Shown here piece by piece: positions 1-64,000 of a stretch of DNA of 64,000 nt. The DNA lies in contig OY969763.1 in NCBI GenBank assembly GCA_963702845.1, forward strand, positions 160,001 to 224,000, in the 5' to 3' direction. Below the pieces are notes generated by a model, which saw only the letters and a list, made by a program, of their open reading frames with translations, had not been told where the DNA came from and searched no databases. The translations under genes were made by a program, and so were the position numbers. This DNA comes from an uncultured Verrucomicrobiae bacterium. GTDB taxonomy: Bacteria > Verrucomicrobiota > Verrucomicrobiia > Limisphaerales > Palsa-1400. Every line of letters begins with the position of its first letter. Positions within the stretch are counted from its first letter, which is position 1.

Positions 1-797
1 TGGCAAACGGAACGGACGACATCGAGCGAAGGAAACATCAATGCAAATGGTTTTTCTTCCCGATGTTTGCGGCGGCGCAATGTCAGAATGGCCTCGTGAT
101 TTGCCGCGTCCGCCAGCAAATGAAAACCGCCGATTCCTTTCATTGCCACGATTGCGCCCATCCGAAGCATGTGTGCGGCGAGAGCGAGGGCACGATGGTT
201 CTTTTCTAAAAAGTCGTTGCTGTCGAACAATTCAACATGTGGGCCGCACACCGGACACGCGTTCGGCTGCGCGTGAAACCGGCGATTATTCGGGTCGTGA
301 TATTCGGCCTCACAATCTTCGCACATCGCGAAGGATTTCATCGATGTATTCGCACGATCGTAGGGAAGTGATTCGATGATCGTGAAACGTGGCCCGCAAT
401 TGGTGCAGTTGGTAAATGGATAGAGGTAGCGACGATTTGTTGGATCGAACATTTCGCGCAGGCAATCATCACACGTCGCGATGTCCGGCAAGACTTGCGC
501 GTTTTTAGCTCCGGCAGCGGAACTTTGGTGAATTTCAAATTGCTCAAATCCTACCGGGGCTGCGAATGTGAAATCCAAGGTGCGAATACTCGCGCGCGGC
601 GGTTTGTCAGATTTGAGCCGATTGATGAATAGTTCGACGTTCTGCGTGTCGCCTTCAGCTTCAATGGCTACTCCCTGGCTGGAATTCGAAACGGAGCCAT
701 AAAGGTGTAGTTCGTTAGCGAGCCGAAAAATAAACGGACGGAAACCGACGCCTTGCACGGCGCCGCGCACCATTATCCTGGCTCGCGTGGTGCTCAT
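1..797 (-). CDS. hypF: Carbamoyltransferase HypF, 5' part (runs off the window edge)
   Basis: Manual translation from ATG at 797: acylphosphatase-like 'VRGAVQGVGFRPFIFRLA', then zinc fingers 'CDDC...YPFTNCTNCGPRF' and 'CEDC...RFHAQPNACPVCGP'. Absent from the ORF track because it is open at the edge. Confidence 0.95.
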   Translation of the reverse strand, partial: MSTTRARIMVRGAVQGVGFRPFIFRLANELHLYGSVSNSSQGVAIEAEGDTQNVELFINRLKSDKPPRASIRTLDFTFAAPVGFEQFEIHQSSAAGAKNAQVLPDIATCDDCLREMFDPTNRRYLYPFTNCTNCGPRFTIIESLPYDRANTSMKSFAMCEDCEAEYHDPNNRRFHAQPNACPVCGPHVELFDSNDFLEKNHRALALAAHMLRMGAIVAMKGIGGFHLLADAANHEAILTLRRRKHREEKPFALMFPSLDVVRSVC

Positions 798-1498
798 CTG
801 AATAGGCCTTCGACAAATCCAATTTGGTAAATGAGAAACAAACCAAATCCAACGCTCAGAAAACTTGTCGCGACCCCTAGTCGTCGATTGAACTGGACCG
901 AACGCCGTGCCGTCCACGTGAATGGAACCGAAATCGCTGCGGTGATGAACATCATTCCGACAATCGTGCCGACGCCGAACACCATCAGATATGCAACCGC
1001 CCAGCGCGGATCCTGAATGATTGGTATGACCATTAGCGCCAATGCAGCCGAACCAGCCAAACCATGCACGCACCCCACGAGCAGCGGGCGCAACACCTGG
1101 TAGAACCGCAGATTGCCAAATATTTTGTCGAGACGATTTGTGGTTGGGTCCTCCTGCGGAAAACGTTCGTCGGCGTCGCGGTCTTTTAAATTGCGAAACC
1201 AATTGCGCAGATCTTTGAGATTCAGGAGCCCGAGTATGATGAGCATCACGCCGACGGAAAATTCAAGGGCCAGTCCGGTGCGACGAGGGATGACAACGCC
1301 GAACAATAAAATGGCACTGCCGACCAACATGACCGTAATCGTGTGGCCAATGCCCCACAGACAGCCAATCAACGTTGCGCTGTGCAGTTTGTTTTCGCGA
1401 CTGACGATCGTTGTCACTGCAATGACGTGATCGGCGTCGGTTGCATGACGCATACCCAGAAACAGCCCCAGAACAACGACAGAGAATAATGTGATCAT
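794..1498 (-). CDS. High-affinity nickel/cobalt transporter (NiCoT/UreH-like)
   Basis: 'GMRHATDADH' and 'HGLAGSA' motifs; several hydrophobic segments; lies in a hydrogenase cluster. Confidence 0.9.
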   Translation of the reverse strand: MITLFSVVVLGLFLGMRHATDADHVIAVTTIVSRENKLHSATLIGCLWGIGHTITVMLVGSAILLFGVVIPRRTGLALEFSVGVMLIILGLLNLKDLRNWFRNLKDRDADERFPQEDPTTNRLDKIFGNLRFYQVLRPLLVGCVHGLAGSAALALMVIPIIQDPRWAVAYLMVFGVGTIVGMMFITAAISVPFTWTARRSVQFNRRLGVATSFLSVGFGLFLIYQIGFVEGLFR

Positions 1499-2061
1499 GT
1501 CTTTGTCTCTTCCAGTTCGCCCTGTTCCAATTCCAACGCAATCAAATCCGGGCAGGCTTCGATGACAGCGCGGCGAATCGCTAATTCAAGGGTCACGGCT
1601 GATGACGGACAAGTTTTGCAGGTGCCTTGAAATCGCAGCCGTGCAATTCCATCGTGCACACCGAGCACGTCGATGTTGCCGCCGTGGCTTTTCAAATAAG
1701 GCCGAACAGAATCGAGTGCGCCAAGAAGCCGCTCATCAAGCGATTGCGGGTGCAGATCGTGGACAAGTAACAGGCTGCGCAGTAATTCGTCTTTGAGCAG
1801 ACCTGCCATTACCTTTTCATTGTCACGGCCGATCACCTTCACGATGCGGCCCAGTGCTTCGCCGTAAAGTGTTACGACCGACTGCACTGATTCGGCGGCA
1901 AGTTCGCGCGCGGCCAGATTCGGGATTGAATCCAGTTGCGCAAACAATTCTTCGAGGCGAGAGGCGGCGTCCTTGTGATCGGATTTTCCTCCGTTGTTTT
2001 GCAACGGAACGAAATGAGTCTCCGGCAATTCGGTTGGCGCGATTGATTCAACGGTATTCAT
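1495..2061 (-). CDS. NifU-like Fe-S carrier protein of group 1h hydrogenase clusters
   Basis: 'LLLVHDLHP' followed by a NifU-type domain 'VRPYLKSHGG...GTCKTCPSS'. Confidence 0.88.
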   Translation of the reverse strand: MNTVESIAPTELPETHFVPLQNNGGKSDHKDAASRLEELFAQLDSIPNLAARELAAESVQSVVTLYGEALGRIVKVIGRDNEKVMAGLLKDELLRSLLLVHDLHPQSLDERLLGALDSVRPYLKSHGGNIDVLGVHDGIARLRFQGTCKTCPSSAVTLELAIRRAVIEACPDLIALELEQGELEETKT

Positions 2062-2429
2062 TTGGCAATCCGGATAGTTTTAATGGCACACTCCTCGCCT
2101 TCGCGTGCCTCCACCTGACGGCTGCACTTCGGGCATTGGAGTGTTGGAACGGCAGCAAACGAAAGCGCTCCGTCCCAGTATTTTGGCTTACCGCTGTAGC
2201 CGCAGTGCGAACAGGCGACAGCGGCGTCAACGCGTTCGATCTCCAACTCGGAATTTGCGATCTCAGTGTTCTGCGTGATGGAGCGATAGCAAAAGCTCAG
2301 TTGTTCCGGTTCGACGCACGCTAATTCTCCAATCGCCACTCGCACTACCAAAACCTGTGCGGGTGATTGCTCGCGACAAAAAGCCAGCACGTTATCGACG
2401 ATCGAGCAGGCGATGGAGAATTCGTGCAT
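2058..2429 (-). CDS. hypA: Hydrogenase nickel metallochaperone HypA
   Basis: N-terminal MHE motif and two CxxC pairs (CSHC, CPKC). Confidence 0.95.
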   Translation of the reverse strand: MHEFSIACSIVDNVLAFCREQSPAQVLVVRVAIGELACVEPEQLSFCYRSITQNTEIANSELEIERVDAAVACSHCGYSGKPKYWDGALSFAAVPTLQCPKCSRQVEAREGEECAIKTIRIAK

Positions 2430-2432
2430 GGA

Positions 2433-3107
2433 TCACAACGCGAGCAACGCGGTCGCGAGTTCGTCAATGCCCTGACCGGTCTTGCAACTTGTATGGATGA
2501 CTTTGATGTCCGGCTTCAGTTTGTGAACGTCGAGTGTCAGTGCTCCGGGGCTCACGTCCATCGCCTGCGCCAAATCGATCTTATTGATGACGACGATGCT
2601 CGCGCCGAGGAACATGTGCGGATGTTTCTTCACCATCCACGGACCTTCCGTCACGCTCACGACCACGACACGGGCTTTCGAGCCGAGCGGAAATTCCGCC
2701 GGGCAAATCAAGTTGCCGATGTTCTCGATGAGAATGAGACTGGTTTTCTGCAGGTCGATTTGTTTGATCGCCTTCGTGACAAGGTTGGCGTCGAGATGAC
2801 AGCCATTCACCGTCGCAATCTGCACAATCGGCACGCCTTGTTTGTGAATCTGCTCGGCGTCTTCCGTTGTCGTTGCGTCCCCATTGAAAACGGCAACACC
2901 GAGTTTGGATTTCAGTCGTTCGACCAAACGCGTTATGAGCGTGGTTTTGCCGGAGCCAATCGCGCCCATGAAATCGATCGCCGTCGTGCCGTGGCGATCA
3001 AGCATGCCGCGATTTTCGTCGGCAATTTTTGCGTTCGCCTGAAGCAGACTGTGCTCGAGCTCGATATCATACGTTTCAGCCGGAGAGGCCTGGATTGTCG
3101 GAATCAT
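2433..3107 (-). CDS. hypB: Hydrogenase nickel incorporation GTPase HypB
   Basis: GSGKTT P-loop, GCHLDA, ENIGNLICPAEF and NKID motifs. Confidence 0.95.
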   Translation of the reverse strand: MIPTIQASPAETYDIELEHSLLQANAKIADENRGMLDRHGTTAIDFMGAIGSGKTTLITRLVERLKSKLGVAVFNGDATTTEDAEQIHKQGVPIVQIATVNGCHLDANLVTKAIKQIDLQKTSLILIENIGNLICPAEFPLGSKARVVVVSVTEGPWMVKKHPHMFLGASIVVINKIDLAQAMDVSPGALTLDVHKLKPDIKVIHTSCKTGQGIDELATALLAL

Positions 3108-3139
3108 AGTATTACTAGTCCTTCATTCATTGTTGTTGG

Positions 3140-4963
3140 TCATGAACCACGTTTGGCCATGCCGAGTAGTGCTGTCGGGGTGTGTAGTTGTTTGAGGACT
3201 TTGCCGGGGCCGAGATACATGTGAACGCCGCAAGGCAGGCACGGATCGAAACTGCGCACCGCGCGCATGATGTCGATGCCCTTGAAGTTGTCCGGTCCGT
3301 TCTCTTCGAAAATCGGCGTGTTTTGCACGGCGTCTTCGTACGGCCCAGGAGTTCCGTACATGTCGCGCGGGCTGGCGTTCCACGGCGTAGGCGGATACGG
3401 ATGATAATTTGCAATCTTACCCTTTCGAATCACGAGGTGATGCGACAGGACACCGCGAACGGCTTCGTGGAAACCGCACCCAATCGCTTCGTCGGGTACT
3501 TTAAACGGCGTGAACGTTTGCGTGCGACCGGCGCGAACTTCGTCCATCGCCTTTTCAACACAATACATTGCGATGCCAGCGGCATACGCCTGGAAGTACG
3601 TGCGCGCGCGATTACGTTCGATGGCGTTGCTCCATTTCGGAATGCGCCAGACGAATTCCGCTTCGGGCTTTAACATCGTTTTTGGTAATCGAATGCGCAC
3701 GCTTCCGTCGCCGGGCGCTTTGACATAGCCGCAGTCCACCATACCGGAGAGCGCCGTTGACCAGAGCCGCGCAATCGGACCGCCTCCAGTATCGAGTGCC
3801 AGATGGTCGCCGGTCCGTTTGTCGAACCAGCGCGGCGACATCACCCAGGTGTATTTGTCATCGAAGTTGCGCTTCTGCGGTTTTGGAATGGTGGTTTGAT
3901 TCCACGGATGCCGTTTGTCCACTGGATTGCCAAGTGGATCACGACTAACGAACATTTCTCCGGTGCCATTCTCGGCCCAATCGTCATAGAACGACGACCC
4001 CAGCAAAATGCGAATTCCCAGGTTGATATCCACCAGGTTGTTCGTGACTAATTTGCCATCCACGATAATTCCCGGCGTGACAAACATCGCTTTGCCCCAG
4101 TTATCCATGTGTTCGTATTTGTAATCGCAAACATCTGGATCCTGCCACGAACCCCAACAACCCATCAGGACCCGGCGTTGGCCGACCTTCTCGTAACCCG
4201 GCAGCGCTTCATAGAAAAAGTTGAACAGATCGTCGTGCAACGGCACAGCCTTCTTCATGAACTCGCAATACTTCATCAAACGCACCAGATAATCGGTGAA
4301 CACTTGAATCGAAGGCACCGTGCCCACGCCGCCCGGGTAGATGGTGGACGGATGCACGTGTCGACCTTCCATCAGACAGAACATCTCACGCGTGAGCCGG
4401 CTCATCTGCAGAGCTTCGCGATAGAACTCCCCTTCGAACGGGTTAAGCGCCGTCATGATCGCGCCGATCGTGCGGTAACCGTGGTCCTTCGCGTTTGGCG
4501 CTTCGGTTCGCTGCGCTCTGTCCCAGACACCCGGGTTGGTTTCCTTCACCATCATTTCGCAGTAATCCACGCCCACCAGATTTTCCTGGAAGATGCAATG
4601 ATCGAACATGTATTCGGCCGCTTCACCGAGGTTAAGAATCCATTCGGCTAGTGGCGGGTTTTTGATCCCGTAAGCCATGTTCTGCGCGTAAACTGAACAG
4701 GTCGCGTGATTGTCCCCGCAAATTCCACAGATACGGCTCGTGATGAAATGCGCATCACGCGGATCTTTGTTCTGCATGAAGATGCTGTAGCCACGAAAGA
4801 CTGAAGATGTGCTGTAGCACTCCGTGACTTGTTTGTTCGAAAAATCGATTTTCGTGTAGATGCCCAGGCTGCCGACAATGCGAGTGATGGGATCCCATGA
4901 CATCTCAACGATGTTGCCGCGCTGTTCAGCTTTTTTTTCACGAGTGGCGGTTAACGTTTCCAT
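3140..4963 (-). CDS. hhyL: Group 1h [NiFe]-hydrogenase large subunit
   Basis: L1 'SRICGICGDNH', L2 'SFDPCLPCGVH' and N-terminal 'WDPITRIVGSLG', all typical of group 1h (former group 5). Confidence 0.95.
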   Translation of the reverse strand: METLTATREKKAEQRGNIVEMSWDPITRIVGSLGIYTKIDFSNKQVTECYSTSSVFRGYSIFMQNKDPRDAHFITSRICGICGDNHATCSVYAQNMAYGIKNPPLAEWILNLGEAAEYMFDHCIFQENLVGVDYCEMMVKETNPGVWDRAQRTEAPNAKDHGYRTIGAIMTALNPFEGEFYREALQMSRLTREMFCLMEGRHVHPSTIYPGGVGTVPSIQVFTDYLVRLMKYCEFMKKAVPLHDDLFNFFYEALPGYEKVGQRRVLMGCWGSWQDPDVCDYKYEHMDNWGKAMFVTPGIIVDGKLVTNNLVDINLGIRILLGSSFYDDWAENGTGEMFVSRDPLGNPVDKRHPWNQTTIPKPQKRNFDDKYTWVMSPRWFDKRTGDHLALDTGGGPIARLWSTALSGMVDCGYVKAPGDGSVRIRLPKTMLKPEAEFVWRIPKWSNAIERNRARTYFQAYAAGIAMYCVEKAMDEVRAGRTQTFTPFKVPDEAIGCGFHEAVRGVLSHHLVIRKGKIANYHPYPPTPWNASPRDMYGTPGPYEDAVQNTPIFEENGPDNFKGIDIMRAVRSFDPCLPCGVHMYLGPGKVLKQLHTPTALLGMAKRGS

Positions 4964-4974
4964 AAAGCATCTCC

Positions 4975-6114
4975 TTATTTGCGTTTGAACACTTCCTCGG
5001 TTGAACGGATGTGGCCACGTGAATGATGTGTGCCATCACCGTTACTGCTGCCATTTGCTTCGCCGTAATACTTGGGATGGTATCCGCTAGTGAGCACTGG
5101 TTCGGTGTTGCGCCATTTGGGTTCTTTGTTGACCGCTTTGTTCGTGATGGCGCGGAGTGAGCGGATCAGTTTTCCATACGAGCCCACCATCATGCTCGAG
5201 AATGTCGCGCCCGGCGGTTCGTCCATGAAAGGCATAAACTTGTCCGGGAAACCAGGCATCGTGCACGCAATGCAAATACCGCCGACATTCGGGCAGCCGC
5301 CGATGCCGCTCATCCAACCGCGTTTGGTCACATTGCAATTCACTACCGGACCCCAGCAGCCGATTTTCACGAGGCATTTCGGTGAACCATATTCGTGGGC
5401 GAAGTCGCCTTGTTCGTAATAAGAACCGCGATCGCAACCTTCATGAACTGTTTTGCCGAACAGCCAGGTCGGTCGCAATTTGTCATCGAGTGGAATTACG
5501 GGCGCCATTCCTGCGAGCATGTAGAGGACGTAAAGCAGCGTCTCCATCATATTGTCCGGTTGCACGGGACAACCGGGAACGTTCACGATCGGCAGGCCTG
5601 CTTTCGAGCGCCAATCCCAGCCAAGATAATCCGCGACACCCATGCAGCCCGTTGGATTTCCTTCCATGGCGTGAATGCCGCCGTAAGTCGCACAGGTCCC
5701 TGCAGCCACGACCGCCAACGCCTTGGGCGCGAGCTTATCAATCCATGTGTTGAGAGTAATCGGCTGACCCGTCACAGGATCAGTGCCAATCGCGGCCCAA
5801 TACCCTTCCTCTTTGATATCTTCGTTCGGAATCGAGCCTTCGATTACGAGAATGAAATTATCGAGTTTCCCTTCGGCCGCCTCGAACCAAGGCTTCATGT
5901 AATCGAGTCCGTTTTCGGGCGCGAGCACACGATTGTGGAGATGCACCTTAGGAAGACCGGGAATTGTGCCCATGATTAAATCTTCAATGCTGGGTTGTTG
6001 GGCGGCGGTTATCGAAACCGTATCGCCGTCGCAACTCAGACCATCAGGGGTCCAGAGAATATGAACTTCTTTGACCGGCGGAATATTATCAGCAGCAATT
6101 TTTGGTGTCTTCAT
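4975..6114 (-). CDS. hhyS: Group 1h [NiFe]-hydrogenase small subunit
   Basis: 'GLSCDGD', 'GTCATYGGIH', 'PGCPVQPDN' and 'GCWGPVVNC...GGICIACTMPGFPD'; no Tat signal peptide. Confidence 0.95.
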   Translation of the reverse strand: MKTPKIAADNIPPVKEVHILWTPDGLSCDGDTVSITAAQQPSIEDLIMGTIPGLPKVHLHNRVLAPENGLDYMKPWFEAAEGKLDNFILVIEGSIPNEDIKEEGYWAAIGTDPVTGQPITLNTWIDKLAPKALAVVAAGTCATYGGIHAMEGNPTGCMGVADYLGWDWRSKAGLPIVNVPGCPVQPDNMMETLLYVLYMLAGMAPVIPLDDKLRPTWLFGKTVHEGCDRGSYYEQGDFAHEYGSPKCLVKIGCWGPVVNCNVTKRGWMSGIGGCPNVGGICIACTMPGFPDKFMPFMDEPPGATFSSMMVGSYGKLIRSLRAITNKAVNKEPKWRNTEPVLTSGYHPKYYGEANGSSNGDGTHHSRGHIRSTEEVFKRK

Positions 6115-6138
6115 GGGTGCACTCCCTTCATAAAAAAT

Positions 6139-6264
6139 TTACATACGCATCAGTTTCAGTTCCCGTCGCATCGACGGCAGTTCGCGCACGAACATCATCG
6201 CCGCACCCAACGCCGCTAATCCTCCGACAACCCACCATGCTCTGACTGCATTTCTTGCTCTCAT
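6139..6264 (-). CDS. 41-aa single-TM small protein of the hydrogenase cluster
   Basis: Manual translation MRARNAVRAWWVVGGLAALGAAMMFVRELPSMRRELKLMRM*; AAAGGAG RBS upstream; fills the gap between the protease and hhyS; below the ORF-track length cutoff. Confidence 0.75.
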   Translation of the reverse strand: MRARNAVRAWWVVGGLAALGAAMMFVRELPSMRRELKLMRM

Positions 6265-6274
6265 AATTCTCCTT

Positions 6275-6787
6275 TCAACCCGCCGTTAGGCAGGCATTTG
6301 GTTCCTGGTTCACTGACAATAGATTGGTAACGATCGATTCGATTTCTTCAATGGCTCGCGGAATCGCCGCGCGCACAGGCTCGCTCAAACCCAGTTCCTC
6401 TGATTCCAAAACCGCTGGCTCGCACGCGACCAACAGCAATTTGTCGGGCAGGGGACCCAAGGATTGAGCCAATTGCAAAACGCTGACTGGATTGAGGCTG
6501 TGCGCGTCAGGGGTTGTATTTTCAAACTCGTTAAGTCGAGTAAGATCGGGTTCGATCACTGCAATCGTCCCCGGCGACTCACCGCGTGCCATCGCATCGA
6601 CAAGAATTACCGCATCGAAGCCGTCTGTGAATGCGTACGCTAAATCGTAGCTGCGAATCCCGAAGTCGATCACGCGAACCCGTTCCGGTAAAGGCCTGTG
6701 CGCCAGTTGCTGTGCGACTTCACAGCCAAATCCGTCGTCGCCAAAAAAAATGTTCCCGATGCCGGCGATGAGAATTCGCGGTGTCAT
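6275..6787 (-). CDS. Hydrogenase maturation protease (HupD/HyaD family)
   Basis: 'GIGNIFFGDDGFG', 'LVDA' and 'DAHS' motifs. Confidence 0.93.
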   Translation of the reverse strand: MTPRILIAGIGNIFFGDDGFGCEVAQQLAHRPLPERVRVIDFGIRSYDLAYAFTDGFDAVILVDAMARGESPGTIAVIEPDLTRLNEFENTTPDAHSLNPVSVLQLAQSLGPLPDKLLLVACEPAVLESEELGLSEPVRAAIPRAIEEIESIVTNLLSVNQEPNACLTAG

Positions 6788-8139
6788 GCTTTCTCCTTCA
6801 CCGCTTCCACCTCATCCACTGTGTAGAAAAAACGGTGTCCCGGTTGCCGCAACATTCCCAGGTCCTTCCCCGGATCATCCTGCACCACCAGCGCGAGATG
6901 CACCCGCGCTTCGGCGTCCTCTTCCACCGCTTCAATAATCGCGATCTTGCCATCCAGCGCGATATCCATGATATCGGCGCGCGCTTTCGGACGGATGCGC
7001 ACGCGATCGCCCGGCTTAAGAAAAGCGCCGTCGATATTGACGCCCTCCCGTCGCTGATTGGTTCCAAAAATCTGTTCTTCCAAAGGCCGAACGCCGCGCA
7101 GCGTCCCGTGCATCTTTAGAAAATCCTCGCCGCTCAAATTTTCGGCGCGCTCGAGCAACTGGCGCGCGGCCGCGTCGACGTTGCGCATTTCGCGCTTCTC
7201 CTCGTCCGTCATCGTGAGAATGCGCAGGTTCAGGATTTCGTCGATTTCAGTTCCGTCAAACAATGGGCCGGCACTCTCCGGTGCGATCTTTGGCCAGTCG
7301 TACAAAATAATCGGTGATGCGAGCATCGTTCGTCGATCGGAGGATTTCTCATCGCCAACAAGGACGGGCCAAACACCGATGTTTCGGCAGTCTTCGGCGA
7401 GACCCTGAAATTCCTCATCCGGTTCGAGCAGTGACACGAATGCACCTTCGTCCAGAGAGAGAACTATGTGGCTGGACGCAAACGTCCTTTCAATGATGGC
7501 GTTCTGATCCGACATATCCCCCGACTCCATCGGAGTCTCATTAATAACCCGCACCGTCACTTTCGTGCAGTTCGGCGCTGGTTCGGTTTCGATATCAATC
7601 TTTCCTTTGATCGCGCATTGTTGACGCAAAATAACGGCGGGAATTTGTCCCTGATCATTTCGTATCGACTCAACAATTCGAGACGGTGGAAATTCGAATT
7701 CAATCGACTTTCGGTGCGTCGCGTTCGATTCCAGCACGGCGTCGGTAACCATGATCTCGCGTTCAACCGCTTCATGCCACGATTGGAACAAACGGCCGTC
7801 CACCTCCACTTTCGGCACGACGTTGAACGCTGGTTCTTTATCTGCGGACCAGTTTGTCACCGGCGATGTCAACACGCCAATCTCCCGGCGCATCGGATGC
7901 AAAAAACGGACACAAACATTGAGTGAGCCGGGCATCCTGTCAGGCGTTTTGACCAGCACCTGCGCTTGCATCATCGACGGCTCAACCCCTCCTTGCGCAG
8001 CGCCGTAATCAGTTGGGTAAACGCGTCCGAAAGTAAATCGCTCGCGCTGGTTTTTCGAAGAAGAGGGGCGATACGGATACAAAATATATCCTTCGTAAAG
8101 AACGGCATTGATGATTTGCTCTAAGGAGGAGTTGTTCAT
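6784..8139 (-). CDS. Conserved group 1h hydrogenase-associated protein
   Basis: 'AVLYEGYILYPYR', 'SPIILYDWP.IAPES...FDGTEIDEILNLRILTMTDEEK'; translationally coupled to its neighbours. Confidence 0.8.
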   Translation of the reverse strand: MNNSSLEQIINAVLYEGYILYPYRPSSSKNQRERFTFGRVYPTDYGAAQGGVEPSMMQAQVLVKTPDRMPGSLNVCVRFLHPMRREIGVLTSPVTNWSADKEPAFNVVPKVEVDGRLFQSWHEAVEREIMVTDAVLESNATHRKSIEFEFPPSRIVESIRNDQGQIPAVILRQQCAIKGKIDIETEPAPNCTKVTVRVINETPMESGDMSDQNAIIERTFASSHIVLSLDEGAFVSLLEPDEEFQGLAEDCRNIGVWPVLVGDEKSSDRRTMLASPIILYDWPKIAPESAGPLFDGTEIDEILNLRILTMTDEEKREMRNVDAAARQLLERAENLSGEDFLKMHGTLRGVRPLEEQIFGTNQRREGVNIDGAFLKPGDRVRIRPKARADIMDIALDGKIAIIEAVEEDAEARVHLALVVQDDPGKDLGMLRQPGHRFFYTVDEVEAVKEKA

Positions 8140-8813
8140 GCGGGCACCTCCTGCAATTGCGAATCACCGGCTGCAACGCGTGGAGTCGCCCGTTGCAGCA
8201 GCGAATCGATCGTCTGCTCCCAATTCAAAAACGCTCCGCGTCGCTTGAATTCATACAGCCGATCAAAAACTTCGCGCTCCAAGTAGAACCACGCGCTGTT
8301 CGGATAGTGTTGGTCCATCAGGCTGCGCCAGGTGCTCACCGGCATCTGATAAACGCATTCGCTGTCCCACGAAATCGGTTCCACCTTCAACTGCCCTTCA
8401 GCTTCGTAAAAGACCGATCCGTTAAACAAAAACAGCAACGGCACATTTCCCTGCTCAAGCGCATATATATACTTCGTGGCCGCGATGTTCAGGTCGAACG
8501 TGCACGGCACTTGCAAAACCCCGTTCGCCTTTCCCCGAAAAGCGCACACCGTGGTGTTCGCTTGAGACCACAAGCGATTCCGCAAACTCTGCCCCCACAT
8601 TTCCGGCGGCCCAAACAGCTCGATCAGCTTTTCCTTTTCGGGGCCGCTGTAAGTCCGTTGCGGACATTGAAATTGAATCTGCGCACTGAGCAGCACTGCC
8701 TGGATGCATTCGTCGGCAGGCGAGTTGGTAACCTCCACTTTGAACCCGAGCAACGGGGCCAACCCTCGAGTGGTGGGCTCGACACCGGTGATCTGGAATT
8801 TTAAGTCAGGCAC
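8136..8813 (-). CDS. DUF6084-like hydrogenase-associated protein
   Basis: 'ELFGPPEMWG.SLR.RLW' and 'VPCTFDLNIAATKY'; likely GTG start at 8813 overlapping the upstream stop. Confidence 0.75.
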   Translation of the reverse strand: MPDLKFQITGVEPTTRGLAPLLGFKVEVTNSPADECIQAVLLSAQIQFQCPQRTYSGPEKEKLIELFGPPEMWGQSLRNRLWSQANTTVCAFRGKANGVLQVPCTFDLNIAATKYIYALEQGNVPLLFLFNGSVFYEAEGQLKVEPISWDSECVYQMPVSTWRSLMDQHYPNSAWFYLEREVFDRLYEFKRRGAFLNWEQTIDSLLQRATPRVAAGDSQLQEVPA

Positions 8814-9480
8814 AAACCTCCGTTGGTGCTGGCGTCGTCCGTCCCTCTTCAGGCGCGCTTCGCAGTTCCACACTTGTCTCCTTTAAACGCGTAAAAAATT
8901 CCTCGATTCCCTGCCACACCAGGTCGCCGCCGCTGAACCCGCGCCAACGCACCCGAATCAATCCTACCAACTCAAAGCACACATCGATGGGTGCGAGGTA
9001 ATACTCTCGCGCGTCATTCAGTCGATTGACCAGCAGCGCTTCCACGTCGCCCAGCATTTCCGCGAGAACCGGATTTTCACTCACCACGTTTTCCCAACTC
9101 GAAATCGGCAACAACGATTCCGTCGCTCCACCCGGGCTCGGGTAAAGTGCGACCACTTTGTTGGCCAAACTATCCCGATAAAAGAAGGCAAGCTGTATAG
9201 GCAGGGAAAAACTCTCCCATTGCACGTCGCTCATCCGTAAGTCCGGTAATCGGCGCGTGTCTCTGGGAACCAACTTGAACTTGCCAACGACGTTATCAAA
9301 CCGCAACGCGCACGCGTCACAGGCACAGATAATCTTGCGAGTCCCGTTCTCCAGCAAATGGCGGTGCTGTGGTGCAAGTGGCACACTACAAAAATCACAC
9401 TCTTCGACGGCCACTGCGGGACGCGGTCGCGCATAGCGCCGCAGGGCTTCAAGAGGATTGGTTTGTACAGCACCGTTCAC
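8806..9480 (-). CDS. DUF5947-like hydrogenase-associated protein
   Basis: 'CDFC...HRHL...CACDAC' and 'YPSPGGATESLL'; start moved to the GTG at 9480. Confidence 0.78.
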   Translation of the reverse strand: MNGAVQTNPLEALRRYARPRPAVAVEECDFCSVPLAPQHRHLLENGTRKIICACDACALRFDNVVGKFKLVPRDTRRLPDLRMSDVQWESFSLPIQLAFFYRDSLANKVVALYPSPGGATESLLPISSWENVVSENPVLAEMLGDVEALLVNRLNDAREYYLAPIDVCFELVGLIRVRWRGFSGGDLVWQGIEEFFTRLKETSVELRSAPEEGRTTPAPTEVCA

Positions 9481-9499
9481 ATTCGTAAACGTAGCGAAG

Positions 9500-9700
9500 T
9501 TAGGCCGGCGGAATTTCCGGCATGATCGGCAGAATGGGCGCGCGGTCCTTGGCGTTGATGCTCGTCGAATCTCTCGCGCTGCGATACATATCTTTTCCAC
9601 GACCTGGTTCGCGTCCGAGGTCAAACACAGCCTCTTCACCCTTGTGCATCCCTTCGACGTGTACGGGCTTCGGCGGATCTTTCGTCAAAAACTTCGGCAT
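9500..9700 (-). CDS. 66-aa small protein, first gene of the hydrogenase operon
   Basis: GGAGG RBS; C-terminus 'RDSTSINAKDRAPILPIMPEIPPA' resembles small proteins I recall from group 1h clusters. Confidence 0.7.
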   Translation of the reverse strand: MPKFLTKDPPKPVHVEGMHKGEEAVFDLGREPGRGKDMYRSARDSTSINAKDRAPILPIMPEIPPA

Positions 9701-9930
9701 AGTGTGGCCTCCATCTGAATTGGTGAATTACGTATCTAGATTGAGTTTCGACCACCTGACTCTGACCAACAATCGGGGCACGACCGTTCCTCTGGATTAG
9801 GGATGTGCTTACACAGCGTAGTACTTTCTAATGCCGCAGCAGCCCGCTCCACGCCGTTCCCAGCCGGTGACTTTATTTATGCAAACTTGAGCCTGTTAAA
9901 ATTTCGGCCCTTACTCTAAGTTCCTCGCCC

Positions 9931-10467
9931 ATGACGTCAGCCAAAGTCACCGCAGCCGAATTGGCCAAAGCCATTCGCAACGTTCCGGATTTCCCCAAGC
10001 CCGGTATTCAATTCAAAGACATCACGCCGCTATTGGCTGACGCGCATCTCTACGCCGGCTCCATCGATTTATTGACTGAGAACTTTAAACCGGGCGACGT
10101 CGAGGCTGTGGTCGGTATCGACGCTCGCGGATTCATCTTCGCCGCCGCCGCTGCGTTGAAATTGCAATGTGGATTCGTGCCCGTTCGCAAGAAAGGCAAG
10201 CTGCCGTTTCAGACCTTCGAAGAAAGTTACGATTTGGAATACGGCTCAAACACCATGGCCGTTCATACCGACGCACTGCAGAAAGGCAGTCGCGTGCTGT
10301 TGATTGATGATCTTCTCGCCACTGGCGGAACCGCATCAGCCGCGGCCAACCTGATGAAACAGATCGGCGTGAATATTTTGCAAATGAACTTCCTCATCGA
10401 ATTGAGTTTCCTCGAAGGCCGCAAGCGCCTGGAAGGTGTTCCCGTTCGTTCGCTCGTTGTTTACTAA
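9931..10467 (+). CDS. apt: Adenine phosphoribosyltransferase
   Basis: 'PDFPKPGIQFKDITPLL', 'RKKGKLP' and PRPP-binding 'LIDDLLATGGT'. Confidence 0.97.
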   Translation: MTSAKVTAAELAKAIRNVPDFPKPGIQFKDITPLLADAHLYAGSIDLLTENFKPGDVEAVVGIDARGFIFAAAAALKLQCGFVPVRKKGKLPFQTFEESYDLEYGSNTMAVHTDALQKGSRVLLIDDLLATGGTASAAANLMKQIGVNILQMNFLIELSFLEGRKRLEGVPVRSLVVY

Positions 10468-10522
10468 AAATGATTGAGTGTCCTCCACGCGTTGATGCAA
10501 CATCTCGCGCAAGGAGGACGGT

Positions 10523-11188
10523 ATGTTTTTACGGAAGTGGTGCGCCCGATATTGGCGCAAGCTCGCGATTTCTTTTCTGTTGTTGCTGTCGGCTTTTGCC
10601 GCCGCCAATCTTTGGATAATCCATTCAGCGCGCCCATTTATCTATGCGGACATAACGGCGCTCCCGCCCAACGCCGTTGGGCTCGTCCTGGGAACCGGTC
10701 CGTTCACAGCCAAGGGAAATACCAACCTGCATTTTACCGTTCGCGTTGAAGCGGCCGCCGAACTCTACAAATCCGGCAAGGTAAAACATCTCCTGCTCAG
10801 CGGGGATAATCACATTCGCGGCTACGACGAACCGACGGAGATGAAAAATGCGTTGCTCAAACTCGGCATTCCGGAATCCGCCATGACGCTCGACTACGCC
10901 GGCTTGCGAACGCTCGATTCAATGGAGCGCGCGCGAAAGATTTTCGGCCAAACCAAACTGACACTGGTGACGGAACCATTCCACGCCGCGCGCTCCGTAT
11001 TTCTAGCGCGCCATTTCGGCATCGAGCCTGTTGTCTTTTGTGCCGAGGAACTGCCCGGTATGTGGACCAACAACATGCGCGTTCGCGAAGCCGCAGCGCG
11101 CGTCGTTGCCGTGCTGGATGTTTACTTGTGGCATCGAGGCGCCCGCCATTTGGGTGAGCCGATCACCATCAACGTCGCTACGAACTAA
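10523..11188 (+). CDS. SanA/YdcF (DUF218) family protein
   Basis: 'LLSGDNH...YDEP..M', 'LDYAGLRTLDS' and an N-terminal TM segment. Confidence 0.9.
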   Translation: MFLRKWCARYWRKLAISFLLLLSAFAAANLWIIHSARPFIYADITALPPNAVGLVLGTGPFTAKGNTNLHFTVRVEAAAELYKSGKVKHLLLSGDNHIRGYDEPTEMKNALLKLGIPESAMTLDYAGLRTLDSMERARKIFGQTKLTLVTEPFHAARSVFLARHFGIEPVVFCAEELPGMWTNNMRVREAAARVVAVLDVYLWHRGARHLGEPITINVATN

Positions 11189-11351
11189 AATTGGTATCCA
11201 CGTCGGTCGTGATTGAAGGCTTCAGTGGAATCCCCTCAAGTTGAAAACCAAGTTTGTCCTACTTGCTAGGTCACTCTGTGTCAATAGATTCGCTGGGTAC
11301 AAAAGGAGAAGACATATAGCCGACTCCAAAACATTGAACCAAGGCATAAAT

Positions 11352-12222
11352 ATGAAACGAAATATCGGGAAATTCGCAGCAAACGTCGCCGCCGCGGGCG
11401 TGCTACTCGGCGCAGCGGTCGTTTTTGCGGATGATCAACAAAACCAGCAAAGCGGAGCCAGTTCGACAGATCAGTCTCAACAAGCAGGACAATCATCGTC
11501 AGCAACGTCTCCGTCGTCGTCTGATCAATCGAGTCCGTCGGCCACTGGAGGCGGCGGCGCGATTAGTGCAGAAGCACGCGAGAAGGCCCAGGCCAAAGTC
11601 GCCGAGATCGCTCAGGACCCGCAACTGTTCATTAAAGTCGCATACGAGGAAAACCTCAGCGAGGTGAAGGCCGGTCAATTGGCTCAGCAAAAAGCGCAAA
11701 GTCAGCAGATGCAAAGATTTCGCGCAGAGCCTGGTGCAAGACCATCAACAAGCGCTCGATCAACTCAAGAAACTGGCCGATCAAAAAAACGTGCAAGTTT
11801 CCGACCAACTCGATCCGCGTCGTCAACGTATGATCGACGAGCTGTCGAGTCTTTCCGGCGCGGACTTCGACAAGCGTTTCATGAACCAGCAAATTCGCGC
11901 ACACAAACGTGCGATTGCGCTGTATCAACAAGCGGCCCAGAGCAACACCGATGCTGAGGTGAAGCAATTCGCGCAACAGAACGTCGCGGGCCTGCAACAT
12001 CATTTGCAGATGGCCGAACAGCAGGGCGGCATCAGCGAACCCGCCGGTGCAAGCAGCTCGAAAGACTCGAAAGACCAAGGTTCATCGAGTCAGCCACAAC
12101 AAGGACAATCCGGTGCATCGAGCTCCAGCCCATCGAGCCCGGATCAATCAGCTCAGCCTGGACAGTCGGGACAGCCCAGTTCGCCCAGTCAGCCCGATCA
12201 ATCCCAACCAAGTCCTAAATAG
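11352..12222 (+). CDS. Secreted DUF4142-like protein with Gln/Ser-rich ends; apparent frameshift near 11715
   Basis: Signal peptide, then 'EVKAGQLAQQKA' continuing in another frame as 'QDHQQA..LKKLA...LSGADFDKRFM...HHLQMAE'. Confidence 0.8.
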
Positions 12223-12294
12223 TACTTTGGGCAGCTTTTATTTTGGGCTCCCGATTCTGAGGACGGGCACTTCAAAATGAAAGCCGGGGAAAAA

Positions 12295-12331
12295 GTCCCG
12301 AGCTATCGAAAGATTGCTCGGGACATTTTTT
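12295..12331. terminator. Probable bidirectional intrinsic terminator
   Basis: GTCCCGAGC/GCTCGGGAC stem with an A-run before and a T-run after, between convergent genes. Confidence 0.75.
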
Positions 12332-12355
12332 GTACTCGCGTCGGCTGCTACAAAG

Positions 12356-14098
12356 TTATTGTCCACTCAACTCCGCTGATAAATCGAATCGCTCGAAAAC
12401 TTTGCCCAGCAAACGAATTGCGAGCGCCACTTCCACGCACATGACGGCTGCGCCTGCAATGGCTCCGAGGACGATGCCGATCTCGAACGACAGGGCTAAT
12501 TGTGTGACGAACAAAACTGCGCCGAACACCAACCCTGCAGGAGCCAAACACAATGCTAACGCAAGGACCTGGCCGAACATTAGAATGAGTTGCTGCCCCA
12601 TCGTCTCGATGCCGCGCGGGGCGGTTTTATCAAATTGAAACCATGCCGGCAGCAAGAGGACGCTGGTGTTCTGCAGCAGGATGGCGATCAGGTCCAGGAA
12701 GGGCAGGGCGATCGCGGCCGCGACACAGCAGCTGAGCTTCATCCCAAAAGGCAACGGTTGTGTGCCAAATTGCGACGGCGAACCGACGAGAAAAACCGCA
12801 ATCAGCACCCATTGAAAACATGCGAGCAACAGCGCGGGAGCGAGCACTTCGCCTAAAACAATTTGCCAGCCCCGCATCGGCAACGTTTTTAGCACGTCGA
12901 TCATCGGCAGGTCCTGACGCAAATCCAGGCGAACGATTTGCGGACCGAAGAACAGGGACATGACGGCAAACATTCCGCTGAATGTGGCGATTGCGATGCC
13001 CCACGCAAAATGTCCACGCGTCATCATCACGGTGATGAAAGTGATCCACAAAATGATGAACCAGAAACGGCGGCTGAAAATCTGGCCGCTGCTGATGAGG
13101 TTCTTCCAGAGGATCGCGATATACGGCGAGCCTTCGGTTCCGAGTTGAAAGGGTGAGCGCTTGGCTTTCTTGGGCTTTTGCACGCCCCATTGTCCCGCGC
13201 GCATGTTGGCGATTTTCTCGGCGGTTTTGCGCGACAATTCGATCGACGCTTCTTCAAAGGCAACGTTGGCCGACATGACCCACCAGTAATGCGCCGCGAA
13301 AATGACGATGGCCGGCACAATCGCGACAGCGAAATCGTGCCAGTTGGTGGCGAAAAACGGCGCGAGCAAAACGCGGAAGGGCAGCAGCAACCAGTACAGT
13401 GCACCCGTGTTGAACAAATTCAGGAAATACTGTTGCAGGGCATTGATGTTGACTTCGTCCCTCGCAGGGAACGCGGGAGCGGTCGTCCACGTGTAATAGC
13501 CGATGGAGGCGACGCCCACGGCAATAATTAGCACAACTGTAATGCGTCGCTTCCAGGTGCTGAGCCCGTGCTCGGTCAAGCGCGTGACGGCAAAGGAACT
13601 GCCGAGCGAGTGCAGGCCCATGGTCGCAAGAACGATCCACCAACCCAACACGCGAATGAACGGGTTGCTGCCGGCCCAGGCGCGACCAAAAATTGTGAAC
13701 ATGATCGCGCTAATCAAAATGACCAATTGTGTGCGGAGCAGTTTGAAATTGATCAACGTGCGACGCCCGATCGGCGCTGGAAACAGGAACGCAATTTCCG
13801 CTTCGGTGAAAACGAGAGCCGCGCGTTCACGCGGGAACAGCCACGCCAACAAAAACAGGACAAACAAGACGACGGTCACGCCGGTGTGTACCAGTAGGAC
13901 GCTGTCTGGTGACGCTCCCCAAATCGGAGCGACACCATGCCGGCGCGCTCCGCCGCGCATGAACACGAAGAAGTAAAAGTAGCAGAAACCGACGATCGCG
14001 CCGAAGAGGTACTTCGGTTGGCGCAGCCGTCGGAAACGCATAATGATCGCGTTCTTCCAACTGTGATAGATGTAAAAGGTGAAGGCGTGCAGTATCAT
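12356..14098 (-). CDS. Putative ABC exporter permease
   Basis: Many TM segments; 'AEIAFLFPAPIGRRTL' and 'DLRQDL..IDVLKTLP'; coupled to an ABC ATPase. Confidence 0.8.
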   Translation of the reverse strand: MILHAFTFYIYHSWKNAIIMRFRRLRQPKYLFGAIVGFCYFYFFVFMRGGARRHGVAPIWGASPDSVLLVHTGVTVVLFVLFLLAWLFPRERAALVFTEAEIAFLFPAPIGRRTLINFKLLRTQLVILISAIMFTIFGRAWAGSNPFIRVLGWWIVLATMGLHSLGSSFAVTRLTEHGLSTWKRRITVVLIIAVGVASIGYYTWTTAPAFPARDEVNINALQQYFLNLFNTGALYWLLLPFRVLLAPFFATNWHDFAVAIVPAIVIFAAHYWWVMSANVAFEEASIELSRKTAEKIANMRAGQWGVQKPKKAKRSPFQLGTEGSPYIAILWKNLISSGQIFSRRFWFIILWITFITVMMTRGHFAWGIAIATFSGMFAVMSLFFGPQIVRLDLRQDLPMIDVLKTLPMRGWQIVLGEVLAPALLLACFQWVLIAVFLVGSPSQFGTQPLPFGMKLSCCVAAAIALPFLDLIAILLQNTSVLLLPAWFQFDKTAPRGIETMGQQLILMFGQVLALALCLAPAGLVFGAVLFVTQLALSFEIGIVLGAIAGAAVMCVEVALAIRLLGKVFERFDLSAELSGQ

Positions 14099-14910
14099 TG
14101 CGGCCCTTTCTCGGACGGCGCAGCGGGACCGTCCCCGCCTTCTTCGGTGACGCGGAAGAATACGTCCTCGAGATTTGCGCCCTCGGGCAGTTCGGAAAAG
14201 CGTGCGCGCACTTCGGCCAGACTGCCGTCCACGATTTTACGTCCGTTTTTCAGAATGAGGACGTGTGAGCAGACTTCCTCGAGCAAGTGGAGCAGGTGAG
14301 AGCTGATCAAGATCGCCGCGCCTTCGCGAGCGCGTTTCAGGATCGAATCTTTCATGCGACGAATGCCGATTGGGTCGAGACCGGTCAACGGTTCGTCGAA
14401 GAAAATGACCTGGGGCGCGTGCAGCAGGCCACAGGCGATCATGAGTTTCTGTTTCATGCCGCGCGACAATTCCGACGGCAGCTTGTCGCGTTTGTCAGCG
14501 ATCTCGAGTTCTTCGAGCAAGGTGAGCGCGAGCGGTTCATAATTGCGCACGTTGTAAATGCGCGCGGTGAAAGCGAGATGTTGGTTGACGGTCAAGTAAT
14601 CGAACAGGCGCGGTTCGTCGGAGAAAAAGGACAAACGCTTTTTCGCTTCGATAGGTTGGGTGGCCATGTCGAAGCCGCAAATGCGAATGGAGCCGCGCGA
14701 TGGCGGAATGATGCCCGCAAGACAGCGCATGGTGGTGGTTTTGCCCGCGCCGTTCGGGCCGACCAAGCCGATGACCTGGCCTGGTCGCACGAAAAACGAC
14801 AGGTCGGTGACTGCGGGAAAGTTGCCGTAGAGTTTGGTCAAACCATCCGCGGAAATTAATGCATCCTGGACAGGCGGGATATGTGACAGCACCGGCGGCA
14901 ATGTTTCCAT
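14095..14910 (-). CDS. ABC transporter ATP-binding protein
   Basis: GPNGAGKTT, LSRGMKQK, DEPLTGLD and SSH motifs; likely ATG start at 14910. Confidence 0.93.
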   Translation of the reverse strand: METLPPVLSHIPPVQDALISADGLTKLYGNFPAVTDLSFFVRPGQVIGLVGPNGAGKTTTMRCLAGIIPPSRGSIRICGFDMATQPIEAKKRLSFFSDEPRLFDYLTVNQHLAFTARIYNVRNYEPLALTLLEELEIADKRDKLPSELSRGMKQKLMIACGLLHAPQVIFFDEPLTGLDPIGIRRMKDSILKRAREGAAILISSHLLHLLEEVCSHVLILKNGRKIVDGSLAEVRARFSELPEGANLEDVFFRVTEEGGDGPAAPSEKGPQ

Positions 14911-15111
14911 GGCGCGGAGGGTAGCAATGGCGCGGTGAGTGGGGGAGTATAAAAAGGCGGCGTGTTTGTAAGTCGGTGAGTCTGTAAGGCGGTAAGTCGG
15001 ATCATAATCTATCTGTTTGGGCGCACCTCGACGGATTACCTTTTGCAACGGGCGCCCCGTTTGTGTTGACCAGGCGAACCCAGATGCATTCGGTGTATTT
15101 GTGAAAGCAAA

Positions 15112-15160
15112 GCAGCGCAGATGACAGGCGCGCAACTGGCTTTGTCTTTAAGCAGCGTTG
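15112..15160 (+). repeat. ~50 bp direct repeat, left copy (partner 23551-23600)
   Basis: GCAGCGCAGATGACAGGCGCGCAACTG is identical over 27 bp in both copies, and both end in CAGCGTTG. Confidence 0.9.
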
Positions 15161-15196
15161 GAATTACTGAGAGCGGACGCCAACGGCCCGGCTGTT

Positions 15197-15583
15197 TCAT
15201 TGTGAGTCTCGCTCTGACACCCACCGCTTCATGTGCCCGTCCAGCTCGGTAAACAGGGCTGGCAGCTTGGTGAATTGCTCCTGCGTGAACGCCTCGGTGC
15301 CAAAGCCAGGAAGTCTCCGACTGCAAAAACCGTAGAACTCTTCCGCGCATCGCTTGCAAAGCGCCCACAGCTTTGGATTGCCAGATAACTTTGCAGACAA
15401 ATCGGGAGCGCTGCAGTCGGGAGCGCCACCACAGTAATGGCAACCAGCCGGCAATACGGAGACCGAGCCGGGGTTCACCTCTTCAGAACACTGGACGCAA
15501 AGATCTGCCGTCGTGACGTTATCTCCGACGATTGTCGTGATGTGAACCGTCGCCTCCCGTTGATTGCATTTCGCGCAAAGCAT
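15197..15583 (-). CDS. Cassette protein with McsA-like N-terminal CxxC motifs
   Basis: 'MLCAKCNQREATVHITT...DLCVQC' plus CHYC and CKRC; start placed just after the attC core. Confidence 0.65.
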   Translation of the reverse strand: MLCAKCNQREATVHITTIVGDNVTTADLCVQCSEEVNPGSVSVLPAGCHYCGGAPDCSAPDLSAKLSGNPKLWALCKRCAEEFYGFCSRRLPGFGTEAFTQEQFTKLPALFTELDGHMKRWVSERDSQ

Positions 15584-15592
15584 AACGACTGT

Positions 15593-15691
15593 GGTTAACG
15601 AAAAAAACTGAGCCACGCCGGGCAACTGACGTCAGCCGCGAAAGCGGAGCTGCCAACGCCAACCGGCGTTGGCTCAAGCGTCTGGTTAAGC
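15593..15691 (-). other. attC site
   Basis: Minus strand GCTTAAC-cagacgcTTGAGCC...GGCTCAG-tttttttc-GTTAACC with long internal dyad symmetry. Confidence 0.92.
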
Positions 15692-15979
15692 TGCATGCGG
15701 CCTCCGCTCGGATGAGCCACGAAGAGCGCGACGAATACCAAGGACAAACAATCCAAAGGCGATAAGGACTACAGCTGAAATCAAGACGTCAGGGACGCGC
15801 CCGTACCCGCCACCAAAAAACCATAACGTGCTACTTTTAACGTGAGCGAATCCGTAATCGGAACCGCGGATGGTTACCGTAGCGTATCCCTGAAATCGCC
15901 CCAGCCAATACCGGCATGAAACGCCAAAGAATCCCGCTCCAACCAAGAGGAGTAGCCACTTAGATTGTTTCGGATTCAT
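15686..15979 (-). CDS. Cassette membrane protein, hypothetical
   Basis: Two hydrophobic segments; TAA stop overlaps the attC inverse core. Confidence 0.75.
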   Translation of the reverse strand: MNPKQSKWLLLLVGAGFFGVSCRYWLGRFQGYATVTIRGSDYGFAHVKSSTLWFFGGGYGRVPDVLISAVVLIAFGLFVLGIRRALRGSSERRPHAA

Positions 15980-15990
15980 ATCTTGTTCAG

Positions 15991-16083
15991 CAATAACCCC
16001 AAAGCTCAGCGGCGACGGGCCACTGACTCGAGGATTGTAAACGCAGCGTCGAACCGCCGTCCGCCGAAGCGCTATTGTTAGCC
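15991..16083 (-). other. attC site
   Basis: Minus strand GGCTAAC...CTTCGGCGGACGG...CCGTCGCCGCTGAG...GTTATTG. Confidence 0.88.
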
Positions 16084-16120
16084 TTTGTCTTCACGTTTGG
16101 AAACTTGCGCTACGATGCTG

Positions 16121-16642
16121 TCACTTCGCCCGCTCCGCCGCCCTCATATCCGCCTCCGCAATCTTCTCAACATAAAACTGCCCTCGCGCCTTCAGCTTGG
16201 TCGCCCACGATTCCCTGTCGCCGCCTCCACTACGGACATAACAATCGTAACCTAACACTGCTGCATACTGATCTTCCGTCTGCTCCATATTCCGCTCGCA
16301 CCATTTCAAAACCGCTGGCCGATACTTGTCATTGATATGCCTTGAAAACTCCGTCGCCAGCGAAAGATCAAAATCGTTCTTTTCCGAATCTGCGGCCACA
16401 ACTAACTTCTGCCAATCCGCATCCGTCGGCTGCCGGCCCGCCTCCAACGCCTCAAATGCCCGATTCCTCGCCTCGACATTCTCAATTATCCAGCCCTGCT
16501 TTTGGGCAATGGCCTGTAACATCCGCTCGCTTGGATGCGAAAAATCCGACCTCTGACCCGAAGTCTCCTGCACCTGCTTGCCACAACCAATCAATAGCCC
16601 CGCCACTATCGCCGCAACAATTGGAACCATGCGAAATTTCAT
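16121..16642 (-). CDS. Cassette lipoprotein, hypothetical
   Basis: Lipobox 'LLIGC'; lies between two attC sites. Confidence 0.75.
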   Translation of the reverse strand: MKFRMVPIVAAIVAGLLIGCGKQVQETSGQRSDFSHPSERMLQAIAQKQGWIIENVEARNRAFEALEAGRQPTDADWQKLVVAADSEKNDFDLSLATEFSRHINDKYRPAVLKWCERNMEQTEDQYAAVLGYDCYVRSGGGDRESWATKLKARGQFYVEKIAEADMRAAERAK

Positions 16643-16655
16643 AAAATCTGGATGC

Positions 16656-16754
16656 TGCTAACGTCCAGAGCTCAGGCACGCGGGACCAAAAACCGTGAAC
16701 CGCGAAGCGGAGCTGAGAGCGCCATCCCGCGTTGCCTGCAGAGATTTGTTAGAT
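16656..16754 (-). other. attC site
   Basis: Minus strand ATCTAAC-aaatctCTGCAGGCAACGCGGGA...TCCCGCGTGCCTGAG-ctctggac-GTTAGCA. Confidence 0.92.
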
Positions 16755-16982
16755 CTCTGGTTCATGTCTCCTCAACTCTCGAAGCAAACGCACCTCACTC
16801 GATCCGTCCTCATACTCGACGAGATACTTCTGCTCTGGATGCGGGGCTTCCGGTGAAATAACCGAAGCGACAGCTCCGCGTCTCGCTCCTCCAATAACTG
16901 TCACCATATCGTTGACCACGAGCGGCAACGCCTCACTTCTTTTGCCTTCGTAAAATGCTTGGCGCATGGCTTCAGTAATCAT
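16749..16982 (-). CDS. Cassette small protein, possibly KOW/SH3-like
   Basis: 77 aa; stop overlaps the attC; 'NDMVTVIGGARRG...YLVEYEDGS'. Confidence 0.65.
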   Translation of the reverse strand: MITEAMRQAFYEGKRSEALPLVVNDMVTVIGGARRGAVASVISPEAPHPEQKYLVEYEDGSSEVRLLRELRRHEPEI

Positions 16983-16992
16983 GTCCGGTGAG

Positions 16993-17188
16993 GTCTAACT
17001 ATGATTATGCGACACACTGTCGCAGTAATTTCGATATGCGAACGGTTGGTTCATATTGGTTGAGCAGACTATTGTTCTGCTGCCGCTGCGAAGCAAGCGC
17101 AACTGGGCGCGCTCGCGAGCACGGCGACGACATGCCGGAGATCCGCGATTGGAAGTGGAGCGCGTAGGGAAAGGGCAGAGCAGTTTAA
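16993..17188. repeat. Repeated module copy 1: attI-like site (minus) plus phosphoketolase-like 3' end (plus, 17114-17167)
   Basis: Near-identical to 17644-17856, 18302-18476 and 20486-20660. Minus end reads CGCATAA-TCATA-GTTAGAC; plus frame reads REHGDDMPEIRDWKWSA*. Confidence 0.9.
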
Positions 17189-17274
17189 CGCCCCGGGTCA
17201 GGCAGGCCGGGGCAAAGGTGTTCGATTGCAAACAGAGACGCGATCCCGGCCTTGCCTGCAGCGACTTGCTAGGG
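17183..17274 (-). other. attC site with variant inverse core (CCCTAGC)
   Basis: Minus strand CCCTAGC-aagtcgCTGCAGGCAAGGCCGGG...CCCGGCCTGCCTGAC...GTTAAAC. Confidence 0.85.
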
Positions 17275-17640
17275 TGCATTTGTGATGTTGATAGATACAA
17301 TGTTGATGCCATTGCTTTGAATATGTGCTGCCTGCAATAAACCGTCTCTCCATGCTCCATCCGGTCTAAATCGCTTCGGCTTAATGTCCAGACCTAGACT
17401 GCATCCGCGTGACAATGGGAAAAAATGAGACCAACCAAAACTGTCTCCAGCGCTTAGGCCGTCCTTAAAACCGTGATGCACTAAATATTTCGTCGCGTCA
17501 TCTTCTCGCATCCCAAAGGTCAGTTTCGATGCGATCTTAACCGCCTGTGCTTGGGTGAACTGGTTTGTCGCCGTCTGCGCTTCTGTGAGGTTCGTAAAAG
17601 CGAGAAGCACTAAACAACATATTGCTGAAATCGTTCTCAT
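17269..17640 (-). CDS. Cassette secreted protein, hypothetical
   Basis: Signal peptide ending 'TEA'; stop overlaps the attC inverse core. Confidence 0.75.
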   Translation of the reverse strand: MRTISAICCLVLLAFTNLTEAQTATNQFTQAQAVKIASKLTFGMREDDATKYLVHHGFKDGLSAGDSFGWSHFFPLSRGCSLGLDIKPKRFRPDGAWRDGLLQAAHIQSNGINIVSINITNAP

Positions 17641-17643
17641 GCA

Positions 17644-17856
17644 CCCTAACTATGCTTACGCGACGGGGTGTCGCGGTGATTTTGATATACGAACGGTTGG
17701 TTCATATTGATTGAGGAGACTATTGTTCTGCGGTCGCTGCGAATCAAGCGCAACAAAACGCGCTTGACCTCACCTTGGGCCTTTGAGCACGGCGACGACA
17801 TGCCGGAGATCCGCGATAGGAAATGGAGTGCGTAGGGAAAGGGCGAAGCAGTTTAA
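17644..17856. repeat. Repeated module copy 2 (with a short insertion near 17765-17784)
   Basis: Aligns with copy 1; core GTTAGGG; plus frame EHGDDMPEIRDRKWSA* at 17785-17835. Confidence 0.9.
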
Positions 17857-17949
17857 CGAAAAAAGCTGAGCCACCGCCGACTCGTGGCGTGAACCGTGAT
17901 AGCGGAACGGACAGCGCCAACGGCGGCTGGCTCCGGCGATTTGTTAGAC
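17851..17949 (-). other. attC site
   Basis: Minus strand GTCTAAC-aaatcgCCGGAGCCAGCCGCCG...CGGCGGTGGCTCAG-cttttttc-GTTAAAC. Confidence 0.92.
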
Positions 17950-17955
17950 TCGTGG

Positions 17956-18297
17956 CTACTTCTTTGGAACACCAACTCCATATACCTCCAGAATCCCACC
18001 TTCGCCGCCAGTTTTAAGTATCAAGTAACCGCCTGTCTGCTCTGACCTCCATATATCGTATTCCACAATATCCAATCCGGTGGGATGGGGCACCCGATAC
18101 TTCTCAAAGGTCGCCAGCTTCTCAATCTCTGACAGGTCTTGATAATGTAATTTCTGGAGGCCGCTGGTATGCGACACGGATGACGCAGTGAAACGCTCAT
18201 CAAGAATCTTCTGCATCTCCTTCGAAGGCTTGGCATCGGCCGCATAGGCGAACATTCCGCATAAAAGAACAACGACAAAACAGGTGAGAGGTTTCAT
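17956..18297 (-). CDS. Cassette secreted protein, hypothetical
   Basis: Signal peptide ending 'AYA'; bounded by GTTAGAC and GTCTAAC. Confidence 0.75.
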   Translation of the reverse strand: MKPLTCFVVVLLCGMFAYAADAKPSKEMQKILDERFTASSVSHTSGLQKLHYQDLSEIEKLATFEKYRVPHPTGLDIVEYDIWRSEQTGGYLILKTGGEGGILEVYGVGVPKK

Positions 18298-18301
18298 ACG
18301 A

Positions 18302-18476
18302 GTCTAACTATGATTATGCGACGGGGTGCCGCGGTAATTTTGATATACGAACGGTTGGTTCATATTGGTTGAGGAGACTATTGTTCTGCGGCCGCTGCGA
18401 ATCAAGCGCAACAAAACGCGCTCGCGAGCACGGCGACGACATGCCGGAAATCCGCGATTGGAAATGGAGTGCGTAA
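18302..18476. repeat. Repeated module copy 3
   Basis: Aligns with copy 1; core GTTAGAC; plus frame REHGDDMPEIRDWKWSA* at 18423-18476 with a TAA stop. Confidence 0.9.
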
Positions 18477-18494
18477 GGGGGAATTAGTCGGTCC

Positions 18495-18983
18495 TTACTT
18501 TCGATTTGCGTCTAGGCGGAAGGGTTGGCTTCCGTACGCTGGACCGCTTGGTTCGCCCGTCTTCGGATCTTTTTTGATGACAAGAGAAACATAATATTTG
18601 TCGGTTGGACGGATTGGATATGAATGGACACCCCACGCGTCCTTCAAATCGTCCACCCATAAACCAAAACCTTCAGCCCCGCCATGAAACTCAATTACCA
18701 TGTGGTCGGAATGCACATACACGCCAACCGGTTTTAATTCGACAATAGATAGCGGCAAGTTTGTTAGACCACTCCCCTTATAATAAATTTCATTTGTCGG
18801 CGACCGGCTAATCACGCAACTCGCACTGCGGATGATTTCCGCGCAGTCCACGGTTCTCAGAACCTTGTGGAAGTGCCACTGCTTGGGCAGGGAATACCAG
18901 AGCCCGCTTACTGTGAGAATACCTGTCAGGACCACACAAAGTCCGAGAAAAATGCCGAGTGGAATTTTTACGATGTTTTTCAC
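18495..18983 (-). CDS. Cassette membrane-anchored protein reading into a truncated attC
   Basis: N-terminal TM segment; the last ~20 codons start at GGCGAACcaagcggtccagcg, which resembles an attC left arm. Confidence 0.65.
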   Translation of the reverse strand: MKNIVKIPLGIFLGLCVVLTGILTVSGLWYSLPKQWHFHKVLRTVDCAEIIRSASCVISRSPTNEIYYKGSGLTNLPLSIVELKPVGVYVHSDHMVIEFHGGAEGFGLWVDDLKDAWGVHSYPIRPTDKYYVSLVIKKDPKTGEPSGPAYGSQPFRLDANRK

Positions 18984-18993
18984 GGAGACTTTG

Positions 18994-19058
18994 GCCTACC
19001 AATTTATCTGCGACAACTGTTCGCATAGTTTTAATCGGCGAACAAGGGTTTTTGGGGT
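18994..19058 (-). other. attI-like site, second subtype (core GGTAGGC)
   Basis: Homologous to 23451-23515 (AAACCCTTGTTCGC..ATTAAAA...TGCGAAC); also aligns with the attI-like end of the repeated module. Confidence 0.6.
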
Positions 19059-19128
19059 TGTCCTAAAAGCTGTCAAACGGGGACTGGGGTATGTGGTTGC
19101 TGATGGCTGCAGCGCTTGGTTAGACGTC

Positions 19129-19437
19129 TTACGAGTAATGTGCGGTAATGCCAGCATAAGTCAGTGTGACGAAGAACGCGATAAAGACTCCAGCCTCAAC
19201 CCATATTCTCGTCCGAAGCGTTTTCTTGCGAACGATGAAACGAGCAACGGTAGCGGTGATAAAATAAACACACGCTGCTACAAAGCCAATAACCATGAAG
19301 CCGATGATAAATCCAAACTCCTGCTGTCCGTCTCCAGGATACTGCTCTCCCCACTGTAAGTGGGAGAACGGCAAAGCGACGGCAACGCCGACCGTTAGCA
19401 GAACCCGAAGTAGCGCAAGCAAGACGTGGCGTTTCAT
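19129..19437 (-). CDS. Cassette membrane protein, hypothetical
   Basis: Three hydrophobic segments; followed by a half attC (GTCTAACcaagcgctgcagcc, 19104-19125). Confidence 0.72.
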   Translation of the reverse strand: MKRHVLLALLRVLLTVGVAVALPFSHLQWGEQYPGDGQQEFGFIIGFMVIGFVAACVYFITATVARFIVRKKTLRTRIWVEAGVFIAFFVTLTYAGITAHYS

Positions 19438-19456
19438 GGTGAGATGCGCGAATGAC

Positions 19457-19507
19457 ACCTAACAGTTGAGCTCGGGAGGTTTCACACAGGCTCGCGATTT
19501 GTTAGGC
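19457..19507 (-). other. Short or internally deleted attC
   Basis: GCCTAAC...GTTAGGT spanning only 51 bp, with weak dyad symmetry. Confidence 0.6.
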
Positions 19508-19925
19508 CAAGATTGTTGCATGTGCGGAGTCTGCCTGAACTACGACAATGGCGCCGGACATGAACTCGATGGCATTCAAAGCAAGCGGTTGAGCAGTCAT
19601 CCTCTCGTCGCAAATCATTAGGGAACCCTCTCCAGTCCTCGTCCGTCCAGTAGCCGAAATTACGCAAGCAATCGTCCTCAGTGAACGGAAGCCCAGAACG
19701 ACGAGGCAGAAACCGAAACTCGGTAACGCCTGAAAACTCGATCGTAGATGACGCTGGCAGACTGTTACGGACGCCCTCGCGCTCAGAACGTCGCCACAGC
19801 AACAACAGAGTCCGCTGGGCCACTGAGTAACGCAATTCTTGGAAGTCATAGTCATTGTGGAGATCAAGTTCGTGTGGCGGTTGAACAAGATAGATTCCCA
19901 TGTTGACTGTGAAATTGCGGCGCAT
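19502..19925 (-). CDS. Cassette protein, hypothetical; apparent frameshift near 19630
   Basis: The 5' part lies in ORF 19482..19925 and the 3' part in ORF 19502..19888, whose TAA overlaps the attC inverse core. Confidence 0.65.
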
Positions 19926-19934
19926 GGCAGTTGG

Positions 19935-20060
19935 CTCTAACGATCAAGCTCAGCCACAGCCGGGAAACTGCAGCAACGACTGCAGGTCTGACAATCTAAT
20001 TTCATATCCCGATCCAAAACAAGGTGGCCTACGGCTGGTGGCTGAAGCGCCTTGTTAAGC
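19935..20060 (-). other. attC site
   Basis: Minus strand GCTTAAC-aaggcgCTTCAGCCACCAGCCG...CGGCTGTGGCTGAG-cttgatc-GTTAGAG. Confidence 0.9.
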
Positions 20061-20408
20061 GCTTCGCCTCTTTGTCCTGCGCCGCCCAACGCCGCGTGAC
20101 CCCCCTAATGCCGGGGCAATCTGTTTGTACGCGTATACTATGAGGCCGCCAATGATAAAAGGACTTACCCCCTCAACTGCCAACTTTACGTGTGCTTGGG
20201 AAAGGGAGCCTCGCTCCTTTTCGTAAACCTCCTTCCACTTGTCTCTGTATTCCTTGTGATACCTGGTCTCGGTAGCAATTTCTTGAAATGCAACGGAGTA
20301 AAGTCCGGCGGTCACAAGCAGAGGTACGACCGCCAGACATATCAAGGTAAGGAATCCTAAGAAAGCTCCATAAACGCCAGAGCGCCCAAAGAAAAAAATG
20401 AGAATCAT
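20055..20408 (-). CDS. Cassette membrane protein, hypothetical
   Basis: TM segments; stop overlaps the attC; start uncertain (ATG at 20408 chosen). Confidence 0.65.
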   Translation of the reverse strand: MILIFFFGRSGVYGAFLGFLTLICLAVVPLLVTAGLYSVAFQEIATETRYHKEYRDKWKEVYEKERGSLSQAHVKLAVEGVSPFIIGGLIVYAYKQIAPALGGSRGVGRRRTKRRSA

Positions 20409-20485
20409 GCAATGCTCCAAACGCGATGCGAAAGTCCTCGCCGCCTCTCCGCATAAATGAACGATTGCGCATTCACAGTGATGGC

Positions 20486-20701
20486 GCCCAACTATGATTA
20501 TGCGACGGGGTGTCGCGGTCATTTTGATATACGAACGGTTGGTTCATATTGGTTGAGGAGATTATTGTTATGCTGGCGCTGCGAAGCAAGCGCAACACAA
20601 CGCGCTCGCGAGCACGGCGACGACATGCTGGAGATTCGCGATTGGAAATGGAGTGCGTAGCGCGGGCATCACCGAGAACAGCGTGCAGGTGACGATTATT
20701 T
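20486..20701. repeat. Repeated module copy 4, with a tail shared with 22889-22929
   Basis: Core GTTGGGC; plus frame REHGDDMLEIRDWKWSA* at 20607-20660. Confidence 0.9.
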
Positions 20702-21064
20702 AAGGGGTGGCTGATCGTTCGGAGAAGCCTCCGATTTGACTGCTTCAGCAGCAACGGAACTGTGTGCATTCAGAACAGGACGGACCAGAAGAACAATGCC
20801 GATGCACCAAGAGATGAGGTCGGCGAAGTACATCAAACGCCGAAACGTCCGGGTGACGATATAGTTTGGATCGCCCATCGGTTGCAGGCTAACGGTGTGG
20901 TCGTAAACCGTATCGATGATACCGAGCACGCACGCAATGGCGATGAAGATGAAAGCTTTATTCCGAGTCCGCTTGAACGCTGGATAAACGTGACATAACA
21001 CGATTGCATCGACAGCGATTGTTAGCACAAGGCTGAGGTGCGACAGGAATCTGAGCCAGATCAT
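20696..21064 (-). CDS. Cassette-like membrane protein, hypothetical
   Basis: Three TM segments; same strand as the rest of the array. Confidence 0.7.
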   Translation of the reverse strand: MIWLRFLSHLSLVLTIAVDAIVLCHVYPAFKRTRNKAFIFIAIACVLGIIDTVYDHTVSLQPMGDPNYIVTRTFRRLMYFADLISWCIGIVLLVRPVLNAHSSVAAEAVKSEASPNDQPPLK

Positions 21065-21144
21065 ATAGTGGTTAGGAGACTATTGTTCTGCTGCCGCTGC
21101 GAATCAAGCGCAACACAACGCGCTTGACCTTGGGCCTTGGGCAC
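21062..21144. repeat. Partial module copy 5 (middle part only)
   Basis: GGAGACTATTGTTCTGCTGCCGCTGCGAATCAAGCGCAAC...CTTGACCTTGGGCCTT matches copy 2; the attI-like end is missing. Confidence 0.85.
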
Positions 21145-21258
21145 AAACGCGGCGTTCCCATGACGCTGTTTGAGTCCCAGTGTTATCATGGGCCGGGAAT
21201 CGGTATCCATGGCCTGGTTTTTTGCAAGGCGGTCGCGCCGGTCGGGTTTTGCGCGCGT

Positions 21259-21370
21259 ATCGTTGAGCCCTCCGCTTTGTCCGTTGTTCCCAACGCTCGC
21301 TCCGTTATCTCCAACGCCGGCTCCGTTGGGTTCAACGCCCACTCCGTTAGCCCCAACGATGCCACCGTTG
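21259..21370. repeat. Degenerate 21-bp tandem repeat, 5-6 units
   Basis: Units TCCGTT-N5-CAACG-N5 at 21280, 21301, 21322 and 21343, with degenerate units at 21259 and 21364. Confidence 0.85.
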
Positions 21371-21373
21371 ACT

Positions 21374-21411
21374 ACTGATAGGAAATTGCTTTTTGACGCT
21401 GGCGCGGTTAA
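21374..21411 (+). repeat. Perfect 38-bp direct repeat (partner 22816-22853)
   Basis: ACTGATAGGAAATTGCTTTTTGACGCTGGCGCGGTTAA at both positions. Confidence 0.95.
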
Positions 21412-21438
21412 GTCTGCCCCTGCTAATCATTTTGTTTT

Positions 21439-22281
21439 CTACTCATCTTGATCATTGATGTACCAATAAAGAAGGAGGTTCGTGACTTCGTTTGCCTTCA
21501 CGCCTGAGTTCTTCTTCCTGATTTCTGAAAATAGCGCGATAAACTTGGCATTGGTGAAAAGAAGCTCGGCCGTGCCGGCCTGAGGTACAACCAGCAAACG
21601 ACCATCAAAGCCTTCGTCCGTTGTCGCGCCGACGGGATGAGCAATCAGCCGCCGATCTTTACCCGCTGATGTTGTCCAATCAGCCGGATGAACAACCCGT
21701 CTCCCGTCTTTTCCCTCGTCCCATATCCAGCCAGGAGGGCAAGCCACACGCCTGCCGTCGCCCCCCTCCTCCCACGACCAACTGTTCGGTCGGATAATTC
21801 GCCTGCTGTCAAATCCGTCCTCCCAGGTCCAACTGACGGGCCGAACGACTCGGCGACCATCTTCTCCCTCGTCCCATGTCCAACTCGCAGGACGAACCAC
21901 ACGCCCATCCAGTCCCTGCTCATAGTCCCAGCTTTTGGGCCGCACCACGACCCTGCCGCCTGGCCCCAGTTCCCAGGTCCAGTCCGCTGGGCACGCGACC
22001 AACCGGCTGTCGAGCCCCTGCTTTAAGTGCCAATTCGTCGGGTAAGCAATCATCCTCAAATCTCCCCCTTGTCCGTTTGTCCATCCTGCCGGCAGTAGAA
22101 CCTTTCGGCCATCCCTGCCTTCGATAACGCCCGGAGCCTTCGCAAACCGGATGCGGACAATTAAACTGGTTGGATCGGAATCGTTCGCAGATTGTGCGTA
22201 AAGAGAGACCGAGGTGAAACAGACCGCGATGAGGACGCGACTGCAATATCTGGCGATACGGCCAATGAGTGTGGGTTTCAT
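21439..22281 (-). CDS. Secreted protein with about ten 17-aa tandem repeats
   Basis: Signal peptide; repeat consensus PxxWxWxEGxDGRxVxx; likely ATG start at 22281. Confidence 0.8.
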   Translation of the reverse strand: MKPTLIGRIARYCSRVLIAVCFTSVSLYAQSANDSDPTSLIVRIRFAKAPGVIEGRDGRKVLLPAGWTNGQGGDLRMIAYPTNWHLKQGLDSRLVACPADWTWELGPGGRVVVRPKSWDYEQGLDGRVVRPASWTWDEGEDGRRVVRPVSWTWEDGFDSRRIIRPNSWSWEEGGDGRRVACPPGWIWDEGKDGRRVVHPADWTTSAGKDRRLIAHPVGATTDEGFDGRLLVVPQAGTAELLFTNAKFIALFSEIRKKNSGVKANEVTNLLLYWYINDQDE

Positions 22282-22455
22282 TTGACTAGTATTTGAATAT
22301 CTGACGAGTGCGGGGCGGGGAAACTTCAAAACTTGTCGGTAGATGACAAACAGTCGCCGCGGCCGATCGCGTGATGAGCTTTAGTTGTTTCCGCGCGCTC
22401 GCCACCCGTAATCCCGACATAAATGTGAACGGGAACCACGGACTCGCACAGACGA

Positions 22456-22512
22456 ACACGGACTTACACGGACTTACACGGACTTACACGGACTTACACG
22501 GACTTACACGGA
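22456..22512. repeat. Perfect 10-bp tandem repeat (ACACGGACTT)x5 plus a partial unit
   Basis: Read directly from the sequence. Confidence 0.95.
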
Positions 22513-22692
22513 GCCGAACGTCGGCATCCAATCGGGCTACCTTCATTCTGTATCTCGGGACGGTGGGCCGCGACGATTTCTGTCAGGAACTGATAAAATT
22601 CAAAAGCCTGAAGTATCCATAACGCTCCGGGCTTTATGTGCGATGGTAAAAAAGTTCTTTTGCCGATTGGGACTGGTGAGAGGTTTGGTTGA

Positions 22693-22815
22693 GTGAGCGC
22701 TGAATCGCATAAGTATAGGCTGAACGCCGTTCTGGCCGCCACTATCCTCGGGTCGAGCATGGTGTTTATCGACTCGACGGTCGTGAATGTCATCCTGCCG
22801 CGGCTTCAATCGGAA
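22693..22815 (+). pseudogene. 5' fragment of a DHA2-type MFS transporter, cut off at the 38-bp repeat
   Basis: 'LAATILGSSMVFIDSTVVNVILPRLQ' is a typical first TM helix of EmrB/QacA-type MFS proteins. Confidence 0.75.
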
Positions 22816-22852
22816 ACTGATAGGAAATTGCTTTTTGACGCTGGCGCGGTTA

Positions 22853-22929
22853 ATGCCGGAGATCCGCGATTGGAAGTGGAGTTCGTAGCGCGGACATCAT
22901 CGAGAACAGCGTGCAGGTGACGATTATTT
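22853..22929. repeat. Partial module copy 6 (phosphoketolase-like 3' end plus tail)
   Basis: Plus frame MPEIRDWKWSS* at 22853-22888; the tail matches 20661-20701. Confidence 0.88.
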
Positions 22930-22990
22930 GAGCGGTGAACGCGATCTACGAACCACCACATCTCCGGTGAAATGTTAGGGTCCGACGAAT

Positions 22991-23445
22991 CTATCGCTGA
23001 TACCAGTGGTGCTTCCTGATGTTTATCACAACCAATTTTCCATTTTCCCTCATCACAGCAATATCAAATGAAAATGTCTTCTTGCCCTTTGCTGTGCCTG
23101 TAAACACCAAGCCCACATTGTTCCGGTCGTCCCTATTTGCCCTGCCGTGGGTGTTCCAAGTGACAACGGTCCCCTTAAACTCGGTGACCACTTGGTCGGC
23201 ATACAAGGAACGCATGGAATCAGTCTGCGTTGCATAGCTAAGTGTGCTAGAATATCTAACATCTTATCAACTTCCCCAGCCTGTGCGTAGCGAACGAACT
23301 CAGTGGCCTTGGCTCGGTAGACCGGCTCCTCACCATAAACAGCGGCCATGCTGAATCTCGCTAGGTCGCGCGGACCACTCACGCAGCCTTGAAACGACAA
23401 CGCAACAACAAGAAACACCGGAAATAATTTTGTGTGTGACTGCAT
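22991..23445 (-). CDS. Cassette lipoprotein, hypothetical; apparent frameshift near 23250
   Basis: Lipobox 'FQGC'; two overlapping ORFs; bounded by GTTAGGA (23451-23457) and CCCTAAC (22974-22980). Confidence 0.65.
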
Positions 23446-23450
23446 AATGG

Positions 23451-23515
23451 TCCTAACAACTAATTCGCGCCAATAGTTCGCACATTTTTAATCCGCGAAC
23501 AAGGGTTTGTAGGTT
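23451..23515 (-). other. attI-like site, second subtype
   Basis: Minus strand CGCGAAT-TAGTT-GTTAGGA directly before a cassette; no attC-type hairpin; homologous to 18994-19058. Confidence 0.7.
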
Positions 23516-23550
23516 CAAGGTTCGAAGTTCCGACGCTTCGGGTGGATTAC

Positions 23551-23600
23551 GCAGCGCAGATGACAGGCGCGCAACTGACTTTCTTATGTAATCAGCGTTG
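23551..23600 (+). repeat. ~50 bp direct repeat, right copy
   Basis: Matches 15112-15160. Confidence 0.9.
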
Positions 23601-23686
23601 CGAAGGCCACTTTCTGATGGAACTGTACGAAGGGCTTCCCTTGGAAAGACTGCGCAAAATCCTAGGTCACACGGAGGATCATTACC

Positions 23687-23992
23687 ATGAATAACAGTGC
23701 ATACTTAGCGGTTCGCCGATATGATGGCGTCACAGATTCTAAAGAGGCGACTCGCCGGATACAGGAAGGATTCATACCGTTGATTAGTAAAATCCCAGGA
23801 TTCATCTCTTACTACTGGGTGGACGAAGGAGACGGTGTGATGGTTTCGGTAAGCGTTTTTACGACTAGAGAAGGAGAGGGAGAATCTAATCGCCTGGCTG
23901 CGGATTTCGTAAAACAACACATCGCTCCCTTGCTCCCGAAGCCTCCCCGGATCACTGCCGGTCAAGTCGTTGCGAGTGCGGCAAAGAAATAG
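23687..23992 (+). CDS. Small ABM-like (dimeric alpha/beta barrel) protein
   Basis: GGAGG RBS; 'FIPLISKIPGFISYYWV...SVSVF'. Confidence 0.7.
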   Translation: MNNSAYLAVRRYDGVTDSKEATRRIQEGFIPLISKIPGFISYYWVDEGDGVMVSVSVFTTREGEGESNRLAADFVKQHIAPLLPKPPRITAGQVVASAAKK

Positions 23993-24276
23993 GTAGTGCT
24001 GGTGGTGCGCCGGTGTGAGAGCCGGCTGCCAGCCACAATTTCTAGAGTGCCGAGCAAAAGTGAGGCTGCTAATGCGCCCACCCAAATCAGGCGCCAGACG
24101 CGGGTATATCTCCAGGCCAGCACCAAACCTGCAACCGCCACAACGAACATCAACCCACAAATCGGCAAGTCTGCTGGTGGAACACTCAGCGAGCCCACGA
24201 CGAGCAGGCATGGCACAAGGTAGCACGCCAACAGAACCGGCAGAAGAAATTGTGTGTAGGAAGGTGGCTTTTTCAT
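23962..24276 (-). CDS. Cassette membrane protein, hypothetical
   Basis: Three TM segments; preceded by a half attC. Confidence 0.65.
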   Translation of the reverse strand: MKKPPSYTQFLLPVLLACYLVPCLLVVGSLSVPPADLPICGLMFVVAVAGLVLAWRYTRVWRLIWVGALAASLLLGTLEIVAGSRLSHRRTTSTTYFFAALATT

Positions 24277-24291
24277 ACGTTATGGAGCGTT

Positions 24292-24353
24292 GCCCAACGT
24301 TTCAGCTCAGCCACAGCCGACTCATGACGTGCACCGCGACAGCGGAACGGACA
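24292..24353 (-). other. Half attC (R' arm only)
   Basis: Closely resembles the corresponding half of the attC at 17851-17949; core GTTGGGC; no inverse core found. Confidence 0.75.
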
Positions 24354-24380
24354 ACCCATTTGGGAGTTTATTACACAACG

Positions 24381-24408
24381 TTGACACGCCGTAGCTTCCC
24401 CTTATAAT
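24381..24408 (+). promoter_or_regulatory. Consensus sigma70-type promoter
   Basis: TTGACA (24381-24386), 16-nt spacer, TATAAT (24403-24408). Confidence 0.75.
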
Positions 24409-24940
24409 CCCTTAAGCCGCCGGTCCTTGCCGGCGCTGGGGATCGTCAAAAATGTGCAACTTTCCCCGGTTCGTTCTTTGAAAACTGCACTAAAAGTGCG
24501 ACTTAATTCCCACCAAAAGTGCAAGAATGTGCGGGAATGTGGGGCAATGTGTGACAATGTGCGACTTTCCCGTGATGTTTTCTTCCGGAGTCAGCATTGC
24601 GAGGCCGACGTTCGGCCTTTGACAAAAGTAGAAGCATTTCCTTCTACAAAGTTTCTCCACTTGGCAACTAATTGCCGGAAGTAGTAGGAAGTTGCAACAT
24701 TTCGATGATATTTTTTGATTCGGCTGCTTAAGCCGCGGACTGATTGTAACGCCAAGACACGGCGCGGCCAAGCCGCAACCGAAGTCGAGGGGTCGAAGGT
24801 CGAAAGTCGAGAGCCAAAAGCGATCCGATAGCCCATTGGAAGAATTTTGCCAAAAATGCTCAACTTTTGCAGATAGCACTGTGAAAAGACGCAGAGACAG
24901 GTTTGGAAAAGGAATGCTGCGAGCAGGCGGCGCTAGATAT

Positions 24941-25726
24941 TTAAAACCACTTTAGGAGTTCGCGGGCGACGAGTTGGTGGCCGGATCGATTTGGGTGGTT
25001 TGATTGGGCCATTAGGTCGGCGAGTGGGGTGCCGGAATCGATTTTGGCACGGAAAGCTTCGAGGCTGTCAGCGAGGCCAACGCCGTATTCTTGAGCGAGG
25101 CGGCGGATTTGTTGGGCGTGTTGGTTTAAGGGATCGTTTGGGTCATTGAGCTGGGAGTTTTTGTCGGGGGTTGGGGTGAGGAGGATTACTTTTATTCCGT
25201 GAGCCTGAGCATCGGTGATCATTTTGCGCCACGCGGCTTCGGCGCGGGTCAAACCGATACCGCGGTCGTTGAGGGCGTAGTCGATGGTGATGAGGCCGGG
25301 GTGGAGGGCGAGGACGTCGTGGTCGAAGCGGGCGGCGCCGGTTTCGGAGTGTTCGCCACCGATGGCAGTGACGATGACGTTGATGACGGCGTGGGGGTAG
25401 CGGTCGGCCAAGGCGCGGTGGAGGAGGTTCGGATAGGCGTCGAAGGTCCGGACTTCGGGCGTTTTGAAGTAGCCGGCCGGGACGCTGTGACCGTGACAGA
25501 TGATGTTGATGGTGTGATTGGTGGGCCAGGATTTGGTTAGTTCGGTTTTGAGCGGTGCTAAATAGGTGTCATGCGCTGAGGTTCGAGGGAGCGAGTCGGG
25601 GCCAAGGCGCGGGTGCGATGAGTGGTCGACAGTCCGACAACCGTTCGCGAACAGGAACAGCCCGAGAATCCAAAACTGGCGTGAGATAGCGTTCAAGTGC
25701 GTTGATTTAATCACGGCCCAGTCCAT
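24941..25726 (-). CDS. SGNH/GDSL hydrolase family lipoprotein
   Basis: 'GHSV' (block I variant), 'GGEHS', 'ALND' and 'NHPN..GH'; lipobox-like 'ANGC'. Confidence 0.85.
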   Translation of the reverse strand: MDWAVIKSTHLNAISRQFWILGLFLFANGCRTVDHSSHPRLGPDSLPRTSAHDTYLAPLKTELTKSWPTNHTINIICHGHSVPAGYFKTPEVRTFDAYPNLLHRALADRYPHAVINVIVTAIGGEHSETGAARFDHDVLALHPGLITIDYALNDRGIGLTRAEAAWRKMITDAQAHGIKVILLTPTPDKNSQLNDPNDPLNQHAQQIRRLAQEYGVGLADSLEAFRAKIDSGTPLADLMAQSNHPNRSGHQLVARELLKWF

Positions 25727-25814
25727 TGTCTACACGGGAGCCGCCGTCGGCAGCCGATAAAATCAGGGCGCAACTGAATTGACCCTGCGGTGTTAAATCG
25801 CATATCATCGTAAT

Positions 25815-26534
25815 ATGCGAATTTCGTCCAAAGGTCGTGTCGGCATTGGGATCGTCGGTCTCCTGGCTGTTGCGGGTCTGGTAGTCTGGTGGGCCCTGCA
25901 ACAAGGTAGATTGCCAACGCTGCCGACGGCGATTACGCAAACATCCAATCCGGGAGCAAATCCTGGGGCCGGTCACGGCACCAACGGCTCAGAAACGCAA
26001 GCGAGCACCAGCGGCACTGCTCAAGATGCACCCGAAGTGGCGGTGGAAGTCGAAACACCGGAAGTTCCTGTGCCGAAAACATGGGAAGATCATCTGGATG
26101 ACATTCTCTTGAGCGACGATAACGAGAATACCAAGGCGGACCAAATTCTGGCCCTGATGCAAACTACGCTACCGGAAAATCAGGAGGAGTTGGCCCAGCA
26201 CCTGGTGAACATGGTGCAGGACGATCATTACGAGGGCACTTCGAATTTGTTGATGAACCTGAACACGCAGACGAATGTCGCGGAGGTTTTGTTGAACGAT
26301 CTTCTGAATCGCAACAACACGCTCAAACTGAACACGCTTCTGCAAATTGTGAAAGTTCCCGAGCATCCGTTGCATGAAAATGCGCGCGAGATGCTGGAGT
26401 TGTTCGTGCAGGAGGATCACGGAAAGAATTACGACGAGTGGGAAAAAGCGGTGGCAGATTGGTTGAAGGAGAATGAGCCGGAACCGCAAGCGCAGGCCCA
26501 GGCGACTGCTCCAGATGCGCCAGCGCCGCAGTAA
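25815..26534 (+). CDS. Membrane-anchored helical hypothetical protein
   Basis: N-terminal TM segment, low-complexity linker, acidic helical domain. Confidence 0.7.
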   Translation: MRISSKGRVGIGIVGLLAVAGLVVWWALQQGRLPTLPTAITQTSNPGANPGAGHGTNGSETQASTSGTAQDAPEVAVEVETPEVPVPKTWEDHLDDILLSDDNENTKADQILALMQTTLPENQEELAQHLVNMVQDDHYEGTSNLLMNLNTQTNVAEVLLNDLLNRNNTLKLNTLLQIVKVPEHPLHENAREMLELFVQEDHGKNYDEWEKAVADWLKENEPEPQAQAQATAPDAPAPQ

Positions 26535-26537
26535 GGA

Positions 26538-27568
26538 AAATGGCGGAAGGGGTGGTTTCTGAACCCTTTTTGCCAGCTTTTGATCAGGGCTGTAAGGTAT
26601 GATTCGCACCCCTTTGCCCGTTCGCATTCGCTCCAGTGAGTTTGTTACCGGGCATCGCCATAGGGGTGCGTGACCGTAAATGAGCCCATATTCTTCGCGC
26701 CGGCGATGGTGGATAGAGACCATGTGCCGCTCAGCGAACCGTTGGTCCGCGATGACGTGAGTTCTACATTATTGTCAGCGTCGTTGGGATTCAGGTTGAT
26801 AGACAGACCCCTTTCATTCACAAAGCCGCGGAATGTTCCACTCTGAATTGAGTTTGTCGGGAACGATGCCTTCGCCGAGATCAGCTGCCAGCGGCCTACA
26901 AATGCCTGGCCATGCGCCGGCAACGGATCTGGAAGTTGCAGTTTGCCAGTGGCAACGATCTTTCCCGTGTGGTCACGAAACTCCAGTTTACCGCCTGCGT
27001 TTGTTGCCCCGCGAGGATCGCTTCTTCCGTGGCTGCTGCGTGGCAAGGCATTGGTGCGTATTTCGTCCCACAGCGCAGGGCTGTAGGGTCGCACGTCTTT
27101 TACTGGAGCGTCCTCACTTGGGTAAGAGAGAGCAAAGGATTCCTGGCCCAGTTGATTGGTTCCCGTCCCTTCGAGAAAGGTGATGTAATCCTTGCCGGTC
27201 TCGAACGCCGGGTCCGAGTGTAACCTGGTGCTGAAGTAAACGCAGATTCTCCCCCTTCTCGAGGGCCCTTTTAGCGTCTCCTTCACGACGCAGGTTGCCG
27301 AACATCGAAATGTTAAACCAGCGGTCATAATGGCACTACGCTCGACGCCGGTAACCTGGACATGGGCAACCAGGTCGGCTTGCCGAACGAGGGAAGCCAA
27401 GGAGTTTGTTTCAGCGGCATCGATGGCGAGCGGGCTGCCGAGCAAAGTGAGGCACAAGGCGAGGGATTGATGTTTCATGGTTCCATTTGTAAATCCACGG
27501 CTTACTACGGTAAACTTGCCCTCCTGAAACAACCGGCTTGTATGGCAAACAAATGGCGGAAGGGGTGG
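26538..27568. mobile_element. ~1 kb islet at the tRNA-Ser 3' end
   Basis: AAATGGCGGAAGGGGTGG is duplicated at 26538-26555 and 27551-27568, with further partial similarity (GAACCC). Confidence 0.75.
26645..27478 (-). CDS. Secreted hypothetical protein (islet cargo)
   Basis: Signal peptide from ATG at 27478; the longer ORF-track start overlaps the tRNA. Confidence 0.75.
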   Translation of the reverse strand: MKHQSLALCLTLLGSPLAIDAAETNSLASLVRQADLVAHVQVTGVERSAIMTAGLTFRCSATCVVKETLKGPSRRGRICVYFSTRLHSDPAFETGKDYITFLEGTGTNQLGQESFALSYPSEDAPVKDVRPYSPALWDEIRTNALPRSSHGRSDPRGATNAGGKLEFRDHTGKIVATGKLQLPDPLPAHGQAFVGRWQLISAKASFPTNSIQSGTFRGFVNERGLSINLNPNDADNNVELTSSRTNGSLSGTWSLSTIAGAKNMGSFTVTHPYGDAR

Positions 27569-27643
27569 GATTCGAACCCACGGTAGGATTGCTCCTACTC
27601 CTGATTTCGAGTCAGGTGCCTTTAACCACTCAGCCACCCTTCC
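27554..27643 (-). tRNA. tRNA-Ser(CGA)
   Basis: GGAAGGG acceptor stem, anticodon loop CT-CGA-AA, long variable arm, GTTCGAATCC and an encoded CCA; 90 nt. Confidence 0.97.
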
Positions 27644-27763
27644 GCTCGATTAGTATCAACAACTTACGTTGTTGAGATTCTGCTCGGTTTGACTTTTTAC
27701 CACCGCGTTCGGATACTGCTCTCGTGATTTCGCCAAGAGCCTTCAAAAGCCGCCTCAAATGCA

Positions 27764-28033
27764 GATTGGGTTAGGACTCAATACGCTAACCTCATCCGCT
27801 ACAAACCATCTGGCAAATACTATGCCCGCATCAAAGTTAACGGCAAGATTTTTAAGAAGACTCTGAAAACTGCCGCGATCAGCGTCGCGAAGATTCGATT
27901 TGGCCGACCTAGAGAAAGAACTGCGTCAAAATGCAGAACTTAAGCTCTCCGAGCATGACCCAAAGATGACGTTTGAGTTCGCTCTGAACAATTATCGGCA
28001 ACGGTTCGATACCAATGTTCGTCTGAAGCAGCA
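27764..28033 (+). pseudogene. N-terminal remnant of a tyrosine recombinase/integrase
   Basis: 'YANLIRYKPSGKYYARIKVNGKIFKKTLKT..ISVAKIR' then, after a frameshift, 'LADLEKE'. Resembles integrase N-termini; no catalytic domain; adjacent to the tRNA. Confidence 0.65.
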
Positions 28034-28160
28034 GAATGACGCCCCTCATAACGGGAATGTGCTTCCTGTAGGCTGGCGCGCGGTAGAAACAATTTGCTGC
28101 TTAGAAATTCGTGATCTAGTTTGAAAAGTTGACAGGAACTTACGAAACGGGAGGGGAACC

Positions 28161-29723
28161 ATGAGGAAAGTCACACCAACCACGCGGCGCTCGGCAAATC
28201 GACGCGGCCTTTTAAAAGTCACTGGGCCCAGGCGGGCAAGGTCTAATCGGATTTCAAATGAGCTGTTCGAGGACAGTATTCATACGCTGAAGCATTCCCA
28301 GGGAAAGGTTCGCAAGGAGAGCGACAACATCGGTTCGCTCGAAATACCGGGCGATGCGTATTGGGGAATCAATACAGCGCGAGCGCTCGAGAACTTTCCC
28401 ATTAGCGGCCGACCGATCTCAACCTATCCGGATTTGATATTTGGTTATGCGTGTGTGAAGCAGGCATCCAGTCGTGCCAATGCCGAGATCGGTGAGTTGG
28501 ACGAGGGGAAGGCCGACCTCATCGACGAGGTATGCGAAGAGATCAAACACGGTGGTCTTCAGGATCAATTCGTTGTCGATATCATACAAGGTGGCGCAGG
28601 CACTTCCACCAACATGAACGTCAACGAGGTGATTGCCAACCGCGGCGCTGAATTGGCGGGAGGCGCAAAGGGTAAATACGATATTCTCGATCCGAACGAT
28701 CACGTCAATCGCGGCCAAAGCACGAACGATACTTATCCGACAGCTTTGAAAGTTGGTTTGTGCCTCGCCATTGAACGGCTTTTGGAAGAACTGGCGCGAC
28801 TCGAAATTGCGTTCCGGGACAAGGGACGTGAGTTCGCCGGGATAGTTAAGGTGGGCCGCACGCAGCTGCAGGACGCCGTGCCGATGACCTTGCAGCAGGA
28901 ATTTGAAAGCTTCGCAGTTACTCTGGGAGAAGATCACGATCTTCTTGAGCTGGTGCGGCAAAGAATGTGGGAGGTGAACCTGGGTGGCACGGCTATCGGC
29001 ACAGGTATCGCTGCGGATCCTCGTTTCCCTGCGTTAGCTGCCAGGCATCTGAGTGACATTACCGGCTACGACATTAAGACAGCAGCCAATCTGATAGAAG
29101 CCACGAGCGACGTTGGCGTTTTCCTGAAGCTGTCGGGGGCGCTAAAGATCACGGCCATGAAGTTATCGAAAATTTGCAACGACCTGCGGTTGTTAAGCTC
29201 GGGGCCTCAGGTAGGCTTCGGTGAAATCAACTTACCCGCACGCCAGGCTGGTTCGAGCATCATGCCGGGAAAAGTGAATCCAGTCATTCCCGAAGTAGTG
29301 AACCAGGTAGCGTTCGTAGTGGCCGGCCACGACGTGACGATTGCCATGGCAGTCGAAGGTGGTCAGTTGCAGCTTAATGCCTTTGAGCCGGTGATTACTC
29401 ATTCACTTTTCGAAGGCCTGAAGTGGTTAACTGCTGCAATCGCAACGTTGCGCGTTAATTGCGTCGATGGGATAACCGCCAACACGCGACGTTTGGCTGA
29501 ACAGGTGGGTTCTTTCGTGGGCGTAGTAACCGCACTCATTCCCCACATTGGCTACGGCCCGGCGAGCAAATTGGCCAAAGAAGCTTTGGCTACGAATGCC
29601 AACATCGCCGACATGGTCGTAAAATCTGGCCTTCTCACGCGAGAACAGGTCACGGCCATGATGTCCCCGGAACGGTTAACCAGTAATCGAGCCTCGAAGA
29701 AAAATCGAAGCCGGCGAGAATAG
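28161..29723 (+). CDS. aspA: Aspartate ammonia-lyase
   Basis: 'QGGAGTSTNMN', 'QSTND.YPT', 'GRTQLQDAVP', 'GSSIMPGKVNPVIPE' and 'GQLQLNAFEP'. Confidence 0.93.
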   Translation: MRKVTPTTRRSANRRGLLKVTGPRRARSNRISNELFEDSIHTLKHSQGKVRKESDNIGSLEIPGDAYWGINTARALENFPISGRPISTYPDLIFGYACVKQASSRANAEIGELDEGKADLIDEVCEEIKHGGLQDQFVVDIIQGGAGTSTNMNVNEVIANRGAELAGGAKGKYDILDPNDHVNRGQSTNDTYPTALKVGLCLAIERLLEELARLEIAFRDKGREFAGIVKVGRTQLQDAVPMTLQQEFESFAVTLGEDHDLLELVRQRMWEVNLGGTAIGTGIAADPRFPALAARHLSDITGYDIKTAANLIEATSDVGVFLKLSGALKITAMKLSKICNDLRLLSSGPQVGFGEINLPARQAGSSIMPGKVNPVIPEVVNQVAFVVAGHDVTIAMAVEGGQLQLNAFEPVITHSLFEGLKWLTAAIATLRVNCVDGITANTRRLAEQVGSFVGVVTALIPHIGYGPASKLAKEALATNANIADMVVKSGLLTREQVTAMMSPERLTSNRASKKNRSRRE

Positions 29724-30101
29724 AATTCGTCCATAACCCCACAGCGTCGCCTCACAAGTGCGCGGTGCTGATGGGCATAAAAAAGCATGATGGCAGCCGT
29801 GATCATAACGGCCAATACAAGCATCAACATCAGCCTGCGTTCCTGGGTGTTCTTTTTGTACGCTGGACAAATTGTCAGAAAACGTTCCTCCCGAAAAGAA
29901 CTCCTGAGCATCAAAGAGAGCATATGACCGGCTCCCTTCATTCCATTCCATCAGCCGACCTGAACTTCACCCTGTTCTCATGGGAACACATAGCAGACGA
30001 CACTGTCCACGACCTGGACTATTACACTGAGCTTCTCGCTGTCGGCTGTGAGGTTTGACGTTGCTGCGGCCGCGGATGGCTTGCCACTGGATGATTGACA
30101 C

Positions 30102-30145
30102 CCTCAATTTGTGGGTATTCCGCGCTTTTCAGATTCGTGCAGAAT
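30102..30145 (+). promoter_or_regulatory. Putative response-regulator box plus -10 element
   Basis: CCTCAATTTGTGGGTATTC is 18/19 identical to 41341-41359; CAGAAT starts 20 nt after the box end. Confidence 0.65.
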
Positions 30146-30212
30146 CAACAGCTGTCCCCCAAAGTAGTCGTTGAGACGCTGTTGTCGTCCCAATTGTCCA
30201 TTGCTGTTGCTT

Positions 30213-33200
30213 ATGAATGCTTATCTTAAGACCCAGTTTCTCGTTGCCGTGTCGTCTGTCGCAACCGCCGGTTTCCTTCATGCAGGAACGGTTCTGGTCA
30301 GTGACACATATACTGTTACCGGTTCCGGCTCTGGTTTCGCCCTGAACACGGGCGTTAATACGGGAATCAATCCGCCAACGACGCGACTCACCGGGACGAT
30401 GGCGGCTAATCTGCGCTACATAAACACCGGCACGAAAGCGACGTCGGCTTATACTATCGGCAGCAATAAACTGAAGGTGGCGGCGGTGGTGAACGCCGGC
30501 CGTTTTGTTTTGTCCGCGAATGGCACGACGGCTTTTGATTTTGGGCCAGCGCTCGGAGTCACTGGCGCGACGCCGTCGAACCCGGTGGTTTACGATCTCG
30601 CAGTTAACATGGACAATGATGCGACGGCGACGGATCGCATTTCCTTTGCGCTCGGTACGGCGGAAGGTGATTCCACGACGTGGGCGTTTGGCGTGCAACT
30701 TTATCGTGTGGCGAGCGGCAATACGTTTTACACCATCGGCAAACGTATTGATACCACTTCGTCGGGATTGGCGAGTGATTTGAATGCGGCAATCACTACG
30801 TTGGGGGCTGGCACATACGGCACCGAACTGACTTTCCTCGTGCGTGTGACGGATGCAGGCTCCGAGACGTCAGCATTCCATTCGCGCGTGCAGGTTTCGC
30901 TCAATGGCGGCAGCACGTGGATCTATGACACGGCCACCGATACTGATCTGACGAGCGGATTTCGTTTTAACGGCGCGGCGCGCATCATCATGTGGGATCA
31001 GGCTCCGAGTGCGATTGCGACCTATGACAATTTTTCCGTGACGTGGAATTCCGGTCCGCACACATGGACGGGCGCTGGTGCGAATGGCAATTGGTCGACG
31101 GATGCGAACTGGGGCGGACCCGTGCCGGTATCTGGAGACACATTGATTTTTGCAGGCACGACGAGACAGACGAGCACGAACGACCTGGCGAGCCTTTCTG
31201 TGCCGTGGGTGACGTTCAATAACGGCAGTTTCACACTGTGGGGGAATTCGCTCACGGCCAGTGTGGCAATCACGAATGCGAGCGGCGTGAACACTTTCAA
31301 AATGCCCCTCGCGTTTGGTGTTGCTGCTCCCAAGACGTGGAGCGTGGCGAGCGGAACGGAAGTCGTGCTGGATAACACGACGACAGTCGAAACCAACGGC
31401 GACCATACGTTGGTCGGCGGCGGAACGATTCGGACAAAAGGGACGATGAACATCGGCCAGGCTACGGCGTCGATTCCGGCCTTCATCCTGAATGAAGGCA
31501 AACATATCGTCGATGGCGGCACCTTCAATTCTCGCGGTGGTTATCGCATCGGTTCACTCGCGACTGGTGCGGGTGCGCAAACGGTTTTGACCAACGGAGC
31601 GACATTTAATTTGACTGCCTCCACGGCGAATCTTCGCGTGGGCGACAGCACCAATCCGGTCGCCGCGCAACTAACGCTCAACAACAGCACGCTCACGATG
31701 GCGGGAGGTGTTCTTTGCGTTCCGTTTGTCGCCGGCGCGATTGGGTCTGTGAATCAAGTCGGTGGAACGGTCTCTGGATGTGTTCTTAGCTTTAGTGATT
31801 CGGGCGCCGGCACTGGCACTTACACCGTGACGGGAGGCACATTGCAACCGTTGCAGATCAGCGAGGGTACGTCCACCGGCACTTCAACGATTACGTTTGA
31901 TAACGCGACGTTGCGTCCTGCCACTGGCGCGAGCAGTTCGTTCATGTCCGGTTTGAACACGGCGCAAATCAATGCGGGTGGGCTTACGATCGATACGCCG
32001 TTGGATATTACTGTGTCACAAGTCATGAGCGGCACCGGTGCGTTGAACAAAACTGGAACCGCCGCGCTGACGCTTAGCGGAGCCAATACTTTCAGCGGCG
32101 GAACTGTTTTGACGGCGGGCACATTGAACCTCGGCAATGCCGCCGCGGCTGGAACTGGAACGTTGACGCTCAACGGTGGCACGATCACGGCGAGCGGTGC
32201 CGCGCGAACTTTGAGCAATCCTGTGACTGTGGGAGGGAATTTCACGGTAGGGGGAACGAATGCGCTGACATTCTCCGGCAGCGCCAATCTTGGTAGCGCG
32301 ACCTGGTCGATCAGTGCCGCTAATACTGCGACGACTACGCTTTCGGGAATCGTGAGTGGAACTGGTGGTTTGACGAAAGATGGTTCCGGGACATTGCAAC
32401 TTTCGGGCAGCAGTGCGAACACCTATTCGGGGGTGACGACAGTCGATTCAGGAACGCTGTTGCTGGCAAAAAGCGCTGGTGTAAATGCGATCGGTGGAAG
32501 TTTGACTGTCGGTGACGGCACTGGTGGAGCAGGCGCGGACATAGTTCGCCTCAGCGCGGCCGATCAAATCGCGACCACCGCGGTGACCGTTTCTGCCAGC
32601 GGATTGTTGGATCTCAATGGATTTAATGAAACGATCGGTTCGTTGTCCGCCAGCGCAGGCGCGCAAGTCGGCCTCGGCGCGGGAACTCTGACCGTCGGTG
32701 ACAGCACTTCAACGACTTATCCTGGCAGTATTTCTGGCACGGGCAGCGTGGTTAAAGCCGGTTCCGGGACGTTGACCTTGACCGGTGCGAGCACTTTTAG
32801 CGGTGCTTCTACGGTCAGTGCCGGCGTTTTGAATATTCAGAATGCAACTGCCCTTGGCGGAACTGGGGCGGTAAGCGTGAGCAGCGGTGCAGCGTTGGAA
32901 TTACCAAGCGGAATTACGATCAGCGGCCAATCGCTGACGCTGAATGGCAGTGGCATTAGCGGAAACGGTGCATTGCGAAATGTTAGCGGCAATAACACTT
33001 GGACGGGTGCTGTGACTTTGGGTAGCGCGTCGACGGTTCAATCCGATTCTGGAACGTTGACGATCAGTGGGGGCGTCAGTGGCGGTCAAACGCTCACGGT
33101 GGAAGGCGCGGGCAATACAACAGTCAGCGGCGTCATCAGCGGAGCAGGTGCGCTAACGAAGAACGATGCTGGAACGGTTACGTTGATTGGCGCGAATACA

Positions 33201-36200
33201 TATTCGGGTAACACCACTATAAACGCGGGCACATTGAACGTCGGCAACGCCGCGGCTGGAACCGGAACGTTGACGCTCAACGGTGGCACGATCACGGCAA
33301 GTGGTGCCGCGCAAACTTTGAGCAATCCTGTGACTGTGGGGGGAAATTTCACGGTGGGCGGAACGAATGCGCTGACACTCTCCGGCAGCGCCAATCTTGG
33401 AAGCGCGACCTGGTCGATCAATGCCGCTAATGCTGCGACGACTACGCTTTCGGGAATCGTCAGTGGCACTGGTGGTTTGACGAAAGATGGTTCCGGAACA
33501 TTGCAACTTTCGGGCAGCGGCGCGAACACGTATTCGGGCGCGACGACGGTTGATTCGGGAACGCTTTTGTTGGCAAAGACTGCTGGCGTAAATGCGATCG
33601 CTGGAAGTTTGACTGTCGGTGATGGCACTGGTGGAGCAGGCGCGGACATAGTTCGCCTCAGCGCAGCTGATCAAATCGCAACTACCGCGGTAACAGTTTC
33701 CGCGAGCGGTTTGTTGGATCTCAATGGATTTAATGAAACGATCGGTTCGTTGTCAGGCAGCGCAGGTGCGCAAGTCGGCCTCGGCGCGGGAACTTTGACC
33801 GTCGGTGACAGCACTTCAACGACTTATCCTGGCAGTATTTCTGGCACGGGCAGTGTGGTTAAAACCGGTTCTGGCACATTGACCTTAACCAGTGCGAGCA
33901 CATTTAGCGGTGCCGCCACGGTCAGTGCCGGCGTTTTGAATGTTCAGAATGCAACTGCGCTTGGCGGAACTGGGGCGGTAAGCGTGAGCAGCGGCGCGGC
34001 GCTTGAATTAGTGGGCGGCATTACGGTCAGCGGCCAACCGTTGATGCTGAATGGCAGCGGTATCAGCGGGAATGGTGCGCTGCGAAACGTTAGCGGCAAT
34101 AATACATGGGCTGGTGCTGTGACGTTGGGCAGCGCGTCGACAGTTCAATCTGATTCTGGAACTTTGACGATCGGCGGTGGGGTCAGTGGCGGTCAAACGC
34201 TGACGGTAGAAGGCGCGGGCAATACAACGGTCAGCGGCGTTATCAGCGGAACGGGTGCGTTAACGAAGAATGATGCTGGAACGGTTACGTTGAGCGGCGC
34301 GAATACATATTCGGGTAACACCACCATCAACGCGGGAACTGTCGCACTCGGGGCGACCGGTGCGATTGCATCGCCGACAATTACTGTTGCGAGCGGCGCG
34401 ACTTATAATGTTTCTGCAGTGACGGGTTATACGTTGGGAGCGACTCAAATACTTGCGCGTAATGCGACGAGCGGTGCGGGTACTGTTTCCGGTTCGATGA
34501 CGCTTGCTTCGGGGGCGAAGATTTCCCTGCAAGCTGATGGCAGCGCCAGCAGCGTCGGGACTTTGAGCGTCAGTGGTGGCCTCACGCTGAATAACAACAC
34601 GATCACGATCAACGTCACCGGAGCGGCTCTTGGCATTGGCACTTATACGCTCGTCACATATAGCGGAGCGCGGACTGGTGCTTTCAGTAACACTCCGACA
34701 ATCACAGGTTCGGGTGTCGGTTCAGGACTAACCGCGACTCTCGTGCAAGGCTCGGGGACAATCTCGTTGCAAGTTGCCGCGCCGGGACATGGTATTGCTG
34801 CGGCTCGAATTAAAGTTGTTGAAAACGATTTAGCTAACAACAACACGTCGGTGACTGTCAGCACGGTTGTTTCGGTCAACGGTATGTCTGTACGTGACGG
34901 CTCAAGCCGCGGCGATTACACGATTCAAATCGGCTCAACTGAGACGGATGATTTTACCTCTGGTGCGGTGATGACTTGTGTCGCCGAAAATGGGCGCGAT
35001 AACGGTGAAGATTCGGGAATCAATTACTGCACGAGTTCGATCAGCAGCAGTTCTGGAGTTTCGTATTTTATTCCGACGTCGCAGGCTCCGACAGGCGCTG
35101 AGTATAACATCAATGTTGCTGCTGCGTATTTTCCATACAATCGATACCTGGCCGGCTTTGCGAAAAATTCAGCAGGCACATCGGGCGGCCCGAACGATTC
35201 GCTGACAGGATCGCCAGGTTTGGTTTTGGGAACGCATTTCATCGACCATGGCGACGGCACTTCGACAGTGAATCTAACCAGCATGGGAATCAATTCGCAG
35301 ACAGATGGCATCCTGCTCGTGACGGCGGCGGCGAATAATAACGAATACGCGGTCACGCAGGCGAATGCAGACGGCACTTGGACGATCCTGGTAAAAGACA
35401 ACGGAACGAATGGCACCGCGACTACACAGGGCCCGGTTTCGTTTGCTTTCGTGCCGCTGTCGAATCCTTCGATCATTACCGGCAAATTCCACAGTGACGG
35501 AACTATCCTGATGTATAACGGAGCTTCGCCGCGCTTCAACGTGGTCAGTAATTCAACGGGCACATGGACGTTGACCATCCCCGGCTATTCGCCATCCACA
35601 GGTGTTCTCGTGCTTTCGCCAGAAACGGCCGGAGGCGCTAACTCGGACAACGTTGTGAGTTATCAGCCCAGTGGTAGTTCGTGGGTAATCACCTCCCGCG
35701 ACCTGCCGGGGCTCGGCTTGCAGACGCCGGGCGATCCAGTTTGTTCATTCGTATTCGTTCCGGCACCGACGGCGGCTCTCGTAGCGCCTGCGAATGGCAG
35801 CACGATTTCGTCGGCTCCAACCTTAACGGTAACGGCGAGCAATCCGGGAACGGGTAATGTTAAGGTGACCTTCTTCGGTCATCGCGCGACAATCCTTGGA
35901 CCGGGTCCCGACTTTATGATCCCCGTTTTGCCTGACACACAAAACTACGCTCGTGAAGATTCGTCCAATGGACACGCCACGCGGCAGATGTGGTATGCGC
36001 AGACGGATTGGATCGTCTCGCATCGTGATTCGGACAACATTCCGTTTGTAGCGACGCTGGGGGATTGCGTGCAGAACGGTGATACACTCAGCGGCAATCC
36101 AAATGAAGGCGAATGGCAAATTGCGACAAATGCTTATTATCGATTGGAGGACCAGGACAACACCAAACGCCTCGATGGTATTCCGTATCTTGTTAGCGTC

Positions 36201-37424
36201 GGCAACCATGATCAGGATCCGAACGGTGATCCGGATGGCACGACTACCCTCTATAACAAATATTTCGGCTCATCACATTTCACCGGCAAGTCGTATTATG
36301 GCGGCCATTACAGTACGAACAATGACACTTGGTATGCATTATACAGCGCCGGCAATTTGGACTTTCTTGTCATCTCGTTTGAATACGGTCGTTACGGTCA
36401 AACGGTTCTGGATTGGGCACAGGGTATCATTGATCTATACCCAACGCGTCGGATTCTGGTGCTGACACATTTTGCGGGTGATGACACACCTGACGACACG
36501 ACTTCTTCACCATTCAGCGCGCAAGGGCAGGCGATTTACACCGCGCTTAAGGGCAATGCGAACTTTTTCATGATGCTCGGTGGCCACGTCTTCAATGAAG
36601 GTGGTGAAGGACGCCGCTCCGATACATTCAATGGCCATACCGTTCGTACATTGATCTCGGATTACCAGGGCAGGTTCAACGGTGGCAACGGTTTGATGCG
36701 TCTGATGTATTTCTCGCCGAGCAATAATATCATCAACATTAAAACGTTTTCACCGTACACCGGCTTGTTTGAAACGGATGCAAATAGCCAGTTCAGTTAC
36801 ACCTACAATATGCAACCGAACGGCGCAGGTTCACCGGCAACTGCATACGTGGCGCTCGGGACGAATTCGAACGTCACGTCCGGCAGCCAGACAAGTGTCG
36901 TATGGAATGGGCTGACAGCCAGCAAGCCGTACGAATGGTATGTTACTGTGACGGATCAAAACGGGGATTACTCAACAAGTGTTGTCTGGACTTTCCAGAC
37001 CGGCGTGGGCTTTGCGCTGCACCAGGTTCCGCCAGCGGACGCCAACGGCGACGGACTGCCGGACGCATGGGAGAGCAAATACAATGTTACCAATCCGACT
37101 GCGGATGATGATGGTGACGGGCAGTCGAACTACGCCGAATATATTGCGGGCACAAACCCACGGGACGCAACGTCGGTATTGAGGATCATCAACACGGCAT
37201 GCAACTCAGAAGGCCAGGTCACGCTCACGTGGTCTTCAGTTGGTGGGACGCAATATCGAATTCAGGTCGCCGATAGCGCGACCGCTGGTTTCACAGATAT
37301 CGTGCGCGATGCTGAAGCAGAAACAGATTCGGCACCAGCTGGACAAGCGTCGACGCAGACGTATACGGATACGACATCGTCGCCGAACGCGATCAGGTTC
37401 TACCGCGTGGAAGTCGTGCACTGA
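30213..37424 (+). CDS. Giant secreted protein: shared N-terminal domain, autotransporter-associated beta-strand repeats, metallophosphoesterase domain, C-terminal 'FYRV' domain
   Basis: Repeats 'LTKxGxGTLTLSGANTYSG'; calcineurin-like motifs PDTQ, GDCV, GNHD, LTH and GGHV; likely ATG start at 30213. Confidence 0.88.
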   Translation: MNAYLKTQFLVAVSSVATAGFLHAGTVLVSDTYTVTGSGSGFALNTGVNTGINPPTTRLTGTMAANLRYINTGTKATSAYTIGSNKLKVAAVVNAGRFVLSANGTTAFDFGPALGVTGATPSNPVVYDLAVNMDNDATATDRISFALGTAEGDSTTWAFGVQLYRVASGNTFYTIGKRIDTTSSGLASDLNAAITTLGAGTYGTELTFLVRVTDAGSETSAFHSRVQVSLNGGSTWIYDTATDTDLTSGFRFNGAARIIMWDQAPSAIATYDNFSVTWNSGPHTWTGAGANGNWSTDANWGGPVPVSGDTLIFAGTTRQTSTNDLASLSVPWVTFNNGSFTLWGNSLTASVAITNASGVNTFKMPLAFGVAAPKTWSVASGTEVVLDNTTTVETNGDHTLVGGGTIRTKGTMNIGQATASIPAFILNEGKHIVDGGTFNSRGGYRIGSLATGAGAQTVLTNGATFNLTASTANLRVGDSTNPVAAQLTLNNSTLTMAGGVLCVPFVAGAIGSVNQVGGTVSGCVLSFSDSGAGTGTYTVTGGTLQPLQISEGTSTGTSTITFDNATLRPATGASSSFMSGLNTAQINAGGLTIDTPLDITVSQVMSGTGALNKTGTAALTLSGANTFSGGTVLTAGTLNLGNAAAAGTGTLTLNGGTITASGAARTLSNPVTVGGNFTVGGTNALTFSGSANLGSATWSISAANTATTTLSGIVSGTGGLTKDGSGTLQLSGSSANTYSGVTTVDSGTLLLAKSAGVNAIGGSLTVGDGTGGAGADIVRLSAADQIATTAVTVSASGLLDLNGFNETIGSLSASAGAQVGLGAGTLTVGDSTSTTYPGSISGTGSVVKAGSGTLTLTGASTFSGASTVSAGVLNIQNATALGGTGAVSVSSGAALELPSGITISGQSLTLNGSGISGNGALRNVSGNNTWTGAVTLGSASTVQSDSGTLTISGGVSGGQTLTVEGAGNTTVSGVISGAGALTKNDAGTVTLIGANTYSGNTTINAGTLNVGNAAAGTGTLTLNGGTITASGAAQTLSNPVTVGGNFTVGGTNALTLSGSANLGSATWSINAANAATTTLSGIVSGTGGLTKDGSGTLQLSGSGANTYSGATTVDSGTLLLAKTAGVNAIAGSLTVGDGTGGAGADIVRLSAADQIATTAVTVSASGLLDLNGFNETIGSLSGSAGAQVGLGAGTLTVGDSTSTTYPGSISGTGSVVKTGSGTLTLTSASTFSGAATVSAGVLNVQNATALGGTGAVSVSSGAALELVGGITVSGQPLMLNGSGISGNGALRNVSGNNTWAGAVTLGSASTVQSDSGTLTIGGGVSGGQTLTVEGAGNTTVSGVISGTGALTKNDAGTVTLSGANTYSGNTTINAGTVALGATGAIASPTITVASGATYNVSAVTGYTLGATQILARNATSGAGTVSGSMTLASGAKISLQADGSASSVGTLSVSGGLTLNNNTITINVTGAALGIGTYTLVTYSGARTGAFSNTPTITGSGVGSGLTATLVQGSGTISLQVAAPGHGIAAARIKVVENDLANNNTSVTVSTVVSVNGMSVRDGSSRGDYTIQIGSTETDDFTSGAVMTCVAENGRDNGEDSGINYCTSSISSSSGVSYFIPTSQAPTGAEYNINVAAAYFPYNRYLAGFAKNSAGTSGGPNDSLTGSPGLVLGTHFIDHGDGTSTVNLTSMGINSQTDGILLVTAAANNNEYAVTQANADGTWTILVKDNGTNGTATTQGPVSFAFVPLSNPSIITGKFHSDGTILMYNGASPRFNVVSNSTGTWTLTIPGYSPSTGVLVLSPETAGGANSDNVVSYQPSGSSWVITSRDLPGLGLQTPGDPVCSFVFVPAPTAALVAPANGSTISSAPTLTVTASNPGTGNVKVTFFGHRATILGPGPDFMIPVLPDTQNYAREDSSNGHATRQMWYAQTDWIVSHRDSDNIPFVATLGDCVQNGDTLSGNPNEGEWQIATNAYYRLEDQDNTKRLDGIPYLVSVGNHDQDPNGDPDGTTTLYNKYFGSSHFTGKSYYGGHYSTNNDTWYALYSAGNLDFLVISFEYGRYGQTVLDWAQGIIDLYPTRRILVLTHFAGDDTPDDTTSSPFSAQGQAIYTALKGNANFFMMLGGHVFNEGGEGRRSDTFNGHTVRTLISDYQGRFNGGNGLMRLMYFSPSNNIINIKTFSPYTGLFETDANSQFSYTYNMQPNGAGSPATAYVALGTNSNVTSGSQTSVVWNGLTASKPYEWYVTVTDQNGDYSTSVVWTFQTGVGFALHQVPPADANGDGLPDAWESKYNVTNPTADDDGDGQSNYAEYIAGTNPRDATSVLRIINTACNSEGQVTLTWSSVGGTQYRIQVADSATAGFTDIVRDAEAETDSAPAGQASTQTYTDTTSSPNAIRFYRVEVVH
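32115..34331 (+). repeat. Intragenic tandem duplication of ~1.11 kb
   Basis: 32115-33224 and 33225-34331 encode near-identical blocks of ~370 aa. Confidence 0.93.
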
Positions 37425-37687
37425 GTTTGGAATTTCCCGGCGTGGTGCCGGGAAGACAGGCAAAAGGGCAACAACTGATTTCCGTGTGGGGTTCCCTGTT
37501 GCCTGTCGCTTTTGACCCGGTTGTGCGTATTCAACCGCGTCTGTCAGGCCGCTACACCGCCAATCGGTGTAGCGGTCTCTTTTTCGGCTGTATCGCGCTG
37601 TGCGAGCAGGAGGAATTGATTCATTTTGGGCCTGTCTTCGACAACGGTTTTGGTTATTATCTTCGCAAACCAAAACACCTGCCATCA

Positions 37688-40600
37688 GTGCAACTCAGAT
37701 TGACGACATTCATACGCGTGAGCGTAGCGGCGATTGCTGTCCTCAGCGTTCATGCTAAGACGAACGATGAAACCGGTGACGCCTCGGCTGTGGCTGCGAC
37801 GAATCGCGATACCGCGGCAGCTTCCGAGTTCGTGACGAGTAATTGGCGGACGAGTGACGGACTTCCGGCTAATGACATTCTCGATTTGAGAGAGACCGCC
37901 GACGGCTACTTATGGGTTGGAAGTTATCAGGGGCTGGTTCGATTCGATGGATTGCATTTCAAGAGCTATTTCAACACGCCCGTTGGCCAGCGGTTTAGCG
38001 CGAGGGTCGGGCCGTTGGAACTGGATACGAAGGGACGGCTCTGGATCGCGCCCGACGAGGTGGGAGTTTTGCGACGTGACGTCGATGGTTTCACCGAAGC
38101 GTTGACGAACGGCACCTCTTTAAAAGCGCGACCAGTCAGCTTGTGCAGCGACGGCCAGAACAAATTTTTTTGGGTGGACCTTGCGGGAAATGCTGGTTGG
38201 TTTTCGACGGACAATCCTGAACAGGCGCAAACGATCGCGGGTGCGAAAGCGTCGATTGCTTCGCGATGGATTCGTGATTACGAGGGCAAAATGTGGTTGG
38301 CCGATCAACGGGCGTTGAAGCGTTACGAGGAGGGAGTTTGGAAAACGGTGGAGGTGGCGGGGACGGCAACAATGGTTGTGACGCCACGGCGGGATGGCGG
38401 CATGTGGATTGCACGCGATGCCCAGCTACGGTTTGTTACTGCAGGTGGTGTTGAACGGGAGGTTTCGGATTTTCCGTGGAAAGGCCTGTCGCGCGTTACT
38501 TGCATGTTTGAGGACCGATGGAAACGGGTATGGATCGGCACCCTGGGTGAGGGGTTGTTTTATTATGCCGATGGCCAGATCAAACATGCTCTCACTACGG
38601 CGAGTAGCATTTCGTGCCTGCTTGATGACGAACACGACAACATTTGGGCTGGGACTCGTGGCGGCGGATTATTCCGGATTCGGCCGAGGCAGTTCTTCGT
38701 TTCCAATCGGGCGACCGGCCTACAAAACGAATTCGTCCGCAGTTTGGCGGAAGACAAGGCAGGGCACGTGTGGATGTCGTGCGCCGATGGCCGACTTGGC
38801 TGGTGGGACAAAGGTATGTGGCATGCGGTGACCGAAGAAGATGGCTGGCGCCATTTTGATTCGTTGTGTTTATTGCCGGCCCGCGATGGGAGCGTTTGGA
38901 TTTCGACGATGCATCGTGGAATTTGGCGGTGGGTGAACGGCAAAGTAACGCGGCAGCGGTTGGCTGGCAAACTCCCGAACGAACCGGTGGAGGATTTTCT
39001 TGAGGACGGGAAGGAACGCCTCTGGATGGTGACGGATAACTCGGGTCTTTACTGTTTTGACGGGCACAAAGTCGCCCATTATGGCGTCCAAGAGGGTTTG
39101 CCCAGTAAACACATTCGCGCATTGGCCGAGGATGAAACGGGCGCCGTTTGGGCCGGAGACTGGGAAGGGAGTTTAGCGCGCTTTAGTAATCACCATTGGG
39201 AAACGATGCGGAAGCCAAGCGGACATGCTGATTCAGTTCGTTGCCTTGTTGCGTCAAAGGACGGTATTTGGGTCGGAACGAGTAACGGTGGGCTGCTTCG
39301 TTACAAAGATGGCAAGACGGTTCGCATCAGCATGGAGCAAGGGGCGCCGGACTTTTGCGTCCAACAATTAATTGTGGACGAACAGGGGCGCGTTTGGGGG
39401 GGCACCTCGCATCAATTATTCCAGATTTCGATTAACCAGGTGAACGAACTCGCTGCTGGCAAACGGCAGAAAGTGGATGCGATCACATACGGCCACAGCG
39501 ACGGGTTGCCGGATGTTTCTTTTGCGAGCTTGTGCGATCCAAAATCGTGCCGTGCTGCCGATGGGCAGCTTTGGTTTGCTACGGCGAGCGGTGCGCTTCA
39601 TTTTCAACCGTCCGCGTTGCGAGCGAGCAAGCCGCCACAGGCGGCAATTGATGAAACGTTGTGGGATGGGAAGACGGTTGGGGCGTCGGTTGTGGAGCAT
39701 CTTCGTCCCGGCGCAGGCCGACTTGAATTTCGTTATACCGCGCCATGCCTGACAGCGCCTGAGCGGGTGCGCTTCCGCTACCAGTTGGTCGGTGTCGATT
39801 CGGACTGGGTTGACGCCGGTAATGTGCGGGCAGCGACATACGCCAGTCTTCCTGCTGGGAAACACACATTTCGAGTGATGGCATCGAGCCCTGAGGGTGT
39901 TTGGAGCCCAGTTAGTGCTTCTATCGACGTGGTGGTTCATCCCTACTTCTGGCAGACGGACTGGTTTATCGCACTGGTAGCGGCCGCGGCGGCAGGTGGG
40001 GTGGTTTGGCTGGTGCGCCGTGCGACGGTACGGCGGTTGCGGACTCGGCTGGCGCAGTTGCACCAACTACAGGCGATTGATCGGGAGCGGACGCGTATTG
40101 CACAAGACATTCACGATGAATTGGGCGCGAACCTGACCAGTATTGGCCTATTGGCCGACATTGGAAAACGGCACAAGTTCGATTCGTCTGTGGTCTCGCG
40201 GGACCTTAGCCAAATTTCCGATACGGCACGCGAAAGTGTCGCTGCGATGGACGCGATTGTTTGGGCGCTCAATCCACGCAACGATTCGCTGGATAATTTT
40301 GCTAACTACATTGCGCAGTTCACTCGTGACTTTTTCCGTCCCACCGAATTGCGGACGCGTTTGAACTTGCCGACGAATTTGCCGGATCGTCCGATGACGA
40401 CGGAAATGCGGCACCAGTTGTTCCTGCTGGTGAAAGAGTCGTTCAACAACATTGTGCGGCACGCCGAGGCGAAGGAAGTGAACGTTGAAATCGCCTGCGA
40501 CAATGGTCATCTGCGGATGGTCATTGCCGATGATGGCAAAGGAATACACAAACAAACGAGTGACACCGGCCAGGATGGTTTAATGAATTTGCGCGACCGC

Positions 40601-40699
40601 GTGGGTCGGATGGGTGGGACGGTGGACATCGGTAACAACAACGGACATGGGACGAAGCTGGAGTTTCGCGTCCCAATTGATAAAGCCAGAATGAACTAA
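37688..40699 (+). CDS. Sensor histidine kinase (beta-propeller/Y_Y_Y sensor, HisKA_3 type)
   Basis: Reg_prop-like repeats, 'FRYQLVGVDSDW', 'ERTRIAQDIHDELGANL' and 'DDGKG'; start uncertain. Confidence 0.92.
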   Translation: MQLRLTTFIRVSVAAIAVLSVHAKTNDETGDASAVAATNRDTAAASEFVTSNWRTSDGLPANDILDLRETADGYLWVGSYQGLVRFDGLHFKSYFNTPVGQRFSARVGPLELDTKGRLWIAPDEVGVLRRDVDGFTEALTNGTSLKARPVSLCSDGQNKFFWVDLAGNAGWFSTDNPEQAQTIAGAKASIASRWIRDYEGKMWLADQRALKRYEEGVWKTVEVAGTATMVVTPRRDGGMWIARDAQLRFVTAGGVEREVSDFPWKGLSRVTCMFEDRWKRVWIGTLGEGLFYYADGQIKHALTTASSISCLLDDEHDNIWAGTRGGGLFRIRPRQFFVSNRATGLQNEFVRSLAEDKAGHVWMSCADGRLGWWDKGMWHAVTEEDGWRHFDSLCLLPARDGSVWISTMHRGIWRWVNGKVTRQRLAGKLPNEPVEDFLEDGKERLWMVTDNSGLYCFDGHKVAHYGVQEGLPSKHIRALAEDETGAVWAGDWEGSLARFSNHHWETMRKPSGHADSVRCLVASKDGIWVGTSNGGLLRYKDGKTVRISMEQGAPDFCVQQLIVDEQGRVWGGTSHQLFQISINQVNELAAGKRQKVDAITYGHSDGLPDVSFASLCDPKSCRAADGQLWFATASGALHFQPSALRASKPPQAAIDETLWDGKTVGASVVEHLRPGAGRLEFRYTAPCLTAPERVRFRYQLVGVDSDWVDAGNVRAATYASLPAGKHTFRVMASSPEGVWSPVSASIDVVVHPYFWQTDWFIALVAAAAAGGVVWLVRRATVRRLRTRLAQLHQLQAIDRERTRIAQDIHDELGANLTSIGLLADIGKRHKFDSSVVSRDLSQISDTARESVAAMDAIVWALNPRNDSLDNFANYIAQFTRDFFRPTELRTRLNLPTNLPDRPMTTEMRHQLFLLVKESFNNIVRHAEAKEVNVEIACDNGHLRMVIADDGKGIHKQTSDTGQDGLMNLRDRVGRMGGTVDIGNNNGHGTKLEFRVPIDKARMN

Positions 40700-40701
40700 T
40701 C

Positions 40702-41334
40702 ATGACCTTGAAAGTTGCCATTGTTGAAGATGATTTGCGCTGGCGGACGAATGTTGAGCTGTTGCTGCGGGAGACGGAAGGTTTGGAATTTGTTGGAAGT
40801 TTCAAAAGCGGCGAAGACGCCATTCGTGACCTGCCTGCGCGCCGGCCACAGGTCGTGTTGATGGACATCAACTTGCCAAAAATGTCGGGGGTCGAATGCA
40901 CGCGGCAGCTCCGTGAGCTGTTGCCGGCGGTGCATATTGTTATGCTTACTGTCTACGACGACAGCGATCGAATTTTTCAAGCATTGCAAATGGGGGCGAG
41001 CGGTTACTTGTTGAAACGCGCGTCGGCGGATGAAATTTTGCAGGCGATCGAGGATGTGCATCGGGGTGGAGCGCCGATGTCGGCCTATATCGCGCGCAAA
41101 GTGGTGCAGTCGTTTCAGCGTGAGGTTCCTGCGGGAAAGCCGGACGAAACGCTTTCCAAACGCGAAACGGAAGTGCTCGGTTATGTTGCACGCGGTTATA
41201 GTGACAAAGAGGTGGCTGAGGCGCTCGGGTTAACACCTTCGACGGTGCGCAGTTATCTGAAAAACATTTACGCGAAGCTCCACGTTCATTCGCGGACGCA
41301 GGCCATTTTGAAGGCAGGCGGACGCAATGCTTAG
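40702..41334 (+). CDS. NarL/FixJ family response regulator
   Basis: Receiver domain 'LMDINLP' plus LuxR-type HTH 'LSKRETEVL...IYAKLHV'. Confidence 0.95.
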   Translation: MTLKVAIVEDDLRWRTNVELLLRETEGLEFVGSFKSGEDAIRDLPARRPQVVLMDINLPKMSGVECTRQLRELLPAVHIVMLTVYDDSDRIFQALQMGASGYLLKRASADEILQAIEDVHRGGAPMSAYIARKVVQSFQREVPAGKPDETLSKRETEVLGYVARGYSDKEVAEALGLTPSTVRSYLKNIYAKLHVHSRTQAILKAGGRNA

Positions 41335-41340
41335 TCATTA

Positions 41341-41384
41341 CCTCAATTTGGGGGTATTCGAGGGGCGTTGCAGTGTGTTACACT
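41341..41384 (+). promoter_or_regulatory. Putative response-regulator box plus -10 element
   Basis: CCTCAATTTGGGGGTATTC, within the dyad TACC...GGTA; TACACT starts 20 nt after the box end. Confidence 0.65.
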
Positions 41385-41391
41385 CGGCGAC

Positions 41392-43641
41392 CTGAGTAAA
41401 CTCTTCATTACAAGCCTATTTCGCCTTATACACCCTGTCCTCGCTGGGACAGGTGGTGTTGTCGGATCATTGCGACGTGACGGGGGGCAGTTCGGCGGGG
41501 ACGGGCTTCGGCGTGAACGCGGGGGTCAATTATCAAGTCGCGACGCGGCTTACTGGAACTGCTTCAAACGGATTAAGTTACTTGCAGACGGCGACGACAA
41601 AAGCTGCGTCGAGTTATTCCATTTCGAGCAACAAAATCTCCGTTGCCGTTGCTGCCAATCCCGGCCGGTTTACTTTCACCGCTGATCATGCGACACCGAA
41701 AGATTTAGGAGCCGTGTTGGGAAGTGACATGGCGACGGCGGTTACGCCGAAGATTTATGATCTGGCGGTCAAGATTTCGAATCGTAGCAGTGGCACGGAA
41801 AGGACTTCGTTCGGTGTCGCTACTGCAGACGGCGGTATTCAAGATTGGAGCCTCGGCATGCAGCTGGTGAATAGTGGCACGGATTTAAGTTGTATCGGCG
41901 AGTTGATTCCACGTCGAACCCGACTGCGGCTGACTACAATAACATCATTGCAACATTGCCCGGGCCAAGCGGGAGCGGAAATCACTTTGCGGATTCACGT
42001 CACCGACGCCGGCGCGGAGAGCGGTAGCGCGTATAGCTCGAAATACGAAGTTTTTGTCAATGGAACGCTGGTTTTTAGCAGCGGTGCCGGGGATTTTCGG
42101 TTCGCCAATTCCGCTGCGCGGCTCATTTTGTTCGACACCGCGCCGAGCGCAGGGCCCGTCACTTATGACGATTTTTCGCTGACTGCGGTCACCACGTACG
42201 AACGCGCCGCCGCCGGCAACGAATCGGGTTCTACAGTTAGCTTCACTCCTGTCACCCAAGGGCCGATTCGAGATCGCGTGGGGAAGTAATGTCGGCACCA
42301 ACTACACAGTGCTTATAACTACAAATCCCGGTTCTGCACCGTGGGCGTTGGCGACGAATATCACAGCGACGAATACGTATACGTTGGTGATTGTTGATAA
42401 CATCGTGCAATCACCGTTCGCTTATTTCCGCGTCGCACAGCTTGCTCAAAGCGGTTTGGCGGCCACGAATGTTTCGGCGACGCAAACAGCGCCCGGGACC
42501 GTGAAGATTTCGTATAGCCTTTCGGACCTTTATTTCGGAACAGCGTCGGTTTCCGTTCTGGTCTCGACTGACGGCGGTCTGACGTATTCTGCGCCGGCAG
42601 CGAGTTTCAGCGGAGACGTTGGCGGAGGAATTACGGCTGGAACCGAATCATCAAATCATCTGGAACGTCGGTTCTGATTGGGCGGTGGCGAGCGGTAACG
42701 TGCGGATTAAAATCGTTGTCGATCGTGCGCCTGTTTCCGGCGATATGGCGCTTGTTCCTGGTGGTTCTTTTAACATGGGTGATGCGCAGGCGGAAGGGTT
42801 TGGCGTGTGAAGCGCCCGTGCATTCAGTGAACGTGAGCGACTTTTACATCGAGCGTCATGAAGTCACGAAAGCACTTTGGGACGATGTCATGCAGTGGGC
42901 GACGAATCATGGATACGGTTTCGACAATCCCGGTGTCGCGAGTCAGGCGAGTGATCCCGAGCAGCAGGTGAGTTGGTTTGATGCTGTTAAATGGTGCAAT
43001 GCGCGCTCTGAAAAAGAAGGTATGTCGCCGGCTTATTTTACTGACACGACGTTGGCAAGCTGTTTACCGCACGTGGCCAGGTGAATATTCGCCGAAACAT
43101 GCGTGCGCTGGCAGGGGGCAGGGCTATCGTTTGCCGACGGAAGCCGAGTGGGAAAAGGCTGCGCGCGGTGGGTTGGATGGAAAGACGGTTTCCCTTTGGC
43201 GATACGATAACACAGGCAAAGGCAGATTATTGGAGCACTTCTTTCGAGTCGTACGATGTCAATGGAGCGGACGGCCCGCATCCGTCAGCCCCTGAATTTC
43301 CCAATGTTCTGCCGGTCGGACATTTTCTCCCGACCGGTTACGGGCTGTATGACATGGCTGGCAATATTTGGGAATGGTGCTGGGATTTATATGGTGACAG
43401 TTGGTATTCGGACGCACGCGCGAGCCTCGGTGACACGCACGGGCCAACTTCCGCTTCGTGGGGTGGCGACCGTGTTTATCGGGGCGGCAGCGGAGTGGAT
43501 ATCGCGTGGAAAAGTCGTGTGGCCAATCGCGCTGATGCGCCACCGCGTTTTGCCATGGGACATTTTGGATTTCGTGTGGCATTGCCGGCTGGAGACAATT
43601 TGGTTTCCGCTGTATCGCCTGTATTGACACTGACTCCCTGA
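41392..43641 (+). CDS. Secreted protein: shared N-terminal domain plus FGE-sulfatase (SUMF1-like) domain; multiple apparent frameshifts
   Basis: Consecutive fragments carry 'GFGVNAGVN...RLTG', 'VPGGSFNMGD', 'VSWFDAVKWCN', 'YRLPTEAEWEKAARGG' and 'YGLYDMAGNIWEWCWD'; start approximate. Confidence 0.78.
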
Positions 43642-43647
43642 CCGATC

Positions 43648-45046
43648 ATGAAACGACGAATTACAGCATTATGATGTGCGCGCTGATTTGCGTGTGCGCG
43701 TGCATTGCGGATGCTGCGCAGACGAACAAGCCGAACGTCATTTTTATTCTGATCGACGACATGGGTTACGCGGATACGAGTTGTTATCGGACCAGCGGCA
43801 CGCCTGTCGTTACTACGACGAACATTGATCATTTTGCCACTCAAGGAACGCGATTTACGCAGTATCATGCGACTTCGCCTATTTGCTCGCCTTCGCGCAC
43901 GTCGCTGATCAGCGGTTCGCAGCCAGGGCGTTGGCGCATCACTTCGTACCTCGACAACAAGTCAGTCAATCGGACGAGAAACATGGCTGATTTTGCGGAT
44001 CCGCAAATGCCGTCGATTGCTCGCGCGTTCAAAGCAGCAGGTTATAAGACCGGACATTTTGGCAAATGGCATCTCGACGCAGGTCGAAACGTCGATGATT
44101 CGCCGTTGCCACAAGCTTACGGTTTTGATGAATCGCTCGTTTCATTTGAAGGGCTAGGCAACCGCGAGCTGATCGAAGGCGATTCGCTGTCGACGGTCAA
44201 TGCGCAGTCGAAACAAGGGAACATCGAATGGATGCCGAAATACGAATGCGGGTCGAATCACGTGAACGCTGCCATCGCGTTCCTGACGGCGCACACCAAT
44301 GAACCTTGCTACGTTAATCTGTGGTTTAACGACGTTCATACGGCGTGGCTGCCGCAGGCTGGTACGTGGGACAAATACACTAACTTCACGATCAACGTGG
44401 ATGAGCAGAAGTTTTACGCGGTGCTCGAGAATCTCGATGTGCAGGTCGGTCGGTTTTTGAAGGCGCTGGATACCCTGGGCATCGCGAGTAACTCCATTGT
44501 CATTTATGCCAGTGACAACGGCGCTCCGGGCGATGGCACGACGGCATTCGCGCTGGCCCGCAATGGTGGGTTGCGCGGACGTAAAGGCAGCGTTTACGAA
44601 GGTGGCACGCGCTTGCCGTTTATTGTACGGTGGCCGGGAAAAGTTCCGGCTGGTCGCGTTGACAGTTCTTCGGTCTTAACTGGTGTGGATTTCCTGCCAA
44701 CTTTTTGCTCGCTCGCGAGCGTTAGCCTTCCTTCAAGTTACATTGCCGATGGTGAAAACATGAGCGTGGCGATTCTTGGCGCAAATCAGTCCCGCACGAA
44801 GCCCGCGATTTGGTGGTTTATCAACGATACTGGGCCAGCCGTTGGGAATTACCATCATGCCCCGCCGCTTGCCATGCGCAATCGGCAAGTGGAAGGTGCT
44901 GACAGATTATACGAAGAGCACGATTGAGCTTTATGACATGGACGCGGATCGCGTTTGAAACAACCAATGTCGCGACTAGCCAAAGCGCGACTGCAAATTC
45001 GATGGCCGATCAAGTAATCGCATGGTGGCAAACGATGCCGAAATAA
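43648..45046 (+). CDS. Cys-type sulfatase; apparent frameshifts near both ends
   Basis: 'PNVIFILIDDMGY', 'CSPSR', 'GKWHL', 'SDNG' and 'KGSVYEGGTR.P'. Confidence 0.9.
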
Positions 45047-45083
45047 TTTCCCAAACACGAACCTGCAACCCGACAAGAAAAGT

Positions 45084-48000
45084 ATGAAAATAAAGCACTC
45101 CATCTTCGTAACAATGCTCATTGCGATGCTCGTCGCCATCTCAGCACGGTCGCAAACTATCGTCGTCAGCGATAATTTTACTGCCACAACTGCCGGCACG
45201 GGTTTCGCGCTCGGAGCCGGCGTCAACACCGGCATCAATCCGCCCACAACGCGTATGACCGGGGCGGCGGCGGCGAACCTTCGCTACATCTCGGCAGTCA
45301 CGACGCGCCCGGAAACAAAGTACGATATTAACGCCAATCGTTTACGTTGTGTGACTGACGCAGGGATTGGTCGATTCACGATTTCCGCAAACGGCGCCTC
45401 GGCGTTTGACTTTGGGCCGACACTTGGGTCTGCCTACGCCAGTCCAACCAATCCCGCCATTTACGATATCAAGATCAGCATGCGAAACGATGCAACGAGC
45501 ACCGCGCGGTTCAGCTTTGGCCTTGCAACCGCTGAAGGCGATGCCACGACGTGGGACTTTGGTATCCAACTCTACCGCACCAGCACAACCATCGACTTTT
45601 ATACCATCCAAAAACGTATCGACAGTGCGTCAGCAGGTGTGACAGACGTCAACGCAGTTTTGGGAACCACTGGACCGAACTCAACAAATTCACTCATACC
45701 TTTTACGATTCGTGTCACTGACGCGGGCGCGGAAACGACGGCTTACAGTTCCCGTATCCAAGTGTCGACGAATGCGGGCGCATCGTGGATGTACGACTCT
45801 TCCACAGACGCGGCTCTGCCAAATGGTTTCCGGTTCGACGGCCCCGGTCGCATCATCGATTTTGACCAGGCCGGTAACAGTTCCGGCAATGTGTTCTACG
45901 ACAGCTTCTCCATCACCTCAATTTTTGCCCCAGGACCGCCGCCGGCAGTTACCTGGACCGGCACAGGCGCCAATGACAATTGGTCAACGCCAGAAAATTG
46001 GAGTGGCACTGTAGTTCCCTCCAACGGTCAACCGGTCACCTTCGATGGCACTACACGACAAACGAACTTCAACGATCTCACCGATTTCAGTACTTTAGCA
46101 GTCTCGTTCAATACCGGCGGGTTTTCACTTTCCGGCAACCCATTCTCCATCAACTCGACAGTCAGCAACCTTGCTGGCGTGAACATTTTCAACACAGATA
46201 TCTCCTTTGGCACTACCGCTGCGAAAACCTGGAGCATTGCCAGTGGCAGTGAAGTGCTCGTGAACGGCACCACCACGATTGAGGTGACAGGCGATCACGG
46301 AATCTCGGGTGGCGGCACGTTGCACAACAAGGGCCCGGTTAACATCGGCCAGGCTACGACTGCAAATCCTGCGTTCTCGCTTTTTGAAGGTAAACACTTG
46401 ATCGACGGCGTAGCTTTTGCGACGCGGGGTGGATACCGGATTGGATCGCAACCCTCCGGTATCGGCGGGCAGACTGTGCTGACGAACGGTGCAACTCTTT
46501 CAATCACCGCAACGAGCGGCAATTTACGGGTAGGCGACAGCGCCAATACGAACGCTGCCCGTCTCGACATGGACAACAGCACGTTGTCGTTAGCTGGGAA
46601 TGTTATTTTGGCAGTTTCTTATGCGGCGGGTGCGACAGCAGTCGTCAATCAAAACGGCGGCAGTGTGAGCGCGCCGGTTACCAGCTTCAGTGAGTCAGGC
46701 GCAGGCACTGGCACTTACACGATTAAAAACGGCGCGCTATCCACCCGTGTCATACGCAAAAACAACGCGGGCGGAACGGCCTCGATATATTTCGACAACG
46801 CGACGCTCTCGACCGCTGCTGGGGCGAGTAACGCGTTCTTCTCAGGTCTCAATCTCGCGCAGATTCAACCGGGTGGTTTGAACCTCGACGCCCAGAGTGA
46901 TATTGTGATTGGACAGGTGTTGAGCGGTTCCGGCGGAATTGTGAAGAGCAGTTTTGCCTCGGCGACCCTCACGGGCGCTAACACTTACACCGGCAACACG
47001 GTGGTCTCAGGTGGAAAACTGGCCTTGCCCACGATCCAAACAAACGCCACCACGGTTCAGGTTTTCAGTGGCGCTGAATTTGGGGTGAGCGAACAAACGC
47101 TGGGTAGCACGTTGAATGTTTCGGCGTTGAACTTTGCTTCGTCAGGAACCTTGAGCTTTGACCTTGGCGCGTTCGGTACGCCAACAGCGCCATTGATGAA
47201 GGTGGCAACTCTGTCGGTGGGAGGCACGGTGACGATTAATGTTGCCAATGGTCTGCAGTTGACGCCCGGACAAATTGTCCTCGTCGATTACAATGGCACG
47301 ATCAGCGGCGGTTTCCAATTTCAACTCGGCACCCTGCCACCCGGAGTCACGGCGACATTGGTTAACAACACGGCGAATAGCTCCATTGATTTGAACATTA
47401 CGGGCGTCCCCGGCTTCCGTTGGACGGGAGCCGTGAATGGAGATTGGGATACCTCGACACAGAACTGGATCAATCTGCAGGACGGGTCGGTTTCGGCGTA
47501 TGCAGACGGGTTCCCCGTTGAGTTCCGCGATGGCGCCGCGACAGGCAATATCAACATTCCTGGATTCCCATCGCCGTCAATCATCACGGTTAGCAACAAC
47601 ACGCTTCCTTACGTCTGGAGCAGTGGCGCGTTGACACTGGGCACAATTAAAAAATTCGGTAGCAACACAGTAACACGCGTTGAAATCGGCTCTGATATCA
47701 TCGGCACCTTGGAAATTAACCAAGGCAAGTTTGCCGTCAGCAATGCTTTCGATACTGTTTTCCCGACCCTTCTGACTGACACGAGTGCTGGTACGGGCAC
47801 TTTCGTAAAACAAGGCGCGAGCAAACTAACGATCAATTCGACAAACAGCACCTACGACGGTTCTACGCTCATTCAAGAAGGCACCGTTAAAATTTCGAAT
47901 GACCGCGCATTAGGTTCGGCGAGCGCCAGAATCACAATTGGTTCAGGTGCGACTCTTGATCTGAACGATTTTACGCCCGGTGCTCAGCCCGTAACGGTGT

Positions 48001-49277
48001 CTGGCGCTGGTGTTGGCGGACAGGGTGCAATTATCGATACAACGACAGCCACTGCCGTAGGCGTTAACCTGCGCGATGTGACGATGGTTGGAGACACCAC
48101 GTTTGGTGGCGCGGCCGGTCGTTGGGATATTCGTGTTCGCAACAGCACGGGCCCTGGACCGGGTCTGCGCGGCAACGGATATAATCTGACCAAAGAAGGT
48201 GCCGGTCTCGTCAGCATTGCCTGCCAGCGTGATCTCGGAACAAACACTCCGTATTGGGACATGAACCTCGGAAACATCGTGATTAATGGGGGCACTCTGG
48301 CCCTGGCTGAATCGCTCACTCCGGGTAATTCGGCGAAGACAATCACGATCAACTCTGGGGCGGCGATCCAGTTGTTTGACCTCGGCCTGACGAATCCGCT
48401 CGTTCGAGATATCATTATGTCGGATGGCAAACTCAACGGTGGCGGCGCCAGCACTGACACGAACATTGTCAATGGCACAATCAATCTTACGGGTGCTAAC
48501 AGCACCAAGATGGATCAATGTTTCATGATGTTCAACGGAGGAATCACCGGATCCGGTTCGCTTGCTGTTTCCGCGAATGATCCCGGACGCCTCTATCTCA
48601 ACGGCGCGAACACGTTCGCAGGTGATTTGAACGTGACGAATGGCACTTTGGGCGGCACCGGATCCATCGCCGGTAAACTGATCATGCAGGGCGGAACGTT
48701 GGCTCCGGGTCAGATGGATGTGCTTGGCACATTCACCGTCGGCAGCACCGCAACTTTGGCGGGAACGAACTTGATGGAAATCAATCGCGCTGCCAGCCCG
48801 AATAGTGATCGCTTGAACGTTGGCGGAACGCTGACCTTCGGCGGCATCCTAAAAGTCGTGCTCGGCGTCGGAGCCGCGGTGCCTCAAGCTGGTGATGTTT
48901 ACCAGTTGTTCAACAAAGGTAGCGCGAGTTCGTTCAGCTCGATCATTCTGCCTGACTTGTCGGCGTTGCCCGGCGGGTTGTCCTGGAACACGGGCAATCT
49001 TGTTGTGAACGGATCAATCTCCGTTTCGGGAACCGGTCCCGCAAACCCGCCGACTATCACGTCTGCTTCTGTATCGGGATCAAATTTCGTGTTTAGCGGC
49101 ACGGGCGGCACGCAAGGTAACAACTACATTGTGCTGAGCTCGACGAACGTTGCTCTGTCGATTACGAACTGGACCTCGATCGCGACCAATCAATTTGGAA
49201 CTGGCGGTACCTTTTCGGTGACCAACGCCATCAGACCGAGTGTGCCCGCGTCGTTCTTCGAACTGCGGGTTCCATAG
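45084..49277 (+). CDS. Secreted autotransporter-associated beta-strand repeat protein with the shared N-terminal domain
   Basis: Its N-terminal region of several hundred aa aligns with the 30213 protein; C-terminus 'YIVLSSTNVAL..TNW...FFELRVP'. Confidence 0.88.
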   Translation: MKIKHSIFVTMLIAMLVAISARSQTIVVSDNFTATTAGTGFALGAGVNTGINPPTTRMTGAAAANLRYISAVTTRPETKYDINANRLRCVTDAGIGRFTISANGASAFDFGPTLGSAYASPTNPAIYDIKISMRNDATSTARFSFGLATAEGDATTWDFGIQLYRTSTTIDFYTIQKRIDSASAGVTDVNAVLGTTGPNSTNSLIPFTIRVTDAGAETTAYSSRIQVSTNAGASWMYDSSTDAALPNGFRFDGPGRIIDFDQAGNSSGNVFYDSFSITSIFAPGPPPAVTWTGTGANDNWSTPENWSGTVVPSNGQPVTFDGTTRQTNFNDLTDFSTLAVSFNTGGFSLSGNPFSINSTVSNLAGVNIFNTDISFGTTAAKTWSIASGSEVLVNGTTTIEVTGDHGISGGGTLHNKGPVNIGQATTANPAFSLFEGKHLIDGVAFATRGGYRIGSQPSGIGGQTVLTNGATLSITATSGNLRVGDSANTNAARLDMDNSTLSLAGNVILAVSYAAGATAVVNQNGGSVSAPVTSFSESGAGTGTYTIKNGALSTRVIRKNNAGGTASIYFDNATLSTAAGASNAFFSGLNLAQIQPGGLNLDAQSDIVIGQVLSGSGGIVKSSFASATLTGANTYTGNTVVSGGKLALPTIQTNATTVQVFSGAEFGVSEQTLGSTLNVSALNFASSGTLSFDLGAFGTPTAPLMKVATLSVGGTVTINVANGLQLTPGQIVLVDYNGTISGGFQFQLGTLPPGVTATLVNNTANSSIDLNITGVPGFRWTGAVNGDWDTSTQNWINLQDGSVSAYADGFPVEFRDGAATGNINIPGFPSPSIITVSNNTLPYVWSSGALTLGTIKKFGSNTVTRVEIGSDIIGTLEINQGKFAVSNAFDTVFPTLLTDTSAGTGTFVKQGASKLTINSTNSTYDGSTLIQEGTVKISNDRALGSASARITIGSGATLDLNDFTPGAQPVTVSGAGVGGQGAIIDTTTATAVGVNLRDVTMVGDTTFGGAAGRWDIRVRNSTGPGPGLRGNGYNLTKEGAGLVSIACQRDLGTNTPYWDMNLGNIVINGGTLALAESLTPGNSAKTITINSGAAIQLFDLGLTNPLVRDIIMSDGKLNGGGASTDTNIVNGTINLTGANSTKMDQCFMMFNGGITGSGSLAVSANDPGRLYLNGANTFAGDLNVTNGTLGGTGSIAGKLIMQGGTLAPGQMDVLGTFTVGSTATLAGTNLMEINRAASPNSDRLNVGGTLTFGGILKVVLGVGAAVPQAGDVYQLFNKGSASSFSSIILPDLSALPGGLSWNTGNLVVNGSISVSGTGPANPPTITSASVSGSNFVFSGTGGTQGNNYIVLSSTNVALSITNWTSIATNQFGTGGTFSVTNAIRPSVPASFFELRVP

Positions 49278-49295
49278 TCCGAACAGTTTAAGTAT

Positions 49296-50093
49296 ATGAA
49301 AAAGCGTATTGGGTCCAGAGGGGCGATCGCGCAGTCCGTAATTGCCGCTGCGCGACGCCCGGCGGTTGCGTCGGTTAAAGCTGCGTTCACGTTGATCGAG
49401 TTGTTGGTGGTTATTGCCATCATTGCGATCCTTGCGTCCATGTTGTTGCCAGCGCTGTCGAAGGCAAAAGCGAAGGGATTGCAAACGCAATGCATCAGCA
49501 ATAACAAACAAATGGCCCTGTCGTTTCAGATGTGGGCCGATGACAACAACGACGGCAAATACCCATGGAACCCTGGACGCGGCCAGGTCGGCGGCGCTGA
49601 TCCAAAGCAACTACGAACAAACTGGGTCGTGATACAGCATTATCTGAATAACCCAAAGGTGTTGACGTGCCCAGCGGATACAAAACGTTCGCCAATTCGC
49701 AGTTGGGTCGATTTCGGGGTTGTATTGGAGTTTCGAACCAACCTTAGTTACACCTTCTGTCTTGATTCAATGCCGAGCCGTCCGGGGGCTCTCCTGACCG
49801 CCGATAACTACTTTTCGAGCGATTATCCCGCCAACAAAACCCTCGCGTTGCCGGACAATGCCGCTAGTGGTTCTGATCATACATTCAATCGCCCGCTCTA
49901 CATTCGACGTGGTTGGTGGGCCAACGTCCGACACATGAATATCGGGGTTGCGAGCTTTTGTGACGGCAGCGCTCGCTCGCTCAAGTCAGAAAAACTGCAG
50001 GAGGCATTCCTCTTCATGTTTGATCATTATCTCACTGACCCGGCGGATAAGTTGACGTTTAAGTTCCCGCAATACACCCCCGTCCCATACTGA
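49296..50093 (+). CDS. Prepilin-type N-terminal cleavage/methylation protein with an H-X9-DG motif
   Basis: 'AFTLIELLVVIAIIAILASMLLPAL' and 'RHMNIGVASFCDG'. Confidence 0.93.
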   Translation: MKKRIGSRGAIAQSVIAAARRPAVASVKAAFTLIELLVVIAIIAILASMLLPALSKAKAKGLQTQCISNNKQMALSFQMWADDNNDGKYPWNPGRGQVGGADPKQLRTNWVVIQHYLNNPKVLTCPADTKRSPIRSWVDFGVVLEFRTNLSYTFCLDSMPSRPGALLTADNYFSSDYPANKTLALPDNAASGSDHTFNRPLYIRRGWWANVRHMNIGVASFCDGSARSLKSEKLQEAFLFMFDHYLTDPADKLTFKFPQYTPVPY

Positions 50094-50601
50094 CCACTTG
50101 AGGTTATCGGGGTTTCGGGACCGAGCTGAAACGTTGTTGGTCAGCGCGAAACAATCGTTCGTCATCTTCGGTCGTTTCGTTTATTTGGGATTCACGCGAC
50201 CTGCTAATCGCGTTTTTTTGCCCTGTCGCCCGCCAGGTATTTGTCGCAAATCGAGTTTTCAGGACTGCGAAGCATTGCAAAACCGCTGATTTGAGAATCT
50301 TTTTCTCAACTGCGTTTTCCTCGGTTTTACGAGGGAAAACCGGGTGATCTAAGCTTTTTCCGTAATGTGGCATGAGATTTTCTATTGCAATGAATCGACT
50401 CTATGTCATATAACCGCCCTCGTAATAACCGAAGCGATGAGGATTGTATAAGTTACAATCGTTGTCATGGGACCGAATCGACGAGACACGATTTGGCCAA
50501 GTTACAAACGCTCCGCAGTCCCTGCGGAGCAGAAAGGAGTGTTCGTCCAGGCCCCGAGCATCGGTTCAAGGAGTGTTTTAATTTTTGTTTATTAGTGACG
50601 T

Positions 50602-51291
50602 ATGCCTATTCGCATTAATTTGCTAGCAGAGGCGCAAGCCACTGAAGATCTGCGTCGCCGTGACCCGGTAAAGCGGGGTCTATGGATTGGGGGCTTCCTC
50701 GTTTGTGTGGTTCTTCTCTGGTGCGGCAAACTTCAAATCGACATCTGGCGTGAAGGTATTACTCGAACTCGTCTTGAACGCGATTGGACGAGCAAGGAAC
50801 CTAAATTCAAGGTGCTGCTCGCGACGCAGGAGAGAGCGGATCGTCTTCAGGCGCTGATGGACGGACTGGATCGTTACTCGACCAACCGCTTTTTGTGGGC
50901 AAACGCGCTAAACGCCATCCAGCACAGCACGATTGAAGACATTCAGGTAACACGAATTCGTGGAGATCAGACATACGACATCGTTCGTGCCGAGAATTTG
51001 ACCAACAGCACGCCAAACGGTCCCGCGATCACGCACAAGCCTGGAATTTCCACCGAGCATATCCGGGTCGTGGTGGATGCCCGCGATTTCAACAACCAGA
51101 ACCAGACCTGGACGAAGTACAAAGAGTCGCTGGCTAAAAACGCTTATTTCAAACGCCACCTGAAGCGCGGCGAGGGATTCGTGCTTGACGGTACGCAAGG
51201 TGCCCCTGGCCGCGATCCGCTGGATCCATTACGCGAATTTGTGTCGTTCAGTTTGGTGACACATCTGCCGGAGGTGAAGCGCTATGAATAA
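50602..51291 (+). CDS. PilN-like protein
   Basis: 'MPIRINLL', then a TM segment and coiled coil; first gene of a secretin operon. Confidence 0.65.
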   Translation: MPIRINLLAEAQATEDLRRRDPVKRGLWIGGFLVCVVLLWCGKLQIDIWREGITRTRLERDWTSKEPKFKVLLATQERADRLQALMDGLDRYSTNRFLWANALNAIQHSTIEDIQVTRIRGDQTYDIVRAENLTNSTPNGPAITHKPGISTEHIRVVVDARDFNNQNQTWTKYKESLAKNAYFKRHLKRGEGFVLDGTQGAPGRDPLDPLREFVSFSLVTHLPEVKRYE

Positions 51292-51889
51292 CCTTCCAAA
51301 AGCGAAACGCGATCAATTGATTATAATCGTGGTGTTCACGCTGGCGATTATGGGAGCGCTAATATTTTTCGTAGTCGATGCGCAGAATGCGGAACTGAAG
51401 CGGACAAAATCGAAGACTGACACGGTGCGGGAGAAGCTGCTTCGGGCGGACAAACTGTCGCGAACGGAATCGGATCTCCAGGTCAGGTTCCAAAAGGTAT
51501 CAAAAGAGTTGTCGTCGCAAGAAGTATTGTTGGCCCCGGACCACGACACATATGCATGGCTGTTGCAGACTCTGACGCAGTTCCTCTCGGTGCATCGAGG
51601 TGCTGGAGTTACGCCGGCCGGTATCAGCCAGCCGGATATCGGTGAAGCTACGATGATTCCCAAGTTTGCTTATAAAGCCGCCACGTTCCACGTGAAGGGC
51701 AATGGCCACTTCCATGACGTGGGACGGTTTATCGCCGATCTCGAAACCGATTTCCCATATCTGCGCGTGCAGAACATTGAACTGTCGCGAGCCTCAGCTA
51801 CGTCGTCAGGCGGCGATATCGAGCTGCTGGGTGCTTCGTTTGACCTGGTGATGCTGATGCAACCCACAACTCCGATCGAAAACCGATGA
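51284..51889 (+). CDS. PilO/GspM-like protein
   Basis: TM segment, coiled coil and 'GHFHDVGRFIADLE'. Confidence 0.72.
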   Translation: MNNLPKAKRDQLIIIVVFTLAIMGALIFFVVDAQNAELKRTKSKTDTVREKLLRADKLSRTESDLQVRFQKVSKELSSQEVLLAPDHDTYAWLLQTLTQFLSVHRGAGVTPAGISQPDIGEATMIPKFAYKAATFHVKGNGHFHDVGRFIADLETDFPYLRVQNIELSRASATSSGGDIELLGASFDLVMLMQPTTPIENR

Positions 51890-52413
51890 GCACGCCAATA
51901 CAATTTAAAGGCCATTTGGTCGGGTTAGTTTCGATAGCGGCGTTGTTTGTTACGACTGCGTTGATCGTCAGCGGTTGTGGTAATGCCCCGACAGGGGCGG
52001 CGCAGACTAAAAAAGGCGATGACAAGGCGAAAGTTTCGCAAAGTTCCACCAACGAGCTGGCGATGGAAACGAAAGCCGAGTTCGATGACGATTTGAAGAC
52101 GACGAAGGACCCATTTTTCCCAAATTCGAAACGTCGATACGGCAAAGCCGCGAATGGCAAGACAGTTGCTCAGCTACCGAGAGTGGCTGACCTCCGGTTG
52201 TACGGTGTGATCGGGTCGCCCGGCAAGTATATCGCCATGATTAACGACAAAACATTTGCAGAAGGGGACAAAACTCAGGTCTCAGTGGGATCCAACCAAT
52301 ACTTCGTAGTCAAGGTCAACCAAATCACCGCCAAATCCGTAACCATTAAGGTTGATGGTGAAGCAGCTCCACGCGACCTACAGTTGGACGCGGCGCAGGA
52401 GGCAAAGAAGTGA
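51886..52413 (+). CDS. PilP/GspC-like lipoprotein
   Basis: Lipobox-like 'VSGC'; 'KDPFFP', 'LRLYGVIG...AMIND..FAEGD'. Confidence 0.65.
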   Translation: MSTPIQFKGHLVGLVSIAALFVTTALIVSGCGNAPTGAAQTKKGDDKAKVSQSSTNELAMETKAEFDDDLKTTKDPFFPNSKRRYGKAANGKTVAQLPRVADLRLYGVIGSPGKYIAMINDKTFAEGDKTQVSVGSNQYFVVKVNQITAKSVTIKVDGEAAPRDLQLDAAQEAKK

Positions 52414-54133
52414 ACACCGGAAACACGAACGAACGTCAGTTGAGAATTGCAGATAAGCCTATGAAAATCAAAATGTCCCTCATTCTCGTCGTTGCACTTG
52501 CCGCAAGTGGCATTTGCCGCGCCGAAGTCCAGGACGCCGCCAAAACTAAAGCCGCCCCCGCTGGTGGCATGAAGGCGGTGGCCAACGCGGCGCCCGAAGA
52601 GATCGCCGCCGTCATCGAGTTTAATTCCGACACTACCTTGCCTCAGGCGGTTCAGACGCTGGCGCGCTCAGCCGGAATCAATATTCAATTTGACCCGGTG
52701 CTAATCAACGCCACAAAACCGGACGGCACGCCAATGCCGGCCCCGGTCGTCAATGCCGTGCGTTGGGAGAACATCACGCCCAAACAGGCGTTGAACGCGC
52801 TGCTTGATAACTACAACTGGCGTTTGGTGCAGGACGTCAATACCGGCATCTCGCGGGTGACACGCAAGGACACGAACTCCGAGCCAATGATCACCACGGT
52901 TGTGCAATTGAGCTACGCCAGCCCGACGAACATTGCTCATGCCGTTACGAACACGCTGTCTAAAACCAGCCGAATCATTCCCGACCTTCGCACCAGCCAA
53001 ATTATCGTTCTCACTCAGGAGAAGGAACTCGAAGGGTTGATTGCGCTGATCAAGAAACTGGACCGCCCAACAAAACAGGTGTTGATCGAAGCCAAGATCA
53101 TGGAAACGGTTCGCAACCCGTCGATCGATCAAAGGAATCAATTGGACGGATACACTTGCCGGGCAAAACTTCACTTTCGGAAATGGAGTTACAACCGGGA
53201 CAGTCAACTCAACGCAGACGACGGGAAGCGGCGGCACAGGTGCTGGCACAACCACGCCGAACGCGGGACACTTCCTATCGGGCGGCGACGGGCTGGCGGG
53301 CGGTTTGACGAACGTCACCCAGCTGATCACGTCAGTTGGCAACGGTGGACTCAGCGTGAACACGGCTCGTGGGTTTAGCCCGGCGACAGCGTTCCTGAAT
53401 GCGGACGGAGTTCATGCCGTGCTCTCGTTCCTGAATTCGGATTCGGACACGAAGTCTCTCGCCTGGCCGCGCACTGTTTCGCTGGATGGCGTCCCGACCG
53501 AACTGTCGGTCGTTCGCAACGTCCCGATTTTCGAACAGGACCAAAGCGGCGCCACCGGTAGCACTGGTCCCGTCGCCACTGCCAAGCCCATTTACGATAA
53601 AAAAGTCGGCAATACCCTGCTCAGCGAAGTGGGTATCAAACTCGCACGTTATTCCGCGCATCGTTGGTATGACCAACGTCTTGTTGGAAGTTGTGCCGGA
53701 AATCTCCGCCCAAGAAGCGCAGCCTGCAGTTCAGACCCTTAACGGTTAGACCTATACTGCGCCTGTTTTCTCGCGTCGCAAGATCACGACTCAGGCGACT
53801 GTCCCGAGCGGCTACACGCTGGTGCTCGGCGGTTTGGACAACGACAACACATCGAAGATCAACACCAAGGTGCCGATCCTCGGCGATATTCCTGGTCTTG
53901 GCATGTTGTTCCGCAGCGATTCGAAGCAACGGACGAAGCAGAACCTACTTATCTTCGTGACGCCAACAATCGTGGAAGACGGCGATTATCAACGCACGCC
54001 GACAGATTTCCTGAAGACGAAGTTTGCTCCGATACCGGAGAAGGATGAGACGGCCTGGGACAGTGCTCAGCCCTATGACTGGACCAAACCAAATAATCCT
54101 GATGAGCCTTGCAAGAGCCCGAAGGCCCAATAA
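52410..54133 (+). CDS. Secretin (PilQ/GspD family); interrupted by apparent frameshifts and a stop
   Basis: 'KLDRPTKQVLIEAKIME' and 'VLGGL...KVPILGDIPGLGMLFRS...NLLIFVTPTIV' are spread over several frames. Confidence 0.88.
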
Positions 54134-54157
54134 CGCGAACAAACGAACAAGCAACCT

Positions 54158-57100
54158 ATGCAACTAACGCGAATTAAATCCGCAAGCATAGCGAGGCACA
54201 TTATGAATAAAACAATTCGCCCGTTCGCGCCGGTGGCGGCCCTTTCGGTGGCATTGCTCTCCTTCGCACTGGCCGCCGTCGCCGACGTGGACGTGCAGAC
54301 GCTCGGTGGCGGTCGCTTGACCCAGGGCGGTCACGATTACGGTAATGCCAATGGAAATACCTACACCCAGGCGCAGTTTAATACGCCATGGGCAACAGCG
54401 CTTGATTCGTCCGGCACCATGTATATGGCCGATCGCTTGAATAATACGATCCGCCAGATTTCAAAGGTTGGCGATTTGCAGAACAGCCAGACCACCAACT
54501 ACATTAACGGTTTGATTTTGAACGCGCCGATCGGCGTCGTTGTAGATGGCAGCGACAATCTTTACGTTCTGACCAGCGACAACGTTGTTCGCAAATACAA
54601 CCAGTTCAAAAACCTGGTCGCTTCGAATTATCTCGGCAACGTGTCGGGACCGAGCGCGATGACGCTCGCGCCTAATGGCACAAGCCTTTATATCTGCTAC
54701 ACCAGCGGCTGCATTTTCGAGGTTTTCCAAAATGGAACCACGCGCCTGGTGCTAAGTAACTGCGGAACGATGCGCGGTATCGGCGTGTTGCCGAGTGGTG
54801 AAATCGTGGTCAGCCTCGGAAACAGCTCGTCGTTTACAAACGCGATCATTGTTTGCTCCGCTAACAGTCCTGACCCGGCAAATCCGGTGATTCGGTTGTT
54901 AGCCGGCAATAACGGCACGGGATTTGTTGATGGCACGGCTGGTTTCGCGAAGTTCAATGGTCCGCATGGTTTGGCCGTGACGGTCGATGGCAAAGTTATT
55001 GTCGCTGATCGCTACAACAACCGTGTTCGCATCGTTGACGGCGCCGGCACCACGACGACGCTTTACGGCATCGACCCAGCGAATTGGAATAGCTCCTATT
55101 TCCCCGGATGGGTGGATGGCAGTCAAACTGACGCTGCATCACGCGAGCCGGTGAGCGTTTGCATTTCGACAAACGGCTTGGTGTTTACAACAGAAGTCTA
55201 TTACCACCTCTTACGTGAAGTTACTGGCAGTGGGCTGACCACAGGCACTACTGGCGGTGGAACCAACATTGTCCCAGTGACGGTGCTGCCACCAACGTTT
55301 ACTCCGAGTTGCGGCTACTATCCGCAATGCCAAACCATCACGGTCAATACCTCCGGCGGCAACGTGTATTACACCACCGATGGCTCTGAACCGACGACCA
55401 ACAGTTTTTTTGTCGCGACGCCCAACAACGTCGGCACGTTTAACTGGTGCAACTCAACTAACAGCCTGACCAGTCTGCGCATGAAGTCGTTTGTTGGACC
55501 GAATTCGAGCACGACAGTCGCGGGCGGCGCTTGTGGCGACAACGAAATTGGATTCACGAAAGACGTGAACGCCGGTGTTGGCTCGACGGTGGTTGTTCCC
55601 GTTGTGGTTTCGTTGCAAACGAGCGGAGTGCTGAAGTCGCTGCAATTCCGCGTTGAAGTAAATTCTGCGAATGGCACGCCGGACGCGGTGACAGAATTCG
55701 AAGGGTTGTCGGTTGGTGCGAACGACTTCATTTCAGTTGTCGGACCCACAAATGCAACAATTACGAGCTACTCTTACACGAACGCAAGCAACGGCCGAGG
55801 GCTAGTGGTGTCGGCGACTGGGACAAGCGGCTTCAATGTGAAAAACTATGGCGTGGTGGCGATGTTGAAGATCACCATCCCGACCACATGCACGGTCGGA
55901 CAATCGTATTCCTTGAGCATTCTCTACCCGTCGGCGACATCCGATGGCATGCAGGCAGACGTTCCAATGACGACCATGCCGGCGCGCAGTCTCAATATTC
56001 AAACGATTCAGTACTTGGCGGGCGATTCGTCACCTGGGCGTTGGTATAACGCCGGTGATTTTGGCGACTCAGTTCTCACGAGCTCAGACGTTAACAATGC
56101 GCTTTATGCCTCTATGGGTATTCGTAAGCCATGGGAATTCACTGATGCCTTCCAAGCAATGGATACATACCCGGAAACATCTACCCAAATTGGTGACGGC
56201 CGTATTAGATTGCTGGATTGGCAGACGATTCTGTTCCGTTCTGTCGGACTCACTAATGATAACTGGTTGCGTTACTGGGACACGACCGGCGACTTGGCGC
56301 ACGTCCCGACATCCCAGACGGTTACGCCGCATGGTGTGACTCCTCGATTCGTTGCTGCTCCTGGCACGATTTGGTTGCGTCAGGCGGTGATCGGATCAGC
56401 CGTTGCTGCAAATCAGCTTCCGGGCAACGTATGCTCGTTGCCGGTGTATGCAAAAGTCGGAACCGGTTTCAGCCTGGCTGGCTTGCAGTTCCGCGCGACG
56501 CTGCTACCCGAAGGTAATGCTCCGACACCAGGCGCAATAACCTTCACGCCGGCACCGAATATTACAGGTGGCCAGGTGTTGCCGGGGCTCTCCGCAAACG
56601 ACATCGTTTGCGCATGGTCGCTCGGCACGTTGGCTTCGCCGTTGCAGAACAGCAACCTGATCGGCCAAATCACCTTCACCGTACCGGGCGCAGCGCAAGT
56701 GGGACAGCACTATACTTTGCGGTTCTCTTATGTCGATGGCGCCCCCGATATTAATACCCAGTATGATTTGGAGAGTTTCCCCGGTTCAGCTTGGGTGATG
56801 TCCGCGGCTATATCTGCGCCGTCATCCACCTCCGATGAATGGAAGATTAACTTCTTTGGCAGCCTGACCAACGCGCTGGCTGCTGACAATGTTGATGCCG
56901 ATAACGACGGCGTCCCCAACTGGAAAGAATACCGGGCCGGCACAAATCCGAACGACGTGGGTTCGTTCCTCCATTTCACTTCAGCGATTTCTGCTACCGG
57001 TGCCACCACGCTGACGTGGCTAAGCGCCCCGAATAAAACGTATATCATTGAAGGTGCTTCATTAATCAACGCAACAACCTGGACCACTGTCAGCAGTGTT

Positions 57101-57181
57101 GTGGGTGATGGCAACGTGAAACAGGTTACTGAACCCAACACTGGCACAGTCCAATTCTATCGTATCCGCCTGCAACCATGA
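54158..57181 (+). CDS. Secreted NHL-repeat protein with Fn3-associated, cohesin-like and dockerin-like domains
   Basis: 'AQFNTP...YMADRLNNTIR', 'YYTTDGSEP', 'GDFGDSVLTSSDV...GDGRIRLLD'; C-terminus 'EYRAGTNPND...FYRIRLQP'. Confidence 0.8.
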   Translation: MQLTRIKSASIARHIMNKTIRPFAPVAALSVALLSFALAAVADVDVQTLGGGRLTQGGHDYGNANGNTYTQAQFNTPWATALDSSGTMYMADRLNNTIRQISKVGDLQNSQTTNYINGLILNAPIGVVVDGSDNLYVLTSDNVVRKYNQFKNLVASNYLGNVSGPSAMTLAPNGTSLYICYTSGCIFEVFQNGTTRLVLSNCGTMRGIGVLPSGEIVVSLGNSSSFTNAIIVCSANSPDPANPVIRLLAGNNGTGFVDGTAGFAKFNGPHGLAVTVDGKVIVADRYNNRVRIVDGAGTTTTLYGIDPANWNSSYFPGWVDGSQTDAASREPVSVCISTNGLVFTTEVYYHLLREVTGSGLTTGTTGGGTNIVPVTVLPPTFTPSCGYYPQCQTITVNTSGGNVYYTTDGSEPTTNSFFVATPNNVGTFNWCNSTNSLTSLRMKSFVGPNSSTTVAGGACGDNEIGFTKDVNAGVGSTVVVPVVVSLQTSGVLKSLQFRVEVNSANGTPDAVTEFEGLSVGANDFISVVGPTNATITSYSYTNASNGRGLVVSATGTSGFNVKNYGVVAMLKITIPTTCTVGQSYSLSILYPSATSDGMQADVPMTTMPARSLNIQTIQYLAGDSSPGRWYNAGDFGDSVLTSSDVNNALYASMGIRKPWEFTDAFQAMDTYPETSTQIGDGRIRLLDWQTILFRSVGLTNDNWLRYWDTTGDLAHVPTSQTVTPHGVTPRFVAAPGTIWLRQAVIGSAVAANQLPGNVCSLPVYAKVGTGFSLAGLQFRATLLPEGNAPTPGAITFTPAPNITGGQVLPGLSANDIVCAWSLGTLASPLQNSNLIGQITFTVPGAAQVGQHYTLRFSYVDGAPDINTQYDLESFPGSAWVMSAAISAPSSTSDEWKINFFGSLTNALAADNVDADNDGVPNWKEYRAGTNPNDVGSFLHFTSAISATGATTLTWLSAPNKTYIIEGASLINATTWTTVSSVVGDGNVKQVTEPNTGTVQFYRIRLQP

Positions 57182-60100
57182 GTACGCACCTGGAAAAAAA
57201 TCTATTGAAAGTGAAAATGAATACGCGTCTCACCACCCTCGCCCTCGGACTAGTCCTGTCGGTTTCGACATCTTTGCACGCGCAAAATGTCGCCACGGTT
57301 ATCTCGTCCAACTTGTTTGAACCGAACAGCGTTGCCGTTGATGCCAACAACATCGCGTATCTGACCGACGGTGCGAACAATCGTATTATGAAATACGACC
57401 CATCCACCGCTGCTGCTACGCTGTTGGCGGGAAATATCGCCGCTAACGGTACCAATAACGGCTTAGGCGCTTCTGCCCGATTTTTTCAGCCGGCCGGAAT
57501 TGTTTACGCCCGAGGCGGGCTCGTGGTTGCAGATTCAGGCAATCAACTGCTGCGCTTCGTCACCTTGAATGGTGTAGTCAGTAACCTTGCTGGTGTTTAC
57601 AGCAGCTCTGGTGGCTATGTCGAGGGTGCGGCGAATTCAGCTCAATTCAGCTTTCCGCTGGGGCTCGCTACCGATGCGAATGGAAATATCTACATTGCAG
57701 ATTCGGGCAACAATGCAATTCGCGTGCTCGATACAAACAACGTTGTCTCTACGTATAAAACTGGGTTCTACCAACCGTCTGCCGTTGCGGTGGGTGATAA
57801 TGGTGATCTCTGGGTGGCGGACACTCGCAATGACATGATCGTTAGGGTGGACTCGAATAAAGTGGCTACGGTGATGGCTGGCGCAAAGAAGGTTGTGGGG
57901 ACGGACGATGGGCTCCCCTCGACGGATGCGCGTCTGAATTTGCCAAGTGGATTGTTGTGGGTAAACACGGCAACGGGGCTTCTGATTTCTGACACAGGTA
58001 ACAATACGATCCGCCGTCTTTATTATGATAACGCTGCGCAAGCGTGGTCGCTGCAAACGGTTGCGGGACAAGCCGGCCAGGCGGGTGAGCTCGATGGCAA
58101 TCCTAACACCGCCAAATTCAATGCGCCACTCGGCCTTACCTTCGACGTTCAGGACAGCGGGTTTTATATAGTTGACAACTCTGGCAATGCGCTGCGTCGC
58201 TTGCAGACAAGCGCGCCGCAGCCGGCCGTTTCCGATCCAGCTTTGGGATGGGTTGATTTCCCGCCGAATAACTTAGGAGAGAGGCTTTCGGTGTTTAAAA
58301 CCGTGGTTCAAAGTGTCTTCAACAATGATGTCATCATTGCGGTCAAGACTGAAACTGGTGTGAAAACGTACATTACTTCGGGTCCGACGCCAACCAACGC
58401 GTTTGTTGATACGATCCCAACTCCCGGTCCAATTACCGGAACGACGCCCCCAACGTACATTGGCGATAATCTTCCGGCATCAGAATGCGCGCCGACGATT
58501 GTTGGACCATTGCCGGATCTGACCATCAAAGCTATCTGTATGGCTGATGGTCGGCGCCCTAGCTCTGTCGTTAGTGCGCGATATCAGTTCCAGGTCGGAA
58601 ACCCGGTCATCTATGGAACAAATGGCTATTTTCTGCAACTTTCGAACATCACTTCGGGTGCAATGATGTATTACACTATCGATGGAAGCGACCCGACGAA
58701 CGATCCGACGGTAAGCCTCGGGCCCGTTGCGAACGGGGACTTTATTACGCTACCTTTTCCCACCAACAGCTTCGTGCTGAAGGTTCGCGGGTATAAGAAT
58801 AACTATGTTTCGAGCGGAGTGGTCGGCCAAACGCTCTCTCCGACGAACTTCATCGCCAACAACTTGACCTTTGGTTTCGGTTCGGGTGAAGCCTCCAGTC
58901 AGTTCATTGCTGCCGCCGGCCAACGTTTTTATGCGCCGGTCACGTTAACTCTCTTGGGCGGTCAGAAAATGTATTCACTGCAATTCAATGCCACGGTGAC
59001 CAACCTGACCGGGCCAGCGGTCGGCACAACGTTTGACTTTCGATCGTTTTTGGAAAAGCCAACATCCAACGGAGTATTCACTATTATACCTCCGGCGATG
59101 TTTGACGGGACCAGTGTTTCAGGCATGGTTTTCACCAACACGAGCGAAAACCTGCTTGGTGTCGGCTGGTTTGAACGCTTTACGCAGACGAACCTTTATA
59201 ACAGCCAAAGCCAAGACTTGATTACCTACTCCCAGCCGCACGATACGCAGTTTCTCAGCGCAAAAGGAAAAGTGGTGCTCGGTGGCTATTCGTTCGTCGT
59301 CCCGACATCAGCAGCAATGGGCCAAACCTACCAAATTCAGCTCGACCGACCGTCGGCGAGCGCTAATGGTATCAACCAGTCTGCGATTATTCTTGCCCCT
59401 ACAAACGGTGCAATAAAGACGGTAACTGTTGGGTCGATCCCTTATGTTGTTGGAAGCGTCGCACCCTTCCAATGGTTCAACGCCGGTGATTTCGGTGACG
59501 GTACCATCAACAACGTCGATGTGCTCCAGGTATTTCAATCAGCGGTTTATGGTTTCAACAGCCCTCCGCCTGGAAGCGACTTCTTTGACGCGATGGATTC
59601 TTCGAATGGCGGCAGCAGTTCGCTGGACGGCGATGACACGCTAATAAATAATATCATGACGGGCGACCAACAACTACAAGTAGATGATATTTACGTTACG
59701 TTCCGCCGCTCTTTAGATCCTTCACTGACTTGGTATGCCCGATATTGGTCGAACGGCGTTCTCAATGTGGTACCTGTGGCTAACATCGGCACCGGCAGCA
59801 TGTCCGCAAGCTCTAAGCAAGCTGTCGCGCCAAAGATTTCGTCGTCACCCCGATGGGCAAACGTTGCTCCGGATGATATTCAAGCGCCAGCTGGTTCGAC
59901 GGTACAAATCCCCGTTCGCGCTTCAATTGCTGGCAACCTGCCCATCCGCGTCATGGCTGTGAATATTGACGTGCAAGGTTTGGACGGTTCTCCGATTATC
60001 AACTCCCAGGTTTTGTTCGCTCCTGCGGCGGGTTTGGGCTCACCAACATTTAGCGCATCACAGGGTGCTGGCAATACGGCGGGTGCATGGCTGGACTCGA

Positions 60101-60654
60101 CGGTTGCCGGCGTTAGTGGGACGAACATTCTGGGCATGTTGACGGTTAGTATACCGACGAACGCAACTGCCAGCTCTGCCTGGAAAGTGCACTTCAGTCA
60201 CTTGAGCGTGTCGCCGAACGGGGTGGGCTTGTTCCCGCTCACGATTCAGGACGCGTTGATCACGACGGCGAATCGCTCCGGTTCAAGCTGGGGTGACGGC
60301 ATCCCTGATTCATGGCGCTTGCGTTGGTTTGGTTCAGTTTCGAACCTGCTCTCAGGCGCGAACCTTGATCCAGACGGCGATGGCCACTCTAACTACGCCG
60401 AGTATGTGGCGGGAACTAATCCGTTGGACGGCATCTCGCACTTGAATGTGACCTGCCCGAGCGGCGCTTTTCGCAGTGCTCTGACATGGCCTTCAGTGTT
60501 CGGTAAGAAATATAGCGTGGAGTGCAGCTCTACGTTGTTTGGCGGAAGCTGGTCGTCAATTGCGACGAACCTGCCTGGCACTGGGCAACCGCAGCAGTTC
60601 GCTGATCCTAATCCGGCGAATGTCATGCGATTCTATCGCGTGAAGGTGCAGTAG
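57178..60654 (+). CDS. Paralogous secreted NHL-repeat protein with the same architecture
   Basis: NHL repeats, 'YYTIDGSDP', 'GDFGDGTINNVDV...GDQQLQVDD'; C-terminus 'EYVAGTNPLD...FYRVKVQ'. Confidence 0.8.
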   Translation: MSTHLEKNLLKVKMNTRLTTLALGLVLSVSTSLHAQNVATVISSNLFEPNSVAVDANNIAYLTDGANNRIMKYDPSTAAATLLAGNIAANGTNNGLGASARFFQPAGIVYARGGLVVADSGNQLLRFVTLNGVVSNLAGVYSSSGGYVEGAANSAQFSFPLGLATDANGNIYIADSGNNAIRVLDTNNVVSTYKTGFYQPSAVAVGDNGDLWVADTRNDMIVRVDSNKVATVMAGAKKVVGTDDGLPSTDARLNLPSGLLWVNTATGLLISDTGNNTIRRLYYDNAAQAWSLQTVAGQAGQAGELDGNPNTAKFNAPLGLTFDVQDSGFYIVDNSGNALRRLQTSAPQPAVSDPALGWVDFPPNNLGERLSVFKTVVQSVFNNDVIIAVKTETGVKTYITSGPTPTNAFVDTIPTPGPITGTTPPTYIGDNLPASECAPTIVGPLPDLTIKAICMADGRRPSSVVSARYQFQVGNPVIYGTNGYFLQLSNITSGAMMYYTIDGSDPTNDPTVSLGPVANGDFITLPFPTNSFVLKVRGYKNNYVSSGVVGQTLSPTNFIANNLTFGFGSGEASSQFIAAAGQRFYAPVTLTLLGGQKMYSLQFNATVTNLTGPAVGTTFDFRSFLEKPTSNGVFTIIPPAMFDGTSVSGMVFTNTSENLLGVGWFERFTQTNLYNSQSQDLITYSQPHDTQFLSAKGKVVLGGYSFVVPTSAAMGQTYQIQLDRPSASANGINQSAIILAPTNGAIKTVTVGSIPYVVGSVAPFQWFNAGDFGDGTINNVDVLQVFQSAVYGFNSPPPGSDFFDAMDSSNGGSSSLDGDDTLINNIMTGDQQLQVDDIYVTFRRSLDPSLTWYARYWSNGVLNVVPVANIGTGSMSASSKQAVAPKISSSPRWANVAPDDIQAPAGSTVQIPVRASIAGNLPIRVMAVNIDVQGLDGSPIINSQVLFAPAAGLGSPTFSASQGAGNTAGAWLDSTVAGVSGTNILGMLTVSIPTNATASSAWKVHFSHLSVSPNGVGLFPLTIQDALITTANRSGSSWGDGIPDSWRLRWFGSVSNLLSGANLDPDGDGHSNYAEYVAGTNPLDGISHLNVTCPSGAFRSALTWPSVFGKKYSVECSSTLFGGSWSSIATNLPGTGQPQQFADPNPANVMRFYRVKVQ

Positions 60655-60675
60655 CCCAAACAACAAATCATAAGC

Positions 60676-60712
60676 AAGAACCCAGGAATATTTTCCTGGG
60701 TTCTTTGCTTTT
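60676..60712 (+). terminator. Intrinsic terminator
   Basis: AAGAACCCAGGAA/TTCCTGGGTTCTT stem followed by a T-rich tail. Confidence 0.85.
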
Positions 60713-60718
60713 GACTTT

Positions 60719-60878
60719 CAACGCAAAGACGCAAAGGAGCAGAGACGCAAAAGAGTGAGGCGAGTTATGGTCTGTTTACGGCGGGTGAGTTCCATGTTGA
60801 TGGTCGAAGCGTCTTGCCAGTCCGAGCGTCCAACCCCTCATGATCTTCGCGCCTTTGCCTCTTGGCGTCTTTGCGTTG
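60719..60878. repeat. 160-bp element with terminal inverted repeats
   Basis: CAACGCAAAGACGC (60719-60732) is the exact reverse complement of 60865-60878, with weaker similarity further in. Confidence 0.7.
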
Positions 60879-60879
60879 T

Positions 60880-62323
60880 CTATTTTACTGCAATTTCTTG
60901 TTTGATCTGGAACTTCTCAATGCGTTTGCGGAGCGTCGCGCGTGTGATTCCCAGAAGTTTCGCCGCCTGGACCTGGTTCCCTTTGGTTTCGAGCAGTGCC
61001 TGAATGATCAACTCGCGTTCGACCGCTGGGAGAACTTTCAGTTTACTGTTCTCACGAGCCCAGGAAAAGAGCGTCTTGCTGATAGATGCAAAATCGGGAG
61101 AACCGGACGCCGTGCCTGTGCTCGTTGATGTTGGCGCAGGGGCGGTGAACTGTCCTTTCGAAATTTCCCCCGGCAAATCGCCCGGCAAAATAACATCACC
61201 TTTGGAAACAACCGTGGCGCGCTCAATGACGTTCTCAAGCTCACGAACATTTCCCGGCCAGGTGAATTCCTGCAATAGCCTGAGAGTTTTCTCCGAGATT
61301 GCTTTCGGGCTGCCGTTCTGTTCTGAGGCGAATTTTTTTAAGAAATAGCTGACGAGCAGGGGGATATCGTCTCGGCCGCTCGCGTAAAGGCGGGATGCGC
61401 ACGCGGACGACGTTGAGTCGATAAAACAAATCTTCGCGGAACGCGCGGGCTTCCACCGCCTTCTCTAACGGCCGATGTGTCGCCGCAATGACTCGAACAT
61501 CTACCCGGATAGGCTGATTGCCACCAACGCGTTCAAATGTGCCATTCTGTAGGACGCGCAGAATTTTTGCCTGTGTCGGCAACGACATGTCACCAATTTC
61601 ATCTAGGAAAATGGTGCCGCCATTGCACTGTTCGAATTTGCCGATGCGCTGCGAAACCGCGCCTGTAAAAGCCCCTTTTTCGTAACCAAACAATTCGCTC
61701 TCGAGCAAGGTATCGGGAATAGCTGCGCAATTGATTGCGAGGAAAGCTTTGTCACCGCGTTTGCTGTGATTGTAAATCGCTCGCGCGACCAATTCTTTTC
61801 CGGTGCCGCTCTCGCCGGTGATCAGTGCCGTGGCATCGCTGGCGGCGAGTTGGCCGATCAACTTGAACACATTCTGCATCGGTTCGCTTCGACCGATGAT
61901 TCCCAAATCGTAATCTTCCGATTCGAGCAGCGGTTGATAGGAGACAACCTGCTTCATGTCACGCGCGGCTTTTAGCGCATCGAGAACGAGTTGTTTCAGC
62001 TTCGGGACATCGAACGGCTTGAGCAAATAATCGTAGGCACCCAGCTTCATCGCTTCGATAGCCGTTTGCGTGCTGCCGTAAGCGGTCATCATGATGACCA
62101 TTTGTTTGGAATTAAACTGGCGCAGTCGCCGCAATGTCTCCAGGCCGCTGATTCCACCCATACGAACGTCCATGATCACGAGATCAGGCTTAACTTTTGG
62201 GATGAGTTTGAGCCCTTCTTCGCCGCTGTTGGCAGTGGTGAGTTCGATGTTCGCGCCGTCGAAAATGCGGCGGAACGAGTATTGCACGTCCGCTTCATCA
62301 TCGATTAGCAGCAGTTTATCCAT
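60880..62323 (-). CDS. Sigma54-dependent NtrC-family response regulator; apparent frameshift near 61370
   Basis: Receiver domain, GESGTGKE, GAFTGA, 'WPGNVRELEN' and a Fis-type HTH. Confidence 0.92.
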
Positions 62324-62411
62324 TGCTACGAGGATAGGAGCGCGGCGCCATCTTTGCAATCGCCGAGCCGATTTGCCAAATGCCCGCCGTACCTTATCCT
62401 TAACAAGTCAT

Positions 62412-63961
62412 ATGAATCGCCCCGTTCACGCCGGCCCGCCAAGCCCGGAAGAGTTTCAACGCCAATTGCAGGAATTCATGCGCCAGCACCTGTCTGGTGG
62501 CGCGATGCCCAAGTCCGACGTGTCCGATAACACCGAACAGACCGCGCCCGATGGTGAGGCTGCCGCATTCGAATTCGACAAAAAACCGCGCGATATCAAA
62601 GCTTACCTCGACCGCTTCGTCATCAAACAAGAAGACGCCAAAAAAGTCCTAAGCGTCGCGATATGCGATCATTACCATCACGTGCGGCTGGGCGATGGAA
62701 GGCAGGGAGCAGTCGAATTACGCCAAGCAGAATATTATTTTGGTCGGCCCAACAGGCGTCGGTAAAACGTATCTCATCAAAAACGCCGCCGATCTTATCG
62801 GCGTGCCGTTCGTCAAAGGCGATGCGACGAAGTTTTCCGAAACCGGCTATGTCGGAGCGGATGTCGAAGATCTCGTGCGCGAGTTGGTTCGTCGCGCGGA
62901 TGGGAATGTCGAGCGCGCTCAATACGGCATTATATACATAGATGAGATCGACAAAATCGCATCTGCTTCGAACGCGCACGGGCGCGACGTGAGTGGCCGC
63001 GGTGTTCAAACCAATTTGCTTAAGCTAATGGAAGAAACCGAAGTGCCCGCGCGTTCGCCGAACGACATCTCTGGCCAAATCCAGGCGATGATGGACATGA
63101 CCCAACGCAACAAGAAATCGGCCTCGACCATCAACACCAAGCACATTTTGTTCATCGTCAGCGGCGCGTTCGATGGTTTGGAAAAGATCGTCAACAAACG
63201 CGTTCGCGAAGCGCATATTGGCTTCGCTCATCAGGATCAGCAAGTGAGCCGCCGATTCCGTGATGATTCAGGCGCAAACACGCGACTTCATCGAGTTCGG
63301 GTTTGAACCGGAATTCATCGGGCGCCTTCCAGTGCGTGTTGTCTGCCAGCCTTTGGACGAAAGCGATCTCTTCACGATCCTGAAATCTTCGGAAGGCAGC
63401 ATCATCCGTCAATATGAGCAAACCTTCGCTGCTTACGGCATCGAAGTGCTGTTCCGAGATGACGGCCTGCGCCGGATCGCCGAACTGGCGGTCGCCGAAC
63501 AAACTGGCGCGCGCGGTTTGATGACCGTTTGCGAACGCATTTTCCGCGATTTCAAATTCGAACTGCCGTCAACGCTTGTGAAACGCTTTGTCGTTACGCG
63601 TGAACTGGTCGACAATCCGCAAGCCGAACTGGAGAAACTTTTTGCCGAACACAAAAACGAAGAACGGATCGTCGCGCGCCAGATCGTTCACGATTTTGCC
63701 GAGCGCTTTCGCGAAAACCACAAACTCACTATTCGTTTTTCCGAAGCGGCTGCCGACAAAATCGTTTCACAATCCTTCGCAGAGGGTATCCATATCCGCG
63801 ATCTTTGCGCCGCGCGTTTTAAGGATTTTCAATTCGGCCTCAAATTAATCGCGCAAAACACCGGCCAAACCGAGTTCCAAATCGACGCCGATGCCGTCGA
63901 TACGCCGGACAAGGTGCTGAGTGAATGGGTGGTGAAGAGTTATCGGACACCTAATTCGTAA
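62412..63961 (+). CDS. ClpX-like AAA+ ATPase without the N-terminal zinc-binding domain; apparent frameshifts near 62690 and 63250
   Basis: '[18 protein letters not shown]', GPTGVGKT, 'GYVGADVE', 'DEIDKI', 'RDVSGRGVQ', IGF loop and 'TGARGL'. Confidence 0.88.
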
Positions 63962-64000
63962 AGCTTGTTCAGCCGCTGAACTTCTTTGAAATCGATTACC

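Follow-up and report, generated by a model that had tools for sequence, protein, structure and literature searches.

An attI-like site joined to the 3' end of a phosphoketolase gene is repeated in an integrase-less cassette array of a Verrucomicrobiae bacterium

Sedentary chromosomal integrons can be anchored beside a housekeeping gene, as is the Xanthomonas integron next to ilvD, and islands that integrate at tRNA and tmRNA genes bring with them the 3' end of the gene they target. Clusters of attC sites without an integron integrase are described as CALINs (Cury et al. 2016, PMC4889954), and attG sites, where an integrase inserts cassettes at genomic positions outside integrons, have been reported (bioRxiv 10.1101/2022.09.11.507474; also PMC12901181). 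The closest described counterparts of the locus reported here, as far as the published account goes, are found in mobile integrons, as unusual cassettes of the delta-attI type (Gonzales Machuca et al. 2026, PMC12901181), in which a piece of attI takes the place of attC as the downstream recombination site and which, according to that account, were shown to be excised and inserted by IntI1. In the examples it presents, 14–18 nt of attI (once 244 nt, and once the full 65 bp) lie behind a resistance ORF in plasmid-borne integrons, and 110 such cases are given for 1742 integrons.

The window, by which we mean the whole 64,000-nt stretch of DNA analysed, contains an integron cassette array between 15.2 and 24.4 kb; it runs on the minus strand, and our attC model recognizes 7 attC sites in it (Table 1). 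The same model scores 86–91 bits on attC sites beside genuine intI genes in 3 relatives from the same family (L060, L062, L063), so that this attC type is common to the relatives' integrons; genome-wide it finds 44 attC sites, clustered where the modules described below are located. None of 15 array ORFs scored above the Pfam cut-off. We found no integron integrase in the genome, the best TIGR02249 score being 85.9 bits against a cut-off of 265, and a tblastn search with the relatives' IntI proteins recovered only two Xer-like genes of 27–30% identity. The array is an integron cassette array without an integrase, that is, a CALIN, read on the minus strand. An earlier, sequence-only reading had proposed a non-autonomous element, and the absence of intI agrees with that description.

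A repeat search of the window yielded a 170-nt unit in 4 copies, at 16997, 17648, 18306 and 20490 (73–100% identity), a fifth, partial copy at 21074–21130, and a pair of 85-nt segments, 20625–20709 and 22853–22937, that are 91% identical; together with the alignment, these results confirm the four full and two partial copies listed in the sequence-only reading. In the cassette direction, a full module consists of the preceding attC, G/TTAAAC (the slash marks the cassette boundary), 16 nt, a stub of xfp and a 115-nt attI-like site ending in CATAG/TTAG, after which come a different ORF and an attC. For modules in general, the starting boundary behind the preceding attC reads G/TTAGAC, and the stub is the last 11–52 codons of xfp in reverse complement. 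Each of the 4 full copies in the window is followed by one ORF and then an attC, and copies 3, 2 and 1 form consecutive attC-module-ORF-attC units, which upholds the earlier claim of tandem stacking.

Table 1. Features of the cassette array and its module copies (window coordinates)
Feature	Position	Strand	Basis
attC	15593..15691	-	attC model, 86.7 bits
attC, left out of model building	15991..16083	-	attC model, 41.1 bits
attC ending cassette behind copy 1	16656..16754	-	attC model, 90.7 bits
Cassette ORF, 77 aa, no Pfam; start 10 nt past copy 1 core	16749..16982	-	
Copy 1, type A attI-like part; minus-strand core GTTAGAC (16993-16999)	16993..17113	-	repeat search, alignment
Copy 1 xfp stub, last 17 codons + TAG	17114..17167	+	blastn, joint comparison
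Copy 1 16-nt spacer + TTAAAC	17168..17189	-	
attC ending cassette behind copy 2, adjoining copy 1	17183..17274	-	attC model, 74.3 bits
Cassette ORF behind copy 2, 123 aa, no Pfam	17269..17640	-	
Copy 2, attI-like part with longer native tail (CTTGACCTCACCTTGGGCCTTT)	17644..17784	-	alignment
Copy 2 xfp stub, 16 codons + TAG; W>R change	17785..17835	+	blastn, variant count
attC ending cassette behind copy 3, adjoining copy 2	17851..17949	-	attC model, 89.7 bits; fold z -3.3
Cassette ORF behind copy 3, 113 aa, no Pfam	17956..18297	-	
Copy 3, attI-like part	18302..18422	-	repeat search, alignment
Copy 3 xfp stub, 17 codons + TAA	18423..18476	+	blastn
Short attC	19457..19507	-	attC model, 32.4 bits
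attC ending cassette behind copy 4	19935..20060	-	attC model, 78.4 bits
Copy 4, attI-like part; core GTTGGGC	20486..20606	-	repeat search, alignment
Copy 4 xfp stub, 17 codons + TAG; P>L change	20607..20660	+	blastn, variant count
NarL-type response-regulator gene, 13-codon 3' fragment, immediately after copy 4 stop	20661..20703	+	
Partial copy 5, attI side starting at module position 64; CTCCGTT repeats in a long tail	21065..21373	-	
Partial copy 6, last 11 codons of xfp + TAG	22853..22888	+	

The copies are not alike in their surroundings. The spacer and core of copy 1 are identical to those behind the resident xfp gene and mark the cassette boundary G/TT, and the tail side of its stub holds the additional xfp-like CGCAACTGGGCGCGC. 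The copy 3 stub runs straight into the end of an ORF at 18495–18983, with both spacer and attC missing. Partial copy 6 is joined on its 5' side, with a razor edge, to a 37-bp repeat (22816–22852) that has 16 copies genome-wide, and its stop codon is followed by a response-regulator fragment (22889–22931); the intact NarL-type gene from which the 13-codon fragment derives is at 5449.7 kb of the genome. Since the module copies differ from each other by 5–27% and the genome is a single contig of 6.03 Mb, they did not arise by duplication during assembly, a concern that the sequence-only reading had raised. One 151-nt contig from a soil sequencing run matches 18190–18340, across the junction of attI-like core and ORF, without a difference; that run is a possible source sample, and the match is not independent for this reason.

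The right part of the module reads REHGDDMPEIRDWKWSA followed by a stop codon. The genome has one intact xfp gene, encoding 803 aa with the XFP_N, XFP and XFP_C domains, which is sited behind ackA and 2.04 Mb from the window; at the DNA level, the window copies match its last 17 codons with 91–96% identity. Pfam detected nothing in the module ORFs, which at 59 and 67 aa are too short, and longer stubs elsewhere in the genome passed the XFP_C cut-off in 7 of 8 partial matches. The assignment of this part to the 3' end of xfp was thus correct. With the last 420 nt of xfp as the blastn query, we found 24 fragments besides the resident gene, which start from 11 to 77 codons before the stop; the largest group, with 11 copies, is the 17-codon type. 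It had also been claimed that differences between copies are mostly synonymous. Among the 26 distinct variants that we counted, this holds for the two commonest, AAG>AAA (13 copies) and AGC>AGT (9 copies), but not for those confined to a single copy, 14 of 19 of which are non-synonymous, as fits decaying non-coding DNA. One codon is Ile in all 22 fragments that cover it (19 ATC, 3 ATT) and Met (ATG) in the resident xfp; it is Ile in 10 of 10 xfp genes of relatives among the matches listed. The stubs are copies taken from a working xfp gene.

Comparison with the resident locus revealed that the module is circularly permuted. The resident order is xfp, TAG, 16 nt, GTCTAAC-attC, cassette ORF, attI-like part and tail, and the order in the module is attI-like part, tail, xfp stub, TAG, 16 nt, core and attC; the module therefore brings together the two flanks of an array, the far one with xfp and the near one with attI. 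On the xfp side, the crossover maps to the G/TT core 16 nt past the stop codon, outside the coding sequence. Of the 22 stubs that extend to the stop codon, 9 retain spacer and core, and ten different continuations (those of the 9 stubs and of the resident locus), 4 of them attC by the model, are joined to the same TTAGAC-16 nt-stop sequence exactly after TAAC/G. On the attI side, similarity stops at CATAGTT... (a GTTRRRY core) in 29 of 30 copies, after which different sequence follows with a start codon 5–15 nt on; a model attC lies on the same strand within 1.6 kb in 21 of the 30. The other 13 stubs are without the 16-nt spacer and core, and their similarity stops 0–6 nt past the stop codon, where other DNA begins. 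A simple picture of two crossovers thus fits under half of the copies, and a second process is needed, which could be deletion or else secondary crossing-over at the stop.

The inner joint, between attI-side tail and xfp stub, is by comparison heterogeneous. We distinguished at least 7 types, which enter xfp 11, 16, 17, 22, 42, 42 and 52 codons before the stop, and two of these have 6–8 nt of microhomology (CGCAAC shared at a 42-codon type, AACACAA at the 22-codon type). The types are mixed among loci, the 1722–1731 kb region, for example, having the 17-, 42- and 52-codon types. This heterogeneity points to illegitimate recombination and not to a site-specific att core. About 20 full modules are located in arrays at about 8 loci of the genome, and, judged from its outer boundaries, the module appears to be bounded by integrase-type crossovers and to behave as an ORF-less "attI-type cassette".

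The attI-like site is 61–115 nt long in the modules and has about 30 copies in the genome. Its 27-nt palindrome, ATATGAACCAACCGTTCGTATATCAA, aligns with ATACGAACAACCTGTTGTATATTAA of the relatives, which is sited between the intI start and the GTTAGGC core; the alignment score of 23 was equalled in 2–3 of 2000 shuffles. The shared stretch is short (27 nt), and the distance from palindrome to core is about 26 nt in the modules versus 5 nt in the relatives. The likeness of these type A sites to the attI adjoining intI in relatives of the family is modest but real. A profile of the relatives' attI gave E of about 6 for the type A family versus 0.003 for a second attI-like family, which has at least 33 copies in the same chromosome. 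Folding of the type A site (z -0.1 and -1.9) is unlike that of a real attC (-3.3). The type A profile had no match in the attI stretch upstream of intI at 36 intI loci of the order, the best match on any of these loci (L091, E 0.04) lying about 600 nt past the 3' end of a broken intI. Among those loci and 185,579 species genomes we found no genome in which a type A site abuts intI; a 19-mer search of the species genomes gave 2 stray matches (an alphaproteobacterial MAG and Vibrio), which we estimate to be the chance level, and two patterns searched in metagenome contigs gave 0 matches. The earlier proposal that the left part is a capture site is borne out at the level of sequence by its GTTRRRY end, the near-constant stop of similarity there, the different ORF after each copy and the resemblance to relatives' attI.

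We consider it rather probable that the module is a mobilized integron docking site of attI type which, together with the neighbouring tail of xfp, has spread like a gene cassette through arrays that now lack an integrase. Its pieces would be the two flanks of one place, a cassette-docking point just downstream of the resident xfp. A short tandem duplication or a circle across this point may have fused the xfp flank to the tail of the attI-like site through illegitimate, partly microhomology-guided recombination; an integron integrase could then have cut the piece out between two equivalent G/TT crossovers and placed it anew in arrays across the genome, at their attC sites, and further joint types may have come from later small deletions. 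Each inserted copy would be an extra docking site, and the arrays would thereby have turned into strings of "attI + one or a few cassettes". In a sister species (G015), two degraded stubs carry the REHGD(D) allele of the studied genome and not the AEHGED of G015 itself, and both adjoin core-like TAAC sites, which we would count as evidence of transfer. The integrase gene would have been lost since, and the copies today are for that reason probably fossils.

The sequence-only reading had instead proposed a non-autonomous integrative element that targets xfp and stacks in tandem, each stub having once been the working end of xfp; such an element would have its attachment site inside the 3' end of xfp and bring a replacement 3' end in the manner of tRNA-gene islands. 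That the stubs are discrete 3'-terminal pieces, most frequently with synonymous differences, that 13 of 22 lose similarity no more than 6 nt past the stop codon, and that a stub in another genus (G001) starts at the same ATGCCGGA as window copy 6 would all suit such an element. Yet 20 of the 24 stubs are inside cassette arrays far from xfp; directly downstream of the resident gene we found a single cassette and one attI-like site, in permuted order and with no stack, and the nearest modules are 8.5 and 10.8 kb off, behind ordinary genes. The sharp common boundary is the core beyond the stop codon, stub starts and the attI-side joint are irregular, and private changes are mainly non-synonymous. 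No tyrosine recombinase linked to the resident xfp locus was found, attC was present in 0 of 11 xfp flanks of relatives, and the geometry of the locus offers no route by which a stub could serve as a working end. Positions and boundaries of the stubs largely refute this proposal, which we regard as very improbable.

Site-specific mobility might also be dispensed with altogether, the left part being a conserved cassette leader or promoter and the modules arising by segmental duplication, by deletions and by homologous exchange among the repeats in which the genome is rich; another system that collects fragments, e.g. the one marked by the 37-bp repeat, may take part. At 5449 and 5709 kb there are two larger segments of the resident locus that are cut mid-gene on both sides and cannot have been moved by integrase crossovers, and the sharp-edged repeat at window copy 6, the response-regulator fragments chained to stubs, the missing core in 13 stubs and the weak likeness of type A to relatives' attI point the same way. 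However, the modules are confined to attC arrays, ten different attC continuations meet it at exactly the same base on the spacer-stub side, and 29 different downstream sequences meet it at the GTT of the attI side, and random duplication would not break at cores on both sides; we therefore think this explanation unlikely. It is less likely still that the module persists because it is itself functional, as a portable promoter/terminator that insulates and drives the next cassette or by giving rise, upon array transcription, to RNA antisense to the 3' end of xfp. The start codon is always 5–15 nt downstream of the module, and the 17-codon joint, the most multiplied, makes a palindrome CGTGCTCGCGAGCGCG plus a T-rich run on the cassette strand, which a terminator scan flagged in 2 of 4 window copies; against this, a promoter scan flagged no sigma-70-like promoter on the cassette strand inside the module, an Rfam search of 14000–27000 gave no match, and the stubs decay like neutral DNA. 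Such a function is compatible with a mobile origin rather than a rival to it.

The mobilized docking site that we favour thus shares features with several known systems. Like sedentary chromosomal integrons, the docking point directly adjoins a conserved metabolic gene, xfp; unlike them, the 3' end of the anchor gene has itself been copied into arrays, the integrase is gone, and the xfp position is common to no relative (0 of 11). Repeated 3'-terminal stubs of one gene beside mobile DNA recall the tRNA and tmRNA islands, but the modules have neither an in-gene crossover nor a linked integrase, and their stubs are of many lengths and away from the gene. With CALINs, as these are described, the locus shares attC-bounded cassette arrays without a neighbouring intI, several per genome; it differs in that an attI-like site recurs after every one to three cassettes. 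To our knowledge, the definition of CALINs includes no attI. Insertion at an attG site, as reported, would account for the cassette directly behind the xfp stop and perhaps also for the second breakpoint, the one at the stop codon, which in reverse complement is G/TTACGC or G/CTACGC, but the resident site, unlike the attG sites reported, has a full attI-like partner beside the cassette. As in the delta-attI-type cassettes described to date, the module lies between ordinary cassettes inside an array, in the architecture attC-X-attI. Unlike those described, it retains a whole attI-like site, it has as its "cargo", in place of a gene, the flank of a docking point with a stub of xfp, the chromosomal neighbour, and one integrase-less chromosome holds the roughly 30 site copies, the full modules among them, alongside the second family.

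Repeat search and alignment bore out the repeated module of the sequence-only reading: the window holds four 170-nt copies that are 73-100% identical, and repeat search also returned a partial fifth copy and a pair of 85-nt segments (Table). On the plus strand the right part of the module translates as REHGDDMPEIRDWKWSA followed by a stop, and its proposed origin, the 3' end of a phosphoketolase gene (xfp), was upheld by blastn, in which the window stubs were 91-96% identical at the DNA level to the resident xfp. Pfam did not detect XFP_C in the window stubs, which are too short; across the genome, a single contig of 6,027,559 bases in which the window spans 160,001-224,000, XFP_C gave one full and 8 partial matches, 7 of the 8 above the Pfam cut-off. 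No xfp gene is present in the window. The genome's single intact xfp encodes 803 aa, contains XFP_N, XFP and XFP_C and lies behind an acetate kinase gene; blastn of the whole genome with the final 420 nt of xfp found 24 further fragments, whose 5' ends fall into discrete classes when measured as codons ahead of the stop (Table).

In the cassette direction (minus strand), copies 1 and 2 proceed from a preceding attC to G↓TTAAAC (arrows mark the edge or crossover), a 16-nt spacer, the xfp stub, a short tail, the attI-like stretch, an ORF and an attC. The stub is the reverse complement of the final 17 (copy 1) or 16 (copy 2) xfp codons together with the stop; the attI-like stretch is conserved up to CATAG↓TTAGAC, and the start codon of the ORF, which is 77 or 123 aa long, lies 5-15 nt past this core. 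Downstream, copies 3 and 4 match copies 1 and 2; upstream of the stop codon they have different DNA, namely the end of an ORF (copy 3) or 13 codons from the 3' end of a response-regulator gene (copy 4). At the resident locus, xfp and its TAG are followed by the same 16-nt spacer, GTCTAAC, an attC of 91 nt, a single cassette ORF and the attI-like stretch; beyond these lie a longer tail, repeats over about 300 nt and a gene for 206 aa that has no Pfam match. As the two orders compare, the module is the resident locus circularly permuted, the far flank of the array (spacer and xfp end) being joined to the near flank (tail and attI-like stretch).

Twenty-two stubs extend to the stop codon, and nine of them keep the spacer and core. 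In these nine and in the resident locus the attC continuations, all ten different, start exactly past ...TAAC↓G, and 4 of the ten were confirmed as attCs by the covariance model described below. At the attI-like edge, similarity stops at CATAGTT plus variable bases in 29/30 copies, each continuing differently. Since the ten continuations share one start and 29 of 30 copies end at CATAGTT, both outer boundaries of the module are of the integrase type (crossover G↓TT). Also, a model attC lies on the same strand within 1.6 kb of 21/30 attI-like copies.

The inner joint, from tail to xfp, is of at least 7 types, which differ in the lengths of tail and stub. We observed microhomology at this joint, CGCAAC being common to tail and xfp in the 42-codon type and AACACAA in the 22-codon type, and these two types could derive from the 52-codon type by direct-repeat deletions. 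The 16-codon, 17-codon and one 42-codon type retain more tail than does the 52-codon type, and thus require separate events or a longer ancestor. The inner joint bears the signature of illegitimate recombination, and not that of an attachment site within xfp. The tail of copy 1 includes CGCAACTGGGCGCGC, the xfp sequence from 42 codons ahead of the stop, where the other copies have CGCAACAAAACGCGC; it is a hybrid or intermediate between joint types. On the minus strand the 17-codon joint creates the palindrome CGTGCTCGCGAGCGCG, behind which a T-rich run lies, and a terminator scan flagged this palindrome on the cassette strand.

To what extent the left part of the module (type A) is an attI was judged against three family relatives, in which the 49 nt from the intI start codon to the first cassette read TTGGCCA(A/T)TGTAATA(C/T)ACGAACAACCTGTTGTATAT(C/T)AATTGTTAGGC. 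The module sequence ATATGAACCAACCGTTCGTATATCAA aligns with the palindrome in these 49 nt at a score of 23, which was reached by 2/2000 and 3/2000 shuffles in two runs; the likeness spans 27 nt. The distance from palindrome to core is about 26 nt in the module versus 5 nt in the relatives, and in the module a GC hairpin, GCGAC-N4-GTCGC, lies between them. A profile of the relatives' attI ranked type A at E about 6. The cassette-joining GTTRRRY core, with crossover at G↓TT, is present in 29/30 copies, which end in ...CATAGTT(A/G/C)... An attI lies between intI and the first cassette, a position that type A does not have in a genome without intI, and none of 36 intI loci of the order has type A upstream of intI; the best match on any of them (E 0.04) is about 600 nt past the 3' end of a broken intI (locus L091). 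Among 185,579 species genomes, a type-A 19-mer had 2 stray matches, one to an alphaproteobacterial MAG and one to a Vibrio, with about 4 estimated by chance, and two type-A patterns of 22-23 nt had 0 matches in metagenome contigs. None of 30 family genomes has the left part, matches there being confined to the xfp part. We rejected an attC-like hairpin as an account of the left part (fold z -0.14 and -1.89); these values agree with, but do not prove, recombination as double-stranded DNA, which is a feature of attI. By position, junction behaviour and modest homology, the left part may be called attI-like.

A second attI-like family, type B, has the sequence AAAACCCTTGTTCGC..TTAAAA..ATGCGAACAGTTGTCG.ATATTAATTGTTAGGC. 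Two copies lie on the minus strand of the window, and the genome has at least 33; no two copies precede the same ORF, and the upstream flanks fall in recurring classes. Type B is much closer than type A to the attI adjoining the relatives' intI (alignment score 40-42, 0/2000 shuffles) and was also picked out by the profile of the relatives' attI.

All sizeable ORFs between 15.2 and 24.4 kb of the window are on the minus strand, and none of 15 array ORFs reached a Pfam cut-off. The stretches between ORFs contain imperfect palindromes with RYYYAAC ... GTTRRRY ends; an attC is an imperfect palindrome of layout R''-L''...L'-R'. A covariance model trained on seven of the palindromes (six from the window, one from the xfp locus) identified 7 attC sites in the window. 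All of them are on the minus strand, and one is from outside the model-building set. With E up to 0.01 as the limit, it identified 44 genome-wide, clustering in module regions. One window attC gave a fold z of -3.3. As a positive control, the model gave 86-91 bits to sites adjoining genuine intI in three family relatives (L060, L062, L063); on the xfp flanks of 11 relatives it found zero sites. As the model also scores the sites beside the relatives' intI, the window contains an array of integron cassettes of this bacterial family's type. With at least 2 attCs in one orientation and short, mostly unannotated ORFs between them, the array has the composition of a CALIN; it is not a complete integron, intI being absent from the genome.

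The integron integrase, IntI, combines TIGR02249 with an IntI-specific extra domain. The best TIGR02249 match in the whole genome scored 85.9 bits, where the cut-off is 265, and skipped model positions 182-236, so that the middle of the model, which is specific to IntI, was unmatched; tblastn with four relatives' IntI proteins returned just two Xer-like genes at 27-30% identity. IntI scored above the cut-off in 4/31 family and 106/301 order genomes. In the tail behind the attI-like site (resident locus and window copies 2 and 5), tblastn gave no credible match to an intI remnant, the best E being about 1 in a tiny search space. Rfam gave nothing at E up to 1 in window positions 14000-27000. 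The array head has no intI and a GDSL lipase gene is next; the window also contains CACGGACTTA in five tandem copies, and AATGTG-type repeats lie upstream of the first half-attC. As for public sequencing runs, one DNA run with a 0.07 share yielded two short contigs, and no RNA runs were listed.

Positions of modules, stubs and neighbouring features
Feature	Position	Remarks
Module copies 1-4	window 16997, 17648, 18306, 20490	170 nt
Module copy 5	window 21074-21130	partial
85-nt pair	window 20625-20709, 22853-22937	
Module loci	genome 0.18, 1.60, 1.72-1.73, 2.19, 2.84-2.85, 4.29, 4.31, 4.83 Mb	
17-codon stub class		11 copies, window copies 1, 3 and 4 among them
16-codon stub class		window copy 2
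11-codon stub class		window copy 6
Other stub classes, codons (copies)		21; 22 (2); 42 (4); 52 (4); 77
77-codon stub	genome 5449.7 kb	
Resident xfp Met codon	genome about 2198685	ATG
Copy 1 tail, CGCAACTGGGCGCGC	window 17097-17113	
CGTGCTCGCGAGCGCG and T-rich run	window 18417-18432, 20601-20616	minus strand
Type B sites	window 18995-19056, 23452-23513	minus strand
37-bp repeat	window 21374-21410, 22816-22852	
CACGGACTTA x5; AATGTG-type repeats	window 22450-22505, 24470-24575	
First half-attC	window about 24290-24375	
GDSL lipase gene	window 24941-25726	
NarL-type response-regulator 13-codon 3' fragments	window 20661-20703, 22889-22931; genome 1731.4 kb	copy 4 and copy 6 (window)
Intact response-regulator gene	genome 5449.64-5450.32 kb	228 aa
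Resident-locus pieces	genome 5448.2-5449.6, 5708.9-5709.9 kb	L032 and neighbours
Mu-like gp27/terminase/IS110 stretch	L045 25-2238, 3404-4555; genome 2183.0-2187.6 kb	
Stubs of sister species	L068 (G015:C250) 4013-4058; L069 (G015:C570) 1207-1230	
xfp fragment of another genus	L070 (G001:C44) about 3400-3440	MPEIRNWKW

Differences among the stubs bear on the order of events. The eighth codon before the stop is Ile in 22/22 stubs that cover it and in the xfp of 10/10 relatives, and is Met in the resident xfp; with Ile in all of these, the resident Met is younger than, or foreign to, every stub copy. The two commonest stub differences are synonymous (AAG/AAA, AGC/AGT), and 14/19 of the differences found in single copies are non-synonymous, so that the earlier statement that differences are mostly synonymous holds for the old, shared ones and fails for the private ones. 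The shared differences fit changes in a working xfp between successive copying events, and the private ones resemble neutral decay. Identity to xfp is 97-99% for long stubs and 91-96% for the 17-codon class, a disparity that fits several launches of modules over time. We considered that different flanks past the stop might represent different xfp alleles and rejected this, as one left-part sublineage, GATTATTGTTATGCTGG, has four such flanks.

About 20 modules are distributed over roughly eight loci, with joint types mixed inside loci. A sister species (G015) has two degraded stubs that start at CGAGCACGGC, as in the 17-codon class, and are followed by core-like TAAC sites; they have the REHGD allele of the studied genome, not G015's own AEHGE. 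These stubs suggest transfer between species. Each G015 stub is located directly behind the 3' end or a 3' fragment of a membrane-protein gene (...KPAVQFV, stop) and before the core-like TAAC and a reverse ORF. In another genus (G001), an isolated xfp fragment outside any xfp gene begins at ATGCCGGA, as does window copy 6.

From the anatomy, which alone is observed, we infer a route from duplication to loss of intI. A small tandem duplication or a circle spanning the docking point would have created the joint of tail to xfp. The integrase would then have cut this piece out by crossing over at two equivalent G↓TT points and moved it to attC sites in other places, where every inserted copy became a new docking site and could later capture other cassettes. 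Further joint types would have arisen through deletions, and intI would have been lost. The sequence-only reading had instead proposed a non-autonomous element that targets xfp. This proposal did not survive the tests that define such an island, namely direct repeats of the target's 3' end, a crossover inside the target, an own or linked recombinase and location at xfp.

Several observations lie outside the duplication-and-excision route. Similarity is lost 0-6 nt past the stop codon in 13/22 stubs. The base right after the stop is C in 12/14, giving in reverse complement G↓TTACGC or G↓CTACGC, a near-core, with which a secondary integrase crossover at the stop codon is possible. Three copies have fragments of a response-regulator gene past the stop; the intact gene (Response_reg and GerE) ends 11 nt upstream of the 77-codon xfp stub, and stubs of xfp and of the response regulator occur chained in either order. 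The resident locus is also represented by two pieces that break off mid-gene at both ends. Each runs from an xfp stub through the spacer, a different cassette, the attI-like site, the tail and the repeats into the 206-aa gene, of which the first 22-33 codons are present. Copy 6 adjoins a 37-bp repeat, ACTGATAGGAAATTGCTTTTTGACGCTGGCGCGGTTA, which has 16 genome copies and a razor-sharp right edge. In the window this repeat flanks a 1.4-kb segment with a 296-aa ORF and a tandem repeat; past it, several copies have the same AGGGAGAATTGC... and others have unrelated DNA. A Mu-like gp27 and large terminase pair and an IS110-family transposase are found among the modules downstream of xfp.

Integron theory provides for a single docking site per integrase, and distant cassettes are thought to be silent and to await reshuffling. 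Here, the docking site has become cargo, in dozens of copies, and the arrays are chopped into units of attI plus 1-3 cassettes. The xfp stub is the useful part, for it points to the docking point beside xfp as the origin of the copies, to their formation by the joining of its two flanks, and to joining on several occasions or to later deletions. A bolder reading is that the attI-like copies are not fossils but make up a distributed integron that still works, a set of portable docking sites by which any attC array becomes many independent capture-and-expression units. They would be served by an integrase in trans, brought in by a phage, by a plasmid or with DNA from a neighbour cell, or by one of the genome's own recombinases other than IntI. 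We regard this as unlikely. Were it true, the stub would be a natural barcode for the timing and source allele of each launch of a docking site, and, as G015 has stubs of the studied genome's allele, for transfer between species as well. If the copies were active with a family integrase, they would offer a natural route to CALINs and multi-entry arrays, a simple test system for attI x attC and attI x attI outside the clinical classes, and an explanation for possible expression of cassettes that lie deep in an array.

In our literature search no paper connected phosphoketolase with integrons or attI (the single paper in which all three words occur, PMC8527097, has them in separate sections), and none described a chromosomal array in which complete attI sites are multiplied. 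The nearest known systems are delta-attI-type cassettes, which, according to PMC12901181, end in 14-18 nt of attI, rarely in up to 244 nt and once in the full 65 bp, and which IntI1 excises and inserts. A cassette of this kind is a unit within an array that has an attC or attI crossover as its upstream boundary and an attI-derived core as its downstream one. Seven modules that retain spacer and core, in addition to window copies 1 and 2, have these boundaries, and 13/22 stubs, whose upstream boundary is the stop codon, are not. Unlike delta-attI-type cassettes, the site in the studied genome is complete, its cargo is flank DNA and the stub of a neighbouring chromosomal gene, and its copies are chromosomal, number in the dozens and have outlasted the integrase. 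The arrays also fit the concept of the CALIN, save for their attI-like sites.
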